Origin: Nemertoderma westbladi
Lineage: Eukaryota; Animalia; Xenacoelomorpha
Assembly: GCA_032718475.1 (NCBI GenBank)
Contig: JAUCBJ010007264.1
Coordinates: 31,183-95,182, forward strand
Reading direction: 5' to 3'
DNA: 64,000 nucleotides
Shown: piece by piece, positions 1-64,000 of the stretch
Position numbering within the stretch: the first letter of the stretch is position 1
How the letters are laid out: the number at the start of each line of letters is the position of its first letter
Made by a program: the position numbers and the translations under genes
Notes under the pieces: model-generated
The model's input: only the letters and a program-made list of their open reading frames with translations
What the model was told of the DNA's origin: nothing
Database searches by the model: none

Positions 1-34
1 GCGGCGATTCGCATTTACTTGTGACATCGAGGCG

Positions 35-3000
35 ATGTTCCACCAGGTAAGAGCCTGTAAGGCAGACCAGGATAGCCTTCGATTTCTCTGGTTTGAGAAT
101 GAAGACTTATCCGGCCCAGTGGTTACATACCAAATGTATGTTAGGATATTTGGCGCCCGCGATAGTCCAAATGGCACGCTGTTTGTTCTAAAGAAAACGG
201 CAACAGCCCAGATTGGTAAGTATCCAGTAGAGGTTATCGAGTCTATATTGAGAAACTTCTATATGGACGACGGATTGGTGTCCAAGGACACAGCGGAACA
301 AGCCATAGAAGTGGCTCACGGCCTGCAGGAGTGCTTGGCTACAGGGGTTTTCCTCTAATCAAGTTCACCACTAATTCAGTGGCCCTATTAGAGTCGTTCC
401 CGGTGAAGGATCGCAGGAGCGGAGACATTGAATTGGGGGTAGAACCCATCCCCATGGCGCGAGTACTGGGACTCGCTTGGAATCCGAATACGGACAAGTT
501 CCAGGTAAGAGTTAGATTTGAGCCCAGTAGCCCAGATAAGGTTTTGACAAAGAGAATTTGCTTATCGACATTAAGTAGACTATTTGACCCGATTAACTTT
601 ATCAGTCCGGTAATATTACAGGCACGAGCATGCATGAGAAAAATTTGGTTGTCCGACTTAGAGTGGGACGAACCAATATCTCCTATACATGCAAAGCAGT
701 GGAGAGAGTGGGAAGCCGAGTTGCATCTATTGAAAAACATAGATGTACCCCGTTCCTACTTTCCGAATCAGTTTGTATTTCCAGCTGATTTAGAGCTGCA
801 TATGTTCAGTGACGCAAGTGACACCGGCTTTGGTATGGTAGCCTACCTTCGCCAAGAAGTAAGTCAGGATAAATTTGAGACGGCCTTTGTGACTTCTAGG
901 TCAAAGACAATGCCGGTCAAATACATGACTGTCCCTCGTGCAGAGTTACAGGCGGCAGTAGTTTCAGTTGAGGTAAGTAAGCAGATAACAGAGGAGTTAG
1001 ACACGACATTGACCTTATTCTATTGGACGGACGCATCCTTAGTGTTAGTATATATTGCGGCCGACAATATTGCACTAAAGACATTTGTGGCCAACAGACG
1101 CGCTCAGATCGTCGACTTTTCGACGAAGGAACAATGGAGACATTGTCCGGGAGTGTTAAACCCGGCCGACATAACTTCGAGAGGTGCAATGCCGGCGGAA
1201 TTCTGTCAGGAAGAGTCCCAGGAGTTTTGGTTGCATGGACCTGATTTTCTAACAAGGACACAGGAACATTGGCCAGAGCGATTAAAGATAGTGACCAATC
1301 TGATGCCTGAAGATGCAGAAGTCAAGGTGGAGAAAGTCTCTAAGTCAAAGTCTAAAGCCAAACTCAAGTCATTGGAGCGGCCTGAAGAGTCATTGGAGCG
1401 GCCTGAAGAGTTATTGGAGCGGCCCGGAGACCTGTCAGACCTACAGACTTACGTGACAACTAGGTCTGGAAGAGTAAGTTATGACGTAAAACCACCCTTA
1501 CAGACTACACGAGAGTCACAATTGGTAAGTGACGGACAGAAAATGACCGACACAATGGAGCCTTTGGTTTCCAAACCTGCGGGTTTGGATTCGAAACTTC
1601 CATTAGTTAGCAGACAACCGTCGCTGGCATTAGAGCCATGTAGTATTTATGACAAATTACTAAATTCGTCTGCCTCTTGGCTGACAATTTGTAAAAGAAC
1701 TGCGTGGTTAAGCCGATACATTTCGTACCTTTGTTTAAAACATTCGAAACATTTGGGAGAACAAATGAGCACTAATAGTGAGCGAATTCAGAAATTGAAA
1801 CAACCTCTGACAGAGGATGAAATTGATCAAGCGGAATTAAAGCATTTGAAATATTATCAAATGTGTGCCTTCCCAAAAGAATTCTATCTATTATCGGCTC
1901 AACGACCAGTTCTCTATAAACCCCTTAGAAAATGGAGTCCATTAATCCATAAAGGTTTGATTTATCATAGATCAAGAATCCAGACTGTCGACATAAACTC
2001 ACAGTTTAGGTTCCCAGTGATAATCCCTAATCACCCAATAGAATTGCAAAGAGCGATTCTATGGGATATACACAAGAGGTTGCATCACGCGGGAAGGTTA
2101 CACTGTTTGTCGGCAGCGAGACAGCGATTCATTCTATTGCAGCCAAGCAGGGCAGTAGGTACTATGTACGACGCTTGTCTGGTTTGCAAGAGGGCGAACG
2201 CCAGAGTATTGGAACAGGAGATGGCTGAACTCCCGGAAGCAAGAGTGCAGGCATATGACCCACCTTTTACAAATACAGGGGTGGATTGTTTTGGTCCGAT
2301 TGAGGCAAAGAGTGGACGGCTGACCCACAAGCGATGGGGCCTGCTACTGACATGCATGGCTAGTAGAGCCATACATATTGAGCATGTGGCAGACATGTCG
2401 ACCAAATCTTTCTTAAAGAGATTTATGGCCAGGAGAGGACTAGTAAAGGCGTTCTACTCTGACAAGTGTACAAACTTTGTCGGGGGGAATAGCGAGTTAA
2501 ACAAGGCTCACAAAGCAGCGCAGAATAAAGAAATTTCTGCAGCACTTTTGCCGCAAAGAGTAGAGTGGAGATTTAATACTCCAGAAAGTCCTTGGAGAGG
2601 AGGAAGTTGGGAGCGTTTGGTTCGTTCCATAAAGCAGGCCATTGCTAAGACATTGCCTGTAAACAAACAACTTACCGACGACGAACTGGTCACAGCTTTC
2701 ATCGAAATCGAGCATACACTAAACTCGAGGCCGATAGCTATGTTGCCAGACGGTGTTGCATTAACGCCGAATCATTTGCTAATGCAGAGTCCAGCATTTC
2801 TTGTGCCGGCATCAGAACCCATTAGTGCCGACCTATACAGTCGTAAGAGCTGGAAAGTAACACAATTTGTCGCGTACACATTCTGGGAATATTGGCAGGA
2901 ATACTATCTTCCCACCATATCCACCAGATCAAAGTGGTACAAAACGGTTCGGAGTCTCCAAAGGGGAGATTATGTATTGATAACCGAACCGATTGTCAAG

Positions 3001-3225
3001 AGAAAATATTGGGAGACTGGAGTCATCTTGCACATACACCCAGACGTGCAAAATATAGTGCGCACAGTCACTGTGAAAATTAGGTGCAAGTGTCCGCACC
3101 CAAAGAAGTGTAAAACTAATGGTTTACACACCTTGGACCGACCGGTCCAAGATATCGTGTTATTAGAGGAAACACGCATCGAGACGGGAGATTATAATTT
3201 GTCTCCTACCTCAAAACAGAATTAG
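35..3225 (+). pseudogene. pol: Bel/Pao pol of element A (RT C-half, RNase H, integrase) with a 1-bp frameshift near 345-355
   Basis: MFHQV..LRFLW, YMDD, GFPLIKF (frame switch), FDPINFISP, HMFSDAS, PRAELQAA, WRHCPGVLNPAD, HHAG..CLVC, GVDCFGP, GGSWERL, LNSRP. Confidence 0.95.
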
Positions 3226-3979
3226 TGTTGGACGCAACTCACTTCGTATGCATTCCTTGTATGCAAATACCAGGAAATGCATAGGAGTGGGTTTGCGGTG
3301 ATTTGCGTTGAGTTTTGTCTGGTTGGTATCAAAACAAAATTTTATTTTCAAAATTTTGGAAAATTAAAAAATTTTAAAAAATTAGAAATGAACCCAAGAC
3401 AATTCCAGACGCTGTGTATAGACGCGTTTTAGAATTCGTTTATAGATATACAGTAATTTGAAAAGTCGTGAAGCCTGGAAAATAGCATTTAGAAACCATG
3501 GTGACAGCTATATTACGTAGGAGTGTAAATTGAGTTTAGCAACTTCCACAGATTGGTGCCAACAGTACAACTAAGGTGCTAAAGGTTAGTAGCACCAGAG
3601 ACGTACACGACCCCACTCAGTAGTTTGCAGTGAAGTGAGATGTTCGATTATCAAACCTGTGGGTTTGGTATAGTCGAGCAATGAGACTATTGTCCTTCCT
3701 AACTACTGTAGTTTAGTATGAGTAATGGGAGTAGTTTGGGCATCAAAAAGTGAGTTGGTCACGGCCAGTTTATCTCCAAAGTTTTTGCGCTATGCATGGG
3801 AATAGGTTAGAGGATAGTTAGGAATGAGACGGGATCTAGAGAGTCGAACCTGAACTGCTGGAAGGCGGGGGGGCTCAGGAGGTCTGTCCTTCGGCGACAT
3901 CTAACTGATTTACCCACAGTGTAATTAGTTACGTAACGGAACTTATTGGGATATATAATATGTATATACGCGGCTCATA

Positions 3980-6900
3980 ATGGAGAAGGAAATTAGAGCG
4001 CAACCGCGGAGAGGATTTACTGCTAGAGAGGAGGCGGAACTACCATTTGCCCGACCGGGATGTAAAGATTCGAATGTTTACTATCATGGAAGGTCGTTAA
4101 TGGAGCTAAATGGAAAGTATAAACCTGCGTACGATAAGGAATTAAGGAGAGAAAGAATGAGAGCGTTGGGGGACCGTATGGAAGATTTGCGGAAGGAGTA
4201 TCGCACTCGGTATCCCTACGATTTTGCGTTAGACGTATGCGTCATTAGTGCGGACCCGGACGAGGAGATCGCACGGTTGTACCATATGAACATGTATTTA
4301 CGACACAACAAACCTCTACCTGCAGTCCGAGATCAGTTCGACGGAATGCATCTATACCGGAGGACTCGAGGCGAGGATCAAGAGACGTCAAAGGTCTTCA
4401 GTGTATACAAGTTGTTCTATAAATGTGGTGAATGCATGAACAAACAAGACGTGGCGATTCCCGACCGACTGGACGAGCAACATCCTGAACCGATATTAAC
4501 GCGATGTCAAGCTCACCAGTTCCTTAGATACAACGAGGGAGGTTACCCAATGAGCAACCTGATGATTAGTATCGACTTCAGCAGAAAGCGACCTCCAAGA
4601 CCCATTACGCCGACCGTTACGACATTAGATCCGTATACGGAGATTAAACCCTGTTCGACACTCAGTTTGATAGAGACGGCAGCGGCCATTTCGCTGTACC
4701 GAGCCTACAAGGACCTAGAGGCGCGGCGCGAAGCGGCACGGGACTCGGGTACCAAACCCACGGATTTGGAGCTCTCGAGTCCCTGGACTCCGTTTACTTC
4801 GCCTCATCGAGCGAGAAACCTCACGCCTGAGCATCAGGACGACATAGACGCGTTGCGGCGGAAGGCGAAACAGTTATTCCAAGCACGGGTAGCGGAATAT
4901 AATAAGACCGCGGATAGACATCAGGAGGAGACGAGGAGAGTGACCGGATTTGTTCCACAGGCCTTATCTCAACCCCGACTGGTGTATTATTCCGACGGCA
5001 ACGAACCTGCGATATTGGTAGATCACCCAGAGTCGCGAGAAGCGATTAGATTCTTGCCGATGGTAAGGATGTCGGATCATTGGAATGTCGACTGTCTACG
5101 GGAAGTTTTATGCGCGAAGTTCTTGCGTGATGTCCCAATGCAGATCACGGATTATGACACATTGGACAAGATTGGAGCTCCGGGGAAGGAGAGTAAGTTA
5201 TTCGGATGGTTGGATAAGTACATCAAGGTATGGGTCGCGGTGGCTACGTTCCCAGACGACGAGGAGGTAGACCAGGCATGGCTGAGGAGGAAGAGTTCTT
5301 ACACCCGATATGACGACCACAAGGCTATCGAGCGCATGTGGACCCCATCAGACGAGATTCAGCGTCAGTGGAGGAAAACGGAGGAATCACTACAGGATTG
5401 GAGAGTGATGTTCTACGACAATGAAGGAGGGTCTCATCAGGAATGCTTGACTAGCAAATGCATTCAAATTCGCGCGGCCGACAGTGTGACTCATGTGTTT
5501 ATGCGTGTAAGGGCAGATCGAGAGAGACCGGAGCCCATAATAACGACACAATATCGGAAAGGGAAGGATCCTAGGGAACAGATTTTGGAGGTATGCAGGC
5601 GAGGAGGTATGCATGGAGCGGAGCGTATTGACGCCAGGATGCTACCCAATAAGGTTAGAGAGGCTATTCTCAACCAAGATTATGTCAAGGTGGGATCGGG
5701 AGTCCAGAGCGATTTGGAGAGTGACTTTAACGCCATGACTGATTTGGAAGATAGATTGCCGAGACCATTTGTCGACACCAAGCTATTGTTGCTATGGGCA
5801 CAGGATATTGTAATTTATAGGGAGTATCCCAACTCTGCCAAGACTGGTATGGGCTTCATAGCATATTTGTTGTATAATTGGGACTTTAAGTTGAAGACGC
5901 AGCAGAAGTACGAGGAGGCGTATGGTGAATATAACACGCCACCGGGGGCGGAGTTCAAATCCCACTTCAAGCGGCAAGCGTTAGTGTATTGGAATATTTG
6001 CGCGCCACCCCGTGCGTCATTACAATATTATTTGGTGCTTGAGTCGAACACGGTAACTTGTTTATTAGCGGATATCGTTGCGCGAGTTTTGAAGCGTCAT
6101 CCATTGGTATTCGGAGGAGATCAATACGTTCGTTCGAAAGGGGGAATCCAATCCGACGTGATGAAGCGTTTCTTAACCCCGTTCTTCAACCAATCGTTAG
6201 AGAATACGTCGATGGTTAGGAGAGGATTAGCGATATTCGAAGGGATATATCGACAGAACATCGGAGATTTGGGAGACCGACCGTCGATGGAGAATCCGAT
6301 GCCAGAGGCTTTGGAGAAGTGGTTCGGGAATCAAACCCGCGGGTTTGGTACTCCCTTCCACTCGGAGGCTGATAGACCTGTTAGAGAGGGTTGGCCGGAG
6401 ACGTTAGTAGAGGTGTTTGGAGTAGATCTTCCGGTGGAGAAGACATATCCGAAATGAACGCGGGAGGAAATATTGGAGATAGAGGGCAAGGGCGAGGATG
6501 TTTACTTTGTTCCGGATCGACAACCGCTGACCGGAGAGGACGACATCGTATTAGACATTGGGAAAGAAGGAAGTGCGAAACCGATTGGAGACCTCATATA
6601 CGAGAGGGCCTGGTTTCCACAATCGCGTAGGTGTAAGTTGTGCGGCAGCACAAGGCACAATCAAAAATCGTGCGACACGGTAGTGGAAGCGGCGCATAAG
6701 GTTTGCCGTTGGTGCAATGAGACCGACCATTCGTTTCATACATGCACCGTCTTCATTTCTCAATGTGGATATTGTGGAGTAAAGGGACATCGTAGCGCGA
6801 GATGCCAACTGCGAGACGATTCCTTCCAAAACCATAGCGCTAACCTACTTCGGGAGATGCTAGATAAGTGGGAGAGTGTGGCTGACTACCACATCCAAGC

Positions 6901-7672
6901 GCAGATGCGTTGGTTACCATTTAAGGCGGGATATGGATTTTGGGCAGTAGACCCATCACACGTTGCATATGAGCCATATCTACAGTCGTTACCACAATAT
7001 CAGGAGCTCATACTAACCGCTCAAGACCTTCCACAGAACACTGAAGTCATCGTTGTTCGGGAATACTTCAGACAATTGAACATGGATAACAAGTACACTT
7101 GGAACTTTGTTGCTATTTGCGACCGCATAACGAAAGGTCTGTTTTCGGAAACTAGAAAAGTGGTGCGCGCGCGAAGAGATTGGAGGATGGCGGCTATACA
7201 GTACCGCAACGAGTTCCTATTGACTCACGTACCAGTGGGGTCATTGACCGCTAAGAGGATCGACGAACAGCGAACCGCAGCGCCCACAGCGACGACCGTT
7301 GGAGCTCAAGGCTCACGGAAGGAACCAAGAGGAGAGGTCCAAGACAAGCGTCAAGTCAAGGACGATCACTATCATTCTATTATAGAGGCTCAGCGATTGC
7401 AACGCAAGGCGCAAGGGGCGTCGGAAAAGGCCTGGGTGCAATTGCAGAAGGAAGAGTTGGTGGAAGCGACCACAGGAGCATGACAATTGGGACGAGGCCG
7501 AGGGAGAAGTACGAGCCGGGAATCTGTCGGGGCTCAGGGAACATCGTCGCCGGTTCCGGGGAGTGACGCCTCGCGGACAACGTCAACAGAATCGACTGGA
7601 GGACGGTTGGTGTATCTGGGAAGGGGGCAGAAGAGAGAAGCGAGCCCAAAGAACCCAGGAGCGGGTCGGTAA
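3980..7672 (+). pseudogene. Element A ORF2: CxxC/CxxH finger + DEDDy-type 3'-5' exonuclease + 3 CCHC knuckles, broken by in-frame TGA at 6455 and 7481
   Basis: ORFs 3980-6457, 6473-7483 and 7487-7672 share one frame. ExoI FYDNEG (5411-5428), ExoII KVGSGVQSDL, FVDT, ExoIII W..PRASLQYYLVLE (~6041). Knuckles CKLCGSTRHNQKSC, CRWCNETDHSFHTC, CGYCGVKGHRSARC. Colinear with 41559-45551. Confidence 0.85.
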
Positions 7673-8194
7673 TGCATACATATCACGGGGCGACAGACTC
7701 TAGATATATACATCATCGTCGCTCTGATGTATATTGTAGCATTTTCGTAAATATCCGACTGGACTCATATACACTAGTCGTACCTATTTGAATTTATGTT
7801 ATGAGAGAGACGAAGGAGGTGATTGGGGAGACAAACCTGCGGGTTTGGCTTACTCCTTTCACCTGCCCTAGCAAATTTTTATATATTGTAAAAGTGAATA
7901 TTTTTGTAAATTTAATTTGTATGTAGTAATCATTATGTAGAACGAATGAGAAACAGTATTTGTAAATTTAATTTGTATGTAATAATCGTTAACTTTGAAA
8001 GAGATAATATTTTGTAAATTTAATTTGTATGCAATTCATTATGCAATATCTATAGCAATATTTGTAAATAGTAGAGTTATTATAGTTATTTAGATTATTT
8101 TAAAAGCGAATTATTTTGTTTGTATACATCGCCTTATACTCTTCTACAATTGGAGGGAAACATTGTATGATTTCCCTCGGAGCAGTGTTACGGT

Positions 8195-11026
8195 ATGTGG
8201 CGCTGTACATATATTAGTCCGTCGATAGACGAAGAACCGTCGATAATACCGGCATATAAGATGGTAGTACAAAACATGGGGGCCAAGTCGTCTTCATTTA
8301 CGACGACTATGGCAGTGAGGGACACAGTGAAAGGGAAGGAAGATAGATACAGCAGTAGGGCCGTCGATATGATTCGACGTGGCTTCTACGTAGACGACGG
8401 AATGGAATCTGGAAATACGGTTAAGGAAATACTGGACACAGGGCGCGAGGTTCGCGACATCCTAAAAGGATCCGGTTTTAACCTGACCAAATTCCAATCC
8501 AGTTCGGAAGAATTTATCAAGGCGATAGAGGACAAGAGGCCAGAATCGACCATGGATAATCCCACAACGGCCAAAGGGCAGGACATGGCGATTAAAAGAA
8601 CAGAATCTCAACAGAAGGCATTGGGAATCGTGTGGGATAGAGAGACAGACGAACTTAAATATCAGCTGAGCCAAGAGGGCGCAGACATCCACACGAAGTG
8701 GGGCTATGTATCGTATATAGCAAGGATATACGATCCCCTAGGCCTAGCATCCCCATTATTAGTCACGGGTAAACAGATACTCAAAAGAGTATACAAATTG
8801 AAGGATGAGTGGGACGTAGAGGTACCAGAGGAAATCAAGAAGCAGTGGAGCAAGTGGACAAGAGACTTGGAGAAGATGGGAACATACAACTTGCCCCGAG
8901 TGTATTTCCCGGATGGGAACATCACGAGTCTGGACCTACACATGTTCTCCGATGCGTCGTTGGAGGCGTACGGAGCGGCACTCTATTTAGTACAACGAGA
9001 GGGGGCTCATAAGCCCAGACTAGCCTTTAGCAAAGCAAAGTCAACGCCGCCAGATTCAGCATCAGTTCCCAAGTTAGAATTGACAGCTGCGAGACTAGGA
9101 GTTAGAGCCACAGCCTACCTAGTGGATACTATTCCCAACATAGTGGAGACACACTACTGGACGGACTCCATGGTAGTGCTTGGTTGGCTACATAACGAAA
9201 GGACGAGATACCCGATATTCGTCGCAAATAGAGTGGACGAAATAAGGGCGACCACAGAACTGGAAAGGTGGCACTACTGCCCAACAGACGAGAACCCAGC
9301 GGACTTGCTGTCGAGGGGCGTAGAACGCCACACTTTCCTGAAGAAGGAAGTATTGTGGCAGCATGGGCCACAATTTCTGAGCGATAAGGAGGCCTGGCCG
9401 CCGATGAGAAAGGTGGATCCGGGCTCAGAAGTGGTATCAGAAGGAGAAGAGGGAGATTCAGAGGGAGAAGAGATATACTCCCAGATGGTGAGGGAGATTA
9501 GGGACGTGCAACCAGGACGAGAACTGTGCGATAACCCGACGGATAAACTCCTCAGCTACAGTTCTAGTTGGTATAAGACCAAGAAACTAGTGGCGTACTG
9601 GAGAGCCTTCGGGAATTTCCTTGCGGGAGTTGGCAAGGACAAGAAGATCAGGACAACCATAGATCTGGAAGGAGCGGCCAAGGCAGTGATCCGCTATGAA
9701 CAACGGAAGAACTACGGCGACGAGGTGGAACGCGTCGGTAACCAACAGCACCTCCGACGGGACAGCGAGCTGATTACGCTGTCGCCACAACTCAATGACG
9801 ACGGGATTCTAGTAATGAATTCTAGGGTGGGATACAACAACAGCATAGTCGTACCACCGAAACCCATCATCATTCCCACGGGATCGCCAATAGTCCACCA
9901 GATTATCTGGGACTCCCATAAGTCGATATTGCACGGGGGCACCAACCGAACCCTCACAGAGATAAGGAGGACCTATTGGGTCAAACAATTAAGGAAGAAG
10001 GTTAAAGCGGTAGTGGGGCAGTGCCAGACCTGCCGACGAGCGAAGAAGGAGCGAGCCGTACAGGAGATGGCGCCACTACCGGCGAGTAGGGTAAGACAGC
10101 ACGACCCGCCATTTACGCATTGCGGTGTGGACATGTTCGGGCCGATAAAGATCAAAGTGATGCGACACACGGAGAAACGCTACGGCATCATCTTCGTATG
10201 CAACAACACACGGGCGGTAGGGATAGAACTCGCCCAAGATGCAACTGCATCAGCATTCATTAATGCCTTAGAAAGGTTTAGGGACCGCAAAGGTGGGACG
10301 ATCGCAGTGATATACAGCGACAACGGCACCAACTTTGTGGGCGCAGAGAGTGAGATGGCAGAGGCCTTGGACATCTTGGAGGGAGAAGAAGTCAGGGCAG
10401 CCATGAGGCGACGACAAGTAAAGTGGGAGAGAAGGACGCCGTATGCACCACATACACTAGGGTGCGTCGAGAGACTGGTGGGCAGTTCAAAGCGTCTAAT
10501 GACGAAGCTAATGAACACCCACATGGTCACTGAGGACGTCTTACGGACAGTACTTGCGAAGTGCGAGGGGATCATTAATAGCAGACCGCTATATCCGGAG
10601 AATGATGACCCTGAGTCGTTAGACGTGCTGACGCCTAGCCATTTCCTGATGGAAAGGCCAGCGACCATCGATATGCGGGGTGTAGACCCAGATGACATAC
10701 ACTCCCGCCAAAGTTGGAAAGTCGCTAAAGCAATAAGCGCAGAGTATTGGAGGAGGTGGGTAGAAGAATACCTACCCACGCTCCATAAGCGAAGCAAGTG
10801 GAGGAAGCCGAACAGGGAGTTAAGAGTAGGAGATCTCGTAATCGTTACGGATGATACTATCATCAACAACCAGTGGCGGTTGGCGAGAGTTGTAGGCACC
10901 TACTCCGATGAGGACGGAAGTGTCCGATCGGTAGAAGTGCGGGTAGGTGGTAAGATAGGTGCGAAGGACAGGAAACCCTACAGGAGAGCAGTAGGCAAAT
11001 GCTGTCTGCTAGAAGGAGCACCTTAA
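8195..11026 (+). CDS. pol: Bel/Pao pol of element B (partial RT, RNase H, integrase); the first ~20 codons are probably junction sequence
   Basis: FYVDD, GFNLTKF, YDPLG, HMFSDAS, VPKLELTAA, ENPADLLSRG, HGG..CQTC, GVDMFGP, SDNGTNF, VERL, INSRPL. Confidence 0.93.
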   Translation: MWRCTYISPSIDEEPSIIPAYKMVVQNMGAKSSSFTTTMAVRDTVKGKEDRYSSRAVDMIRRGFYVDDGMESGNTVKEILDTGREVRDILKGSGFNLTKFQSSSEEFIKAIEDKRPESTMDNPTTAKGQDMAIKRTESQQKALGIVWDRETDELKYQLSQEGADIHTKWGYVSYIARIYDPLGLASPLLVTGKQILKRVYKLKDEWDVEVPEEIKKQWSKWTRDLEKMGTYNLPRVYFPDGNITSLDLHMFSDASLEAYGAALYLVQREGAHKPRLAFSKAKSTPPDSASVPKLELTAARLGVRATAYLVDTIPNIVETHYWTDSMVVLGWLHNERTRYPIFVANRVDEIRATTELERWHYCPTDENPADLLSRGVERHTFLKKEVLWQHGPQFLSDKEAWPPMRKVDPGSEVVSEGEEGDSEGEEIYSQMVREIRDVQPGRELCDNPTDKLLSYSSSWYKTKKLVAYWRAFGNFLAGVGKDKKIRTTIDLEGAAKAVIRYEQRKNYGDEVERVGNQQHLRRDSELITLSPQLNDDGILVMNSRVGYNNSIVVPPKPIIIPTGSPIVHQIIWDSHKSILHGGTNRTLTEIRRTYWVKQLRKKVKAVVGQCQTCRRAKKERAVQEMAPLPASRVRQHDPPFTHCGVDMFGPIKIKVMRHTEKRYGIIFVCNNTRAVGIELAQDATASAFINALERFRDRKGGTIAVIYSDNGTNFVGAESEMAEALDILEGEEVRAAMRRRQVKWERRTPYAPHTLGCVERLVGSSKRLMTKLMNTHMVTEDVLRTVLAKCEGIINSRPLYPENDDPESLDVLTPSHFLMERPATIDMRGVDPDDIHSRQSWKVAKAISAEYWRRWVEEYLPTLHKRSKWRKPNRELRVGDLVIVTDDTIINNQWRLARVVGTYSDEDGSVRSVEVRVGGKIGAKDRKPYRRAVGKCCLLEGAP

Positions 11027-11180
11027 CTTGGAGTTAGAGTAGAGTTTAGTCGTCCAAGATTTGGACTGAGGGGGGTGGGATTGAGGGCGAGACGCCCTTC
11101 CCACACAAATAAAATAAAAATAAAATAAAAATAATAAGTACACAGTAGGTACGCAGTTAGTAGGCAGAAGTTAGTTAAGA

Positions 11181-11685
11181 GGTACGTAGTACCTAGTTAG
11201 TTAGTTAGTTAGGAGGTACGTAGTACCGATAGTTAGTTAGAGAGTTAGAGGGTACGTAGTACCGATAGTTAGTTAGAGAGTTAGGAGGGTACGTAGTACC
11301 GATAGTTAGTTAGAGAGTTAGAGGGTACGTAAGTACCGATAGTTAGTTAGAGAGTTAGAGGGTACGTAGTACCGATAGTTAGTTAGTTAATTAGGGGTAC
11401 GTAGTACCGTAGTTAGTTAGAGAGTTAGAGGGTACGTAAGTACCGCTAGTTAGTTAGAGAGTTAGAGGGTACGTAAGTACCGTTAGTTAGTTAGAGAGTT
11501 AGAGGGTACGTAAGTACCGTTAGTTAGTTAGAGAGTTCAGAGGGTACGTAGTACCGTTAGTTAGAGAAGAGTTAGAGGGTACGTAGTACCGTTAGTTAGA
11601 GGAGAGTTAGAGGGTACGTAGTACCGTTAGTTAGAGAAGAGTTAGAGTTAGAGGGTACGTAGTACCGTTAGTTAGAGAGAGAGAG
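11181..11685 (+). repeat. Tandem array of about 14 units of ~35 bp, each with the hairpin GGTAC-GTA(A)-GTACC followed by (TTAG)n/AGAG
   Basis: Read directly; lies just after the pol stop of element B. Confidence 0.9.
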
Positions 11686-12178
11686 TAAGAGGTAGAAGGG
11701 TATATAAGATATAGATATTAGTTAGCAGTTAGTAGCGTTAGTAGCGAGAGGGGGGCATATGAGTACAGCTGGGTAAATCGTGTGGCCACACGACGCACAC
11801 TGCTGTACTGCATAGGCCCACAGAGTAGGCCAGAATGTGGATTAGGGAATAGAATAATCAATAGGAAGCAGTAAGGTAGTAGGATTGAAATTAAATCAAA
11901 AATAAAATTAGAATAAGAATAGGGCTAAGAAGGGGAACAAATTATGGTAACAGTAGTAAGAATAGGCAATAACTCAGAAATTCAGAAAGAGATAGGCCAT
12001 CGAACTGAACTTAAACCACCTAAACCCATCACTCATCACGTTTGCGCCTTGGCAAGGCACCACCTACGGGTGAGCGATCGGGCAGAGTTCGAGATGGCAG
12101 GTAAACTTGTGAGAGAGGAGAGAAGCAGAGGAGAGGGAGGAGGAAGCTAGGGCGCAGAGCTACGGCTTCGAGGAATAA

Positions 12179-12988
12179 GCAGCCTTAGACGAACTTCGTT
12201 GGGCTTCGTCAGGGAGTTCGGGGGAGTCTCTAGGGAAAGAACTGGGGTGGACGGTGGGATCACCGAAACAGTCGACGTCGGGATTGCAAGCGATGCCCAT
12301 ACCAGCGGGCGCCGAGGGCGAACAACCGCAAAGGAAGTTAAGGGAGTTGGAGGGATGGAGAGCTACGGGCGAGAGCCAAGGCGGGAAGGGACATAGTGGG
12401 TCCACCGGGATACCGGGGTTGGGACCACTGCGAGAGGAGGACGAGGACGACGACGAGTTCGGAGAGATGCCGCCCATCGAGAGGATAGGCCACTCGGACA
12501 CGGACTGGGTTGGCGGGAGGGTGGTGACGGCCAGTGGGGCGAGAGCCTTCTGGGACAAACCCGGCAAGCGGGCCTGGGTGCACGAGGAGCCGGCGATGGA
12601 TTTCGCGGGGAGCACTATCAGGTTGGGCAAGCAACCGGGGACGGCACCACGGGTAGTATTCGGAGAGACGATGCCCGGGAGGGGCGAGGAGATCGACGTA
12701 GACAGGGACGCTAACGTCTAGAAGTTCGCCTATCAGCGACTCCACAGACCGCGGAGATCGCTTGGGATGAAAGACGACGTGGGGCGGGAGACATTGGTAC
12801 TCGGTTGCGGCTACTGTGGGAGACAGACCCACCAGGAAAGGAGCTGCTTGTACCGGTTCCAGAAAGGGACCAGCTGTCTCTACTGCCACGAGACGAGCCA
12901 CAGGATGGGAGCGTGTCCACGGTTGCAGAACCGATGTCCGAAGTGCAACTTTCGGGGACACCACGGACGCCAAGGAGGGATGGACTGA
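12179..12988 (+). pseudogene. Element B ORF2 remnant with a triple CCHC knuckle module and no exonuclease
   Basis: ORFs 12254-12721 and 12767-12988 share a frame, split by TAG. Motifs CGYCGRQTHQERSC, CLYCHETSHRMGAC and PRLQNRCPKCNFRGH match the knuckle block of A and C. Confidence 0.7.
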
Positions 12989-13636
12989 GGCTTTGATGTA
13001 GTGCGCCTGGAAGGCGCCACGTGAGACGTGCGAACTATGTACAAATTTAATTAATGCGAATAATCATATAAGTACAATTTGTATGTACGTACGTAGCAAT
13101 CAGTAATCTACAAATATACATTCGGAGTAAGTACTATAGTCATACAACCTTTCTCAATTAGCTACTGGGACTGTGGGGTAAACTGACTATGACACTATGG
13201 ACGAGACACCAGACAATTTCACACTTCTTGAGTGCGACGGCACAAAGAGGGGGGGGGGAGATTCGTCAGGAGGAATGAGGTAGTCAAAGTAGGGTTGAGG
13301 GAAGGAGTAGTAGGTGCGAAGTACAGAGAGAGTGCGGACGCAATTCTAGTGTGGGGGGGGGGGGGGAGAATAAGAGGCTGAGTGAGGGACGAGGAGGTCC
13401 GAGTGTATGAGAGAGTTAGGATGAGAGTGAAGAAGAGATAGGGCGGAAGTGTTGGGGAAACAAAAGTTGCGTGAGAGGTGAGCGCGATCGGCCCGACATG
13501 AGACGCCAGGCACACAGGGTAGCGTTATCATACCCATAGGGAGCGGCCTGGAAAGCCGGCTCCGAGAGAAAAGAATTCCACCCCACACCCGATACTAGAT
13601 CGGGATCCAGCGGGATTGCAGCGCACTTTTTGGTTG

Positions 13637-13674
13637 ATGCTATCTTCTTACCGGGAAGATAGCATGGGGGGGAG
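13637..13674 (+). promoter_or_regulatory. Hairpin plus polypurine tract of element B
   Basis: Inverted repeat ATGCTATCTTC/GAAGATAGCAT, then GGGGGGGAG directly before TGTTAG. Confidence 0.8.
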
Positions 13675-14938
13675 TGTTAGCTTATTCAATCCCGCTAACA
13701 CCCCATAAAGTTTAGCCAATAAGCAATATTGGGAGCCACGAGATTGGGTAATTAACCAACTCGTGCCATCCCAATAAGAATGGGAAGGAAACGCACAATG
13801 AGGGTCAGGGGCCAAACCCCTAACCCAGAGAGAACAGGTGGAGTGAACGGGAACACTCCAAAGGGCGCCAACAAGGGTATCAACCAATCAGAGGGGGGAA
13901 AGGCATCGATTAGGTAGAGTAACAAGGCCAACCGTGCAATATAGCCACTTGGCAGTAATCATATCAATTCAGTTATCTCAGTGCAATACTGGTGCTAGTT
14001 TAGGTTACATAGTTTAGCTAGGGAAGGACCGGGACTTTAGTTACCGTATCCCGCCTTCCGTGTACAACAACAATATTATCTCATATCTATATCTGTATCT
14101 ATATCTCTATACCCAAACATTATATACGACGAACAGCACAAACTCATTCACTCTTTACACACGGCGGGGACGCGTAAACTAACAACGGATAAACCGGGAT
14201 CCCTCTTGGATCCCGTCACAAGTACGCTGTAACATATTTGTGACTGTAATTAATTAGTAAAATTAAGAATTTGTACGCAGCATAGCGGAGAGTAGTTAAG
14301 GTAGTAATTTGGAGTACCGTACACTATTCACGCTGGGCGGTTATTTAATTAGCGGACAATAAGTTAGATCGCAGTATACAGTACGCAACACGCATTAGTA
14401 ATTTTGCTGGTCTAAAGCCAGCCGTAGGCAAGTTTAGTCCCACAGCAGGTATTAGCCCCAAAAAAGATACTGTACTAGACAATTTGATTATTTAAATATT
14501 CTCACATTCACACATTCCGTTAGGGAACCCCAGTCTTTGCGATTAGATTAGATTAGAAAAGACGTAATTGTTAACGCGTTTTAGCAGCAAAATTAGGCCG
14601 CAGGAATACACTCTGAGTGTAGAGCCTCTCACACTCGTCTTAAGTAAGCTTAGGGAGCCGATTCGGGTTTATTGTTTTGGTTATTCCCGCGTGGCTCATA
14701 TATTCGAACAGTTAGCTCTCTATTGAGTAATCGATAGAGAAAGGAACGAGAATTTAGCAGGAGCAGTAGAAATTAGGGAAATATATTAGCGGACGGCAGG
14801 TTAGCGCCATCCAACGGTGAGTAGCGGTTTTGTATTTAGCAGCCCTACATTAGCAATTACACGCTCCTGATTGCCCTGTTTAATAAATAGAGCAGTTTTG
14901 TGTCTTTATTGGTTAGGCCGGGTAGTTTGTTCGTAACA
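13675..14938 (+). repeat. 3' LTR of element B (~1.26 kb)
   Basis: Starts TGTTA after the PPT and ends TAACA; AATAAA at ~14882. No partner LTR in the window to confirm the end. Confidence 0.7.
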
Positions 14939-16149
14939 GAAAATATGGCGACAGTGTTCATTAATACTGAACGGACACATCAAAGATTTATTACATCCAT
15001 GCAGGAGATAACAACAATAAACTTTAATTAGATATAATTGTATATTACCGGTACCTGTTAATAAATTTCACTTATATTCGATATAGTACATAATTAAAAT
15101 GTTCAAAAGAGTATCCATAAAATCCTTTCTTCACATACCGAACGCTGATAAGTTGACATAAAGTAACAAAATTGCATACATCATTGTGTGCAAAGGTCAC
15201 TTTTCACTTTTCCTTGTTTATTTATGTAAACTTCCCTCGCTGCGCTCGCTCGGTACATAAATAAACTCGGGTCATAACGCTGCAAAGTGCTACTTTGCAC
15301 ACAATTATGTAATGTAAATAGTTATTAATTTCAATCTATCACTGATTAAACCACCATCTTATTCCCGTAATGTCTGGTTGTATAATCGATGTAATTATGA
15401 GTTGTTAGGCGCCAAACTTCGCACAGCGCAGTGAAAAAATGGACTAATCTCTTAAAAAATACTGCAAAAACCGCCACACCAAATAAAACAGTTACAATCA
15501 AACCAAATGACAAACCGTGGTATTCCAATGTTACAACACGAATATGACACTGAAATATATCGTACCTTGTTGATTACGGCTTTTTTGGATACGTGTCGAT
15601 GTACGGCACGAAAAATACAAGTAGCACAAATTTCATAATGAAAAATCATTACCAAATCAACCTGATTTTATAACATTTGGGGTTTTTTGGAATGCTGATC
15701 ACGAATATGACACTCATAAATATCGTATTATCCATCCAACCAAATTTGATTTTTTCCCTTTGAAATTGTAGGCTACTTGCATTTTTCGTCCCACCAGACA
15801 AACACGAAAAACGATAGTTGCGTTAGCGACCTTGAAAACCAGTATAGTTTCAGAATTACCAAAAAAAGGCAAAATTTAAAAGTTTCAAATTTTTGCTGCT
15901 TGTACTTTTCGTTTTGGAGTACCAAAATGGCACCAAAATTGGGATTGCACATTCCAGAAATATTTATAACTACTTTCATCGCGATCAGCTACCGCAAAAA
16001 CCCGTATACGTTTAGAATTATCTAACCAAACACAAAATGTTTAGTAATTTTATACCCGCTGGTATAGTCCCGCTGGTTTAGGCATGAGAATAAACCTAGC
16101 TAGATAAACCTAGCATGATGATTCTTAAAGAATAACCGGACCCTCCAAT

Positions 16150-16275
16150 AATAAACCTCCAGTAACCTGTTAGAATGGCTAACCGACTACCTCTCGAACA
16201 ACTATCAGAGTGTTATTATTAGTGGTACACAGTCGGGTTGGTTGCTTACATTAGCGGGAGTCCCACAAGGATCAT
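16150..16275 (+). mobile_element. CR1/L2-like LINE RT fragment
   Basis: Translates LEWLTDYLSNNYQSVIISGTQSGWLLTLAGVPQGS. Confidence 0.7.
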
Positions 16276-16704
16276 AATCATTATGCACCAGGAACTTACT
16301 CAATTATATGAAAGTACTGTACATCTTTCCTCCAACGTAACGCTTCGCAAGATTAACGATAAGGGCAACTTTTGCAATTCAGAGATTTTCTTCCCTGGCG
16401 GTTATTGCTTCAACACAACTACTTATTGTCCATCACTCTGCTCAATCTTAAGAATTTTACTATAAAGTCGCGCCGTTAATAATTATAGGGATTCATATTT
16501 CTAAGCGGCGCGGCGCGCCTGACTAATATTATTAATCATTGTTATTATTTCGAATTATTATTTTTTGTTTTTTTTATGTTAAATCATTTTATTATTTTAG
16601 TCTCAGTTTGCCAAGAAATGTTGACCGACTGTTTGATTTTTTTTTACTGTACATAAAGATCTGCTGTCATTGAACTGTATATTGGCACATTTATTCAAAC
16701 TTAC

Positions 16705-17379
16705 AGCGAAATGGAATGTCATCGATCTTATCAAAGTAGGCGACATCGTCACCGTAGGTGTCGACGATAGTACTAAGTTTGGTGTCTGAATCTACGCCAG
16801 TTTCTAATCCACAGAAATTCACTGCATTCCAGGCCCAAACAACCGCTCTGCATAGATGATTGTCACCGCATTCCTCCATACATTCATTGTAAGAGCTGAT
16901 GTCTGTTTGAGTCGTTAGATTCACTTCTCTTAGGAAACTTTTGTGGCAAGGAGAACGAAACTTTGTCACCCATTCAACTGGAATGGAAACAAACGTGATA
17001 TACAAAATACAGAAGTGTAATTTATTTGTGTGAACTGGCAATGCGACTGGATCTAGAATATTTTTACTGTATAATTTCTGATAAATAATGAACGCATCTC
17101 ACCTTTTTTTGTACTAATCCATCTTCTTTCTGATGTATCAACATACCAGCTGTCCATTCTTTCAAGACAGCTTTCGTAGTAAAGCTTACAGACCCCTTCG
17201 TTGTAACTGAAAGCCGTACACTGGTCCCTTTGTTCGCACTTAATGTTACATAAAGCGGTAGAGGGGGAGGTTGTAGAGAACGCAGTAGCGGAGGGATTCG
17301 TACAGAAGTTGTTAATGTAGATTTTGCCAACCGAATTGTTTATCACAGTGATTGCGATAACAAAGACTCCAGTATACAT
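16705..17379 (-). CDS. Host gene, secreted protein with tandem PAN/Apple-like domains (exons 17379-17103 and 16977-16705; later exons not located)
   Basis: Hydrophobic N-terminus MYTGVFVIAITVI. Motifs CNIKCEQRDQCTAFSYNEGVCKLY and ECMEECGDNHLCRAVVW..CGL. Phase-1 GTGAG donor and TTCCAG acceptor join in frame (KK-V-EW); a further phase-1 GTAAGT donor at 16704. Confidence 0.65.
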
Positions 17380-18124
17380 TATGAGGAGTTTATTTCTTTA
17401 TAGGAAAAGTTGTACAATAGTTATCCTGATTTTATGTAAAAATCTCTGGAGTAAAAATCTCAACAAGATATTAACCCATGGTCTGATCAAATACTGTATA
17501 TTTATTTCTTGGGAGGAGAAGATAATGTAATTTATGTTTTGGTACGCAAAAGGTTAACTGATTTGTCGAATAGCTACTCTGCTATGTTCTTTTATATAGG
17601 CCTATTAGAGGCCATCAATTCGTTTTTGGCCATAACTCCGCCATAATACACTCAGATATTCAAACACTCTAAATTGTAAATTTATAATTAAAGGTACTGC
17701 AGGCCTATTTATTAAACATTGTTAAACAAAAAACACCAGTTTTTAGAAGGAATTTACGGAAATAAATCCAAATTTACCTATTCCGAGCGGCTCAATAGGT
17801 ACTGTAGTCCTGAAAATACCCAATTTACTATGAAGAAATACGCGATACCATCAGTTTGAGTTAGTACTGTATTTCCAGGTCTAACTTTTATTCGAGCCGT
17901 TATTATACTATGGCCGTTTTCCAATAATTGTGGTAGGGTGTGTGTGGTTCTCGGAAGCCGATGTGCCTTCTGACTTCTGAGACACAACAATGGGCATTTG
18001 GAGCTCGGCCCTACAGTAATTGCTCAGTGATAACTTACCGTTGGCCTTCTGTTTAACGAAGGCCCGCTATCATACAGTACAGTATGTAGGGTAGGCCTAC
18101 TAGTACCAGAGAAGAGAGAGTGAA

Positions 18125-18450
18125 TAACTCCAATGTGGAAGAGGAAACAGATCAATGAGATATAGTCCCCACTATACAATCGCTTGACCGAAGACGCAAC
18201 CAAACTGAAAACAGACTTTATTATTCAATTCCACCTTTCTGTCAGTAGAAAATCAAATTCATTTTGGTATTTTGCCATGTACAGTACAGTACATGTATGT
18301 ATGTAAAAAAAATGTAAATTTCAAATGAAATAAACTAAAACTGAAAAATTGTCTGAAATTTGCTTTATTTTACAAAAGATAAAAACTACTGTTTGCTATC
18401 GAAAAACAGTGTCCGAACTATTTGCTACTATTTGGTACAATCAATAATAG
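18125..18450. repeat. Dispersed ~330-bp repeat; inverted copy at ~30470-30790
   Basis: CAATGTGGAAGAGGAAACAGATCAATGAGATA...TTTGGTACAATCAATAAT matches the reverse complement of 30470-30785. Confidence 0.8.
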
Positions 18451-19221
18451 TTACATGGCAAATAGCGGATGAAATAGAAATTATACAACGAATCGTACGA
18501 AACTCGTTCAACGAAAAGAGGTAATAAAAAATAGTAAAAATATAACCAAATTAATGTGCTTACAGTACTGCACTATATTAATTTATATGTATGTTGTAGC
18601 CACGGTATAGAATCTATCAATATTGCCTTCATTATGTATAAATAAATGATATATTTTCGAAAAGTGTTTATACAGTAGAAGCTGGTTGATTGATGTAGAT
18701 TAAAGTTTATTCTTATACTTAAATACTGTACTGTGTCCTATATGTAGGCCTACTGTAGTGATTATGTAGGCCTACTGTATAGTGTTGCAGCAACCACTGT
18801 CTCACCCCCCCCCCCCCCCCCCCGGAAAGAGTTGCCGTGGGTGTCAATGAATAATAAATGAATTGCTGCCAGGTGCAGCTGACTGACGGTTTTTTTTTAT
18901 AAATAAATAATACGATTGTAAAGCCTTGTACTTTGGGATGTAGAAGGCCTGCAATTCCTCATAGATCATCATAGTGAGGTATATCTCTACATAAACTCAG
19001 ATATACTGTAGTTCTCCTAACTGAAACCTCAACTTCTACCACAACTAGTAATTACTACCCATTCCACTCACCTACTACCAAACCCTCACGTGGCCGGTGT
19101 ACAAAGGCTGAGATTGAGATAACTCCCTCTTGAATTGACTCCCCAGTCATCTCAGCCTGTAAAAGCTTTTGCAGACATACCAAGGACGGGAAGGAATAAC
19201 GGGAAGGAATTAAAGCCAGTA

Positions 19222-21900
19222 TGACGAAATCTGTCAGCTGATTTCTTGTGGACGTGGAATTTCTTTGTTCTGCCTTATTCAGCCAATCAGAGCAATTTTC
19301 CCTTTATGTCTGACAGAGGCCTATGGAAACTCGCGCAATGCACTACGGTCTTTGTTTACTATTTTTCTGAGCATCAGAACCGGCTCGGAATTTTCTGTGC
19401 TTCTGTGTAGAAGTTTCAGACTTTGGCCTAGGAAACATCAGATGGCCTTGATTATAAGAACGTAAATCTATTATCCTACTTAATCACCGCATCACATTTC
19501 ATCATTATCAACTGCATTTCATAACTGCATAAGTAACACATACTGACTGTTCACCGCATTATTTTACTTCTGTTATTAATTGTTGTTATATTAATGGATA
19601 TTGCTGTTATATTTGGAGAATACCGATAAATAATCATAAACCCGTCAATCTTCTTGATTACTGAGGTAAGAGGAACAGGTTTACCGGTAGCAACTGCGAC
19701 TTAAATTATAGTGGTTTTTGTGTGAATTAAATGCTATTTCATAATCCCTACGTGTGTCAGTTGCTATCCTCCTTATATATGATCAAATTCAGTGACGGTC
19801 GGCAGATCAGTGCTAAGTAGTGTGAAGTAGTGTGAAGTCGTGTGAATTAGTGTGAAGGTTAATAAAGCATCTCCTAAAGAATGCGCTATTTACGAAACTC
19901 TGTGGCCATCTAGTTGTGATTAGTATAAGTCATAACTCTGTTTTTATACTTAAAGCGCCACGCCCTAAAGGAACTGTTAATATTTCCCCGAAAGTAAATA
20001 TATTTGTCAGAGATTATATAGTAACGATCAATTGAATAATACAGTAGGTCTACACTGCAATAACTCTCAAGGAATCCGAATCCAGTCTCCCAAATCGTGG
20101 GTGATAGGTCGCGCACGGACTGGCTTCGGCTGATGTAACTTCAGTACACTAGATAATTGATATAGGCTAAAGTCGATTTATAAACAAGAGGACAACTAAA
20201 ATTGGCAGGTTAAACTGCTAAAGGTCTAAAAGCGCGAACAATAATAGATTTAAGTATCTTTATTGCGCCGTAGGCAATAAAGTCAAATGTACCGGTCGGA
20301 CGGTAAACTGTAGGCCTAACTGCCCAACCACCTGAACCGGTACTTACAGGTACCCAGTATTATTTCGATTGTGATATATTGTATAATAGTAGGCTGTTTA
20401 AGAGAGTAGGGACTGTACAGTACACCCCTTATTTCTTTTAGAGCTTATTTATTTCTGTCAGTTTTATTTATCTGTAAGTGGAATATTGAGCAGAAGGCGT
20501 GTAAGCCTGCTCAGATTGTATAAATAATTTGTAGGCCGGATTGTTGTCTAACTGTTGTTAGGTCTGAGGCAATTGCAGTGTGTGTAGAGTGTCTGTCCGA
20601 TAAAGTGCTAGTTAGGAAGGTGGGGGCATCCAGTGCTGTAAGGTAAAACCCCCCCGAAAGAATAAGTCATAGTACTTGGTTAGAATGCCTACTAACTAAC
20701 CATTTCGGAGTCTGCATATACTGTAGTAAATTTAGGCTTGACAGTAGTCTGCCAGCATTTGGTCTGTGTTTTATTTGAATAGTCTGCACGGGTAGCGTAA
20801 TATTTATTATTCAGAGTCTATGCGAGTATTCGCAACCTCCAACTCCCCAAGTTTATTCCTACAGTAATTGTGCTTGTTATACATACCGTTATAGTTAAAT
20901 TAACCCCGGTACTACATCAGGGCTGCTTGGCGTAGGTAAAGACTGGTGATTTTGTGCTCCGGTCACTCCAGCAGATACCATGGTTCTTTTGGCTGTTCAA
21001 GTATATTTAACTGCTGGTTATTTGTTGTATAAGTACTTGTACCTAATTTAGGGTTTAGGGTACAGTGCTTTCCGAAAGTAATTTAGTGTGTAGGCAGTAT
21101 ATTTGTGTTGTAAGTGGTTAATAGGCACGTTAGCTCTGGTTGGCTTCGGTAATTAACCTCTAGGTAGGGACATTCCGGGTACATAACGTAGTACTTATAG
21201 AGCTAAGACTATAAGTAGTCAGACGGTGGTATTTCCTTATCTGGACAACGCAACTTACTTACTACTACTTTATTGTTTTCAACTACCGTAGTTTCCTGTC
21301 AGTTTGTAAGAACCAGAAATTATAACTCCTTGTTAGGCTGGTTTGTAGATTTCTTATAAAATTACCCTAAAAATTGTACGTGTAACTTGTTTATTGTTTA
21401 TTTAGAGATTGTAATCTCAACCTGTTGTAATTGTAAGTAATTTGTAGTGATAAGTAACTTAGTAAAGTAGAATTATCTGTATTAGTGTCCAACAAGTAGC
21501 ACTCCACTGAGAGCGTTCAGCTTCTGTGTAGTGACTCCTTATCCAGAAATAATAACATTTATTTCAAATATTGTCAAAAACCCATTGTACGGGTATATAT
21601 ATATTTATAAATCAACTCAAACAGATTTATAAAATAGTAGGCCTGTTATAAATCAATTAGGTCTTAATATCAGTTGAACTACTGCTTAATATCAGTAATA
21701 AAGTAAAGGGAAGTAACCCTAAAATTCAGAAATTCAGTTATTATAAAATAATTGACATTACCGGTATTTACGGTAAGCTTACTATATTTATATAAATTTA
21801 GGCTGAAATTATATACCGGTATTCTGTGACTGAACCTAGTCTGTAAATAATACTTATATATATACTATAAGTGTATACCGGTAGTTTAATATTATATATA
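19222..21900 (+). mobile_element. Truncated C-family element E: 5' LTR (~19222-20240) plus 5' leader, no coding region
   Basis: LTR TGACGA...GCGCGAACA is homologous to 40053-41008 and 63282-64000. 20800-21900 is homologous to the C leader at 55460-56807. Confidence 0.85.
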
Positions 21901-22002
21901 TTTTGTGGAGGAGTTTAATAATAATGTGAGGACGTTAACACATTATATGTGATATATATTATATAACAGAGTTAGTGTTAACAATATGAAAGGGCTACTG
22001 CG

Positions 22003-22570
22003 ACTACTACTAAGATCGACATGCTGCAATGCAGCCGCATTTTTAAGAATGCTGTGCCAACTTGTCAACAAAATTGCGCCGCCACAACTCCCAATCACCC
22101 ATGTCATTTGCAAGATCATCCGCATCTTCAAGGCCACTGTCCTTTAAGATGCGTCTCAAGAAAGTCATGGGCTGTCCACCATGCTTATTCACTCCATGAG
22201 GCTGCCAAAGTACAAGATTATGCACTGGCTGGTCCTCACGGCGAAAGCAATGTCCTGCAAAGCGGAGGCGATTTTGTTCTAGTGTCAAGCTTGGGGGAAC
22301 CAATGAGACACATCCAATGTTATGTAGTGTCTGGTTGGAGGTGTGTGCATTGTACTTGACACAATGAACCCGGCGTAGCATTCTTGTGAATGTGCCATCC
22401 AGAGATTTGGTGTCCTCAGCAGTTAGACCCCAGCATGGACTCCCATAGAGGAGTACTGGAACTACTGCTGCTCTATATAATCGGACCTTAAGTTTCCGAT
22501 TAATTCTCGGTGACTTCCAAATCCTGGAAAGCCTATTCAAGGCTGCCCATGCCTTTCCCTTACGGATACG
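22003..22570 (-). mobile_element. RTE-clade LINE 3' fragment with (TAG)n tail
   Basis: IWKS..RKLKVRLYRAAVVPVLLYG..W..TRMLRR..RLRFAGHCFR; near-identical to the 3' end of 28400-30465. Confidence 0.9.
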
Positions 22571-22759
22571 GATAGGGGATCACGTTTCACGTTGCCCTGT
22601 TACGTATCAGTATCATCATATGACATGACATTACTGTAGTTGTGAACGGTAACATACATGACAGGGAACCAATCAGAAGTAAGGGTACAACTGTATCACA
22701 CTGTACTGAGTATATATAACTAGGTGCACCTTTTACGGAAGATGGTAAGATGTCTTCAG

Positions 22760-23585
22760 TCATAAATATCCAGGTAAAACGCTGTGAGGATGCGGCCAAT
22801 AAATTCGCGATTTTCTGTGCGGAAACATGCCCTTTGCCTTGAAACGTGCTGGAAGGTGCCTTACTTGCGACGGTATTTTACAGGTGCGAAGCCTGGTTGA
22901 GCTCTAATGTTAAAACAATTGAGCGTCTATATATGAAGATGATTGAATGCCTGTTGGGGGTAAGAATACAAACTCCGAACGATATGTGTCTAGTCGAATT
23001 AGGAATGCCATATGCTCTGGATAGGATTCGGGAAGCGCAAAAACGTTTCGGACAAAATATGCTAAAGTTAGCTAACAGTGATATAGCGTATGTACAAGTG
23101 ATGGAGATCTGTAAAAATGCTAACACTAAGGGTTTTAAACACCCAGAGGCTGTTGGACAACAGTCTGAAAAGGGGACAAGATGCAAAGCAATTGACAATA
23201 TAAAATTGAAGCCCAGTTCAGCTACCAAGTTTCAGACATACTGTACTTAAAGACATTGAATGTAGATAGCACTGTACACAACACCAAACTACATCCCCGA
23301 TTATAAGCGGAAGGCATTTAGTCGGCTCCGCCTTATCTCGCACAACCTACGCATTGAAACGGGACGATGGAGTAGAACAGTCCGGGGGGAACGTGTGTGT
23401 GTGTGTGTGATGGCTTTTCTGTTCAGGATGAATCACATGTGCTACTGTCGTGCCCAATTACTGAGACAGAATTACTGAAACCGTCGATCTGTGTTTTGCG
23501 AGTATTGGGAATCTTTTTGGGTCTAAGAACTGTGTAAGCCTGTGTAATTATGTAGATAGGGTTTTTGATTGCATCCGTAGTTAAA
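22760..23585 (+). mobile_element. Degenerate LINE ORF2 3' end (RTEX/L2-like) with C-terminal CCHC
   Basis: YRCEAW..CLLGVR..TPN..ELG and RLISHNLRIETGRW..RVCVC..DESHVLLSCP. Confidence 0.7.
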
Positions 23586-23708
23586 AGGTAAGTAGGGTAG
23601 GTCCAATGGACGTCTTGTTATGGACGTCTTTTTAGAGATGTTGTAAGGATTACTTTTTTGGATAATTTTCAGTATATGATCATATTTTCTGTGCTGTTTT
23701 TGTAAAAT

Positions 23709-24196
23709 GTGGCGGCCACCCTAGAAACGTACCTTAACGTAGAGAACATAGTTCTGAGATAAACGCATTTAAAGTTTTTACCTTGAAAATTTTGTTAAAT
23801 TTTTTAAATTTTTTAAAATTTTTTAGCAGCTGATTCTACATTCGCGATTTCAGCCAAATTCGGACAATTTCAGCCAATTTCAGCCAAAATATGACTCACC
23901 CCCAGATGGCTGACTGATGTCCGAAGTCCAATTTTTCGTCCAAATATATGCCAATTTGAGCTAAAATCGGCCAATTTGAGTCAAAATGAGCCAAATTAAA
24001 ATTTTCAACTTTTTGACAAAAATGTCAAAAATTATTCGAAAAGTGTTTTAGAAAAACGGCCATATCTCACAAACCAAACAAGATCTCGCTTAGCCGTTTT
24101 CATTTTCGAATTCTACGGAAAATTCTGCATCGAATGAAGCAATAAAACAAAAATTGACATTCCTACGCTAAGGTCTGTTTCTAGGGTGGCCGCCAC
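23709..24196. mobile_element. Non-autonomous DNA transposon (MITE), Sola-like
   Basis: TIR GTGGCGGCCACCCTAGAAAC / GTTTCTAGGGTGGCCGCCAC flanked by a 4-bp AAAT duplication (AWWT). Superfamily inferred from the TSD only. Confidence 0.8.
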
Positions 24197-24620
24197 AAAT
24201 GTAGTTGTAATAATTATCAATAAATATATAATATATATATACAAAGTACAATAATTTTGGCAACCTCATCGATTTATACTAAGCCTGTGTAGAAATCCAT
24301 TACATAAGGCATTATTCATCTTCAACACCAGATTTTATTGGTGATATTTTACCATTGCGTCTATGGCACGTTTCGTTTATTTCATTTTTTGCAAAAACTG
24401 ATGACTGTATTTTTCTGAAAATTGCTTTATACACCCATTCAGACCATACACTACAGGAGGGTACTAAAAACAACACAATTGACCGGATAGTTTCGGAGCC
24501 TTTCGTGTGACAAACAGACAGTCAGACAAACAAACAGACATGATTTTCTTACAGTAAGTAAATCTGAAGATTTAAAAAGAAAATAATACAGCCTTTGCTG
24601 CAATATTTTGGTAAATCTTT

Positions 24621-24884
24621 TGGACGGATCCATACTGGATGTTGGACGGATCCATACTGGATGCTGGACGGATCCATACTGGATGTTGGACGGATCCATA
24701 CTGGATGTTGGACGGATCCATAATGGATGTTGGACGGATCCATACTGGATGTTGGACGGATCCATACTGGATGTTGGACGGATCCATACCGGATGTTGGA
24801 CAGATCCATACTGGATGTTGGACGGATCCATACTGGATGTTGGACGGATCTATACTGGATGTTGGACGGATCCGTACTGGATGT
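24621..24884. repeat. 22-bp minisatellite TGGACGGATCCATACTGGATGT x12
   Basis: Direct count: 264 bp. Confidence 0.95.
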
Positions 24885-25337
24885 CCTTATTTCTCAAACG
24901 TGTTTGTTTGTTTGGTTGTTTGGTTGTTTGTTTTGTACACACAACTTCTTGCACTTAATGTTGATGGATTTGGATGAAACTTTGATGATAGGTTCATTAT
25001 CGGACCTAGTTGTGTATGGAAGGTTTTGGTTACTAGGGACCTGTTGGTTGCCTAGCAACAGTGAAATTAATGACCGATCATAATCGTAGGATACACTCAA
25101 TCAAAATTTTGTCGACACCCCAAAAGGAGCACCTATTGGTCATGCTTTATGCGAAATTTCGCTTTATTTCATTTAGAATTGTAGGAGAAGATTACAATTT
25201 ACATACTGAATTTACATACCTTGTAGCTACAGTGGATGAAAAATATTTATAGATAAATCATCTACATTAATTGATAATACTATCACCATAGATAACATAA
25301 CTATTGACGTAGTCCGCATAATTAGTATCCAAGCAGA

Positions 25338-26079
25338 TTAGCAGTGACGGCCGCATTGGTACAAAGTGGATCCCATTAAATTCCAAGTGCCACTGTGCCA
25401 TTCCTCAGTTTCACTTTCATAATAACACTTCATGCCAGGGCAATCTTCCTTATATAGTTCGTTCTAACAAACAATAAATCATCACAAACAAAATTAATCG
25501 TAACAAACTAGTAATTTATCTAAACCTTAACATTATCCACCAAATCCCAATTTACTGTAGTATATCGATTTTGTATATAAACCGCAAGTACGAATAATTA
25601 TATTTGATATATTAATAATAGATATTGCCATATTGGGCTAAATAGGATCTGAAATCCTTATAGGGGGAAAGGAGCAGGTTACAGTGGAACGCTATTTTAA
25701 CCAAAACAATAAACTAGCACAATAGAACAGGTTACAGTTATATTTTTGAGAATAATCAGCTGTTATTTGCGTCGAATTTCCCGATTACTTTTACGTAATG
25801 AGGACACCCACTCACTACTCTTAAACAACAACAGCGTATACTACGAGAACGTATGGTAGTCGATTATCGCCTTGGATTATCCTATTTGAGATTCTTACCA
25901 ACCTGAGAGCAGCATTTTGTACAGGTGAGTTTATCTCCAAAGTGGCATTTCTGATTCCGCTCGGCAACGTCCAGGAATGCATCAGCCTCAGACTTGTTTA
26001 CCTCAGGGTGAGGGAGTTCCCGTCCAAGGGTCATACAGATGTGTAACAATACAACAGATAATATCAACATAGAGTTCAT
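25338..26079 (-). CDS. Secreted cysteine-rich peptide precursor, copy 1 (exons 26079-25903 and 25463-25338; 100 aa; 8 Cys in mature part)
   Basis: Signal MNSMLILSVVLLHICMTLG, propeptide ending VAER, mature NQKCHFGDKLTCTKCCSQ|NELYKEDCPGMKCYYESETEEWHSGTWNLMGSTLYQCGRHC*. Phase-0 GTTGGT donor and TGTTAG acceptor. Confidence 0.75.
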
Positions 26080-27170
26080 TTTGTATAGTTCTAACTTCAA
26101 CCTGGATTTGTTTTTACTATGTAAAAGATATACCAGTACTGTATACAACAAACTAGTTTTAATAGTAAAAAAATATTGTCTTATTTCGCAATAGCCTAAA
26201 TATTTATTTAGATGAGGCGATCTGACAATATCGCGTGGCTTTTGTCTGAGTTCTTTAATAATCGTAAATCATTATCCGAAATTGCAATATGTGACTTCAG
26301 TCAATTCTACTGTACTGTATTGCAGGGGGTACCGATAAAGGTGGTGGTGATACGGGTGTAATATACAGATATTGTGGTATTATCAGCCATTTTTATGCAA
26401 TAAATTATTTTCCGCGCAGCTCGCCAGATCGCCAGCGAGAGTTTTATTGTCTATAGTCTACGGATACTGGGCATTTGGTGGGTAGACCAAATAGTAGACC
26501 AGGCATAACATTGTAACTACGGTGGTCACAATAATGTGGGCCTAGTAATAAAGTAATCATGTAATAATTAAAGGTAGTCGGTTATAGTCGTAGTCTGATG
26601 AACATTCATTGTTAGCAAGACATGTGCTGTAATATTGCACATTAATTAAAATAGAATTCAGATTGATAAATCTAAATTAAATCGTATAATCAAGGTGCAA
26701 CATGAATTTAACATTAACTTACCGCAATACAATACAATACATGGCTTAGATTAATTTTTCCCATTAAATTTATAATGTTCATTTTGTGTTAATAATTGAT
26801 GTAATGTTTTGAAACAGGTAACTAACTCTCTGGGTTTGAACTTGACGACAACTGACATACCTAATTTCTTCGAATAAGAGCCTGGGCGTTTAAGTTTATA
26901 AATTGGGGAGCTGTTTATTCGAGGGGGACGTTTATTCGGGGAAGGCGTTGTGGTTGGAGTGGGGGGCAATTTTGTTTATATTCTAGATTTTCAGCATTTT
27001 GAATCTAACCTAATAAATAATTTTGTTAAATTCAAGAAAACAAGTTAAACAAATAAAATAATTCAAATAAAACCAGGATTATATTTATTGCACATACAGC
27101 CTACTACCGCGCTACAACACTCTACAGTATATTTACCTTCAGTCACATGACATTTGGCCCTATATATTAA

Positions 27171-27988
27171 CCCTTTCGGTACCTAACTGGAAATTATTTA
27201 AACCCCCAATTGCCCAACTCTAATTCATGAATTTCTGAAGTCTGTCAGTCTTTCTGTCAGTTTGTCTGTCAAGACTTTAGAAAGAATAAAATCTACTAAC
27301 ATTCTCGCTAAGGGGGTTTTCCTTGTCAAGGATTTCATTTCCGCTGTGAGTTTTCACTTTTGACCCTACCCAGACTGTCTGTCGGTCTGTCTGTCGGTCT
27401 GTCTGTCAGTCTGTCCGTCAAAAGTATAAGGAATCACATTAGCTAATTAAAATTCTTGCTATGGGGGTTTTCCTGGTCAAGGATTTCATTTCCGCCGTTA
27501 GTTTTCACTTTTAACCCTATGCAGACTGTCTGTCGGTCTGTCTGTCTGTCAGTATGTCCGTCGAATATATAAGGAATCACATTAGCTAATTAAAATTATC
27601 TCTATGGGGGTTTTCCTTGTGAAGGATTCATTTCCGCTGTCAGTTTTCACTTTTGACCCTATCCAGACTGTCTGTCGGTCTGTCTGTCGGTCAGGCTTTT
27701 TTGTTTAGGCTGTTTAGTCAGTTTATGCCTACCTTACTGCAGTACTGTTTTATTCTGTTATTGCTAAAGTCTGGCAGTCTGTAAGCAGGTCGGCAGTAGG
27801 CCTACCGGTAGTTAAATTACAGTAGATACAAGCTGAAATGCGCCGCTAACATATAGAAGCATGTACTTAATAATAATAGTCCAGCAACATTTTCCCTACT
27901 TAGATATCGAATAAATGTCATGGAACAGACGTGTGTGTCATGGCGCAATACCCATGGAACAGACGTATGTGCCATGGTACCGAAAGGG
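27171..27988. mobile_element. piggyBac-type non-autonomous element with three internal ~130-150-bp tandem units
   Basis: TIR CCCTTTCGGTACC / GGTACCGAAAGGG with TTAA on both sides. Clean empty TTAA site in the duplicate at 39555-39558. Confidence 0.92.
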
Positions 27989-28014
27989 TTAATGATAATC
28001 GTATCCGACAGTGA

Positions 28015-28222
28015 ATACTATGTCGGTGTATCTTTGGATTTTTGTAAAGCCTTCGAGACAGTAAACCACTAAATCCTGATACAAAAATGACAACGCTATG
28101 GGATCACTGATGTTGCCCTTGTCTGGATTACTAGCTACCTTACATATCGAGTGCAATATGTGACTATAGGTACAGCCAAATCAAACTATGCTACAATTGT
28201 AATAGGATTGCCACAAGGGTCG
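28015..28222 (+). mobile_element. CR1/L2-like LINE RT fragment (duplicate at ~39585-39787)
   Basis: LDFCKAF(E/D)TVNH*ILIQK..YGI..WITSYL..RVQYV..GLPQGS. Confidence 0.75.
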
Positions 28223-28399
28223 CCAGGCCCGTACCGTGCGGGGGGGGGGGGGGGGGGGCTTTGAGGGCACTGCCCCCCCAGACAAGACCCACTGCCCCCC
28301 CCCCCCAGTCATGTCTTGCCTTTTATTAACACGTCGTCATATTAGTCATGATATTGTTGGTAATCAATATTATTGGATTCACATACAGGTACTACTTCT

Positions 28400-30465
28400 A
28401 CCCACTGACCTGACTCCCCACCATTACTTTTGGTCAAATCTGCCTTGCCGCGGCATGACAAGTCCTCTCTGTTGCAACAGCCAAGTGTGAGATCCAGTTT
28501 CACACTACAGCTGAGCACCAGGTATGAGGCTCTTGCCTCTGAGGCGGCAGATCACTGTGAGGGCTATACTGTCTTTACAGAAGCAGTTAAGTTAGCAGCT
28601 GCAGAAACAGTTCCTGTATACCCTCGAAACAGGAAAAGGACCCCCTGGGCTGACAACAAAATTCAGAAGTGCCGAAATGACCTTCATAAGGCGCAGAAAG
28701 AGTCCCGACTCAAACAGACTACAGCGGCCAAGAATGCAGTTAAGGCTGCATCTAGGTCCCAAAAAAATCTAGGTCCTTTGAAAAGCTCCTAAATAATGAC
28801 AGGGTATTGCTTGATAACTTTATAGAAGTAAAAGTGTCGGAGTCTGTACTCCCAGATATTCCCATTGGTGATATCTCCTTTGCAGAAGTGAAGGCTGCTG
28901 CAAATAGCATTAAGACCAATCGTGCCAGTGGAGTAGATGGTGTTCCCCTTGAGGTCTTTAAAATACCTGAGTTTTTAAAGCTCATCTATCCCATCATAGT
29001 AGACATGTACCGAACAACAAGAGTCCCGCAAGAAATGAAAACAAATAAGTTGGTGCCAGTTCCCAAGAAGGGCAACCTAACACTCTATGGTTCTTTTCGG
29101 GGAAACTCATTGATCTCGATTGCTGCAAAGCTATACAATAGAATTCTATTAAATCGCATCAGGGATCCCATTGAGAGACTGCTCCGGGGAAATCAGAATG
29201 GGTTCCGTAAAGGTCGTGGGACCATGGAGCCCATTTTGGCACTTAGAAGGATAATTGAAGAGTTATCAAAAAAGAAAGACAGGTATCTTCTATCTGACTG
29301 TTATCTTTGTTGACTTCTTCAAGGCCTTTGATTCAGTCTCTCGCTCACGTATGTTCAGCATACTTTCATTATATGGGATTCCTGATGAAATTATTGCAGC
29401 AATCAGATAAGTATACGATGGTTCGACAACATTTGTGTCTACTGTTGACGGTGACACAGAACCATTTGAAGTGTTATGGGGCGTCCTCCAGGGAGACACA
29501 CTTGCACCATTCTTGTTCATAATTGTTGTTGACTATGTTCTACGCATGTCCTTAGATCATCATAATGATGATGGGGTGATGATAACTCCACCTACTGGCT
29601 CCAGAAGTCGAGGAAATCCTGCCAAGTGCCTAACTGATCTAGACTTTGCTGATGACTTAGGAATACTCTCAGAATCACTAGAGGGAGCCCAACGGCTCCT
29701 CAGCGCATTAGAACATGCTGCTTCTAGTGTTGGTCTTTATATTAACTCCAGAAAGACCAAAATTTTGACAGTTAACTTTGAAAGTCCTCAGCAAGTCTCT
29801 GGTCGGATGAGCATAAGCTCAAAGGATGGTATACTTGAGCATGTGGACAACGTCTGTTACCTGGGATCATGGATCCGGAAGTCAGGTGAGGACCTTCGAA
29901 TACGTAAGGGAAAGGCATGGGCAGCCTTGAATAGGCTTTCCAGGATTTGGAAGTCACCGAGAATTAATCGGAAACTTAAGGTCCGATTATTTAGAGCAGC
30001 AGTAGTTCCAGTACTCCTCTATGGGAGTCCATGCTGGGCTCTAACTTCTAAGGACACCAAATCTCTGGATGGCACATTCACAAGAATGCTACGCCGGGTT
30101 CATTGTGTCAAGTACAATGCACACATCTCCAACCAGACACTATATAACATTGGAGGTGTCTCATTGGTTCCCACAAGCTTGATACTAGAATAAAATCGCC
30201 TGCGCTTTGCAGGACATTGCTTTCGCCGTGAGGATCAGCCAGTGCATAATCTTGTACTTTGGCAGCCTCATGGAGTGAATAAGCATGGTCGACAGCCCAT
30301 GACTTTCTTGAGACGCATCTTAAAGGACACTGGCCTTGAAGATGAGGATGATCTAGCAAATGTCATGGGTGATAGGGAGTTGTGGCGGTGCAATTTTGTC
30401 GATAAGCCGGCACAGCATTCTTAAAAATGCAGCTGCAATGCAGCATGCCGATCCTAGTAGTAGTA
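28400..30465 (+). mobile_element. RTE-clade LINE, 5'-truncated, disrupted RT, (TAG)n tail
   Basis: ASGVDGVP, PVPKKG, QNGFRKGRGT, FVDFFKAFDS, GVLQGDTLAPFLF, LDFADDL, YLGS; frameshifts and stops. Confidence 0.93.
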
Positions 30466-31559
30466 TGCAATAATTATTGATTGTACCAAATAATAGCAAA
30501 TAGTTCGGACACTGTTTTTCGAGAGCAAACCGTATTTTTTATCTTTTGTAAAACAAAGCAAATTCCTTACAATTTGTCATTTTTAGTTTATTTAATTGGA
30601 AATTTACATTTTTTACATACATACAGTACTGTACATGGCAAAATACCACAATGACAATTCTACTGACAGAAAGCTGGAATTGAAAAACAAAGTATGTTTT
30701 CAGTATCGTAGCGTCTTGGACCACGGGATTGTGGTGGGGACTACTGTATATCTCATTGATCTGTTTCCTCTTCCACATTGGAGTTAAGTTTAAATATGAA
30801 GCGAGTTTGAAAGCTGTCGTTCGCGGCGAATACATGCTAAAATCGAGTTATATTGGTGTTGTAAGGGTCTAAGCCACGATTCTAAGTAAAACAAATTCCT
30901 TTTTATCATATGGCCATTTCGTGTATTAACACACGTTTTCAGTGATATAAATATATATTAAAATGTTTACAGAATTTACATATTAAAATAAGTACGTACG
31001 CGGTTAAATTTAATTGAATAATACTGTAAAAGATACTAATTTATACGAGGCTATCGTACAGTACATGCCTGGTTATTTTCGGATGAACAATCGATAAAAT
31101 GCGAAGTGTGAATAAAATATGAGCAGTGGTAAAAAGAGAGATTAGGCTGACATGGAGGATAAGTTAAATTAAAATAGGTAAGGAAAATAAAGTTAATATA
31201 TAATAATGTGATACTTTTCGGATGAACATTCGATAAAATGCGAAGATACAATTAATTAAGTTAAAATAATTAAATATAAATAAAAAGATTTACGGCAATT
31301 CAGGTATGGACGGCTAGGAAGGTACAATTAAATAAAATGAAATAAAGTGAAATGAAATAAAATATTATTTAAAACATGAGCAGACAATCGATAAAATTCA
31401 TAAAATGAGATAAAGTTGATAGATGACACCACAATGCTGGAATAAATTACTGCAGGTCTAGCAGCTGTTGAAACGAGCCGCAAACAATAATAAAATATAT
31501 AATATAATATAACACCACCATTGAAGTTACGCTATTGTTATACAAAGTGAATCGAGTTA

Positions 31560-32860
31560 CAAAAAGCAGAATGATTAGTATAATGGTGGAATAACTTTGT
31601 TGAGGGGAGGGCGGTGTAAATTAATAAGGATGGCTTCGGTGTGAATACGCCGGTGGTGATTACGAAATTGCTGTACGCACGTAACAGTATATTTCCGACA
31701 CTGGGCGAAGTGTTCCAGAAGGATGACTTCTGGGTTGCTGGTCACCACGTTCGGTTTGTTGGGTTTAGGAGGGGCAGTTAGGGACTTCCGATATTCTTGG
31801 ATATTCTCCCGGTGCTTGTTGAGTCGTTTGTGGAGGTGCTGCTCAGTTTGGCCGAGGTAGAACTGGTGTTCCTTTCAAGTTAATATGTACAAAACGTTAT
31901 GTGACTTACAGTTGAACCGGCCTCGAATACGGTCTCCCCATCATGGTGTGTGTGAGAGGTCGTTAATCACTGGGCATGTTAGACACCGAGATTGACCACA
32001 TGGGTGGTTGCCAAATGCTAGGGTTGGTTCTCGTTTTCGTATAAGTAATTTACCCAAACTACAGTAGGTTCGTTACGTGGTACAGTTTTTATCGAAAGCC
32101 CGTGGGCGTGAAGGCGTTTGTTATGCCTACTGGTAACCGCGTTGATTGTGGGAAGAAATTGTGGCGTGGTTGGTAAATACACTATTTGTTCGCTAGGTGG
32201 CGCAGGTAGTATTTTAGGCTGTTTAATTTGGGGGAGGGCAGGTGATGGGTCCCAAGCGTACATAGTTAGAAGGAAGTTAAGGGGATAGCCACGCAATTTA
32301 CATTTGTCCAAGTATTGGTGCCTATAGACCCTAAAAACTGAATGCGAGTCAGTCAAACGCCGAATTCGAAGTACTTCAGATTTCACAATAGCCAGGAGGG
32401 CAGGTTTATGGTGGAAGCTGGCGTATGCTATCGGGAGTTTGTTAGACATAGGTTTTCGGTATAGGTGAGTGGAAAGGTCACGCCCTTTGGCTTGGATAGT
32501 AATGTCTAAATAATTGATTGATTTTCTTGATGAATTAAATGTAAATTGTATCGCATTGCAGCCATACAGGTGGCTACATGCTGTATTGAAAGCGGTTTCT
32601 ACATTGTTCAATTCTGCTTCCGTCATCCAGAAGTTAAATATGCCAAGGCTGTCGTCTACTAATGTCCGGAAGTAATATGGCGTGTACAGTGAGGTGTTAA
32701 TAGCCCGTTTAATGACGCGGTAGGAGGTTAATACTGCATAGTCACCGCTGTGACTCCCGCCCATGGGCGCGCCTGCTACCTGTAAGTAAAATCCCTCCTT
32801 ATATTTGAAGTAGTTATTTAATGAATACATATTATTCTAGAAAGTTAAATATTAATCCAG
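31560..32860 (-). mobile_element. Penelope-like element fragment (RT followed by GIY-YIG endonuclease)
   Basis: QVAGAPMG, RTLVDD, IQFT..INYLDI..LYRKP..SFH; downstream NCKSHNVLYIL..FYLGQTEQHLHKRLNKHR. Confidence 0.88.
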
Positions 32861-33096
32861 AATACAGAATCAGAATACTGAACTGTGTACCGACTGTTGT
32901 AGAAACCACTGTAGCCTTGTAAGCCTGGCCCAGGATGTTAATTAATAATAATAAGTTAAGTGTTGTGGGGTGAGTGACGCGGTGTATTAAATATATTATA
33001 ATGTAAATAGGACAATATGATAATGGTCTCCTTATCGAAAAATATCAAATACTTAATTACAGTATAATAATTACAGTTGATATATATTTCTTATTA

Positions 33097-33720
33097 TTAA
33101 TTAACTAAGTAGATATTATCACACAATGAGCAAATGGCAATAACGGCAGCGGAATTATTGAGGAACAACTCATCCTGATGGAATTGGAGAGAGCCGGTGC
33201 AGCCTGTCTCCGAATGCACTGTGTACACAGTTGCTAGACTACGGTTCACTAACTCCAAGGTAACTAGAGTCTCCCCGAAGCGTAGTCCGCAGTTATTGCA
33301 CAGAATAGTTGAAGTCGTCTGGGTCAACGGAAACACCCTACAGACGGGACACCGTACGACGCCATCGCTGTTATCGGCGGATAATAAAGAGGAGTTTATT
33401 ATACGCTCCTCTTCCTCCAAGAACTCCTCTATTATATTGTTTTCTTCCGGAGTTAGTTGATAATCCTCGTCTAAGCTCGGGGACCACTCTGTGGGGGAGA
33501 AGAGCTGACAGCGTAGATTCCGCACTTCGACGTCGACAATCCGCCGGATTCGGTCCGGACTCGGCGGGGTGTAACCGCCCCGGAAGTCTTCCACTCGGGC
33601 GCGTCGGGCTGCGTGGATTCGCCTCGCGCAAACTCGTCGCAACTCGCTCCGCCATTTGTGAACCCCACCACCGCGACGGTTGCTATATAAAGTTTTATGT
33701 TTATCGTCTAAGTTTTCCAT
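33097..33720 (-). CDS. RPAIN: RPA-interacting protein (RIP/RPAIN), single exon, 207 aa
   Basis: N-terminal HKTLY..KWRSELRRVCARRIHAARRARVEDFR, acidic middle, C-terminal CPVC..CNNC..H..GC..LQF..CSLCD zinc-binding region. Confidence 0.88.
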   Translation of the reverse strand: MENLDDKHKTLYSNRRGGGVHKWRSELRRVCARRIHAARRARVEDFRGGYTPPSPDRIRRIVDVEVRNLRCQLFSPTEWSPSLDEDYQLTPEENNIIEEFLEEEERIINSSLLSADNSDGVVRCPVCRVFPLTQTTSTILCNNCGLRFGETLVTLELVNRSLATVYTVHSETGCTGSLQFHQDELFLNNSAAVIAICSLCDNIYLVN

Positions 33721-34082
33721 AATCGAATAATGCGTAGGCCTTCTTGGTTTTGTTTGCTTACGGCATGATGCAGCAGTGGGAGTGGGACCAGTAACAGTAA
33801 CTAAACTGTAACAGTAGGCCTACTCGTCTGATTATCGTTAAATTATAAGCAACATTATAAATATAGTTTACAACAGTGGTTGATATATAAACCATTCAGC
33901 AGCTTTATTTAACTACGGTAATTACTACTAAAAAACGTGGGAATAAAAAAACTAAAATAATGGATGAACCAGTGATGTGGGTATAGAACAACGATAAGGA
34001 AGGATTCTATTTATTTATGTACTTCGAAATTATATTTATGTATAATATTTTTATTCTTAAATTGTTACCTTTTCTTCCGAAT

Positions 34083-34368
34083 AGCAAAGCGGAGGCGATT
34101 TTGTTCTAGTGTCAAGCTTGAGGGAACCAATGAGACACCTCCAATGTTATATAATGTCTCGTTGGACATGTGTGCATTGTACTTGACACAATGAACCCGG
34201 CGTAGCATTCTTGTGAATGTGCCATCCAGAGATTTGGTGTCCTCAGCAGTTAGAGCCCAGCATGGACTCCCATAGAGGAGTACTGGAACTACTGCTGCTC
34301 TAAATAATCGGACATTAAGTTTCCGATTAAATCTCTGTGACTTCGAAATCCTGGAAAGCCTATTCAAG
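34083..34368 (-). mobile_element. Short internal RTE fragment
   Basis: Near-identical to 29928-30212. Confidence 0.85.
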
Positions 34369-34369
34369 C

Positions 34370-34800
34370 CAAGGAAGTTAAGGAGTGTGATTCTAACCTT
34401 AGTGAGAGTCGATAGGGGCGATATGTGGTTTGCGTTCTTTAAATAAAGTCCACGGTTTAATCTCCGCTCTGTCTACCAGTTTAAGGAGAGACTGCTCTTC
34501 GAAATCGCTGCGTTTTGATTTAATAACCTGTTTGTAGGTTTTCCAAAGGTTCCAATATGATTTGGTGTGTGTCAGATAGTTTCCGGTTTTTCATAGCAGA
34601 CGATAGAGCTTCTTTAAGTTCCTGGCATTCCAGGTCATACCATGGTTTACAATGATTCTTGCGCGAAGGTAATAGAGTTGCTGAGTCAGTCAGTGCCTCG
34701 TTAAGCAATGCAGTCGCATTATCTACATCATTGGAAAAGAGTATCATTAATTAATGGTAGGTTGCGGTGATGCCGGAAGATTTCAGAGTTTAACTTCCGT
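34370..34800 (-). mobile_element. Degenerate LINE EN-RT linker fragment
   Basis: KPWYDLECQELK motif typical of LINE ORF2 linkers. Confidence 0.45.
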
Positions 34801-36987
34801 GTGAATCGCAGGAGGTAGAATATCTGATCCTATAACCAATCAGGAGAAAGAGATATAATATCTACTTAACTGTCTGTTAGGTAAATAGCCTACTACTACT
34901 ACTACTACTACTACTATGATCGGCATGCTGCATTGTAGCTGCATTTTTAAGAATGCTGTGCCGGCTTGTCGACAAAATTGCGCCGCCACAACTCCCTATC
35001 ACACATGACATTTGCTAGATCATCCGCATCTTCAAGGCCAGTGTCCTTTAAGATGCGTCTCAAGAAAGTCATGGGCTGTCCACCATGCTTATTCACTCCA
35101 TGAGGCTGCCAAAGTACAATATTATATGCACTGGCTGGTCCTCACGGCGAAAGCAATGTCCTGCAAAGCGGTGGCGATTTTCTTCTAGTGTCAAGCTTGG
35201 GGGAACCAATGAGACACATCCAATGTTATATAGTGTCTGGTTGGAGGTGTGTGCATTGTACTTGACACAATGAACCCGGCGTAGCATTCTTGTGAATGTG
35301 CCATCCAGAGATTTGGTGTCCTCAGCAGTTAGAGCCCAGCATGGACTCCCATAGAGGAGTACTGGAACTACTGCTGCTCTATATAATCGGACCTTAAGTT
35401 TCCGATTAATTCTTGGTGACTTCCAAATCCTGGAAAGCCTATTCAAGGCTGCCCATGCCTTTCCCTTACGGATACGGATAGGGGATCACGTTTCACGTTG
35501 CCATGTTACGTATCAGTATCATCATATGACATGACATTAGTTGTGAACGGCAACATACATGACAGGGAACCGCATGTGATGGGATTAGTCCTACAATTGC
35601 GCCAATAAAAAATAAGTTATTTTCGGTAAAATAAACTTATCATTCGAGGTAAAGACCCCTAGATCCCTTCCTATAATAAATCAGAAGTAAGGGTACAACT
35701 GTATCACATTGTACTGAGTATATATAACTAGGTGCACCTTTTACGGAAGATGGTAAGATGTCTTCAGTCATAAATATCCAGGTAAAACGCTGTGAGGATG
35801 CGGCCAATAAATTCGCGATTTTCTGTGCGGAAACATGCCCTTTGCCTTGAAACGTGCTGGAAGGTGCCTTACTTGCGACGGTATTTTACAGGTGCGAAGC
35901 CTGGTTGAGCTCTAATGTTAAAACAATTGAGCGTCTATATATGAAGATGATTGAATGCCTGTTGGGGGTAAGAATACAAACTCCGAACGATATGTGTCTA
36001 GTCGAATTAGGAATGCCATATGCTCTGGATAGGATTCGGGAAGCGCAAAAACGTTTCGGACAAAAGATGCTAAAGTTAGCTAACAGTGATATAGCGTATG
36101 TACAAGTGATGGAGATCTGTAAAAATGCTAACACTAAGGGTTTTAAACACCTAGAGGCTGTTGGACAACAGTCTGAAAATGGGACAAGATGCAAAGCAAT
36201 TGACAATATAGAATTGAAGCCCAGTTCAGCTACCAAGTTTCAGACATACAGTACTTAAAGACATTGAATGTAGATAGCACTGTACACAACACCAAACTAC
36301 ATCCCCGATTATAAGCGGAAGGCATTTAGTCGGCTCCGCCTTATCTCGCACAACCTACGCATTGAAACGGGACGATGGAGTAGAACAGTCCGAGAGGAAC
36401 GTGTGTGTGTGTGTGATGGCGTTTCTGTTCAGGATGAATCACATGTGCTACTGTCGTGCCCAATTACTGAGACAGTGAGGGGGGAAACCGTCGATCTGTG
36501 TTTTGCGAGTATTGGGAATCTTTTTGGGTCTAAGAACTGTGTAAGCCTGTGTAATTATGTAGATAGGGTTTTTGATTGCATCCGTAGGTAAAAGGTAAGT
36601 AGGGTAGCCTCATCCGAAGAGGTTTGGCAACCTCATCGATTTATACTAAGCCTGTGTAGAAATCCATTACATAAGGCATTATTCATCATCAACACCAGAT
36701 TTTATTGGTGATATTTTACCATTGCGTCTATGGCACGTTTCGTTTATTTCATTTTTTGCAAAAACTGATGACTGTATTTTTCTGAAAATTGCTTTATACA
36801 CCCATTCAGACCATACACTACAGGAGGGTACTAAAAACAACACAATTGACCGGATAGTTTCGGAGCCTTTCGTGTGACAAACAGACAGTCAGACAAACAA
36901 ACAGACATGATTTTCTTACAGTAAGTAAATCTGAAGATTTAAAAAGAAAATAATACAGCCTTTGCTGCAATATTTTGGTAAATCTTT

Positions 36988-37163
36988 TGGACGGATCCAT
37001 ACTGGATGTTGGACGGATCCATACTGGATGTTGGACGAATCCATACTGGATGTTGGACGGATCCATACTGGATGTTGGACGGATCCATACCGGATGTTGG
37101 ACAGATCCATACTGGATGTTGGACGGATCCATACTGGATGTTGGACGGATCCGTACTGGATGT
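36988..37163. repeat. 22-bp minisatellite x8
   Basis: Same unit as 24621-24884; 176 bp. Confidence 0.95.
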
Positions 37164-37622
37164 CCTTATTTCTCACACGTGTTTGTTTGTTTGTTTTTTG
37201 TTTGTTTGTGTGTTTGTTTGTACACACAACTTCTTGCACTTAATGTTGATGGATTTGGATAAAACTTTGATGATAGGTTCATTATCGGATCTAGTTGTGT
37301 ATGGAAGGTTTTGGTTACTAGGGACCTGTTGGTTGCCTAGCAACAGTGAAATTAATGACCGATCATAATCGTAGGATACACTCAATCAAAATTTTGTCGA
37401 CACCCCATAAGGAGCACCTATTGGTCATGCTTTATGCGAAATTTCGCTTTATTTCATTTAGAATTGTAGGAGAAGATTACAATTTACATACTGAATTTAC
37501 ATACCTTGTAGCTACAGTGGATGAAAAATATTTATAGATAAATCATCTACATTAATTTATAATACTATCACCATAGATAACATAACTATTGACGTAGTCC
37601 GCATAATTAGTATCCAAGCAGA

Positions 37623-38371
37623 TCAGCAGTGACGGCCGCATTGGTACAAAGTGTATCCCATTAAATTCCAAGTGCCCCTGTTCCACTCCTCAGTTTCACT
37701 TTCATAATAACACTTCATGCCAGGGCAATCTTCCTTATATAGTTCGTTCTAACAAACAATAAATCATCACAAACAAAATTAATCGTAACAAACTAGTAAT
37801 TTATCTAAACCTTAACATTATCCACCAAATCCCAATTTACTGTAGTATATCGATTTTGTATATAAACCGCAAGTACGAATAATTATATTTGATATATTAA
37901 TAATAGATATTGCCATATTGGGCTAAATAGGAACTGAAATCCTTATAGGGGGAAAGGAGCAGGTTACAGTGGAACGCTATTTTAACCAAAACAATAAACT
38001 AAGCACAATAGAACAGGTTACAGTTATATTTTTGAGAATAATCAGCTGTTATTTGCGTCGAATTTCTCGATTACTTTTACGTAATGAGGACACCCACTCA
38101 CTACTCTTAAACAACAACAGCGTATACTACGAGAACGTATGGTAGTCGATTATCGCCTTGGATTATCCTATTTGAGATTCTTACCAACCTGAGAGCAGCA
38201 TTTTGTACAGGTGTGTTTATCTCCACTTAGGGTATAGCATTTCTGATTTCGCTCGGCAACGTCCAGGAATGCATCAGCCTCAGACTTGTTTACCTCAGGG
38301 TGAGGGAGTTCCCGTCCAAGGGTCATACAGATGTGTAACAATACAACAGATAATATCAACATAGAGTTCAT
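37623..38371 (-). CDS. Secreted cysteine-rich peptide precursor, copy 2 (exons 38371-38189 and 37748-37623; 102 aa)
   Basis: Mature NQKCYTLSGDKHTCTKCCSQ|NELYKEDCPGMKCYYESETEEWNRGTWNLMGYTLYQCGRHC*. Frame and all Cys kept; stop changed TAA to TGA. Confidence 0.75.
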
Positions 38372-40052
38372 TTTGTATAGTTCTAACTTCAATCTGGATT
38401 TGTTTTTACTATGTAAAAGATATACCAGTACTGTATACAACAAACTAGTTTTAATAGTAAAAAAATATTGTCTTATTTCGCAATAGCCTAAATATTTATT
38501 TAGATGAGGCGATCTCACTTTATCGCGTGGCTTTTGTCTGAGTTCTTTAATAATCGTAAATCATTATCCGAAATTGCAATATGTGACTTCAGTCAATTCT
38601 ACTGTACTGTATTGCAGGGGGTACCGATAAAGGTGGTGGTGATACGGGTGTAATATACAGATATTGTGGTATTATCAGCCATTTTTATGCAATAAATTAT
38701 TTTCCGCGCAGCTCGCCAGATCGCCAGCGAGAGTTTTATTGTCTATAGTCTACGGATACTGGGCATTTGGTGGGTAGACCAAATAGTAGACCAGGCATAA
38801 CATTGTAACTTCGGTTTTCACAATAATGTGGGCCTAGTAATAAAGTAATCATGTAATAATTAAAGGTAGTCGGTTATAGTCGTAGTCTGATGAACATTCA
38901 TTTTTAGCAAGACATGTGCTGTAATATTGCACATTAATTAAAATAGAATTCAGATTGATAAATCTAAATTAAATCGTATAATCAAGGTGCAACATGAATT
39001 TAACATTAACTTACCGCAATACAATACATGGCTTAGATTAATTTTTCCCATTAAATTTACAATGTTCATTTTGTGTTAATAATTGTTGTAATGTTTTAAT
39101 ATATCTGTTACAAAATATGTCAGGTACAAACTCTAATTATTATGAACCTGGCCGGATAAAAACAGCGGGTTGATGTAATGTTTTGAAACAGGTAACTAAC
39201 TCTCTGGGTTTGAACTTGACGACAACTGACATACCTAATTTCTTCGAATAAGAGCCTGGGCGTTTAAGTTTATAAATTGGGGAGCTGTTTATTCGAGGGG
39301 GGCGTTTATTAGGGGAAGGCGTTGTGGTTGGAGTGGGGGGCAATTTTGTTTATATTCTAGATTTTCAGCATTTTGAATCTAACCTAATAAATAATTTTGT
39401 TAAATTCAAGAAAACAAGTTAAACAAATGAAATAATTCAAATAAAACCAGGATTATATTTATTGCACATACAGCTGTATTGTACATACATACTACCGCGG
39501 TACAACACTCTACAGTATATTTACCTTCAGTCACATGACATTTGGCCCTATATATTAATGATAATCGTATCCGACAGTGAATACTATGTCGGTGTATCTT
39601 TGGATTTTTGTAAAGCCTTCGACACAGTAAACCACTAAATCCTGATACAAAAATGACAACGCTATGGGATCACTGATGTTGCCCTTGTCTGGATTACTAG
39701 CTATCTTACATATCGAGTGCAATATGTGACTATAGTTACAGCCAAATCAAACTATGCTACAATTGTAATAGGATTGCCACAAGGGTCGCCAGGCCCGTAC
39801 CGTGCGGGGGCGGGGGGGGGGGGGGGGGCTTTGAGGGCACTGCCCCCCCCAGACAAGACCCACTGCCCCCCCCAGTCATGTCTTGCCTTTTATTAAAACG
39901 TCGTCATATTAGTCATGATATTGTTGGTAATCAATATTATTGGATTCACATACAGGTACTACTTCTACCCACTGACCTGACTCCCCACCATTACTTTTGG
40001 TCAAATCTGCCTTGCCGCGGCATGACTAGTCCTCTCTGTTGCAACAGCCAAG

Positions 40053-41008
40053 TGTTCGCGCTTTCAGACCTTTAGCAGTTTAACCTGCCAAATTGGGATG
40101 TCTTTTAGATGATAGATCGTCTTTAGCCTATGACAAGTATTTGATACCCTACATTAGCCGAAGCCAGTCTATGCGCGATCATTCACCCGTTGGATATACC
40201 CGGGAGACTGGATTCGGAAGCCTAACCGTATTGCGGGGTAGGCCTACTGTATTATTCGACTGATCGTAATATATAATCTCTGACAAATATTATTCACTTT
40301 CGGGAAATATTAACAGTTCCTTTAGGACGTGGCGCTCTAAATATGTAAACAGAGTTATGACTTAAACTAAACACAACGGGATGGCTATAGATTCATGTAT
40401 ATGGCGCATTCTTTAGGAGATGCTTTGTTATCAGTCACAATCATACACAATACTGCACAATGCTGCACACTAATCTGCCGACCTTCACTTATTTTAGTCA
40501 CATATAAAGAGAACAACAGACAATACATGTAGGGCCTATGAAATAGCATTAGATTCACTTCAAACCACTTAATGTAAGTCGCAATCGTTATATGTAACCG
40601 GTCTCTCTAACCTTTAGTATATCAAGAAGATTGGGGTGTCTGATTATTTATCAGTATTCCAAATATAATATTCCATCAACAACTATAATGAATAACCGAC
40701 AGTAAATAGCAGTACAAAGTTTAAGGTATGAATGGTTTGTTAAGTTATGGATTGTTTAGTTAAGTATGTTATGGTTCGGATTGATAACAGATATACGTTC
40801 TATAATTAAGCCTACTAATGTTGGGCTAAAGACTGAAACACGGAGGTTCCAAAGCCGGTGTTCTAGGCTGTGGACAAAATCACATACTGTCTCAACTCCA
40901 CGAGTTTCCGTATACAATCTCTAACGCAGAGGCAAAAAACGAACAAAGAAGGAACAGAGAACAAAGAAAAAGCTCCACATGTACAGCATCAGCTGTTAGC
41001 CGTCGTCA
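40053..41008 (-). repeat. 3' LTR of element C
   Basis: TGACGA...GCGCGAACA, homologous to 19222-20240. The 3' end is exact; the 5' end is inferred from loss of similarity. Confidence 0.8.
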
Positions 41009-41558
41009 TGGTAGCTACACTGTTTCAAGAGGATCCGGCGTATTGCATCATAGAATTGCTAATTATGTCCGCTAAAGTACACATACAGAAGAAATGGCTT
41101 TTATGTCCTCTAAAACACCAGTACAGTAAGGACACGGCCTTTTATGCCTGTTAAACCAACTACAGAGTACTTTACGGGGAAAATAACCGGCTAATTCCGC
41201 AAAAGCCTTTACACCGCTCCCAGAAAATGGGATTTAAGTCTATAAAATATAACAAATCACAGTTTCTAAAATATAAAAATACTCTAAACAGTTAGTCTTT
41301 CTTACGCGGACGGCGTTTACGCAGTTTTTTGAGGCTAGCAAGAGTCCTTTTCTCTTTGGGGCGAGCCACTTTACTAGGAGGGCTGTAACTCCTGGGTGAA
41401 GGGTGCAATACAATTGCATCAGAAGGTTTAGGATTACGATCGGTGTATCCGCCGGTCGAGGTACCTGGTTGATCGATATCAACTTCAGTGGAGCGAGGTC
41501 TAACGGCCTTTAGGGCGCGTCTTAGGACAGCAGCTCCTACGGGTCCTTGACGGGTCGT

Positions 41559-44500
41559 CTAGACAATGGCGGTAGGCGGACCGTGAGTGGTGAGAAACTT
41601 CCTTGGTTTAATGGTTCTTTCCAGCTCGCGTTCTCGGGCTCGATATTCGTAGGGCCGTCGAGATACTTCCTGTAACTCAGGGTGCGAGTTGATAAATAAA
41701 TCGCCATACTCAGGGTCTTGACGGATGAAATTGATCAAATGATATGAAGTAATATCGTTAGGATTGACGTTCCTAAGATATTTTCGAACAAATTTGGTGG
41801 AAATACACTCACCAACACGCTTCATTAGTTCGTAACTCGGTGTGCGTGTTTTTTGTTCCACAGACGCGAATAAATAAGGATGGAACGCGTAAACTCCCTC
41901 GTAAGAGCGTCCAGGGTAGTAGCGATGGCGGGACTCACAATGTAAATCCGCGTTCGCTTCCCAAGCTCGGATGTAGCGCAGGGTAATCATCTCATCTATG
42001 CTTTCTAAATCGCGGTTAAAGGGGCAATTATAACTGGCATGTCCTTTAAGTTGACAGTGGTGGCATTGGGTCATAAATTGGGGGCAGACTGCAAAAATAT
42101 GCGAGTTATTAAGTCTGCAATACGCACAATAGATCTCCATCATCGGTTGTTCGTGGAAATAGGAGCAGGGTACGTCTGAGTCCATAGGGGTGAAATGGTC
42201 TCTCGATGCGCATAATCGACAACGTTTTCGAGAAACGTAGTTGGCGTGTCGATAATCGTATGCGGTGAGACATTGTGGACCTTGATACCACTCCAAGACG
42301 TAATCGTTATCGCTGCTCCGGGGCGCTGTAGGCTGGATCGCTTCAGACTCTAAGCAGATTGGTTCGTCTTCCAATTGCATAGCTGAGGTAGGTGCGGCTG
42401 TCTCCGCAAGCGGACCCACTGTCTGAACTTCCCGTGGGTAACCCGTGGGTATTCGGGGTCTTTGTATAACAGATGAATGTAAGTTCTGTATACAAACGTC
42501 CTGAAAGAGGGCAAATCCCGCGCTGTTTAGCTTCTCCGCAGCTGAGTCTCTTAGGCTGAGTTTGGTCAGAGCGCGGTCCTTGAACTGACTATCAACGTTA
42601 CGGAACGGAGTCAGAAAGCGCCTGAAACATTCGAAGCGGATGAATTTATTGTGTTCATCTAACTTGGCGAGTTTGGTTCCAAGTATTAAGGGATGGGCGC
42701 GTATGCTATGACTGCACACATCGGCTAGCCAACCGGCAAGTGCTGCGTTTTCAAAGATCGTGTATATAGCTAAGGAGGGACGAAGTGGAACACTCATAAA
42801 GCTATACACAGCGCCAGTTGCGGTCAATGGTCCATCAAAGTATAAACGAGAATAATGATCTCCATATACTTGTTGGTAATTTATAGGATTTCCAACCTTG
42901 AAATTCCATCCGTATTCTTGAAAGGCAAGATGTCCGATGGAGGTTCGTTGTACTTTAGTAATGCCGCTGGGTGTATTGGCATACATAGTGCGGAAGAAAC
43001 CTCGGCCTTCTGCCCAGGGAGCAATCAGCTGAGTATCAACGAAAGGGTATGGAATGTTCTCCATATTCCGAAAGTCGTTTTGTAGGTCTCCATAAACAGC
43101 TGAGCCGATTTTAAGGATTCTTTCGTTAAACAACATCTCGAGCACGGGCTGGGGTAACATCGATCCATCGATACCCATGGCCGGTTTGCGCTCGGTGTCG
43201 GTGACGTAACGCTGCGCGAGTTCGAATTGTCCATGTCGGAGTTTCTTTTGTGTCTCAGTAAGAGTTTCAAAAGAATAATCAATCACATCGGAACACGCTC
43301 GAGTAAATACGTGGGTAGAACCAGCGAGTCCTCGTATGTGTATCATCCGCGTAGTTCCCAGTTCTCCAACCGGAACGCTACCTTCGTTATCGTAAGTGAC
43401 AACTCCATACATCTCGATAACGTTAAGAGTTTCGTTCCACTCTTTAGTGGCGTTTTCGAGGGTCATTCCCACAGGATGCCACAAGGTAGCGCATTCGCTA
43501 GCATTAGGTAGGTCTCTATACTTTAAATATTGTGTGGTATATGTTTCCACATCTCCATATCGTTGTATTCTTTCCTCCTCGAATAACACGTCAAGATTCC
43601 AGTGTACTAAACGAGTTTTGATGAATCCATCAAGATTATACGGAGGTATTGTTTCTTTCTCTATTCTGGAAACATTATATGGTTTTCGAAATGAGTTTAC
43701 ATTAACTAACTGATCCAGATGTTTCTGCAGTTGTTCGAGTTCGACAAGATCGAGAGGATTTATTAGTGGTAGAAACCTCAGACTATGTGTAGGATCTTCC
43801 GGTTTTACCATGTAATATTGTGTTAGATTGACGTAATAAGGGTGATCTTTGATCCCATAAAACGAGTCCGGTAAAGGTCTAGCGCGTATGTTTACATCGT
43901 GTACCATGCGACGGACAAGATCCGCTCTATTGTCCGGAGGTTCAACGAGTATACCATCGACACGAGCGGCTTCGATGGGCGGACGTTGCAACATGGGAGC
44001 GTCAGCGATAAGATCTCGAGATCTTAGGTTGATATCAACCGGTTGGGGTTGTACCGTCGCAAAGAGTTTGTCTACGAAATGGGGAACCATCGAGGGATGA
44101 AGGATGGTTTTAGAGTAGAGATCCGTCATAAGGATTTGAGCTTCGGGTTGAGCTAAAGCTGCTTCTTCTCTCTCATCTAGTTCTATATGTCTCTCCTCGA
44201 GCTGATTTTCCTCCGCTTGTTGTTGTAGACGCTCATCTAGGAACTCTTGTAAAGAGTAGGTTCATCCACGTTCGATGTCCTCCTCGAGATTTTGTATTTC
44301 TCTATCGAACTGGGGTAAAGCTAATTCCTTCACCGCTTGGACTTGTTGTTGCAATTTACATTTCTCCAAACAATCGTAAGTTCCCTTTCCGATTTTCAGC
44401 CGAATAGTGTCTAACGCGTTTCGTACGACGCTCTCTTCGACTTCCGTAACGGGTTGGATCGAGGTGAAGCCGGGACGGTTGTATGGGTTAAACGGGTTAA

Positions 44501-45551
44501 ACGGCGATATTAGATGACCGCGTCCCAATCCAGCTAGGTAGGGTTGGCGAATATCTAGTGAGCCTACTACCGGAGTGCCACCGATCAACTGTTCGGGTAA
44601 CACTAGATCTTTGAACAGTGAGTACAGTTCGGGAGGATCCGTGATACTATTAGGATCAAGAGTCTGAGGTCTAACTGAGGAATGAGGAGGTCTGACCGAG
44701 TATTCCGGAACTCTGATCATTGGTTTGTTCAAGGATCGTTTGAGTCGAGCGACCGTAGGGGATACGTCGAACAGGTTTCGCTCGAAACTCCCATAAGTAT
44801 ATCGTGTAAAACTGTGTTTAGCGCAACGTCTCCGCGGATGTTTATGTCTTTCCGTTTGCTGATTGGGTCTAGGGCATTCGTCGCAGTAATACCAAAGACG
44901 CACGTCCTGCAGGGGAAACGCGGGTGATCGTTCTCCAGTTTTACAATATTCCTCCATCTGTTCGAAGCTATCTGGGACGACAGGTAGCGGTCGATCGGCG
45001 GTAAGATACATCATAGTGAAATAGAGTCGTTTGAGTTCTATCATAGGATCATGATGTATACCTTGAGGATATCGAGTTTCGAGATTTTGTTGACTGGCAA
45101 TATTGAGGTATGTCTCTCTAAAGAATTCCAGATAATCGTTGAAGTCGCTGCGTTTATCTGGCTCTTCAACGTCTTCCCTTTCGAGTCTGTTTCGAATAGA
45201 GTTCTCGTGTTCTATTCTCGGTTTATCGTTCCGACTCCGCTGGGTATGATATTTAAATAAAACCATTTCCCTTTCGGTATCTACATCGTCCGTATTGTGT
45301 AAATCGATAGGATGGCCGGTAGTTAAGAAGTCCATATACGTACCATTACGATGCGTATAGCGAGCGGTGAACTTTCTATAATCCAATTCACGCGTAAGTT
45401 GCTCCGGGCACATTGGCGGTTCGATATAACGACCATCATCCTCCGTAGTAGTTGGACCAGCGTCGCCGCGTATCAAGCTATCGACAAACGCTTGTAAAGG
45501 TAGAGTATATCGCTCCCTGATACTAAGATCATCTTCTATCAACTCAGTCAT
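41559..45551 (-). pseudogene. Element C ORF2 (1330 codons, one internal TGA at 44262-44264): CxxC/CxxH finger + DEDDy-type exonuclease + 3 CCHC knuckles
   Basis: Both ORFs share a frame with 44 open codons between (ERG*TYSLQEFLDERLQQQ..ILMTDL). Motifs TYDNEG, KIGSAVYGDL, FVDT, SIGHLAFQEYGWNFK, PLRPSLAIYTIFE; CRLC..H..C, CAYC..H..C, CHHCQLKGHASYNC. Confidence 0.88.
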
Positions 45552-47193
45552 ATCTGCTATGAGTTTATCAATATTATTATGAGTTTATATATTAGGCTAG
45601 CGGGCGTCGCTGCCTACCCCTCTTTTGCCCCCGGACAGTGCAAGATCCTCAGCGCCGATGTACCGTCGTCGCTGTGCTTTCGCCAACGATGTAGCTACAC
45701 AACGACAACGATAACCGGCACAAGTCACTCCACTGTCCGTCCCAAAGGCTTAGATGTACTTCAGGTTCTTTCTGGAGAGTTAGGGCTACTTTCACAATTG
45801 CGACAAGCTACTGTAAACACACTTTAGCAGTAACATTCACCTATGAACGCACAAATTCAACACAACTGCCACAAACTGTACACATTCGGGCCATTTGTCC
45901 GTTAGTCAGTACCTTCCAGAATGTCACTTTATTTATTATGTATCCTTGGATACTAGCAGTGCGCTATTTATTCCCTATGCTATTCAATGGGGCAAGCTTT
46001 CTATTGTTCTGTTAACTCACTTCTAATTCTAGCGTGGTTGTTGCCATGGTGACATTATGGAAAGCTAGCGGTATAATTAGGGTAATTCTCATGCATACAG
46101 ATCTGGGATGCTATTTAATAGTAATTCTTTAATTGTCAATATCCTCTCTATACATGATTTTATGAATTTTATCGGCTATTGACTATATATTGGAGATTCT
46201 CGCACACAAATACACTTAATAGAGTGAATCTCCGCTCCCATGATCTATTAATTAATGGAATTTTTGGGAATGTTATAAATTGTATAAAATGACAATTTAT
46301 TAAATTCATTGAAATATATGAATTTAAATTTATTCCCGTAAATTTTATTATTTAATGTTAAATAGACACAATTTTATTCCAGAACGTGTCTGGGGACTAC
46401 TGGGATCCTTGATTCTAGGAATTTTGTCTTTTTAAGAGTATCGGTAAGTGCTACGATATCTTAATCGACTAGAATTTTAAAGGATCCAAAATTCGACAGA
46501 TTTTGTAAATATTAATAATTAATATTTAGGATGGGCACCAGTTTATTCCAGAACTTGTCTGGGGACGTTAACCACTGATTCTAGAATTTTGTCTTTCAAG
46601 TATATCGGTGGGTGCCGCGATATCTTAATCGACTAGAATTACAGATGGTCAAAGGGTTTAACAGATTTATTTGCGTTGTACGCTACTGTTAAAGGGACAT
46701 CACGCTACTATATGTATTATTTAATATACGGTATGAGAGCAATATCGCACGAAGCAATGTCAGTGAGAAGAGGCAAGTCGTTTCCAAGGTCTACCCAGAG
46801 CTTGGTTTAGCCGAGACACGAGGATCTGAATTTTGCATTCCTAATACTCTGCTTACCAATAATACTTAAATATAGTAGGAGCTTTATTGTACTTTAATAA
46901 GTACGGACATTTCATCTTACTGTAGTTATGTATTTGTAATGTAATACGGACGGACAGTAAGGAAGGAGAAAAAGAATTATTTCTCGCCGTCGCACTAAAT
47001 ATATAATATATAAGTAATTAAGTAATAAACGCTAATATATATAGCACTAATCTACTAAATAATCGCTAAAATAACATTCTACTAAATAAAATTAAAGAAA
47101 ACGATTATAATAAAATTACATAATAACACATACATAAATATAAAAGAATAAAAACAAATATAAAATATAGTCATACACCCACTCCAGTCGTTG

Positions 47194-50100
47194 TTAAGTT
47201 GGGGAGTCCCTAGATGTTTGTTGGATTAGGGAGGTGGTCGTGGGAAGAGTATCTTGCCTTCCATAGTTTCCGGAGAGTTCTCTGTCTCTTTCCAGTAAAC
47301 ATAAGCGACCAACTGGGCGATTGAGCTGCTGTGTCTCGAAGACAATTCCCGGTTTCTTGAAGTTACGTCGCATGATGACGAGTTCTACCGATCGCACCAA
47401 ACCGTCCTCCGAGATGTGAGTCTCGATGATACGACCTGTCTGCCACTGCTTATGTGGAAGATCTACATCCACAATAAGAACCATGTCTCCAGCGATGACG
47501 TTTTCTTGCTGCGCAAACCACTTAGTTCGAAGTTGTAGCGTGGGCAGATAATGTTTTTCGAAATGGTCAGCGAAACGACGGGATAACAACTGCATGAGTT
47601 GCCAAGTTTGCCGGCAGTATTCGTCTCCGTCTGTGATTTCCGATTGTGGGAGCATGGCTACAGGTTTCTTCAGTAGGAAGTGCGCGGGTGTTAGCGCTTC
47701 CAGGGAATCGGGACTCGATGAGACTGGCATAAGCGGTCTCTCGTTGAGATAGGCGGCAATTTCCTCCATTAACGTCCGCAAAAGTTCGTCGGTGAGATAC
47801 GCGCGGCAAGGCACTATAAAGTGAAATGCTGTCTTCACACTTCTTATTAATCTCTCCCAACTTCCTCCCCACCAAGGGGCATCGGCGGCGTTGAAGGTCC
47901 AGCTAGACGCTGTTACTCGTAGCTGATCGTCCACCTGTCTTTGGTTCCAATCTTTGACGTAAGCTTTGATTTCATGGTTGGCACCAATGAAGTTTGTTCC
48001 CTTATCAGATCTCATCGTGTTACTAGTGCCAAAGCGAGCGATCTGTCGTCGTAAGCTTAATAGAAAGCTGTTGGTAGATAAATCGTTCACCATATCGAGA
48101 TGGATAGCTCTACAAGTCATACAAACAAAGATGACACACCATCTCTTGACTATAGTCCTAGCACGATATACTTCAATAGGGCCAAATAAATCCACACCGG
48201 TATTAGTAAAAGGTGGTTCATAGAAGCTTACTCGTTCCCTAGGTAATTCTGCCTCTCGCTGTGTTAAAGGCCTACTGAATGCTTTCCTACAGGGTATGCA
48301 GTTCCTAAGAACTTGGTTCAGAGCTCTACGGGGTTTATAAAAATAATAGCGAGTTCGAATTTCGCTAAGAACTCGTTCTCTACCAGCATGATAAAGTTTG
48401 CTGTGAACGTCTACAATCATCTTGACTTGTATTTCAAGATTTCTAATGAGTATGGGAAACTTAGTGTCAAAGGATAATGGAGCATTCGTTAATCTTCCTC
48501 CAACACGTATCAACCCATCTATCATTGTGCTAGAGAAACGATCCCTTAAGCGCATCTGCGGAGATCTCAACAACAGGAAATACTTATCGGAATCCTCATA
48601 GCATTGCAGGAGTCTCAGCATCTGCTTGTTGGTTTCTTCATGCTCCTGATAACTGATCTTCTCCTTCAGAAACCTGTCGGATATATTATATTTGGGAAGA
48701 TCTTTAACAACATGGACCTGCACCGATGTTAGTGGAGCGGTATCACTTTTGGTCTTCATCCCGGAGTAGTGATGGTGAAAACATCTTTTTAAATATGTAA
48801 CGGCCTTACAGAGCCGATTCCAGGAACTGTAGTGATGTATCGCTCTCTGCAGGAGAGGTGAGAGTCCTTACGAGACGTCTGGTATTCCAGATTTCCAATC
48901 CTTCTCACGGATTTCCACAACAAGTTTATTTGTGGCTGTGGGTTTCTGATCCAAAGTGTCGTCTCCGGAAGTATGTAGTACAGACAGATCTACCATGGGT
49001 TTGAATAACTTCGATTTACTCGCCCGAGTTTTAGGTTTGACTTTCTCCGCTCCCTTGGCCTGTCTAATCTCTGCTGTAGTAAGATGAGGAGGCCATTCTT
49101 CTTCTTCTTTGTAGAGGAAGTCGGGTCCACCTAACCAGTCTGGAGTATCTACCAGTTCTCGTGGAGTTGCTCCCCTGGAGGCGATGTCTGCTGGATTAAT
49201 CGTTCCGGGGCAATGTCTCCATTGATCCATCGTTGTGCGACTGAGTATAATGGCTACTCTGTTGGTAACGAAGACGCTGAACTGACAGACTTCATTGGTT
49301 ATATACTCCAACACGAGTAAAGCGTCGGTCCAATAGACAGTTTTCTCCAGTGGATAGTCGATCTGTTCTGTTACATTCCGGCCGATGGCTGTAGCGTATA
49401 GAGCCACCTTTAACTCCGCTCGAGGAACTTTCAACTTGTTGTTTATCAGTGCCTTAGAGGTAACCAAGGCGACTTTGATTCCGTCCGGAGTTTCCACCCT
49501 TAGGTAGGCTACTATACCTATTCCCATATCGCTGGCATCTCCAAACACATGGAGTTGATAGGAATACGTAGGGAGAACATGACCAAAATATGAACGGGAA
49601 ATTATAAAGTTCTCGATGGCTGGTAGAGAATCTTCCCATCTCATCCACTTCTTTAATAATTCTCCCTTAAGTGGATCGTCCCATGAGTGGTTTTCAAGCC
49701 ACATTTGTTGTACTAAACTCCGAGCAATCAATATAACTGGGCTAATAAATCCCAATGGATCGAAATAAGTGCTCAGGATACTTAAACAAATCCGTTTAGT
49801 CCGAACTGGATTATCTCGCTGTTTTAGTTGGAAAAACAGGATATCTCTTTCTGTGTCCCATTTCAAACCAAGGGTCTTAGTTTCTGGGAGATCATCTTTT
49901 ATTAGATCTAGGTCTTTCGCTCCTCGATCTTCTACCGGGATCGATTCCAGAAACTCATGGGAGTTGCTGGTGAATTTAGTTAATCGAAATCCACCTCTTT
50001 TTAAGCACTCTACAGTTCCTTTAGCGACGTCAATGGCTTCTTCGACTGATAGAAGGGACTTTAGATTATCGTCCATGTATATATCCCGCTTGATGTTGTC

Positions 50101-53100
50101 AATCACCTCTTTAGAGAAGGCTTCTCGGTTGTCATCCGCAGTGGTGCGCACCACTGAACAGGCGTTTGAAGGGCTTGAGATTATCCCAAAAGCCTGGATG
50201 GTCATCCAGTACTCCACCGGTTTCTGGTTGAGGTCTCCTTCAGGCCACCACAGAAATCGTAGGCTATCTCGATCCCTATCCAGCGCCTTGACTTGTAAGA
50301 ACATGCCTTCTATATCTGAGGCGAAAGCAATTGAATATTGTCTTAATCTTAAGAGTATTCCCAACAAGGATTGGAGTAAGTTGGGTCCGGGTAACAATTC
50401 GGAATTAAGGGATTGGCCCATATAGAGGGCGGAGCCGTCAAACACCACTCGTACCTCATGGGGTTTACCGGGTTTGGGAACGTAATGGTGAGTTAAATAA
50501 TACGTTCTCTCAGTTATAGGTGTTTCTTCCGGCACTCGCTCTGCATATCCCTTGCTAATAAATTTCCTCAACTGCGTTTGATACATTTCTTTAGCTGAAG
50601 AATTTGCCGTAAGGCGTCGATGTAGTTGAGCAATTCTTTTCTCCGCCAAGGGTCTGTTGTTTATGAACTTTGGTTCTCGCTTTCGGAAAGGTAGACCGAT
50701 TTCATATCTACCTTGATCTTTAAGAAAACGTGTAGTTGTCTCTTGGATCTGCTTGGCTCTTTCTTCTTCTACCGATAGGGCCTTATCGTAGGAATTGGGC
50801 TCTACAGCCTCTTGAGTAAAGAATCGTACGGCGTGTTCATCCCGAGTCTTGGCATTATAACGTTCAATGACGTCATTAAGTTCGTCGTTATAGTCGTCTC
50901 ATTCTGATGGAAGAAGGAGCTGACATAAGTTCACTTGGTTTTGCCAAGTCTCGTTTTCCTTAAGGAGATCAATGGTATTCTCCTCATCGAAAAGCTGGTG
51001 GACATCGTCATTATCTGAGGAGTATGGTGTTCCCTCAGTTGGATCGTCTAACTCACTGCTCTCGACTTCCCATTCTCTTACCTGATATACCTGGTCTTTC
51101 GGTAATCTTTCCATGAGAGTTCTACGGGAAGGGCCAGTAAATTACCAACCCACTCTAGTTCTTCCTGCATAAGCTTGTAGTGGTTGCGGTTGAGCAGGCT
51201 GTTTCTCCAATGTCTCGAGCGCTTCATGCGCGTTTTAACCGATGAGTATTTGCACTCCAGGGTAATCGGTGTTGAATCTAGGTATTTCAAGCTGCTGGGT
51301 GAAATCGTCCTCATCCCAGTTATAAGGTTCCACTTGGGTGGTAGCGAAGTTCTTTATCGCCACCATTTTTACTGACCTTATACTATGTTCTCCTAGTTCA
51401 TCCTGGGGGGTGGACAACGCACCTACATAATAATCCGCTATTACTGTAGATTTCCAAACCTGCATAATTCCTGACATGTTTAGCTTAGTTCGGAACTTGG
51501 GTTGTCCAGCAAAGATGTCTTCGGCTAGTTCTTTGTCGATGAATGTTCCTGTACTACTGGAGTCAAGGAGGGCGTTCACTACATAACTCCTTTTAGGTCC
51601 GTGGACCCTTAACTGTACTACAGGAAATTCTCGGATTCCTACATTGGAAGGTGGCGCTTTCCAAGATGGTTGTCGATCAGAAGTAGTTAGGGTGAGGTCG
51701 CTGTCTGTGTCTTTTTCATACGTAAGTGCTCGATACACTGCAGTATTTATCATGTAACAGGATTCATCTTCGTCGGAAAATTCATCTGTATAGAATCCTT
51801 CCATCTCAGAGCTTTGGTCAGTGTCGTTCACATCACTGAATTGGACATGTAGTTCGGAATCACTTACCTGACTCGGGCTGTTTCGTTCGAATTCAGTGTG
51901 CAACAAGATATGATGTTTCGCACCGCACTTTGCACACCTTGTGTCAGAGTAACAGGTTCGCCGTTGGTGTCCTTGTCTGAGGCAATTATAACACAACCGC
52001 TTATCCCACATGACTTCCCGTTTCTCCGTTAATGATTTCTTCAGGAATTCATCACACATATTCAAACGGTGGGTCCCGTCACATAGCACACATTTCGGTT
52101 TGATGTTACTTACCTTATTTTGAATAACATTGTGCACACTCGTTCTTTCTTCGGGCTTTCTCACCTGAATTCTCTTAGGAGACGTAGGAGGAGTTTTTCT
52201 TACCTGTTCTCTCCTGTCATTGGTTCGAGACTTGAATTTACTTACCTGTTCTTTAGGCGTTTTATTGACATAATAAGATCTTTCAGTGTCTTTCCCGCTA
52301 TCCTCTCCTTGAGAAGTCTGGCTTTCGCCGTCGTCGGTATAACACACTGGTGTTACTTTTCTCCTAGAAACGGGTTTCTCACTTACCTTGTTTTCCGGTG
52401 TCTTCTCTCTGGACTGCCTTAGGAGCTGTAATTTCACTTCTCCATCTAAGAATGACATGAGATCAGCCATGGTAGGGTCTCGTCGTTGTTGTTCCATCAT
52501 ATATAACACTTTCTTATCCCAGCGTGTACCTACTCCACCCCTTCGGTAAAGTAGAAGCCACGGCTCCAATAACCATAGAACTCTGATATTCATGAGACTT
52601 ACCTAACCAATCTAATTGTCTACAGATCTCTTGAATCTCATCGGAAAACTCTATTATCCCGCTGCTAATGAACTTTCGGGGCGCTACTAATTTTGCATAC
52701 AAATATTTAGCTATGTTATTCCTATTACCATACCTGATGTTTAGTGTATCCCAAACTTGTCTTAATCCATCTGGATGTCCAATAAACTTTAACGCCATTA
52801 ACTTGGGAGATCCTTCCAAGCACTCGATGAGGAATCTAAGTTTCTCTCCATTAGATAGCACAGAGTTCTGTATGTTATCTTTGTAATATTCATTAAAAGG
52901 TAACCATTTCATCTCATCTCCATTGAACTTGACGATCTCTCCCACCTTTACCGCTTGACGGGCTTCGGTTCTAGCCATTTGACGCGTAAAACTTTCTTGG
53001 GCCATCGTGTTATTTAATATCGAGTTATCGGTATATAAATTTCTCGGATTATTATCAAGTCTATATGGGATATCATTGTCAACAGGTTTATAATTACCCT

Positions 53101-55357
53101 TAATAGGGTTTACTAAAGGAGTTTCCACTTCGCTAGCAGTATAGATGCGTGTAGGCTCCACACCTTGCGCATGAAACACTTCAGACCTAACAGGTTGACA
53201 CATTGTTACAGGGGGTGGTGGTATACCCTTTTGTGTATTTACTAATTTATCGCTTTCTAACGCGATACTTTGCTGCACTTCTTGCAACTCTAACCTACTT
53301 TCCCTTACTGTGCCCTTGAACTGCTTAACAGTCTCCTGCATCTGCCCGAGCAGGAGATCCATCCCCCGCCGTCTCTCATCTACCCACTCGACCGCCGAAG
53401 CGGGAGCCGCCAACGTTGTAGCGGGCGGACGAGGGACAACGGGCGACAAATCATTAATATTTCGCTCGGAGTCCAGGACATGAACTGTCTCATGGGCTGT
53501 TCTGCTGGGCACAGGTAGCTTGGTGCTGTGCAGAGGGAATTTAGAGATAGGTTCAGGGAGTACAGGTGTCTCTATCACCGAGGGGGTGGCTTCGAGAACA
53601 GGCCTAATTATTTCAGGCTCATCTACTATAGTAGGGAGTCTTTCTATTTTAATTATTTGGTCTGTGGGTTCTGTACTACCTAAGCCTGTGTTAGTTAGTT
53701 GCCTTCTAACAGCTGGGGGCAAATCAGGCAATTTCTGACGGTGGGACATTCTTCTACGTCTGCTGAGACGAGATCTATTTCCTCCACCTTCAGTATCGGT
53801 GGTATTGCCTTCCTCAGATGATGTATATCCCTGTCTTTTGGGAGTAGATCGATTCATCATCTGCATATGACTAGCTGTTAACTGTTTATTTATGCAGTCT
53901 TGATTCTCTTGAATATTTTCCAACTCCAGTTGGGTGGTCTCTTCAGATGCTCTTCTTTCAGCTTCTGCCACTGCCGCTGCCACTACCGCCTTTCTTTCCG
54001 CTTCGGCCGCTGTCACTGCCGCCTTTCTTTCCACTTCGGCCGCTGCCACTGCCGCCTTTCTTTCCACTTCTACCGCCTTTCTTTCCGCTTCTACCTCTGC
54101 CGCTGCTGCTGCCGCTGCCGCTTTTCTTTTCGCTTCTGCCGCTACTACTGCTGCTGCCACTGCCGCTGTCTTTCTGTCTTCTATACGTTTTTTCTTTACT
54201 TGTTCTTCTTGGACCCTAGTGATGCGGAGGCGTTCATCAAATGTAGCTTGGTTCGCAGCTATCCTATCCGCATCTATTGCGTCCAACACAAGCTTGGCTC
54301 CTTCACTATTAGGGCTAAGTCCATCTAGCCTTCTCCTCAACTCTTCATCTCCTACAAAACGTTGACAGTCCGTCAGATAGATGTCAATGGCATCCCTCTT
54401 ATGCGGTTTCTCTGCCGTCACTTCACTTTCCAGTTGGGAAAATGTAGCGTCTGTTGATTCTCCATGGGTTGAGCGCTCATCTAGCTGAGCTTTCCACTGA
54501 GCCGTTCCTTGAACCTGGAGACTCACCCGTTGAAACCAAGTCTTTACGGCAACTTGCAACGACGTGTCTTGTCTTCTTTTAGAAGCCTCCTCAAAGGCCG
54601 ATAAGATTAGCCTGATTCGTAGAATTATTTCTCTAACTTGATAAAGCAGCTGTCCCTGCTCTTGAGGTCCTTGGGGTTGTTGAAACAGTTGTTCTTTTAA
54701 TCGCTCCATAGAGCTGAAGAATCCCTGTATGTATCCTGCTGCTGACCTCTTCCACACAGCTGGATCGATGGTTTCTTTTGTTACTCCCATCCTGTGTATG
54801 TCTTCCCAGGCAGCTTCCAATAAGTCAAACGGGAGTCCGGGTCCGGGGAAGTTCCATTGCGACTTGACAATAGACTTCAGTTCTTCCCTTGTGTATCCCG
54901 CATAACTATCCTTGGTCGACCGCTTACTTCTCGCCCAATCAATCTGGTGTTCTTCCACCGCGATCAATACTCTAGTGAGTACGGCTGCAGGAAGGATGAG
55001 AAGGGGATCCGAATAAACCGCATCCGTCATCTTTGCTCCGCGCTCGGGTGTCAGCTCTACAGTATCCTCACTACTGGAGCTGTCGGGCCGTTGAGAAATA
55101 AGTTCTCGGCTCGCGGGTGGTTGCTGTTCCGCTACTTCTTGGTCCCGCTTGACCTGAGCTCTAGTGCCTATGACAGACCTACGATGTTGGACTAGCCTAG
55201 GGTCTGATATTACTACGGGAGGGATGATCTTTCTTACAGTAGGAGGTGAGTTAAACTTCGGTCCTACACGTTCCACACTCCTGTCTGGGTCACAGATGGT
55301 TGTATCTAAGAGACTGTCTGACAGGTTTTGCTTTGTGTCAGACATATTTGTTTGCAC
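47194..55357 (-). pseudogene. gag-pol: Element C gag-pol (Gag, protease, RT, RNase H, integrase); one frameshift (~52540) and four in-frame stops (51235, ~51140, 50899, 48868)
   Basis: FNGDEMKWLPF Gag core; Pao triple knuckle CVLC/CYNC/CAKC..HHILLH; ALLDSSS; RVVFDGS; SDIEGMFLQV; YMDD; VFGDAS; GVDLFGP; GGSWERL. Confidence 0.95.
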
Positions 55358-55479
55358 AGTTGAATGCCTACTGCTATATTACAGTTAAAGCAAATCTAGT
55401 AATTCAGTATCACGGTTAGCCTAGTAATTGATTACCGATACTGCTACTCAGTGTAGCGTGATATATATATAATATATTA

Positions 55480-55860
55480 GAATACCGGTATGCTTATAGT
55501 ATATATATAAGTATTATTACAGACTAGGTTTGTCACAGAATACCGGTATATAATTCCAGCACAAATATATATAAATATATAATAGGCCTATCGTGGATAC
55601 CGGTGTGCAGTTTACACTTATAGTATATATAAGTATAATTATTAACTAGAATTAATTACAGAATACCGGTATAATTTCAGCCTAAATTTATAAATATATA
55701 ATAGGCCTATCGTGAATACCGGTTTACAGCTTACACTTATAATGTATATATATAAGTATAATTACAGACTAGAATTAATTACAGAATACCGGTATAATTT
55801 CAGCCTAAAATTTATAGAAATAAATATAATAAACCTATGGTAAATACCGGTATGTCAATT
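55480..55860 (-). repeat. About three tandem ~125-bp AT-rich units with TACCGGTA palindromes in the C leader
   Basis: Repeated ACAGAATACCGGTAT..CAGC..ATAGGCCTATCGTG; a single unit in element E (~21760-21900). Confidence 0.7.
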
Positions 55861-56807
55861 ATTTTAAATAATTGAATTTCTGAATTTTTAGGGGTTACTT
55901 GGTTACTTTACTTACTTTATTACCGTTATTTGAGCAGTAGTCCAACTGATATTTAGACCTAATTGATGTATGGCAGGCCTACTATTTATAAATCGTTTGA
56001 GTTGATTTATAATATATATACCCGTTAAAATGGGTTTTTGTCAATATTTGAAATAAATGTTATTATTTCTGGGGGGAGTCACTACACAGAAGCTGTGCGC
56101 TCTCAGTGAAGTGCTACTTGTTGGACACTAAAACAAATAATTCTAATTTACCTAAGTTACTTAATACTACAAATTACATACAATTCGGGTGAGATTACAA
56201 TCTCTAAATAAACACAAAAATTACAAGTACGAATTTTTAGGGTAATTTTACAAGAAGTCTACAAACCAGCCTAACAAAGGGTTAGAATATCTGGTTATTA
56301 CAAGGACAGGGTACTACGGTATTTGAAAATAATAAGTAGTAGTAAATATACTGCATTGTCCAGATAGGAAAATACCACCGTCTGACGACTTATAGCCGTA
56401 TCGCTATAAGTACTACGTTATGTATCACGGAGTGTTCCTACCTAGAAGTTAATTACCGCGGTCTACCAGAACCAACGTGCCTATTAACCACTTTACAACA
56501 CAAATATACTGCCTACACACTAATCACCTTCGGAAAGTACTGTACACTAAACCCTAAATGAGGTACAAGTACTTATACAACAAATAATCAGTAGTTAAAA
56601 ATACTTGAACAGCTAAAAGAACCACGGTATCTGCTGGAGTGACCGGGGCACAAAATCACCAGTCTTTACCTACGCCAAGCAGCCCTGATGTAGTACCGGG
56701 GTTAGTTTAACTATAACGGTATATATAACAAGCACAATTACTGTAGGAATAAACTTGGGGATATGAAGGTTGCGAATAATCGCATAAACTCTGAATAATA
56801 AATATTA

Positions 56808-58242
56808 GGGGCAACACTAGTTGGAGAGTAGCACACAATCAGAACCACCTTAGGAAACTTCTTAGCCAGTCTTCCAGAACATGAGAAGTGGCAACAGATG
56901 ATGCGGTTAGAGATTTGGTCTATTTTGTCCAATGCTGCATTTGCAGTTGGATTCATCAATAGACCAATTCCACCATTGCCACTATCATCTGCTGACGCGA
57001 GGGCGAGTCGCCAACCGCCCCCATGTCCTTAATCAGAACCTCATCAGTCTGTCCAGTCTGCATTCGGTGCTCTTGAACACCCACTGCGCTAAGAGAAAGC
57101 TTATCTGCCAAGGCAGTCATCTCACCTTGTCGCAATGGGGACCCGAGTGTTAGGGTGTTTACTGAGGCTAGTCTTGTGACTTGCCTCAGATTCACCAATG
57201 GTTTTGTTGGTCGGGGTGGAATATAAGAGTAGCCTCCAACTCCAAAATCCCTCTCCCCATCACAATCTGGCCTTCCTGGTGACCCAGGGTTTGGGCCAGA
57301 AAGGTCATCAGGAAAGGGACTCAAATAATTGTTGGCTGCTCTCTCTCCAGTAGGGGGTGAGACAGGCAGCCGGTCAGGAGTTAACTGATGCCTGTGAGGC
57401 CGATTGTGTCTGGTAATTCCACTGGCCTCTAGTGGCCGGACCTCCGCATTGCTAATGTAATCCATAGTGGGGGTTGGGGGGTGCTTTTTTGCCGAGTCAG
57501 CTCTCGGAGCAAATACCACACCCTGGTTTGCCATTCCACAGGGTGGGTGTCGCAATGGAGTCAGATATGAGGCCCATCACCCATATCTACTCTGGCGCAC
57601 ATGACCCACCATTGGCTGTTGCAGCTCATCTGCTGGGTCATGCCCTGTACCCTTGCTGCCAGGTGCAGGTCGCAGTGAAGTGCTCTCAGAGAGGACATGA
57701 GAACACTCTACTCCTGACCAGCCATTTGTAGATCACCATCTGCCTGGTCAGGCCATATACCTCTGCAGCCAAGTATATGGGTCCTTAATCCAGGACCAAG
57801 GGTGTCCTTATCCCAGAATGAAGGGGGTCCTAGTTACAGGACCAGATTTGCCCTAGTAAGAGGGTCTATGCAGCTACAGGTGGCACCTACTTTATGCTGC
57901 ATGGAGCACCTCCTTTATGCTGCATGGAGGTGGCAAGTTTTCTTGATCAATGACCTAGAATACCTGACCTGACCACCGGCTGCTCTGGGTCCAACATGGC
58001 AGGCAGACCCAACAATTTGTCCCACACACTCAATGGTCCCTCCTGATTCTCCTCCATTCTTGGCTGATTCGATACCATCTCGTGGTTTAGACACCCCAAC
58101 CATTTCAGCTGCAGATGCCTCAGATGGCTATTACATCACATCTGAAACTAGATTAGCATCCGACCTCGACTCAGCGACTCAAAATAGTTCATTTGTAGAT
58201 GTGACTACTCCACAGGGGCGGGGCTATCCCAAATCGCCTCTA
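56808..58242 (-). mobile_element. RTE LINE 5' part (5' UTR and start of the AP endonuclease), fused to the C leader
   Basis: LASVNTLTL..AVGVQEHR, GGIGLL, ISNRII, IVCYSPT; breaks off at 56808. Confidence 0.8.
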
Positions 58243-58511
58243 TGTCTCCGGATGTCCCAAATATACTGTATTTAGGATGATCAGCTGGGTGCTTTCAGTT
58301 GGTAGTTCAGTCAGGCAGTACGGCAGTAGAGTACACCGTGATTTAGTTTTTACTGTTTTAGTTTTGTGTTATCTGACATTTATGTATGTACGTTATCCTA
58401 TCATATACTGATATATATACGAACTGAGTAATATACTAGCAAGCAAGAAATACATGTTTTCTTTCGGTCTGTGATATTTTCGATGTCCGGGATTCCGAAA
58501 TATTCCGGACA
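58243..58511 (+). repeat. 5' LTR of element D (~270 bp)
   Basis: TGTCTCCGGA...TCCGGACA immediately before the PBS; start uncertain by ~10 bp. Confidence 0.7.
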
Positions 58512-58513
58512 TT

Positions 58514-58531
58514 TGGTGCGGTGACCCGGGA
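58514..58531 (+). promoter_or_regulatory. Primer-binding site of element D (tRNA-His/Phe-like)
   Basis: TGGTGCGGTGACCCGGGA, 2 nt after the LTR-terminal ACA. Confidence 0.8.
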
Positions 58532-58713
58532 CTCGCCCGGAAATTGTCGTCCTGACAACTTAATAACTCTTACCGGTAATACCGGTAGAGCCTAATCGTT
58601 TTACCGCAGCACTAGCAGTAGCAGACTTGTCTGCTAGTCCAGTAGTCAGCAATCACAAATCAGGCTTCCTATTGGGTCAACGGATCCCGATTTAACGGCA
58701 ACGTATTAGCGTG

Positions 58714-61700
58714 ATGGACATGGATGCTGACACCTTACGACACCTGAAAAATAAGCGACGAGGTCACAAGTCGGTAGCGTCTCGACTAATGACTCAACTC
58801 GATGGTTTAATCTATGTTGACGCAGCCACCAGGGAGTTTGTAACCGATCCGGATGTCGACACGATCCGGGATGTTATCGAGGCTCTTCGAGTTCAACAAT
58901 CGAAGTTGAACGATGTCAACGAGGAAATATATTCTCATATTGTCGAGGCTGACGTCATTGCTGCGGATATAGAAACGAATTCCAAGGACGATATGCGAAT
59001 TTCTTCCACAATACGACGTTGTGAGAAGTTCATACGAGTTAGAGAGGACAACAATCGTTTCAATTCTGGTGATTATCATGGTCAATTCGATGATATGGGC
59101 CAACCACAACATCCTCACAATCATAATACATCAGGTGCGTCCTCTACAAACCCTCATAAAACTCAGAAGCTTCCGGTATTAAAGCTTCCGGTTTTCAGTG
59201 GCAATCCAGTCGACTGGACTAACTTTTGGGATAGATTTAACGACGCCGTTCATAGCCGTTCTGATTTAGCTGGGGCGACGAAGTTTTCCTACCTAGAAGG
59301 GCAGCTCAGCGGAGATGCTGCCAGACTAGTCGACAACTTCCAAAGATCGAACGAAGATTACGAGGAAGCTGTCCAGTTACTACGCGAATCGTTCGGTAAA
59401 CCGCAATTAATTATGCGGTCGCGTTTACATCTACTTCTAGATTTGGAGTCCCCGGGTGCGTCATCTCGGGAACTTGCTGCGTTCCGAGCTATGTACGAGG
59501 CTCAGATACGTGGCATTAGGAATCTCGGTGGTAATGTGGAAGAGGCGGGATATGTATATTCTGAAATTTTGTTGAGGAAACTTCCCGCCAAAATCCGAGA
59601 TAACATTAATCGTGCGGCTCGAACTTCATATTGGACCCTTGACGAACTACGTAAAGCTCTTCAAGAGGAGATCGAGCAGTTAACTTCGCTAGAATCCCAG
59701 CCAACAATTTCTTCGAAGGGAAAGGGAGGTTGGGTCGACAAGAAGAGGTTTTCTCCGGAAGACGTCAGAGGCGGAACCGCCGGTTCGTTCTCCGTCTCAT
59801 CTCCATCATCGAAGACGTTCACTAATAGACCTATAGGGCCGATAAAATGCTTCCTGTGTAAGGGTGAGCATAGCGTTCGTTTCTGCGATATATATAAAAC
59901 GCCTGATAAGAAAGCACAGCGCGTCAATGAATTAAAGCTGTGTACCAACTGTTTAAAACCGGAACATTCGAACTTATCGAAGTGTTCGACTCAAAATTGT
60001 TTCGTTTGTAACAGTCGCCATCATACAGTGCTACACGGTTCCACGTTATTACAATCCCAAGCATCTAGCTCTAGAGACACAAACCGACAACCGACTGCAT
60101 CTAGTGGTTCAAAGGGAAGTGTTGCCTCCGTCTCCTTTTCTACTCTGGTTACCGATAACCATTCAATGCTACTATCGACTGCCGTAGTTCCGGTTATTAG
60201 CGATAATAATCGTCGTACCTATAAGTTGCGGGCGCTTTTCGATCAAGGCTCGCAACGTACTCTATTGCTCCGCCAAGCTGCTGAATCATTACATCTTCCT
60301 ATTGTGGAACGGATTTGGATCGGTATCGATGGGATTAATAGTGACGGATTGTGTCAATGGTACGATGTAGTTTCATTTAACGTTGAAACCTCAGATGGTT
60401 TCGTGGAAACAAACGCTATTTTAGTTGATAGATTGCCTCGTTTGTCGACTCCGGGCCGTTCCGCGATCGTCGATCGGTTTACATTACAAGGATTTAGTTT
60501 AGCGGATCCTTGCCGTGGGGATTCCATTTCCAACATTTGTTTACTTATTGGTAGTGATCAGTATTTCAATTTTGTTTACAATGATAATGTTATAAATGAC
60601 GTAAATGTATTACCATCCAATTTGGGTAATATCATAGTAGGAAATGTACATTCTGGTAAGATTTCTGATACACGTATACAAAATAACGTTATTTCTGTTA
60701 TGCACATTGGCATTAGTGTAAATCATAATTTTGAATATTGCAATGTTAAACCAAGTGAATTATGCCTCCAATGTAATGACGTTTCTGTATGTTTAGAACG
60801 TTTGTGGAGTTTAGATGAAATTGGTATTAATATGAATGCTACCAATTTTGATCACGAAACAGCTATTCTTGAATTTAATAATAGCATTGAATATAGTGAT
60901 GGTATGTACATTACAAGGTTGCCATGGTTACAAAACCACGCCCATTTATCACTAAACTACGGTTTATGTAGAAAACGGTTAGAATCTACATTAAATAAAT
61001 TACGTAGAAACCCAGACTTTCTAACTTGTTACAATAACTTAGTTAATGAGCAGTTAACTAGAAATTTCATTGAATTAGTTCCTGTTGATGATATTTTTGT
61101 ATCCAATGGAATCACTCGTAGCGGTAATCTGGTGCACTATATACCACACCACGGTGTAGAAAAACCGCAATCCGCCACTACTCCTTTACGTATAGTGTAT
61201 GATTGTTCTTCTGGTAGCGGTAAAAACAATGTCAGTTTAAATGATTGTTTGTTAACTGGTCCGCCTACAAATCAAATACTGTATGATTTATTGTTACGTT
61301 TTCGTATTCATAATTTCTGTGCTATTTCTGATATTGAAAAGGCTTATTTTCAAATAGGGTTAGCCGAAATAGACCGTGACGTCACTAGATTTCTTTGGCC
61401 TAAAGATCCATTTGATCTTAATAGTCCAATTTTGACTTATAGATTTAAAGTGGTTTTATTTGGTGCAAACTGTAGCCAATTTTTGTTGAACTCAACTATT
61501 CAACATCACCTTAAACAGTGTAATGCTCCTATTGCAAAAATAATTTTGCAAAATATGTATGTAGACAATTTACAGGATACAGAGGTATCCGAAGATCGAC
61601 TTATTGATTTTTACATTCAAAGTCGCGCTATTTTAAGGGAAGGTGGGTTTCCTTTGCGACAATGGTTCACAAATTCACCGAAATTGAGTAACATTATTAG

Positions 61701-63306
61701 ACTGAATGGTGACGGTCCTACAACTGACAAACCTGACACCTTGATTTTTGGTATTAATTGGAATATTAATGCAGACACCTTAGGTTTTCCAACCCGCAAA
61801 ATTGACGTTCCTGACATTGACAAACTGACAAAACGCCATGTTGTTAGTTCTGCTCCAAAGATATATGATCCCTATGGGTGGTTAGTTCCGGTTACTATTC
61901 GTTCTAAAATGCTAATTCAAGAACTCTGGAAATTAAATTTGAAATGGGATGACGTGATTCCTAGTAATCTGGCTCGTGATTGGTCAAAATTAGTTTGTGA
62001 TTTGAATCTATTATCCGCCTTCTCCATGCCTAGAATGTTGCCACTATCAGACGAAACTGATTTTCATTGCTTTTGTGATGCATCAACTAAGGCTTATGGT
62101 GCCGTTGTTTACATGGTTAACAGCAATGGTTCTGCTTTAGTAACAGCCAAGGCACGTGTTACTCCGGTTAAGAGTGTTGAACGTTTAGCCAGTGGCAGCC
62201 TCACTTTGCCGCAGTTGGAATTGACTGCCATTTTAGTTGGAGCTAGACTATTAACTTACGTTTCTAATATTTATTACAAGGAATTTTTATGCGGTTGTCT
62301 TTTTTTATGGTCTGACAGCACTATTGCTCTATGTTGGTTACAGTCAATCAAACTGGATAAACCGTATGTACGTAATCGAGTTTCAGAAATTCGAGAATTA
62401 CTACCTACTACTACATTCAAACATGTGGGTACGAATGACAATCCAAGTGATCTTTTAACAAGGGGTATCAATTATTCCAAGTTTATTATTTCTGATTTGT
62501 GGAAATATGGCCCAGATTGGTTACCAGATTGTACCCGTTGGCCAAATTCCGTGGTAATAGCTTCTGTTGCTAGTAACCTTATTGATGCTGAGAAGAACGA
62601 CAACGATAAGATTACCAGCATTCTTGGAGATGGAGAAAGGAATGTTATTACCGATGTCTTAAACCCAGCCGATTATAGCGACTACAGTCGTTTATTACGA
62701 GTATCTGCCTGGATTCTGAGATTCGTCCGTAACCTCAAATGTCACAGTAGCTTTTATTGTAATATTGCTCCTGTTCTCGGTGTTAATGACATTAAGGCAG
62801 CCGAAACTTATTGGGTACATAGAATCCAACGTGAGACTTTCACTGAAGTCTTGGATTTCCTTACGACAAAGGGAAATAAGCCCATGGTTTGTAGACGAAC
62901 ACCAGTGCTTGTAAAACAACTACAACTTTTCTTAGATGACACTAATATAATTCGTAGTAAGGGTCGCATTGATTACGCTGATTTAAATTGGAACACGAAA
63001 TTTCCAATTTTGTTGCCTTCTAAACATAGGATTACCGACTTAATCATCTTGGATTTCCATTATCGTCACATGCATGTGGGAGCTTCTCAGACTATCATGC
63101 ATATTAGACAAAACTGGTGGATTCCTCGTATCAGACAGAGAGTAAACTCCTTAGTCCGTAGTTGTAAAAATTGCATTCGTGTTCAAGGACCGTCTTATTC
63201 ATCAGTTCCCATTCCTCCCTTACCTGCCTATCGTGTCCAGGTGTCTCGGCCCTTCATCACAACTGGTGTTGATTATACAGGTGTTCGCGCTTTCGAAGAC
63301 CTTTAG
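58714..63306 (+). CDS. gag-pol: Element D gag-pol, open for ~1520 codons and truncated at the first integrase catalytic Asp
   Basis: KLPVFSGNPVDW, CFLC/CTNC/CFVC..HHTVLH, ALFDQGSQ, RIVYDCS, SDIEKAY, YVDN, CFCDAS, H..H..CKNC, GVDYTG. The last residues derive from the inserted LTR. Confidence 0.95.
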   Translation: MDMDADTLRHLKNKRRGHKSVASRLMTQLDGLIYVDAATREFVTDPDVDTIRDVIEALRVQQSKLNDVNEEIYSHIVEADVIAADIETNSKDDMRISSTIRRCEKFIRVREDNNRFNSGDYHGQFDDMGQPQHPHNHNTSGASSTNPHKTQKLPVLKLPVFSGNPVDWTNFWDRFNDAVHSRSDLAGATKFSYLEGQLSGDAARLVDNFQRSNEDYEEAVQLLRESFGKPQLIMRSRLHLLLDLESPGASSRELAAFRAMYEAQIRGIRNLGGNVEEAGYVYSEILLRKLPAKIRDNINRAARTSYWTLDELRKALQEEIEQLTSLESQPTISSKGKGGWVDKKRFSPEDVRGGTAGSFSVSSPSSKTFTNRPIGPIKCFLCKGEHSVRFCDIYKTPDKKAQRVNELKLCTNCLKPEHSNLSKCSTQNCFVCNSRHHTVLHGSTLLQSQASSSRDTNRQPTASSGSKGSVASVSFSTLVTDNHSMLLSTAVVPVISDNNRRTYKLRALFDQGSQRTLLLRQAAESLHLPIVERIWIGIDGINSDGLCQWYDVVSFNVETSDGFVETNAILVDRLPRLSTPGRSAIVDRFTLQGFSLADPCRGDSISNICLLIGSDQYFNFVYNDNVINDVNVLPSNLGNIIVGNVHSGKISDTRIQNNVISVMHIGISVNHNFEYCNVKPSELCLQCNDVSVCLERLWSLDEIGINMNATNFDHETAILEFNNSIEYSDGMYITRLPWLQNHAHLSLNYGLCRKRLESTLNKLRRNPDFLTCYNNLVNEQLTRNFIELVPVDDIFVSNGITRSGNLVHYIPHHGVEKPQSATTPLRIVYDCSSGSGKNNVSLNDCLLTGPPTNQILYDLLLRFRIHNFCAISDIEKAYFQIGLAEIDRDVTRFLWPKDPFDLNSPILTYRFKVVLFGANCSQFLLNSTIQHHLKQCNAPIAKIILQNMYVDNLQDTEVSEDRLIDFYIQSRAILREGGFPLRQWFTNSPKLSNIIRLNGDGPTTDKPDTLIFGINWNINADTLGFPTRKIDVPDIDKLTKRHVVSSAPKIYDPYGWLVPVTIRSKMLIQELWKLNLKWDDVIPSNLARDWSKLVCDLNLLSAFSMPRMLPLSDETDFHCFCDASTKAYGAVVYMVNSNGSALVTAKARVTPVKSVERLASGSLTLPQLELTAILVGARLLTYVSNIYYKEFLCGCLFLWSDSTIALCWLQSIKLDKPYVRNRVSEIRELLPTTTFKHVGTNDNPSDLLTRGINYSKFIISDLWKYGPDWLPDCTRWPNSVVIASVASNLIDAEKNDNDKITSILGDGERNVITDVLNPADYSDYSRLLRVSAWILRFVRNLKCHSSFYCNIAPVLGVNDIKAAETYWVHRIQRETFTEVLDFLTTKGNKPMVCRRTPVLVKQLQLFLDDTNIIRSKGRIDYADLNWNTKFPILLPSKHRITDLIILDFHYRHMHVGASQTIMHIRQNWWIPRIRQRVNSLVRSCKNCIRVQGPSYSSVPIPPLPAYRVQVSRPFITTGVDYTGVRAFEDL

Positions 63307-64000
63307 CAGTTTAACCTGCCAAAATTTATATGTCTTTTCGTTAATTAAAACCACTTTAGCATACGACAATAATTTATGCTAATACGCAAAACATTAGCCG
63401 AAGTCAGCCCATGCGCGATCATTCACCCGATGGATCTACACCCGGGAGACTGAATTCGGATGCTTGAATTGTATTATTACAGTGTAAGGTTGCAGTGTAT
63501 ACCTAATGTATTATTCGATAGATCGTTAATAATTAATCTCTGACAGATATTATTGGCTTTCGGGAAATATTAACAGTTCCTTTAGGACGTGGCGCTTTAT
63601 CTATTTAAACAGAACTAAGACTTATACTAAACGCAACGATACTGCTTGGGATTGAAGTATAAAGCGTATTCTTTAGGAAATACTTTGTTACCAATCACAA
63701 TCATACACACTATTCTGCCGACAGTCAGTACATTTGATCACACATAAAGAGAGCAGTAATTGACTCACGTAGGGTCTGCTAAATAACATTGGATTCAATA
63801 CACACCACATTAATATAAATCGCAATTGTTATGTATAGCCGGTCTCTCTAACCTGTAGTGTTATCAAGAAAATTGGGAATTGGGTGATTTATCCGTATTA
63901 TCCAAATAGCAATATTTCCATCAACAAATATTTACAATTAATAACTGACGGTAAAATAACAGTACAAACAATATGATTAATGAGTTAGGTGATATTCGAT
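63282..64000 (-). repeat. C-family LTR (3' end), runs off the window
   Basis: TGTTCGCGCTTTC..GACCTTTAGCAGTTTAACCTGCCAAA, same terminus as 40053 and 20240. Confidence 0.92.

Follow-up and report, generated by a model that had tools for sequence, protein, structure and literature searches.

We found that two distantly related retrotransposons of Nemertoderma westbladi share a large second reading frame, ORF2, whose core, which we predict to be a divergent 3′–5′ exonuclease of the DEDDy class (RNase D/EXD2-type), is followed by three zinc knuckles. The two elements, A and C, lie in a single 64,000-nucleotide stretch of genomic DNA, which we call the window. In the model that we consider probable, ORF2 is an inherited accessory metal-dependent 3′–5′ exonuclease with knuckles that trims RNA to the benefit of its element. 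The three knuckles would likely grip RNA, and the exonuclease core, guided by them, would trim RNA ends and favor the spread of the element, with ORF2 possibly expressed from its own promoter; both the catalytic activity and the RNA substrate are putative. The firm parts of this picture are the homology of the two ORF2s, their conservation at the protein level, the knuckles, the location 3′ of pol and ahead of a candidate polypurine tract (PPT), and a third protein of the same layout.

Element A opens the window on the plus strand with the 3′ part of its pol (1..3225; RT, RNase H, and integrase), the 5′ part lying outside. The YMDD of its RT falls at about 260–271, the Pfam domains are Peptidase_A17 (E 1.7e-39), Integrase_H2C2, and DUF5641, and a frameshift near 355 breaks the frame. 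A 754-nt non-coding spacer (3226..3979, plus strand) separates pol from ORF2 and contains a TATATAA at 3952–3958, directly upstream of the first ORF2 ATG, that is possibly ORF2's own promoter; the spacer ends of elements A and C have no significant DNA likeness, their score being matched by 219 of 300 shuffles. The initial annotation had placed at 3980..7672 (plus strand, 1230 codons) a divergent copy of the ORF2 of element C. The homology stands, but the span is not a single open frame, as it contains two in-frame stops (6455–6457 and 7481–7483). Along ORF2 lie an N-terminal conserved domain (4205..4717), the predicted DEDDy-type 3′–5′ exonuclease domain (5396..6139), to which profile, alignment, and structure-search evidence points, three CX2CX4HX4C zinc knuckles (6632..6805), and a short conserved segment that runs to about 7110, all on the plus strand. 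The N-terminal domain has no informative match in Pfam, NCBIfam, or PHROG; its CxxC...CxxH pattern, common to elements A and C, is possibly a metal site. Neither ORF2 has a transmembrane segment (highest 19-residue Kyte-Doolittle mean, 1.34 for A and 1.19 for C), and thus neither is env-like.

Downstream of ORF2, a candidate PPT (8152–8160, plus strand) and the TG of a candidate 3′ LTR (8164; feature span 8152..8215), both picked by eye, precede the point near 8210–8220 where element B cuts off the LTR; one contig matches the window up to 8207 and then diverges. Contigs span pol, spacer, and ORF2 in 30 of 30 bins (three DNA runs, two samples), and this unbroken cover over the pol/ORF2 junctions supports the view that ORF2 belongs to the element. 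Among the 12 indels listed of 79, none falls in ORF2 and 9 fall in its non-coding flanks; internal ORF2 deletions are present in low-depth contigs. Read depth is very high and is not readable as copy number.

Element C lies on the minus strand. Its gag (DUF1759, knuckles), protease-like stretch, RT (YMDD), RNase H, and integrase occupy 47194..55345, a region broken by stops and frame changes, in the order DUF1759, weak Asp protease (E 0.2), YMDD, Peptidase_A17, Integrase_H2C2, and DUF5641. Element A carries the 3′ part of this Pao-type series, and by gag/pol domain content and order both elements fit Belpaoviridae (BEL/Pao). ORF2 of element C (41292..45551, minus strand; 1419 codons) has the domain order of element A, with an exonuclease-like core at about 43430–42690, a knuckle region at 42221–42024 in which the first knuckle is irregularly spaced, and in-frame stops at 44264–44262 and 41561–41559. 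A candidate PPT with the TG of a 3′ LTR, picked by eye, lies at 41213..41221 (minus strand; the tract itself at 41221–41214), 14,133 nt from the gag ATG. Belpaoviridae are flanked by two LTRs of 0.2–1.2 kb, carry a primer-binding site for tRNA-Arg or tRNA-Gly, and have a ~10-nt PPT ahead of the 3′ LTR (PMC8742986); the 5′ ends of A and C are absent or obscured. A repeat search and self-BLASTN found no LTR pair for element A or C within the window, where A extends past the edge and is truncated by B, and the 5′ side of C is interrupted by other repeats. The candidate PPTs of A and C failed a stricter scan that did find that of element B, and G-rich stretches followed by TG are also present between pol and ORF2. 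A repeat of ~690 nt (40049–40718, 63278–63968, 19563–20240) was rejected as the LTR of element C, being three scattered copies of 70–77% identity. There was no tRNA or Rfam match within the window.

Protein comparison confirmed that the ORF2s of elements A and C are homologous. All ten block pairs cited in the initial annotation were found and are collinear, spanning residues 355–964 in A and 590–1197 in C. Three segments are significant by BLASTP: the core (25% over 478 columns, E 5e-35), the knuckle region (24% over 179, E 2e-15), and an N-terminal segment absent from that annotation (31% over 177, E 3e-14). Against 300 shuffles, z was 28 for the N-terminal domain, 46 for the exonuclease-like core, 12 for the knuckles, and 9 for the post-knuckle segment; the segment with the first cited block (AIRFLPMV/SLRFLPLI) reached just 2.7. 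The likeness extends beyond the knuckles: the knuckle-masked alignment scored 370, and the highest of 100 shuffles reached 60. Self-BLASTN gave no match between the two ORF2s, in line with the earlier remark that they share no obvious long DNA identity, and both do lie 3′ of a YMDD pol with Pao-type Pfam domains.

The initial annotation had also proposed long-term purifying selection rather than a one-off transduction, and the evidence supports this. Across 890 aligned codons, identity at codon positions 1, 2, and 3 is 45, 53, and 27%, and ORF2 is thus conserved at the protein level; with only 33 of 102 fourfold sites identical, silent sites are saturated and dN/dS is not meaningful at such divergence. 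Each ORF2 has 2 stops, against about 65–73 expected by composition. The pols of A and C are the closest pair of the four in the window (39% versus 25–32%, 456 shared columns), and the pol quartet resolves as AC|BD with a UFBoot of 100, on four taxa only. Finally, a protein from outside the window, P0001, has the same architecture as the two ORF2s. Together these findings support, at the level of sequence, an old, selected accessory gene, and not a one-off transduction. By analogy with rotifers, for which the accessible text of PMC5408684 proposes exchange of DEDDy ORFs between element lineages, ORF2 may also have been exchanged.

The core had been left without identity or function in the initial annotation. 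Its motifs in element A are ExoI D480/E482, ExoII D578, a D-T motif at 599, and ExoIII Y684xxxE688. Only 2 of 18,950 NCBIfam models match the C core, both of them RNase D (E 0.003 and 0.019), and an RNase D profile built from 20 bacterial sequences ranked ORF2 of C first (E 5.6e-5) and that of A second (E 1.3) among 273 six-frame ORFs. Profile–profile comparison with RNase D gave 64% for A and C and 85.5% once P0001 was added; the best value was 87% (E 3.9e-6, 147 columns), and the score of 43.8 compares with a maximum of 24.8 in 40 column shuffles. No curated family exceeded its cut-off: Pfam gave no match on either core, PF01612 reached P0001 at E 0.2, below the curated cut-off, NCBIfam matched neither the A core nor P0001, PHROGs gave nothing useful for ORF2, and another PF01612 set, of 40 bacterial sequences, detected none of the three proteins. 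Rotavirus VP4, returned by a PDB sequence search (E 0.019; 0.25 with the profile), was dismissed as a chance match.

Most of the sequence support for the exonuclease identity comes from ExoII, whose D aligns on the RNase D ExoII D in three profile alignments and is invariant in all three sequences. At ExoI, the IDVE of P0001 aligns on the DTE of RNase D; the YDNE of A and C aligns with P0001 in the three-way alignment, not in the shorter RNase D alignment, and pairwise local alignments of P0001 with A and C begin after ExoI. ExoIII aligns on the YAA-D of RNase D and reads Y-x3-E, not the canonical Y-x3-D, in each of the three sequences, so we call the domain DEDDy-like and not a canonical DEDDy member.

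P0001, from a 9,449-nt contig, is the single outside relative in 1.84 billion proteins (E 4.4e-9). It consists of the core and three knuckles and aligns to the A and C cores with z of 25 and 26, and D62, E64, D130, D147, Y229, and E233 do not vary in the three-way alignment; its post-knuckle segment alone has no significant alignment to A or C (z 1.7 and −0.9). Its knuckles best match retroviral nucleocapsids (E 1e-4), with Air2 at E 0.064. A word-based homologue search found nothing for residues 155–560 of C or for the A and C profile, and returned just P0001 itself for P0001. Relatives of ORF2 were absent from 345 metagenome contig candidates and from two sets of 149 and 16 viral contigs. 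An integrase-based search yielded 2 of 114 metagenome stretches and 0 of 51 viral ones; in stretch L145 the roughly 2.3 kb that follow the integrase contain no long ORF, and L144 stops within the integrase.

Structural evidence comes from a model of P0001 whose input alignment included A and C, with a mean pLDDT of 35.8 and only about residues 43–147 reaching 50–70; AlphaFold on A and C alone gave no usable model of A (pLDDT 29). Foldseek returned 31 matches at E ≤ 0.001 for this low-confidence model, at rmsd of 9–36 Å, with EXD2 (1.5e-5) first, then Egalitarian, Exd1, and RNase D, and with Nibbler also present; the rows listed are all DEDD-family proteins or complexes, judged by title. In VIA, 49 of 50 rows are DnaQ-like by title, the best with Z 9.1 (rmsd 4.6, 155 aligned) and RNase D with Z 8.3 (4.1, 152), near the tool's stated background of 7–8. 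In the ESM Atlas, 25 of 30 matches fall in a set in whose best cluster 34% of members carry PF01612 (score 0.94); the C core had no match at 0.9 or more. The P0001 model thus points, with low confidence, to a DnaQ/RNase H-like fold, and we predict that ORF2 keeps the DnaQ/DEDDy fold, four acidic residues (D-E-D-E), and the ExoIII tyrosine.

Element B carries knuckles alone. Its short frame 3′ of pol (12179..12985, plus strand) ends in a triple CCHC knuckle, has no exonuclease-like domain, contains one in-frame stop (12719–12721), and is followed by a GGGGGGGAG tract plus TG at 13666–13676. These knuckles are closer to those of the A and C ORF2s (z 9.8 and 7.1) than to gag knuckles (z 4.2 and 0.8).

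If ORF2 is an RNA exonuclease, its target may, as a tentative reading by analogy, be host small RNAs or silencing intermediates, that is, a counter-defense. Several host DEDD-fold proteins act in small-RNA pathways, Nibbler among them, and this target is therefore slightly favored; the element's own transcripts, slightly behind, are a less likely one. EXD1, Maelstrom, and mut-7 are likewise described as such proteins in the accessible text of PMC5408684. A more specific and rather doubtful proposal is a deep BEL/Pao lineage whose knuckle–DEDE exonuclease, a self-targeting enzyme of RNA decay with the knuckles as adaptor, destroys or mis-trims host piRNAs as an anti-silencing activity; the knuckle-only ORF of element B would then represent a reduced version of the ORF2 module.

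Alternatively, an active exonuclease in the particle could trim cDNA ends or remove misincorporated bases, with nucleocapsid-like knuckles bringing the enzyme to genomic RNA, as the match of the P0001 knuckles to retroviral nucleocapsids and the DNA-acting enzymes among the structural neighbors would suggest. Its counterpart would be the exonucleases of large RNA viruses, for whose genomes a DEDDy fidelity role is suggested in the accessible text of PMC8297929, and DEDDy ORFs are also present in Terminons, which reach 40 kb (PMC6431247, accessible text). From gag to the candidate PPT, element C measures at least 14.1 kb, exceeding the 4.2–10 kb of BEL/Pao elements (PMC8742986), but much of this extra length is ORF2 itself. 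ORF2 is also a separate ORF with no demonstrated path into the particle, element B keeps knuckles without a nuclease, and the sequence matches go to RNase D; we consider this model unlikely. Less likely still is a catalytically weak or dead DEDD fold serving as an RNA-binding adaptor that carries or shields element RNA in the germ line, as for Egalitarian or EXD1. E replaces the ExoIII D in all three sequences, Egalitarian (with I-factor and mRNA localization signals) and Exd1 are in the top Foldseek rows, and the element B frame suggests that RNA binding alone can persist. However, all three sequences keep the four acidic residues and the tyrosine unchanged at an overall identity of 20–30%, so retained metal binding fits better than a dead site. 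That the core is a chance likeness, or ORF2 a separate mobile unit behind both pols, is very improbable: library matches below their curated cut-offs, the lack of a bounding LTR pair in the window, and the G-rich stretches with TG between pol and ORF2 would allow it, but one family emerges alike from the sequence profiles, the search by structure, and the features of language models, and ORF2 occupies the same place, in the same orientation, behind the A and C pols, the closest pair, across continuously covered junctions.

ORF2 touches the open question of what non-env extra genes do in retrotransposons. It would extend DEDDy accessory ORFs to another retrotransposon superfamily, with long selection on putative catalytic residues and a knuckle module that points toward a nucleic-acid substrate; the core domain falls in a stop-free stretch, though both window copies are broken. 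Action on small RNAs would make ORF2 a counter-defense enzyme encoded by a transposon and, if these are piRNAs, a gene of an animal retrotransposon dedicated to enzymatic anti-silencing. If it acts on cDNA, it would be a proofreading-like aid for a long retroelement.

Full-text searches of the literature found no exonuclease ORF described in a BEL/Pao element. Some nematode Cer elements have an accessory region beside env, and such an ORF may have been described earlier in these elements or in Repbase. The word "exonuclease" occurs zero times in the accessible text of the BEL/Pao survey of de la Chaux and Wagner 2011 (PMC3118150). According to the accessible text of PMC8742986 and PMC3118150, the third gene of Belpaoviridae likewise lies between pol and the 3′ end, and gag/pol content and order are alike. 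That third gene is env-like (PMC8742986, PMC3118150), whereas ORF2 lacks a transmembrane segment and is exonuclease-like.

Cellular RNase D, Rrp6, EXD2, WRN-exo, Nibbler/mut-7, EXD1, and Egalitarian share the predicted fold and the ExoI/II/III layout with ORF2, which differs from them in identity (under about 20%), in long insertions in A and C, in the ExoIII YxxxE, and in the fused triple knuckle. No one cellular donor of the core is singled out, the structural rows being tied. Rrp6 pairs with the knuckle protein Air2, similar to the exonuclease–knuckle pairing of ORF2.

The Juno and Vesta lineages of rotifers are Ty3/gypsy-like. A DEDDy-like ORF3 is described in bdelloid rotifer Juno, Vesta, and Athena/Terminon elements (Rodriguez et al. 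2017, PMC5408684, accessible text for this and the following points), although its activity was never demonstrated. The comparison is by description, as our searches returned no rotifer sequence. ORF3 and ORF2 are alike as separate ORFs 3′ of pol with an RNase D-like DEDDy fold (here predicted), an altered acidic motif, and no transmembrane domain. They differ in carrier (BEL/Pao here, Juno/Vesta or Penelope-like elements in rotifers) and in motif (D-E-D-E here, with the ExoII D and ExoIII E, versus DEED). ORF2, at 1230–1420 codons, also has an N-terminal domain and three CCHC knuckles, whereas for the rotifer ORFs the accessible text mentions only a Cys-His-Cys motif, in Vesta2/5 (PMC5408684). 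The closterovirid DEDDy/WRN-class ORF is likewise a captured accessory gene of a large RNA genome, although closterovirids are plant RNA viruses and their ORF has a clear WRN_exo match (E 5.6e-40), with no knuckles reported in the accessible text (PMC8297929).

This window of repeat-rich animal DNA holds four BEL/Pao retrotransposon remnants recognised by the Pfam domains Peptidase_A17, DUF1759, Integrase_H2C2 and DUF5641: element A (1 to about 8215, forward strand), element B (8171 to about 13700), element C (55345-41213, reverse strand) and element D (58696-63306, forward strand). Repeat searches and self-BLASTN within the window found no LTR pair bounding A or C, and the polypurine tracts of these two are candidates chosen by eye. 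Element D has a single open gag-pol frame of 1536 codons, truncated within the integrase, and its reverse transcriptase (RT) motif reads YVDN instead of YMDD.

Elements A and C each carry a large additional gene, ORF2, 3' of pol and in the same orientation, after a spacer of 754 nt in A and 1639 nt in C. In A it runs from an ATG at 3980 to a TAA at 7672 (forward strand; 1230 codons, of which 826 and 1168 are in-frame stops) and in C from 45551 to 41292 (reverse strand; 1419 codons, stops at 430 and 1331). The stops lie at non-homologous positions, and composition predicts about 65 and 73 of them, respectively, against two observed in each. The initial annotation had paired ten short peptide blocks between these genes, in which it saw no obvious long DNA identity, and proposed long-term purifying selection. 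All ten were found, collinear in both genes, and self-BLASTN likewise gave no DNA-level match. At the protein level three parts match independently by BLASTP (N-terminal part, E 3e-14; core, 5e-35; CCHC zinc knuckles, 2e-15), with shuffle z values of 28, 46 and 12, and 9 for the post-knuckle region; the segment preceding the core reaches only 2.7. The match extends beyond the knuckles: with these masked it still scores 370, and no shuffle exceeds 60. Identity at codon positions 1, 2 and 3 is 45, 53 and 27%, and the two genes agree at 33 of 102 fourfold sites; thus, silent sites are saturated while the protein is conserved. The proposed selection is supported, and the original observation is real and more specific than its first reading: ORF2 is a knuckle-bearing accessory gene, not of the env type, that is old and has been under selection.

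The core is predicted to be a DEDDy-like 3'-5' exonuclease domain with D-E-D-E acidic residues. Pfam gave no match on either core, and among 18,950 NCBIfam models the A core matched none and the C core two, both RNase D (E 0.003 and 0.019). A profile built from 20 RNase D domains of bacteria ranked the ORF2s of C (E 5.6e-5) and A (E 1.3) first and second among 273 six-frame ORFs; a second profile, of 40 PF01612 domains, detected neither in that set. HMMER against 1.84 billion representative proteins returned one match (E 4.4e-9), P0001, a 648-aa singleton encoded on a 9,449-nt contig, which shares the layout of a core plus three CCHC knuckles, aligns with the A and C cores at z 25 and 26, and matches PF01612 at E 0.2. 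In a three-way alignment, D62, E64, D130, D147, Y229 and E233 (P0001 numbering) are invariant across A, C and P0001. Comparison with RNase D by hhalign gave 87% (E 3.9e-6, 147 columns), its score of 43.8 exceeding the maximum of 24.8 among 40 column shuffles, and set ExoI, ExoII and Y-x3-E onto their RNase D counterparts. The ExoI of A and C depends on the alignment, being matched in the three-way A/C/P0001 alignment and unmatched in the RNase D hhalign one.

Folding A with C gave a pLDDT of only 29. With A and C as alignment rows, and no known exonuclease in the alignment, P0001 was modelled at a mean pLDDT of 35.8, with residues 43-147 or thereabouts at 50-70 and forming three strands, helix, strand, helix, strand. 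Foldseek with this model returned 31 matches at E <= 0.001, led by EXD2 (1.5e-5) and followed by Egalitarian, Exd1 and trypanosome RNase D, with Rrp6, NrnC and Nibbler placed lower. VIA-align placed diDNases, RNase D, EXD2 and Nibbler at Z 9.1 to 8.0 (rmsd 4-5 A), values near the stated background, and 49 of its 50 rows were DnaQ-like as judged from titles. In the ESM Atlas the C core had no match at 0.9; the P0001 core had matches at 0.94-0.95, 25 of 30 falling in a set whose best cluster carries PF01612 on 34% of members. The sequence, structure and ESM Atlas lines are each modest and agree on one family.

We think it probable that ORF2 protein would be made from its own transcript, with the knuckles gripping single-stranded RNA and the core trimming RNA 3' ends. 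TATATAA, a candidate start signal for such a transcript, precedes ORF2 in both A and C; as a DNA match between the two it is not significant. As targets, host small RNAs or silencing intermediates are slightly favoured over the element's own RNA. An exonuclease acting instead on cDNA inside the particle is a good deal less probable. Less probable again is that the core is catalytically quiet and serves as an RNA adaptor, as Egalitarian or EXD1 do. That the core is no exonuclease, or that ORF2 is a separate element, is very improbable. The A and C pols share 39% identity against 25-32% for the other five pairs (456 shared columns), and an unrooted four-taxon tree gives AC|BD with UFBoot 100. 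In three DNA runs, which come from two samples and two studies, contigs fill 30 of 30 bins from pol through the spacer and across ORF2, and their summed depth is very high; low-depth contigs also carry internal deletions, and the 12 indels listed of 79 place none in ORF2, nine in its flanks and three in pol.

In element B, a short frame 3' of pol (12179-12985, forward strand) ends in a triple CCHC knuckle of the ORF2 kind and has no nuclease-like domain. It is possibly a reduced form of the accessory gene. A frame with knuckles only also suggests that this module can be kept without the nuclease. Between pol and this frame lies a tandem array of about 36-37-nt units (11156-11685), followed by TATATAA near 11700, as shortly ahead of ORF2 in A and C; a GGGGGGGAG tract plus TG lies downstream (13666-13676). 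The knuckle triplet of A ORF2 (6632-6805) weakly resembles one in C gag (52100-51900, reverse strand; z 5.4, whereas the two ORF2s give 13.7 with each other), and derivation of the module from gag is possible. Elsewhere, an intron-less ORF amid repeats (33097-33819, reverse strand) has RPA-interacting protein domains (PF14768, E 1.3e-11; PF14766, E 0.027) and could be either a host gene or a retrocopy; it adjoins an RT-like fragment (32018-32836), Penelope-like by eye and with no Pfam match. Fragments at 28756-30193 (forward) and 56956-57576 (reverse) resemble non-LTR (RTE-type) RT and endonuclease by eye. The stretches 21995-28488 and 34899-40055 form a segmental duplication (about 5-6 kb, 94-98% identity) that contains a 22-nt tandem array, and a non-coding repeat of ~690 nt occurs in three copies (40049-40718, 63278-63968 and 19563-20240; 70-77%) with a common sharp end. 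AT-rich sequence upstream of C gag, with repeated ACCGGT units, has a 1.1-kb inverted copy (20798-21875 and 55732-56807; 87%) and is either a separate repeat or part of the element C leader.

For Belpaoviridae, the ICTV profile names no genes besides gag, pol and env-like ones and gives sizes of 4.2-10 kb (PMC8742986), whereas element C spans at least 14.1 kb. No BEL/Pao exonuclease ORF was found in the literature searched, whose scope excluded older Cer-element papers, so an earlier description is possible; passages of PMC3118150, PMC2774666, PMC11662393 and bioRxiv 10.64898/2026.03.22.711591 contain none. DEDDy-like ORF3s have been described from Terminons and from the Juno and Vesta elements of rotifers (PMC5408684, PMC6431247, PMC5718144, PMC6338049); they have a DEED motif and undemonstrated activity, and a shared ORF pool has been proposed for them (PMC5408684). 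The acidic motif of ORF2 is D-E-D-E rather than the DEED given there. Set beside these known DEDDy-like ORFs, ORF2 is a new variant in its carrier superfamily, its fused knuckles and its YxxxE.

Follow-up and report, generated by a model that had tools for sequence, protein, structure and literature searches.

An accessory gene with a putative RNase D-like exonuclease domain and zinc knuckles in a Bel/Pao retrotransposon of Nemertoderma westbladi

Extra genes in retrotransposons

Bel/Pao retrotransposons usually contain gag and pol, and sometimes env. In rotifers, the Juno and Vesta LTR elements and the Athena/Terminon elements carry a third open reading frame (ORF3) for a putative enzyme of the DEDDy type (Rodriguez, Kenefick and Arkhipova 2017, PMC5408684). 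By analyzing a stretch of 64,000 nucleotides (the window; contig JAUCBJ010007264.1 of assembly GCA_032718475.1, forward strand, positions 31,183 to 95,182) we found a related arrangement, ORF2, on the minus strand of a Bel/Pao element. ORF2 shares with the rotifer ORF3 an RNase D-like frame placed behind pol where env would be, the lack of a membrane helix and one changed motif acid, the rotifer motif reading DEED and ORF2 having a Glu as the last acid (PMC5408684). The hosts differ, being Juno, Vesta and Penelope-like elements in rotifers (Juno, Vesta, TelKA and Mag in the survey) and Bel/Pao here. Furthermore, the sections of that study used here describe neither a triple-knuckle fusion nor an internal stop for ORF3, whereas ORF2, with its 1419 codons, has both (PMC5408684). 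No rotifer sequence was found among the matches in protein searches with ORF2.

An earlier note on this DNA had regarded the architecture as new to Bel/Pao. This stands in part: full-text literature searches found no exonuclease gene of Bel/Pao (supplements, Repbase and Dfam could hold one), and the word "exonuclease" occurs zero times in the main texts of PMC3118150 and PMC13524379, while DEDDy third frames have been published for rotifer LTR elements (PMC5408684). What is new relative to the rotifer cargo is the Bel/Pao host and the knuckle fusion, DEDDy third genes themselves being already known.

Two other systems offer partial parallels. The env-carrying Bel/Pao elements, i.e. roo and mosquito elements with a chuvirus-like glycoprotein, also have an extra gene on a Bel/Pao backbone, but ORF2 differs in its soluble, nucleic-acid-binding architecture without signal peptide or membrane helix (PMC13524379). 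In Tca2 of Candida albicans an in-frame UGA is passed with no canonical signal close by, as proposed for ORF2; the UGA of Tca2 is located between gag and pol and its bypass was tested, whereas that of ORF2 is located within the accessory gene and its bypass is presumed (PMC2194720).

The host element and the ORF2 frame

The focal element has a DUF1759 gag, a Pao-type RT/RNase H (PF05380) and a DUF5641 integrase, in this order, on the minus strand. A leader of 119-128-nt tandem units (55463-56807) is located 5' of gag and is 87% identical to 20798-21901, the stretch following a related LTR. The gag and protease region occupies two overlapping frames (51235-55378; DUF1759, E = 4.6e-11, and a zinc knuckle), and pol encodes RT, RNase H, integrase and DUF5641 (47194-50898; Peptidase_A17, E = 3e-35; DUF5641, E = 1e-19), with Integrase_H2C2 as a further Pfam match. 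The in-frame stop in pol (48868-48870) is private to the focal copy, all covering depth differing there in four out of four sequencing runs. An AT-rich, non-coding spacer of 1.64 kb (45552-47193), in which indels are common among copies, separates pol from ORF2, and a purine-rich tract and 3' LTR follow (40053-41227, minus strand). This LTR comprises 1161 nt, from TGT at 41213 to ACA at 40053; its end motifs are those of the LTR at 19158-20240, to which it is 74% identical, and its end also matches that of a copy ending at 63282.

ORF2 is consequently placed inside the element, after the Bel/Pao integrase and upstream of a purine tract and a TG..CA 3' LTR, and a second element in the window carries a copy, all of which bears out the earlier proposal that it is element-borne. 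On the 3' side ORF2 is bounded by this LTR, while no matching 5' LTR was found within the window; without it, the element is at least 16.8 kb long. An LTR copy at 63278-63968 was ruled out as the 5' LTR, being 75% identical and abutting the pol of another element.

The ORF2 frame (45551-41559, minus strand) starts 1.64 kb past the end of pol and contains a single in-frame TGA (44262-44264), as had been described. Its length, given as about 1330 residues, needs revision: the TAG at 41559-41561 is private to the focal copy (all covering depth differs there in 4/4 runs), so the frame continues for 88 more codons with a basic tail (41292-41561) and comprises 1419 codons, in which no introns were seen. 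The part before the TGA, ORF2a (44265-45551, 429 codons), contains a candidate zinc finger, the conserved C-x2-C..C-x2-H at 44885-44814, and ends in a Glu/Gln-rich stretch; its identity to the N-terminal portion of the second copy is 31% (E = 3e-14). The view that ORF2 is not an env gene is supported, as its proteins had no signal peptide or membrane anchor, no env family match in Pfam and no membrane helix, the highest 19-residue hydropathy mean being 1.19 (1.07-1.34 for window proteins).

The TGA is missing from the 33 differences found at 45% of the depth or more in both deep runs covering the site. On the basis of this absence from one list of differences, it is probably common to most family copies. 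It is consequently more likely to be a signal for read-through or for two products than the result of damage, and the family probably does not encode a single uninterrupted protein of 1330 residues. In the interval from the TGA to the following Met, five out of seven differences are silent (p = 0.023), which is compatible with translation through the stop; the second ORF2 copy in the window has no stop at the matching position. Against a read-through signal, the base directly 3' of the UGA is an A and no stem-loop was found 3' of it (z = +1.5).

The exonuclease domain and the zinc knuckles

A probable RNase D-like DEDDy domain with insertions was identified at 42750-43394 (minus strand) by hhalign, NCBIfam and conservation in three out of three homologues. 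Its motifs, like the knuckles, were found where the earlier note had placed them: ExoI as YDNEG (D-x-E; 43394-43380), ExoII as KIGSAVYGDL (43112-43083), followed by FVDT (43043-43032), and a candidate ExoIII as YTIFE (42764-42750, pattern P-x7-Y-x3-E). The RNase D/Rrp6/WRN/Mut-7 group (PF01612; groups according to PMC3985635) has the same K-x-G..D-L and P-F-x-D-T motifs, D-x-E start and P-x7-Y-x3-acid end in the same order, RNase D being the best fit. ORF2 departs from this group by scores below every curated cut-off, about 30-40 extra residues at each of two sites, the Glu at ExoIII, the knuckle fusion and no HRDC match (PMC3985635).

No Pfam exonuclease match above cut-off was obtained among the window proteins, and the assignment came from profile comparison. 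Against 70 PF01612 domains, a bacterial-only reference, hhalign gave a probability of 90.9 and an E-value of 1.1e-6, reached by 0 of 100 block shuffles; 80 highly similar enterobacterial RNase D loci had been excluded from the profile, except one E. coli gene. NCBIfam RNase D matched at E = 0.006. Subset profiles gave probabilities of 88% for RNase D, 8% for stand-alone domains and 5% for polymerase I. The last of these, a weak similarity in a stretch past ExoII, would agree with a 3'-5' exonuclease acting on DNA, for proofreading or trimming the cDNA of an element whose length, at least 16.8 kb, is unusual; DEDDy enzymes include proofreading domains. Such a role is nevertheless very improbable, given the much higher RNase D probability, the separation of the exonuclease from the RT and the wide divergence of the copies.

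The homology is clearest at ExoII, the top PSSM site in all three proteins and the stretch indicated by three independent libraries or profiles. The ExoI piece alone aligns to the reference DTE, yet 6 of 40 shuffles score as high, and the ExoIII piece to RPL..Y, yet 9 of 40 shuffles do so. By PSSM score, ExoI ranked first, fourth and below fourth in the three proteins, and ExoIII second (with a negative score) or below fourth. The motif spacings, 98-101 (I-II) and 103-112, exceed the reference ranges of 57-76 and 69-85, although the I-II spacing of 68 in the homologue P0001 is within range. The PDB sequence searches with the ORF2 proteins returned no exonuclease, and in PHROGs the matches were unknowns apart from one exonuclease family (E = 0.42). 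No DnaQ fold was obtained, the two structure models having a pLDDT of 30 and 33 and a fold search with one of them coming back empty. The earlier DEDDy assignment is in this way upheld by ExoII and the whole-domain profile, while neither ExoI nor ExoIII reaches significance by itself, and the last ExoIII acid is a Glu, not an Asp. Taken as a whole, ORF2 very probably encodes a DEDDy-family accessory protein.

The D-x-E, D, DT and Y-x3-E residues are invariant in 3/3 homologues at 27-32% identity, and the exonuclease is somewhat more likely than not to be catalytically active. The last acid is a Glu in all three homologues and an Asp in 70 out of 70 reference domains. Together with the long insertions, this substitution would suit a protein with weak or no catalysis that binds the genomic RNA and exports or localises it in the manner of Egalitarian, EXD1 or Rev, as would the knuckles, zinc finger and basic tail and a sister element retaining knuckles alone; Maelstrom and EXD1 have been described as RNA-binding DEDD derivatives without activity (PMC5408684). 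We consider this quite unlikely, since retention of the D-x-E, the ExoII Asp, the Tyr and the acid across such divergence is beyond what is usual for a dead domain. An alternative ExoIII, with the usual spacing, is present at a conserved Y-G (Y466 in the 900-aa frame), where the acid is absent in 3/3; if it were the real one, the site would be dead.

Downstream of the exonuclease are three zinc knuckles of the CCHC type (42024-42221, minus strand), kept in 3/3 homologues and with a conserved W..H..R region after them. Their profile matches are retroviral nucleocapsids (best E = 0.0024). All three knuckles that had been proposed are present, the first with an unusually long final spacing (C-x2-C-x4-H-x9-C).

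Copies, selection and proposed function

Rearranged elements lie nested in the window. Among these, a second Bel/Pao element on the plus strand (220-7483) has pol at 220-3225 and a diverged ORF2 copy at 3959-7483, in the same position after pol, with 25% identity to the focal ORF2 and E-values of 5e-35, 3e-14 and 2e-15 to its three parts. The single stop of this copy (6455-6457) falls between the exonuclease and the knuckles. Among the four RT/RNase H regions compared, those of this and the focal element are mutually closest (45.5%, versus 33.6% and 28.0% for the focal one with the others). A third pol (8171-11026) is followed by a knuckle-only frame (12179-12990, plus strand; E = 0.005) with two complete and one partial CCHC and no exonuclease. 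Outside the window, P0001, known here from the protein alone, was the only match among 1.84 billion proteins (E = 4.9e-9), with the same exonuclease-knuckle order. Word- and length-limited searches of a collection of 5.8 billion sequences gave none among 4351 candidates, and P0001 alone among 7989 and 7993. Relatives were found in 0 of 345 metagenome and 0 of 149 viral candidate stretches, nor were any found in phages.

Contigs of all four sequencing runs (two organisms) cover 30 of 30 bins at 40600-49000, and the family is very abundant, with 59,930 contig pieces in one run (pieces, not a copy count). Family copies differ widely from one another. Out of the 33 common differences at 43340-44300, 23 are silent versus 9.4 expected, which none of 20,000 simulations reached, and 21 are at third positions (p = 0.0004); ORF2 is under purifying selection. 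A net deletion of 2725 nt, removing almost all of ORF2b (the part after the TGA), was found in two of the four runs.

It is very improbable that ORF2 is not an exonuclease, or is a host gene or other insert beside Bel/Pao debris. The sub-threshold Pfam scores, the missing fold, the unpaired 5' LTR and the rearranged window would fit this; two elements with 25%-identical copies in the same position, the apparent lack of introns, the enclosure by purine tract and LTR, the high copy number and the three independent indications of ExoII argue against it.

Our tentative reading, which we hold at somewhat less than even chance, is that this Bel/Pao lineage carries its own accessory gene for an RNase D-type exoribonuclease acting on element RNA. 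ORF2a would be made from a subgenomic message, and a minority of ribosomes would pass the shared UGA, adding the nuclease and knuckles; we propose that the enzyme is thereby kept scarce. The knuckles would load the exonuclease onto the element's own RNA, where it would trim single-stranded 3' ends in the 3'-5' direction. It may act in trans, so that copies deleted for the enzyme could still spread. That the element's own RNA is the main substrate is a similarly tentative proposal. The preferred substrate may be the ends of element RNA-RNA duplexes, trimmed back to the paired part, e.g. a self-primer of the kind suggested by the related LTR. This 5' LTR and its primer site (19158-20252, plus strand) show a signature of the self-priming type: the 12 nt directly after the LTR, without TGG, are complementary to 19463-19474 within the same LTR, a complementarity reached by 8 of 5000 Markov controls and 0 of 325 downstream 30-mers. 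The LTR precedes a leader 87% identical to the focal one (19158-21901). For the focal copy, which lacks both a 5' LTR and a primer site, self-priming is extrapolated from this 74%-identical relative.

The same anatomy fits counter-silencing, in which the exonuclease would degrade or over-trim host piRNAs, siRNAs or their precursors and shield the family in trans; this is possible but unlikely. The abundance of the family and the dispensability of ORF2b in cis, seen in the deletion form, agree with it. Viral DEDD nucleases serve against host defence, which also counts in its favour, but mature piRNAs are usually 2'-O-methylated and resistant to such enzymes. Nibbler, itself a DEDDy enzyme, shapes the ends of miRNAs and piRNAs (PMC5622571), a further point for counter-silencing, while the presence of rotifer DEDDy ORF3 has no clear relation to copy number (PMC5408684), a point against it.

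In its fullest form the proposal is speculative and, as a whole, unlikely: a giant self-priming Bel/Pao lineage with an RNase D-type enzyme that has nucleocapsid-like arms and is kept scarce by a conserved UGA that must be read through; the enzyme would mature the self-made primer of the element or disarm host small RNAs, akin to a recoding-controlled accessory nuclease of a complex retrovirus.

With this locus, the DEDDy cargo known from rotifers extends to another superfamily, here fused to an RNA-binding part and with a site at which recoding is probable, in an accessory gene that is old, selected and almost without database relatives. As a single frame holds the uninterrupted nuclease domain, the question raised in 2017, i.e. 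whether retrotransposon DEDDy cargo is active and on what, becomes directly testable. If true, either an active anti-piRNA enzyme or a primer-maturing one would add a new step to the biology of retrotransposons.

ORF2 and its host element

Behind pol of the focal Bel/Pao retrotransposon, a single minus-strand frame runs from 45551 to 41559 with a sole in-frame TGA at 44262-44264, in agreement with the earlier note, whose named nuclease motifs and knuckles are likewise present where it had read them. This frame, ORF2, consists of ORF2a (44265-45551) before the TGA and ORF2b, with the nuclease and knuckles, beyond it. In order, it comprises a zinc-finger candidate, a Glu/Gln-rich stalk, a probable leaky stop, an RNase D-like domain, an acidic linker, three knuckles and a basic tail. 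Of seven sequencing runs, five contain all or part of the stretch; contigs of four, three from organism A and one from organism B, were compared with the focal copy. The stops at 41559-41561 (ORF2) and 48868-48870 (pol) are private to the focal copy, since all covering depth differs there in all four runs. The proposed end at 41559, after about 1330 aa, therefore had to be given up: 88 more codons follow, ending in the basic tail, and the whole frame has 1419 codons.

Located 5' of ORF2 are a gag region with DUF1759 and then pol with Peptidase_A17, an integrase zinc finger and DUF5641 (Pfam), which is the Bel/Pao domain set. On the 3' side, a purine-rich tract is followed by an LTR that begins with TGT at 41213 and ends with ACA at 40053. 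An LTR copy at 19158-20240 (74% identical) has both ends in common with this LTR and a third copy the 3' end. The 5' LTR of the focal copy was not found within the window, but what precedes the focal gag has an 87% identical counterpart in the leader behind the LTR at 19158. ORF2 belongs to the Bel/Pao element. In line with the earlier note, it is not an envelope protein, because hydropathy averaged over 19 residues never rises above 1.19.

The focal gag frame (52514-55378) has an unusually long N-terminal part, with about 800 codons ahead of DUF1759 and an Ala/Glu/Arg-rich repeat at 53944-54166. The spacer of the element holds a 167-nt duplicated unit (46338-46640). Also in the spacer, at 46282-46230, the short purine-rich word preceding the 3' LTR occurs once more, possibly as a relic of the tract from before gene capture.

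Family copies and the internal TGA

All 30 bins of 40600-49000 were covered in all four runs, the deepest of which contributed tens of thousands of contig pieces, and ORF2 is a living family trait. Within 43340-44300, the two deep runs gave 33 differences at ≥45% of depth, a sample of common differences from less than a quarter of the gene and not a dN/dS. Silent changes made up 23 of these, against 9.4 expected when the same substitution types are placed at random (0 of 20000 simulations reached 23). ORF2 is a real, selected, element-encoded accessory gene. Its nuclease part is dispensable in cis, because a net 2725-nt deletion (window 41433-44192; runs X1 and X3), by which ORF2b is almost wholly lost and ORF2a kept with its stop, occurs in two of the four runs. 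An in-frame net 2532-nt deletion (41641-44185) was found in run X3, and another deletion (42372-45184) in runs X4 and X5.

Both deep runs cover the TGA, and it is missing from the differences at ≥45% of depth, so most family copies probably carry it. Seven differences fall between the TGA and the Met that follows it, five of them silent (p 0.023). No stem-loop was found 3' of the TGA (z +1.5). In the second element, the ORF2a/ORF2b junction has no stop; its stop falls between nuclease and knuckles. Tca2 offers a tested example of a UGA that is bypassed although no local signal is present (PMC2194720). For ORF2, we infer that ribosomes pass the stop by read-through or some other bypass, so that ORF2a would be abundant and the full-length product scarce.

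Identity and relatives of the core

A profile built from the two window copies had one match among 1.84 billion proteins, P0001 (E 4.9e-9), an unnamed singleton of 648 aa with the core as in ORF2 followed by three knuckles. Invariant in the three-way alignment are D-x-E, K-x-G-S..D-L, D-T, G, F-K, Y-G and P-x7-Y-x3-E. The Pfam search of window proteins gave no exonuclease match; RNase D in NCBIfam (focal core, E 0.006) and PF01612 in Pfam (P0001, E 0.2) both matched at ExoII, far below cut-off. Against a reference profile of 70 bacterial PF01612 domains, the three homologues took ranks 1-3 among nine proteins, and comparison of profile with profile gave a probability of 90.9 (E 1.1e-6), which none of 100 block shuffles equalled. 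Matched to each subgroup separately, the core scored 88% with RNase D, 8% with stand-alone exonucleases and 5% with polymerase I. Motif spacings are mostly above those of any of the 70 references, and two structure predictions gave no usable model. ExoII and the profile match support the DEDDy reading of the earlier note. ExoI and ExoIII each align to the right reference motif but do not reach significance by themselves (equalled by 6 and 9 of 40 shuffles), and the last acid of ExoIII is Glu, where all 70 references have Asp. Judged from sequence, the core very probably belongs to the DEDDy family, and a non-exonuclease or mere passenger is the most improbable reading of all. Catalytic activity is predicted with less assurance, though still as more likely than not; a dead RNA carrier seems unlikely.

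The second element (plus strand, 220-7483) has a homologous frame 3' of its pol; its E values against ORF2 are 3e-14 for the zinc-finger part, 5e-35 for the core (25% identity) and 2e-15 for the knuckle part. Among the four Bel/Pao RT/RNase H regions of the window, the focal and second elements are closest (45.5%; the other five pairs 28-34%), which fits inheritance of ORF2 within one sub-lineage. After the third pol (8171-11026) comes a frame with knuckles only (window 8171-12990), weakly similar to those of ORF2 (E 0.005).

A 35-37 nt tandem array (11156-11685) lies between the third pol and the knuckle-only frame. At 8175-8195, 700 nt past the second ORF2 copy, a purine-rich word followed by TGT resembles the focal tract-LTR junction and is joined to the RT of another element. 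The fourth Bel/Pao element (58243-63306, plus strand) has a 268-nt LTR, a TGG-type primer site and a 1536-codon gag-pol whose integrase is interrupted by a relative of the focal LTR. A long non-coding repeat that includes a 22-nt tandem array is present in two copies, 95-98% identical, at 21995-28488 and 34046-40055.

Proposed function and novelty

The three knuckles resemble nucleocapsid and Air2 knuckles, and RNase D-type enzymes are described as removing single-stranded 3' tails from structured RNA (PMC5408684). The related 5' LTR and the 12 nt directly after it span 19158-20252. These 12 nt would pair without a mismatch with a stretch of that LTR, 305 nt inside it; 8 of 5000 Markov controls and 0 of 325 downstream words did as well, and the tRNA-type TGG is not present after this LTR. 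The LTR bears an apparent self-priming signature; its counterpart in the focal 3' LTR (about 40795-40784) has 2 of the 12 positions changed. The nuclease would cut a 3' tail back to the duplex, suiting a self-primer like that of the related LTR, and for this reason our tentative first choice is that it trims RNA of the element itself. A counter-silencing enzyme, the next candidate, is rather unlikely, and cDNA proofreading is improbable, ranking in our inference behind the RNA carrier and just ahead of the non-exonuclease.

Rodriguez et al. 2017 (PMC5408684) report RNase D-like DEDDy third ORFs with a DEED motif, of untested activity, in the rotifer LTR elements Juno and Vesta and in Athena elements, a description repeated in PMC6431247. 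Like these, ORF2 is RNase D-like, but its host is Bel/Pao. The claim of novelty holds in part: DEDDy third ORFs were already known from rotifers, while no exonuclease gene in a Bel/Pao element was found in searches of full-text papers, and the word "exonuclease" is absent from the main text of the Bel/Pao survey PMC3118150 and of PMC13524379. What is new with ORF2 is the Bel/Pao host, the fusion to knuckles and the near absence of relatives, together with a probably conserved internal UGA and a link to a self-priming-type LTR.
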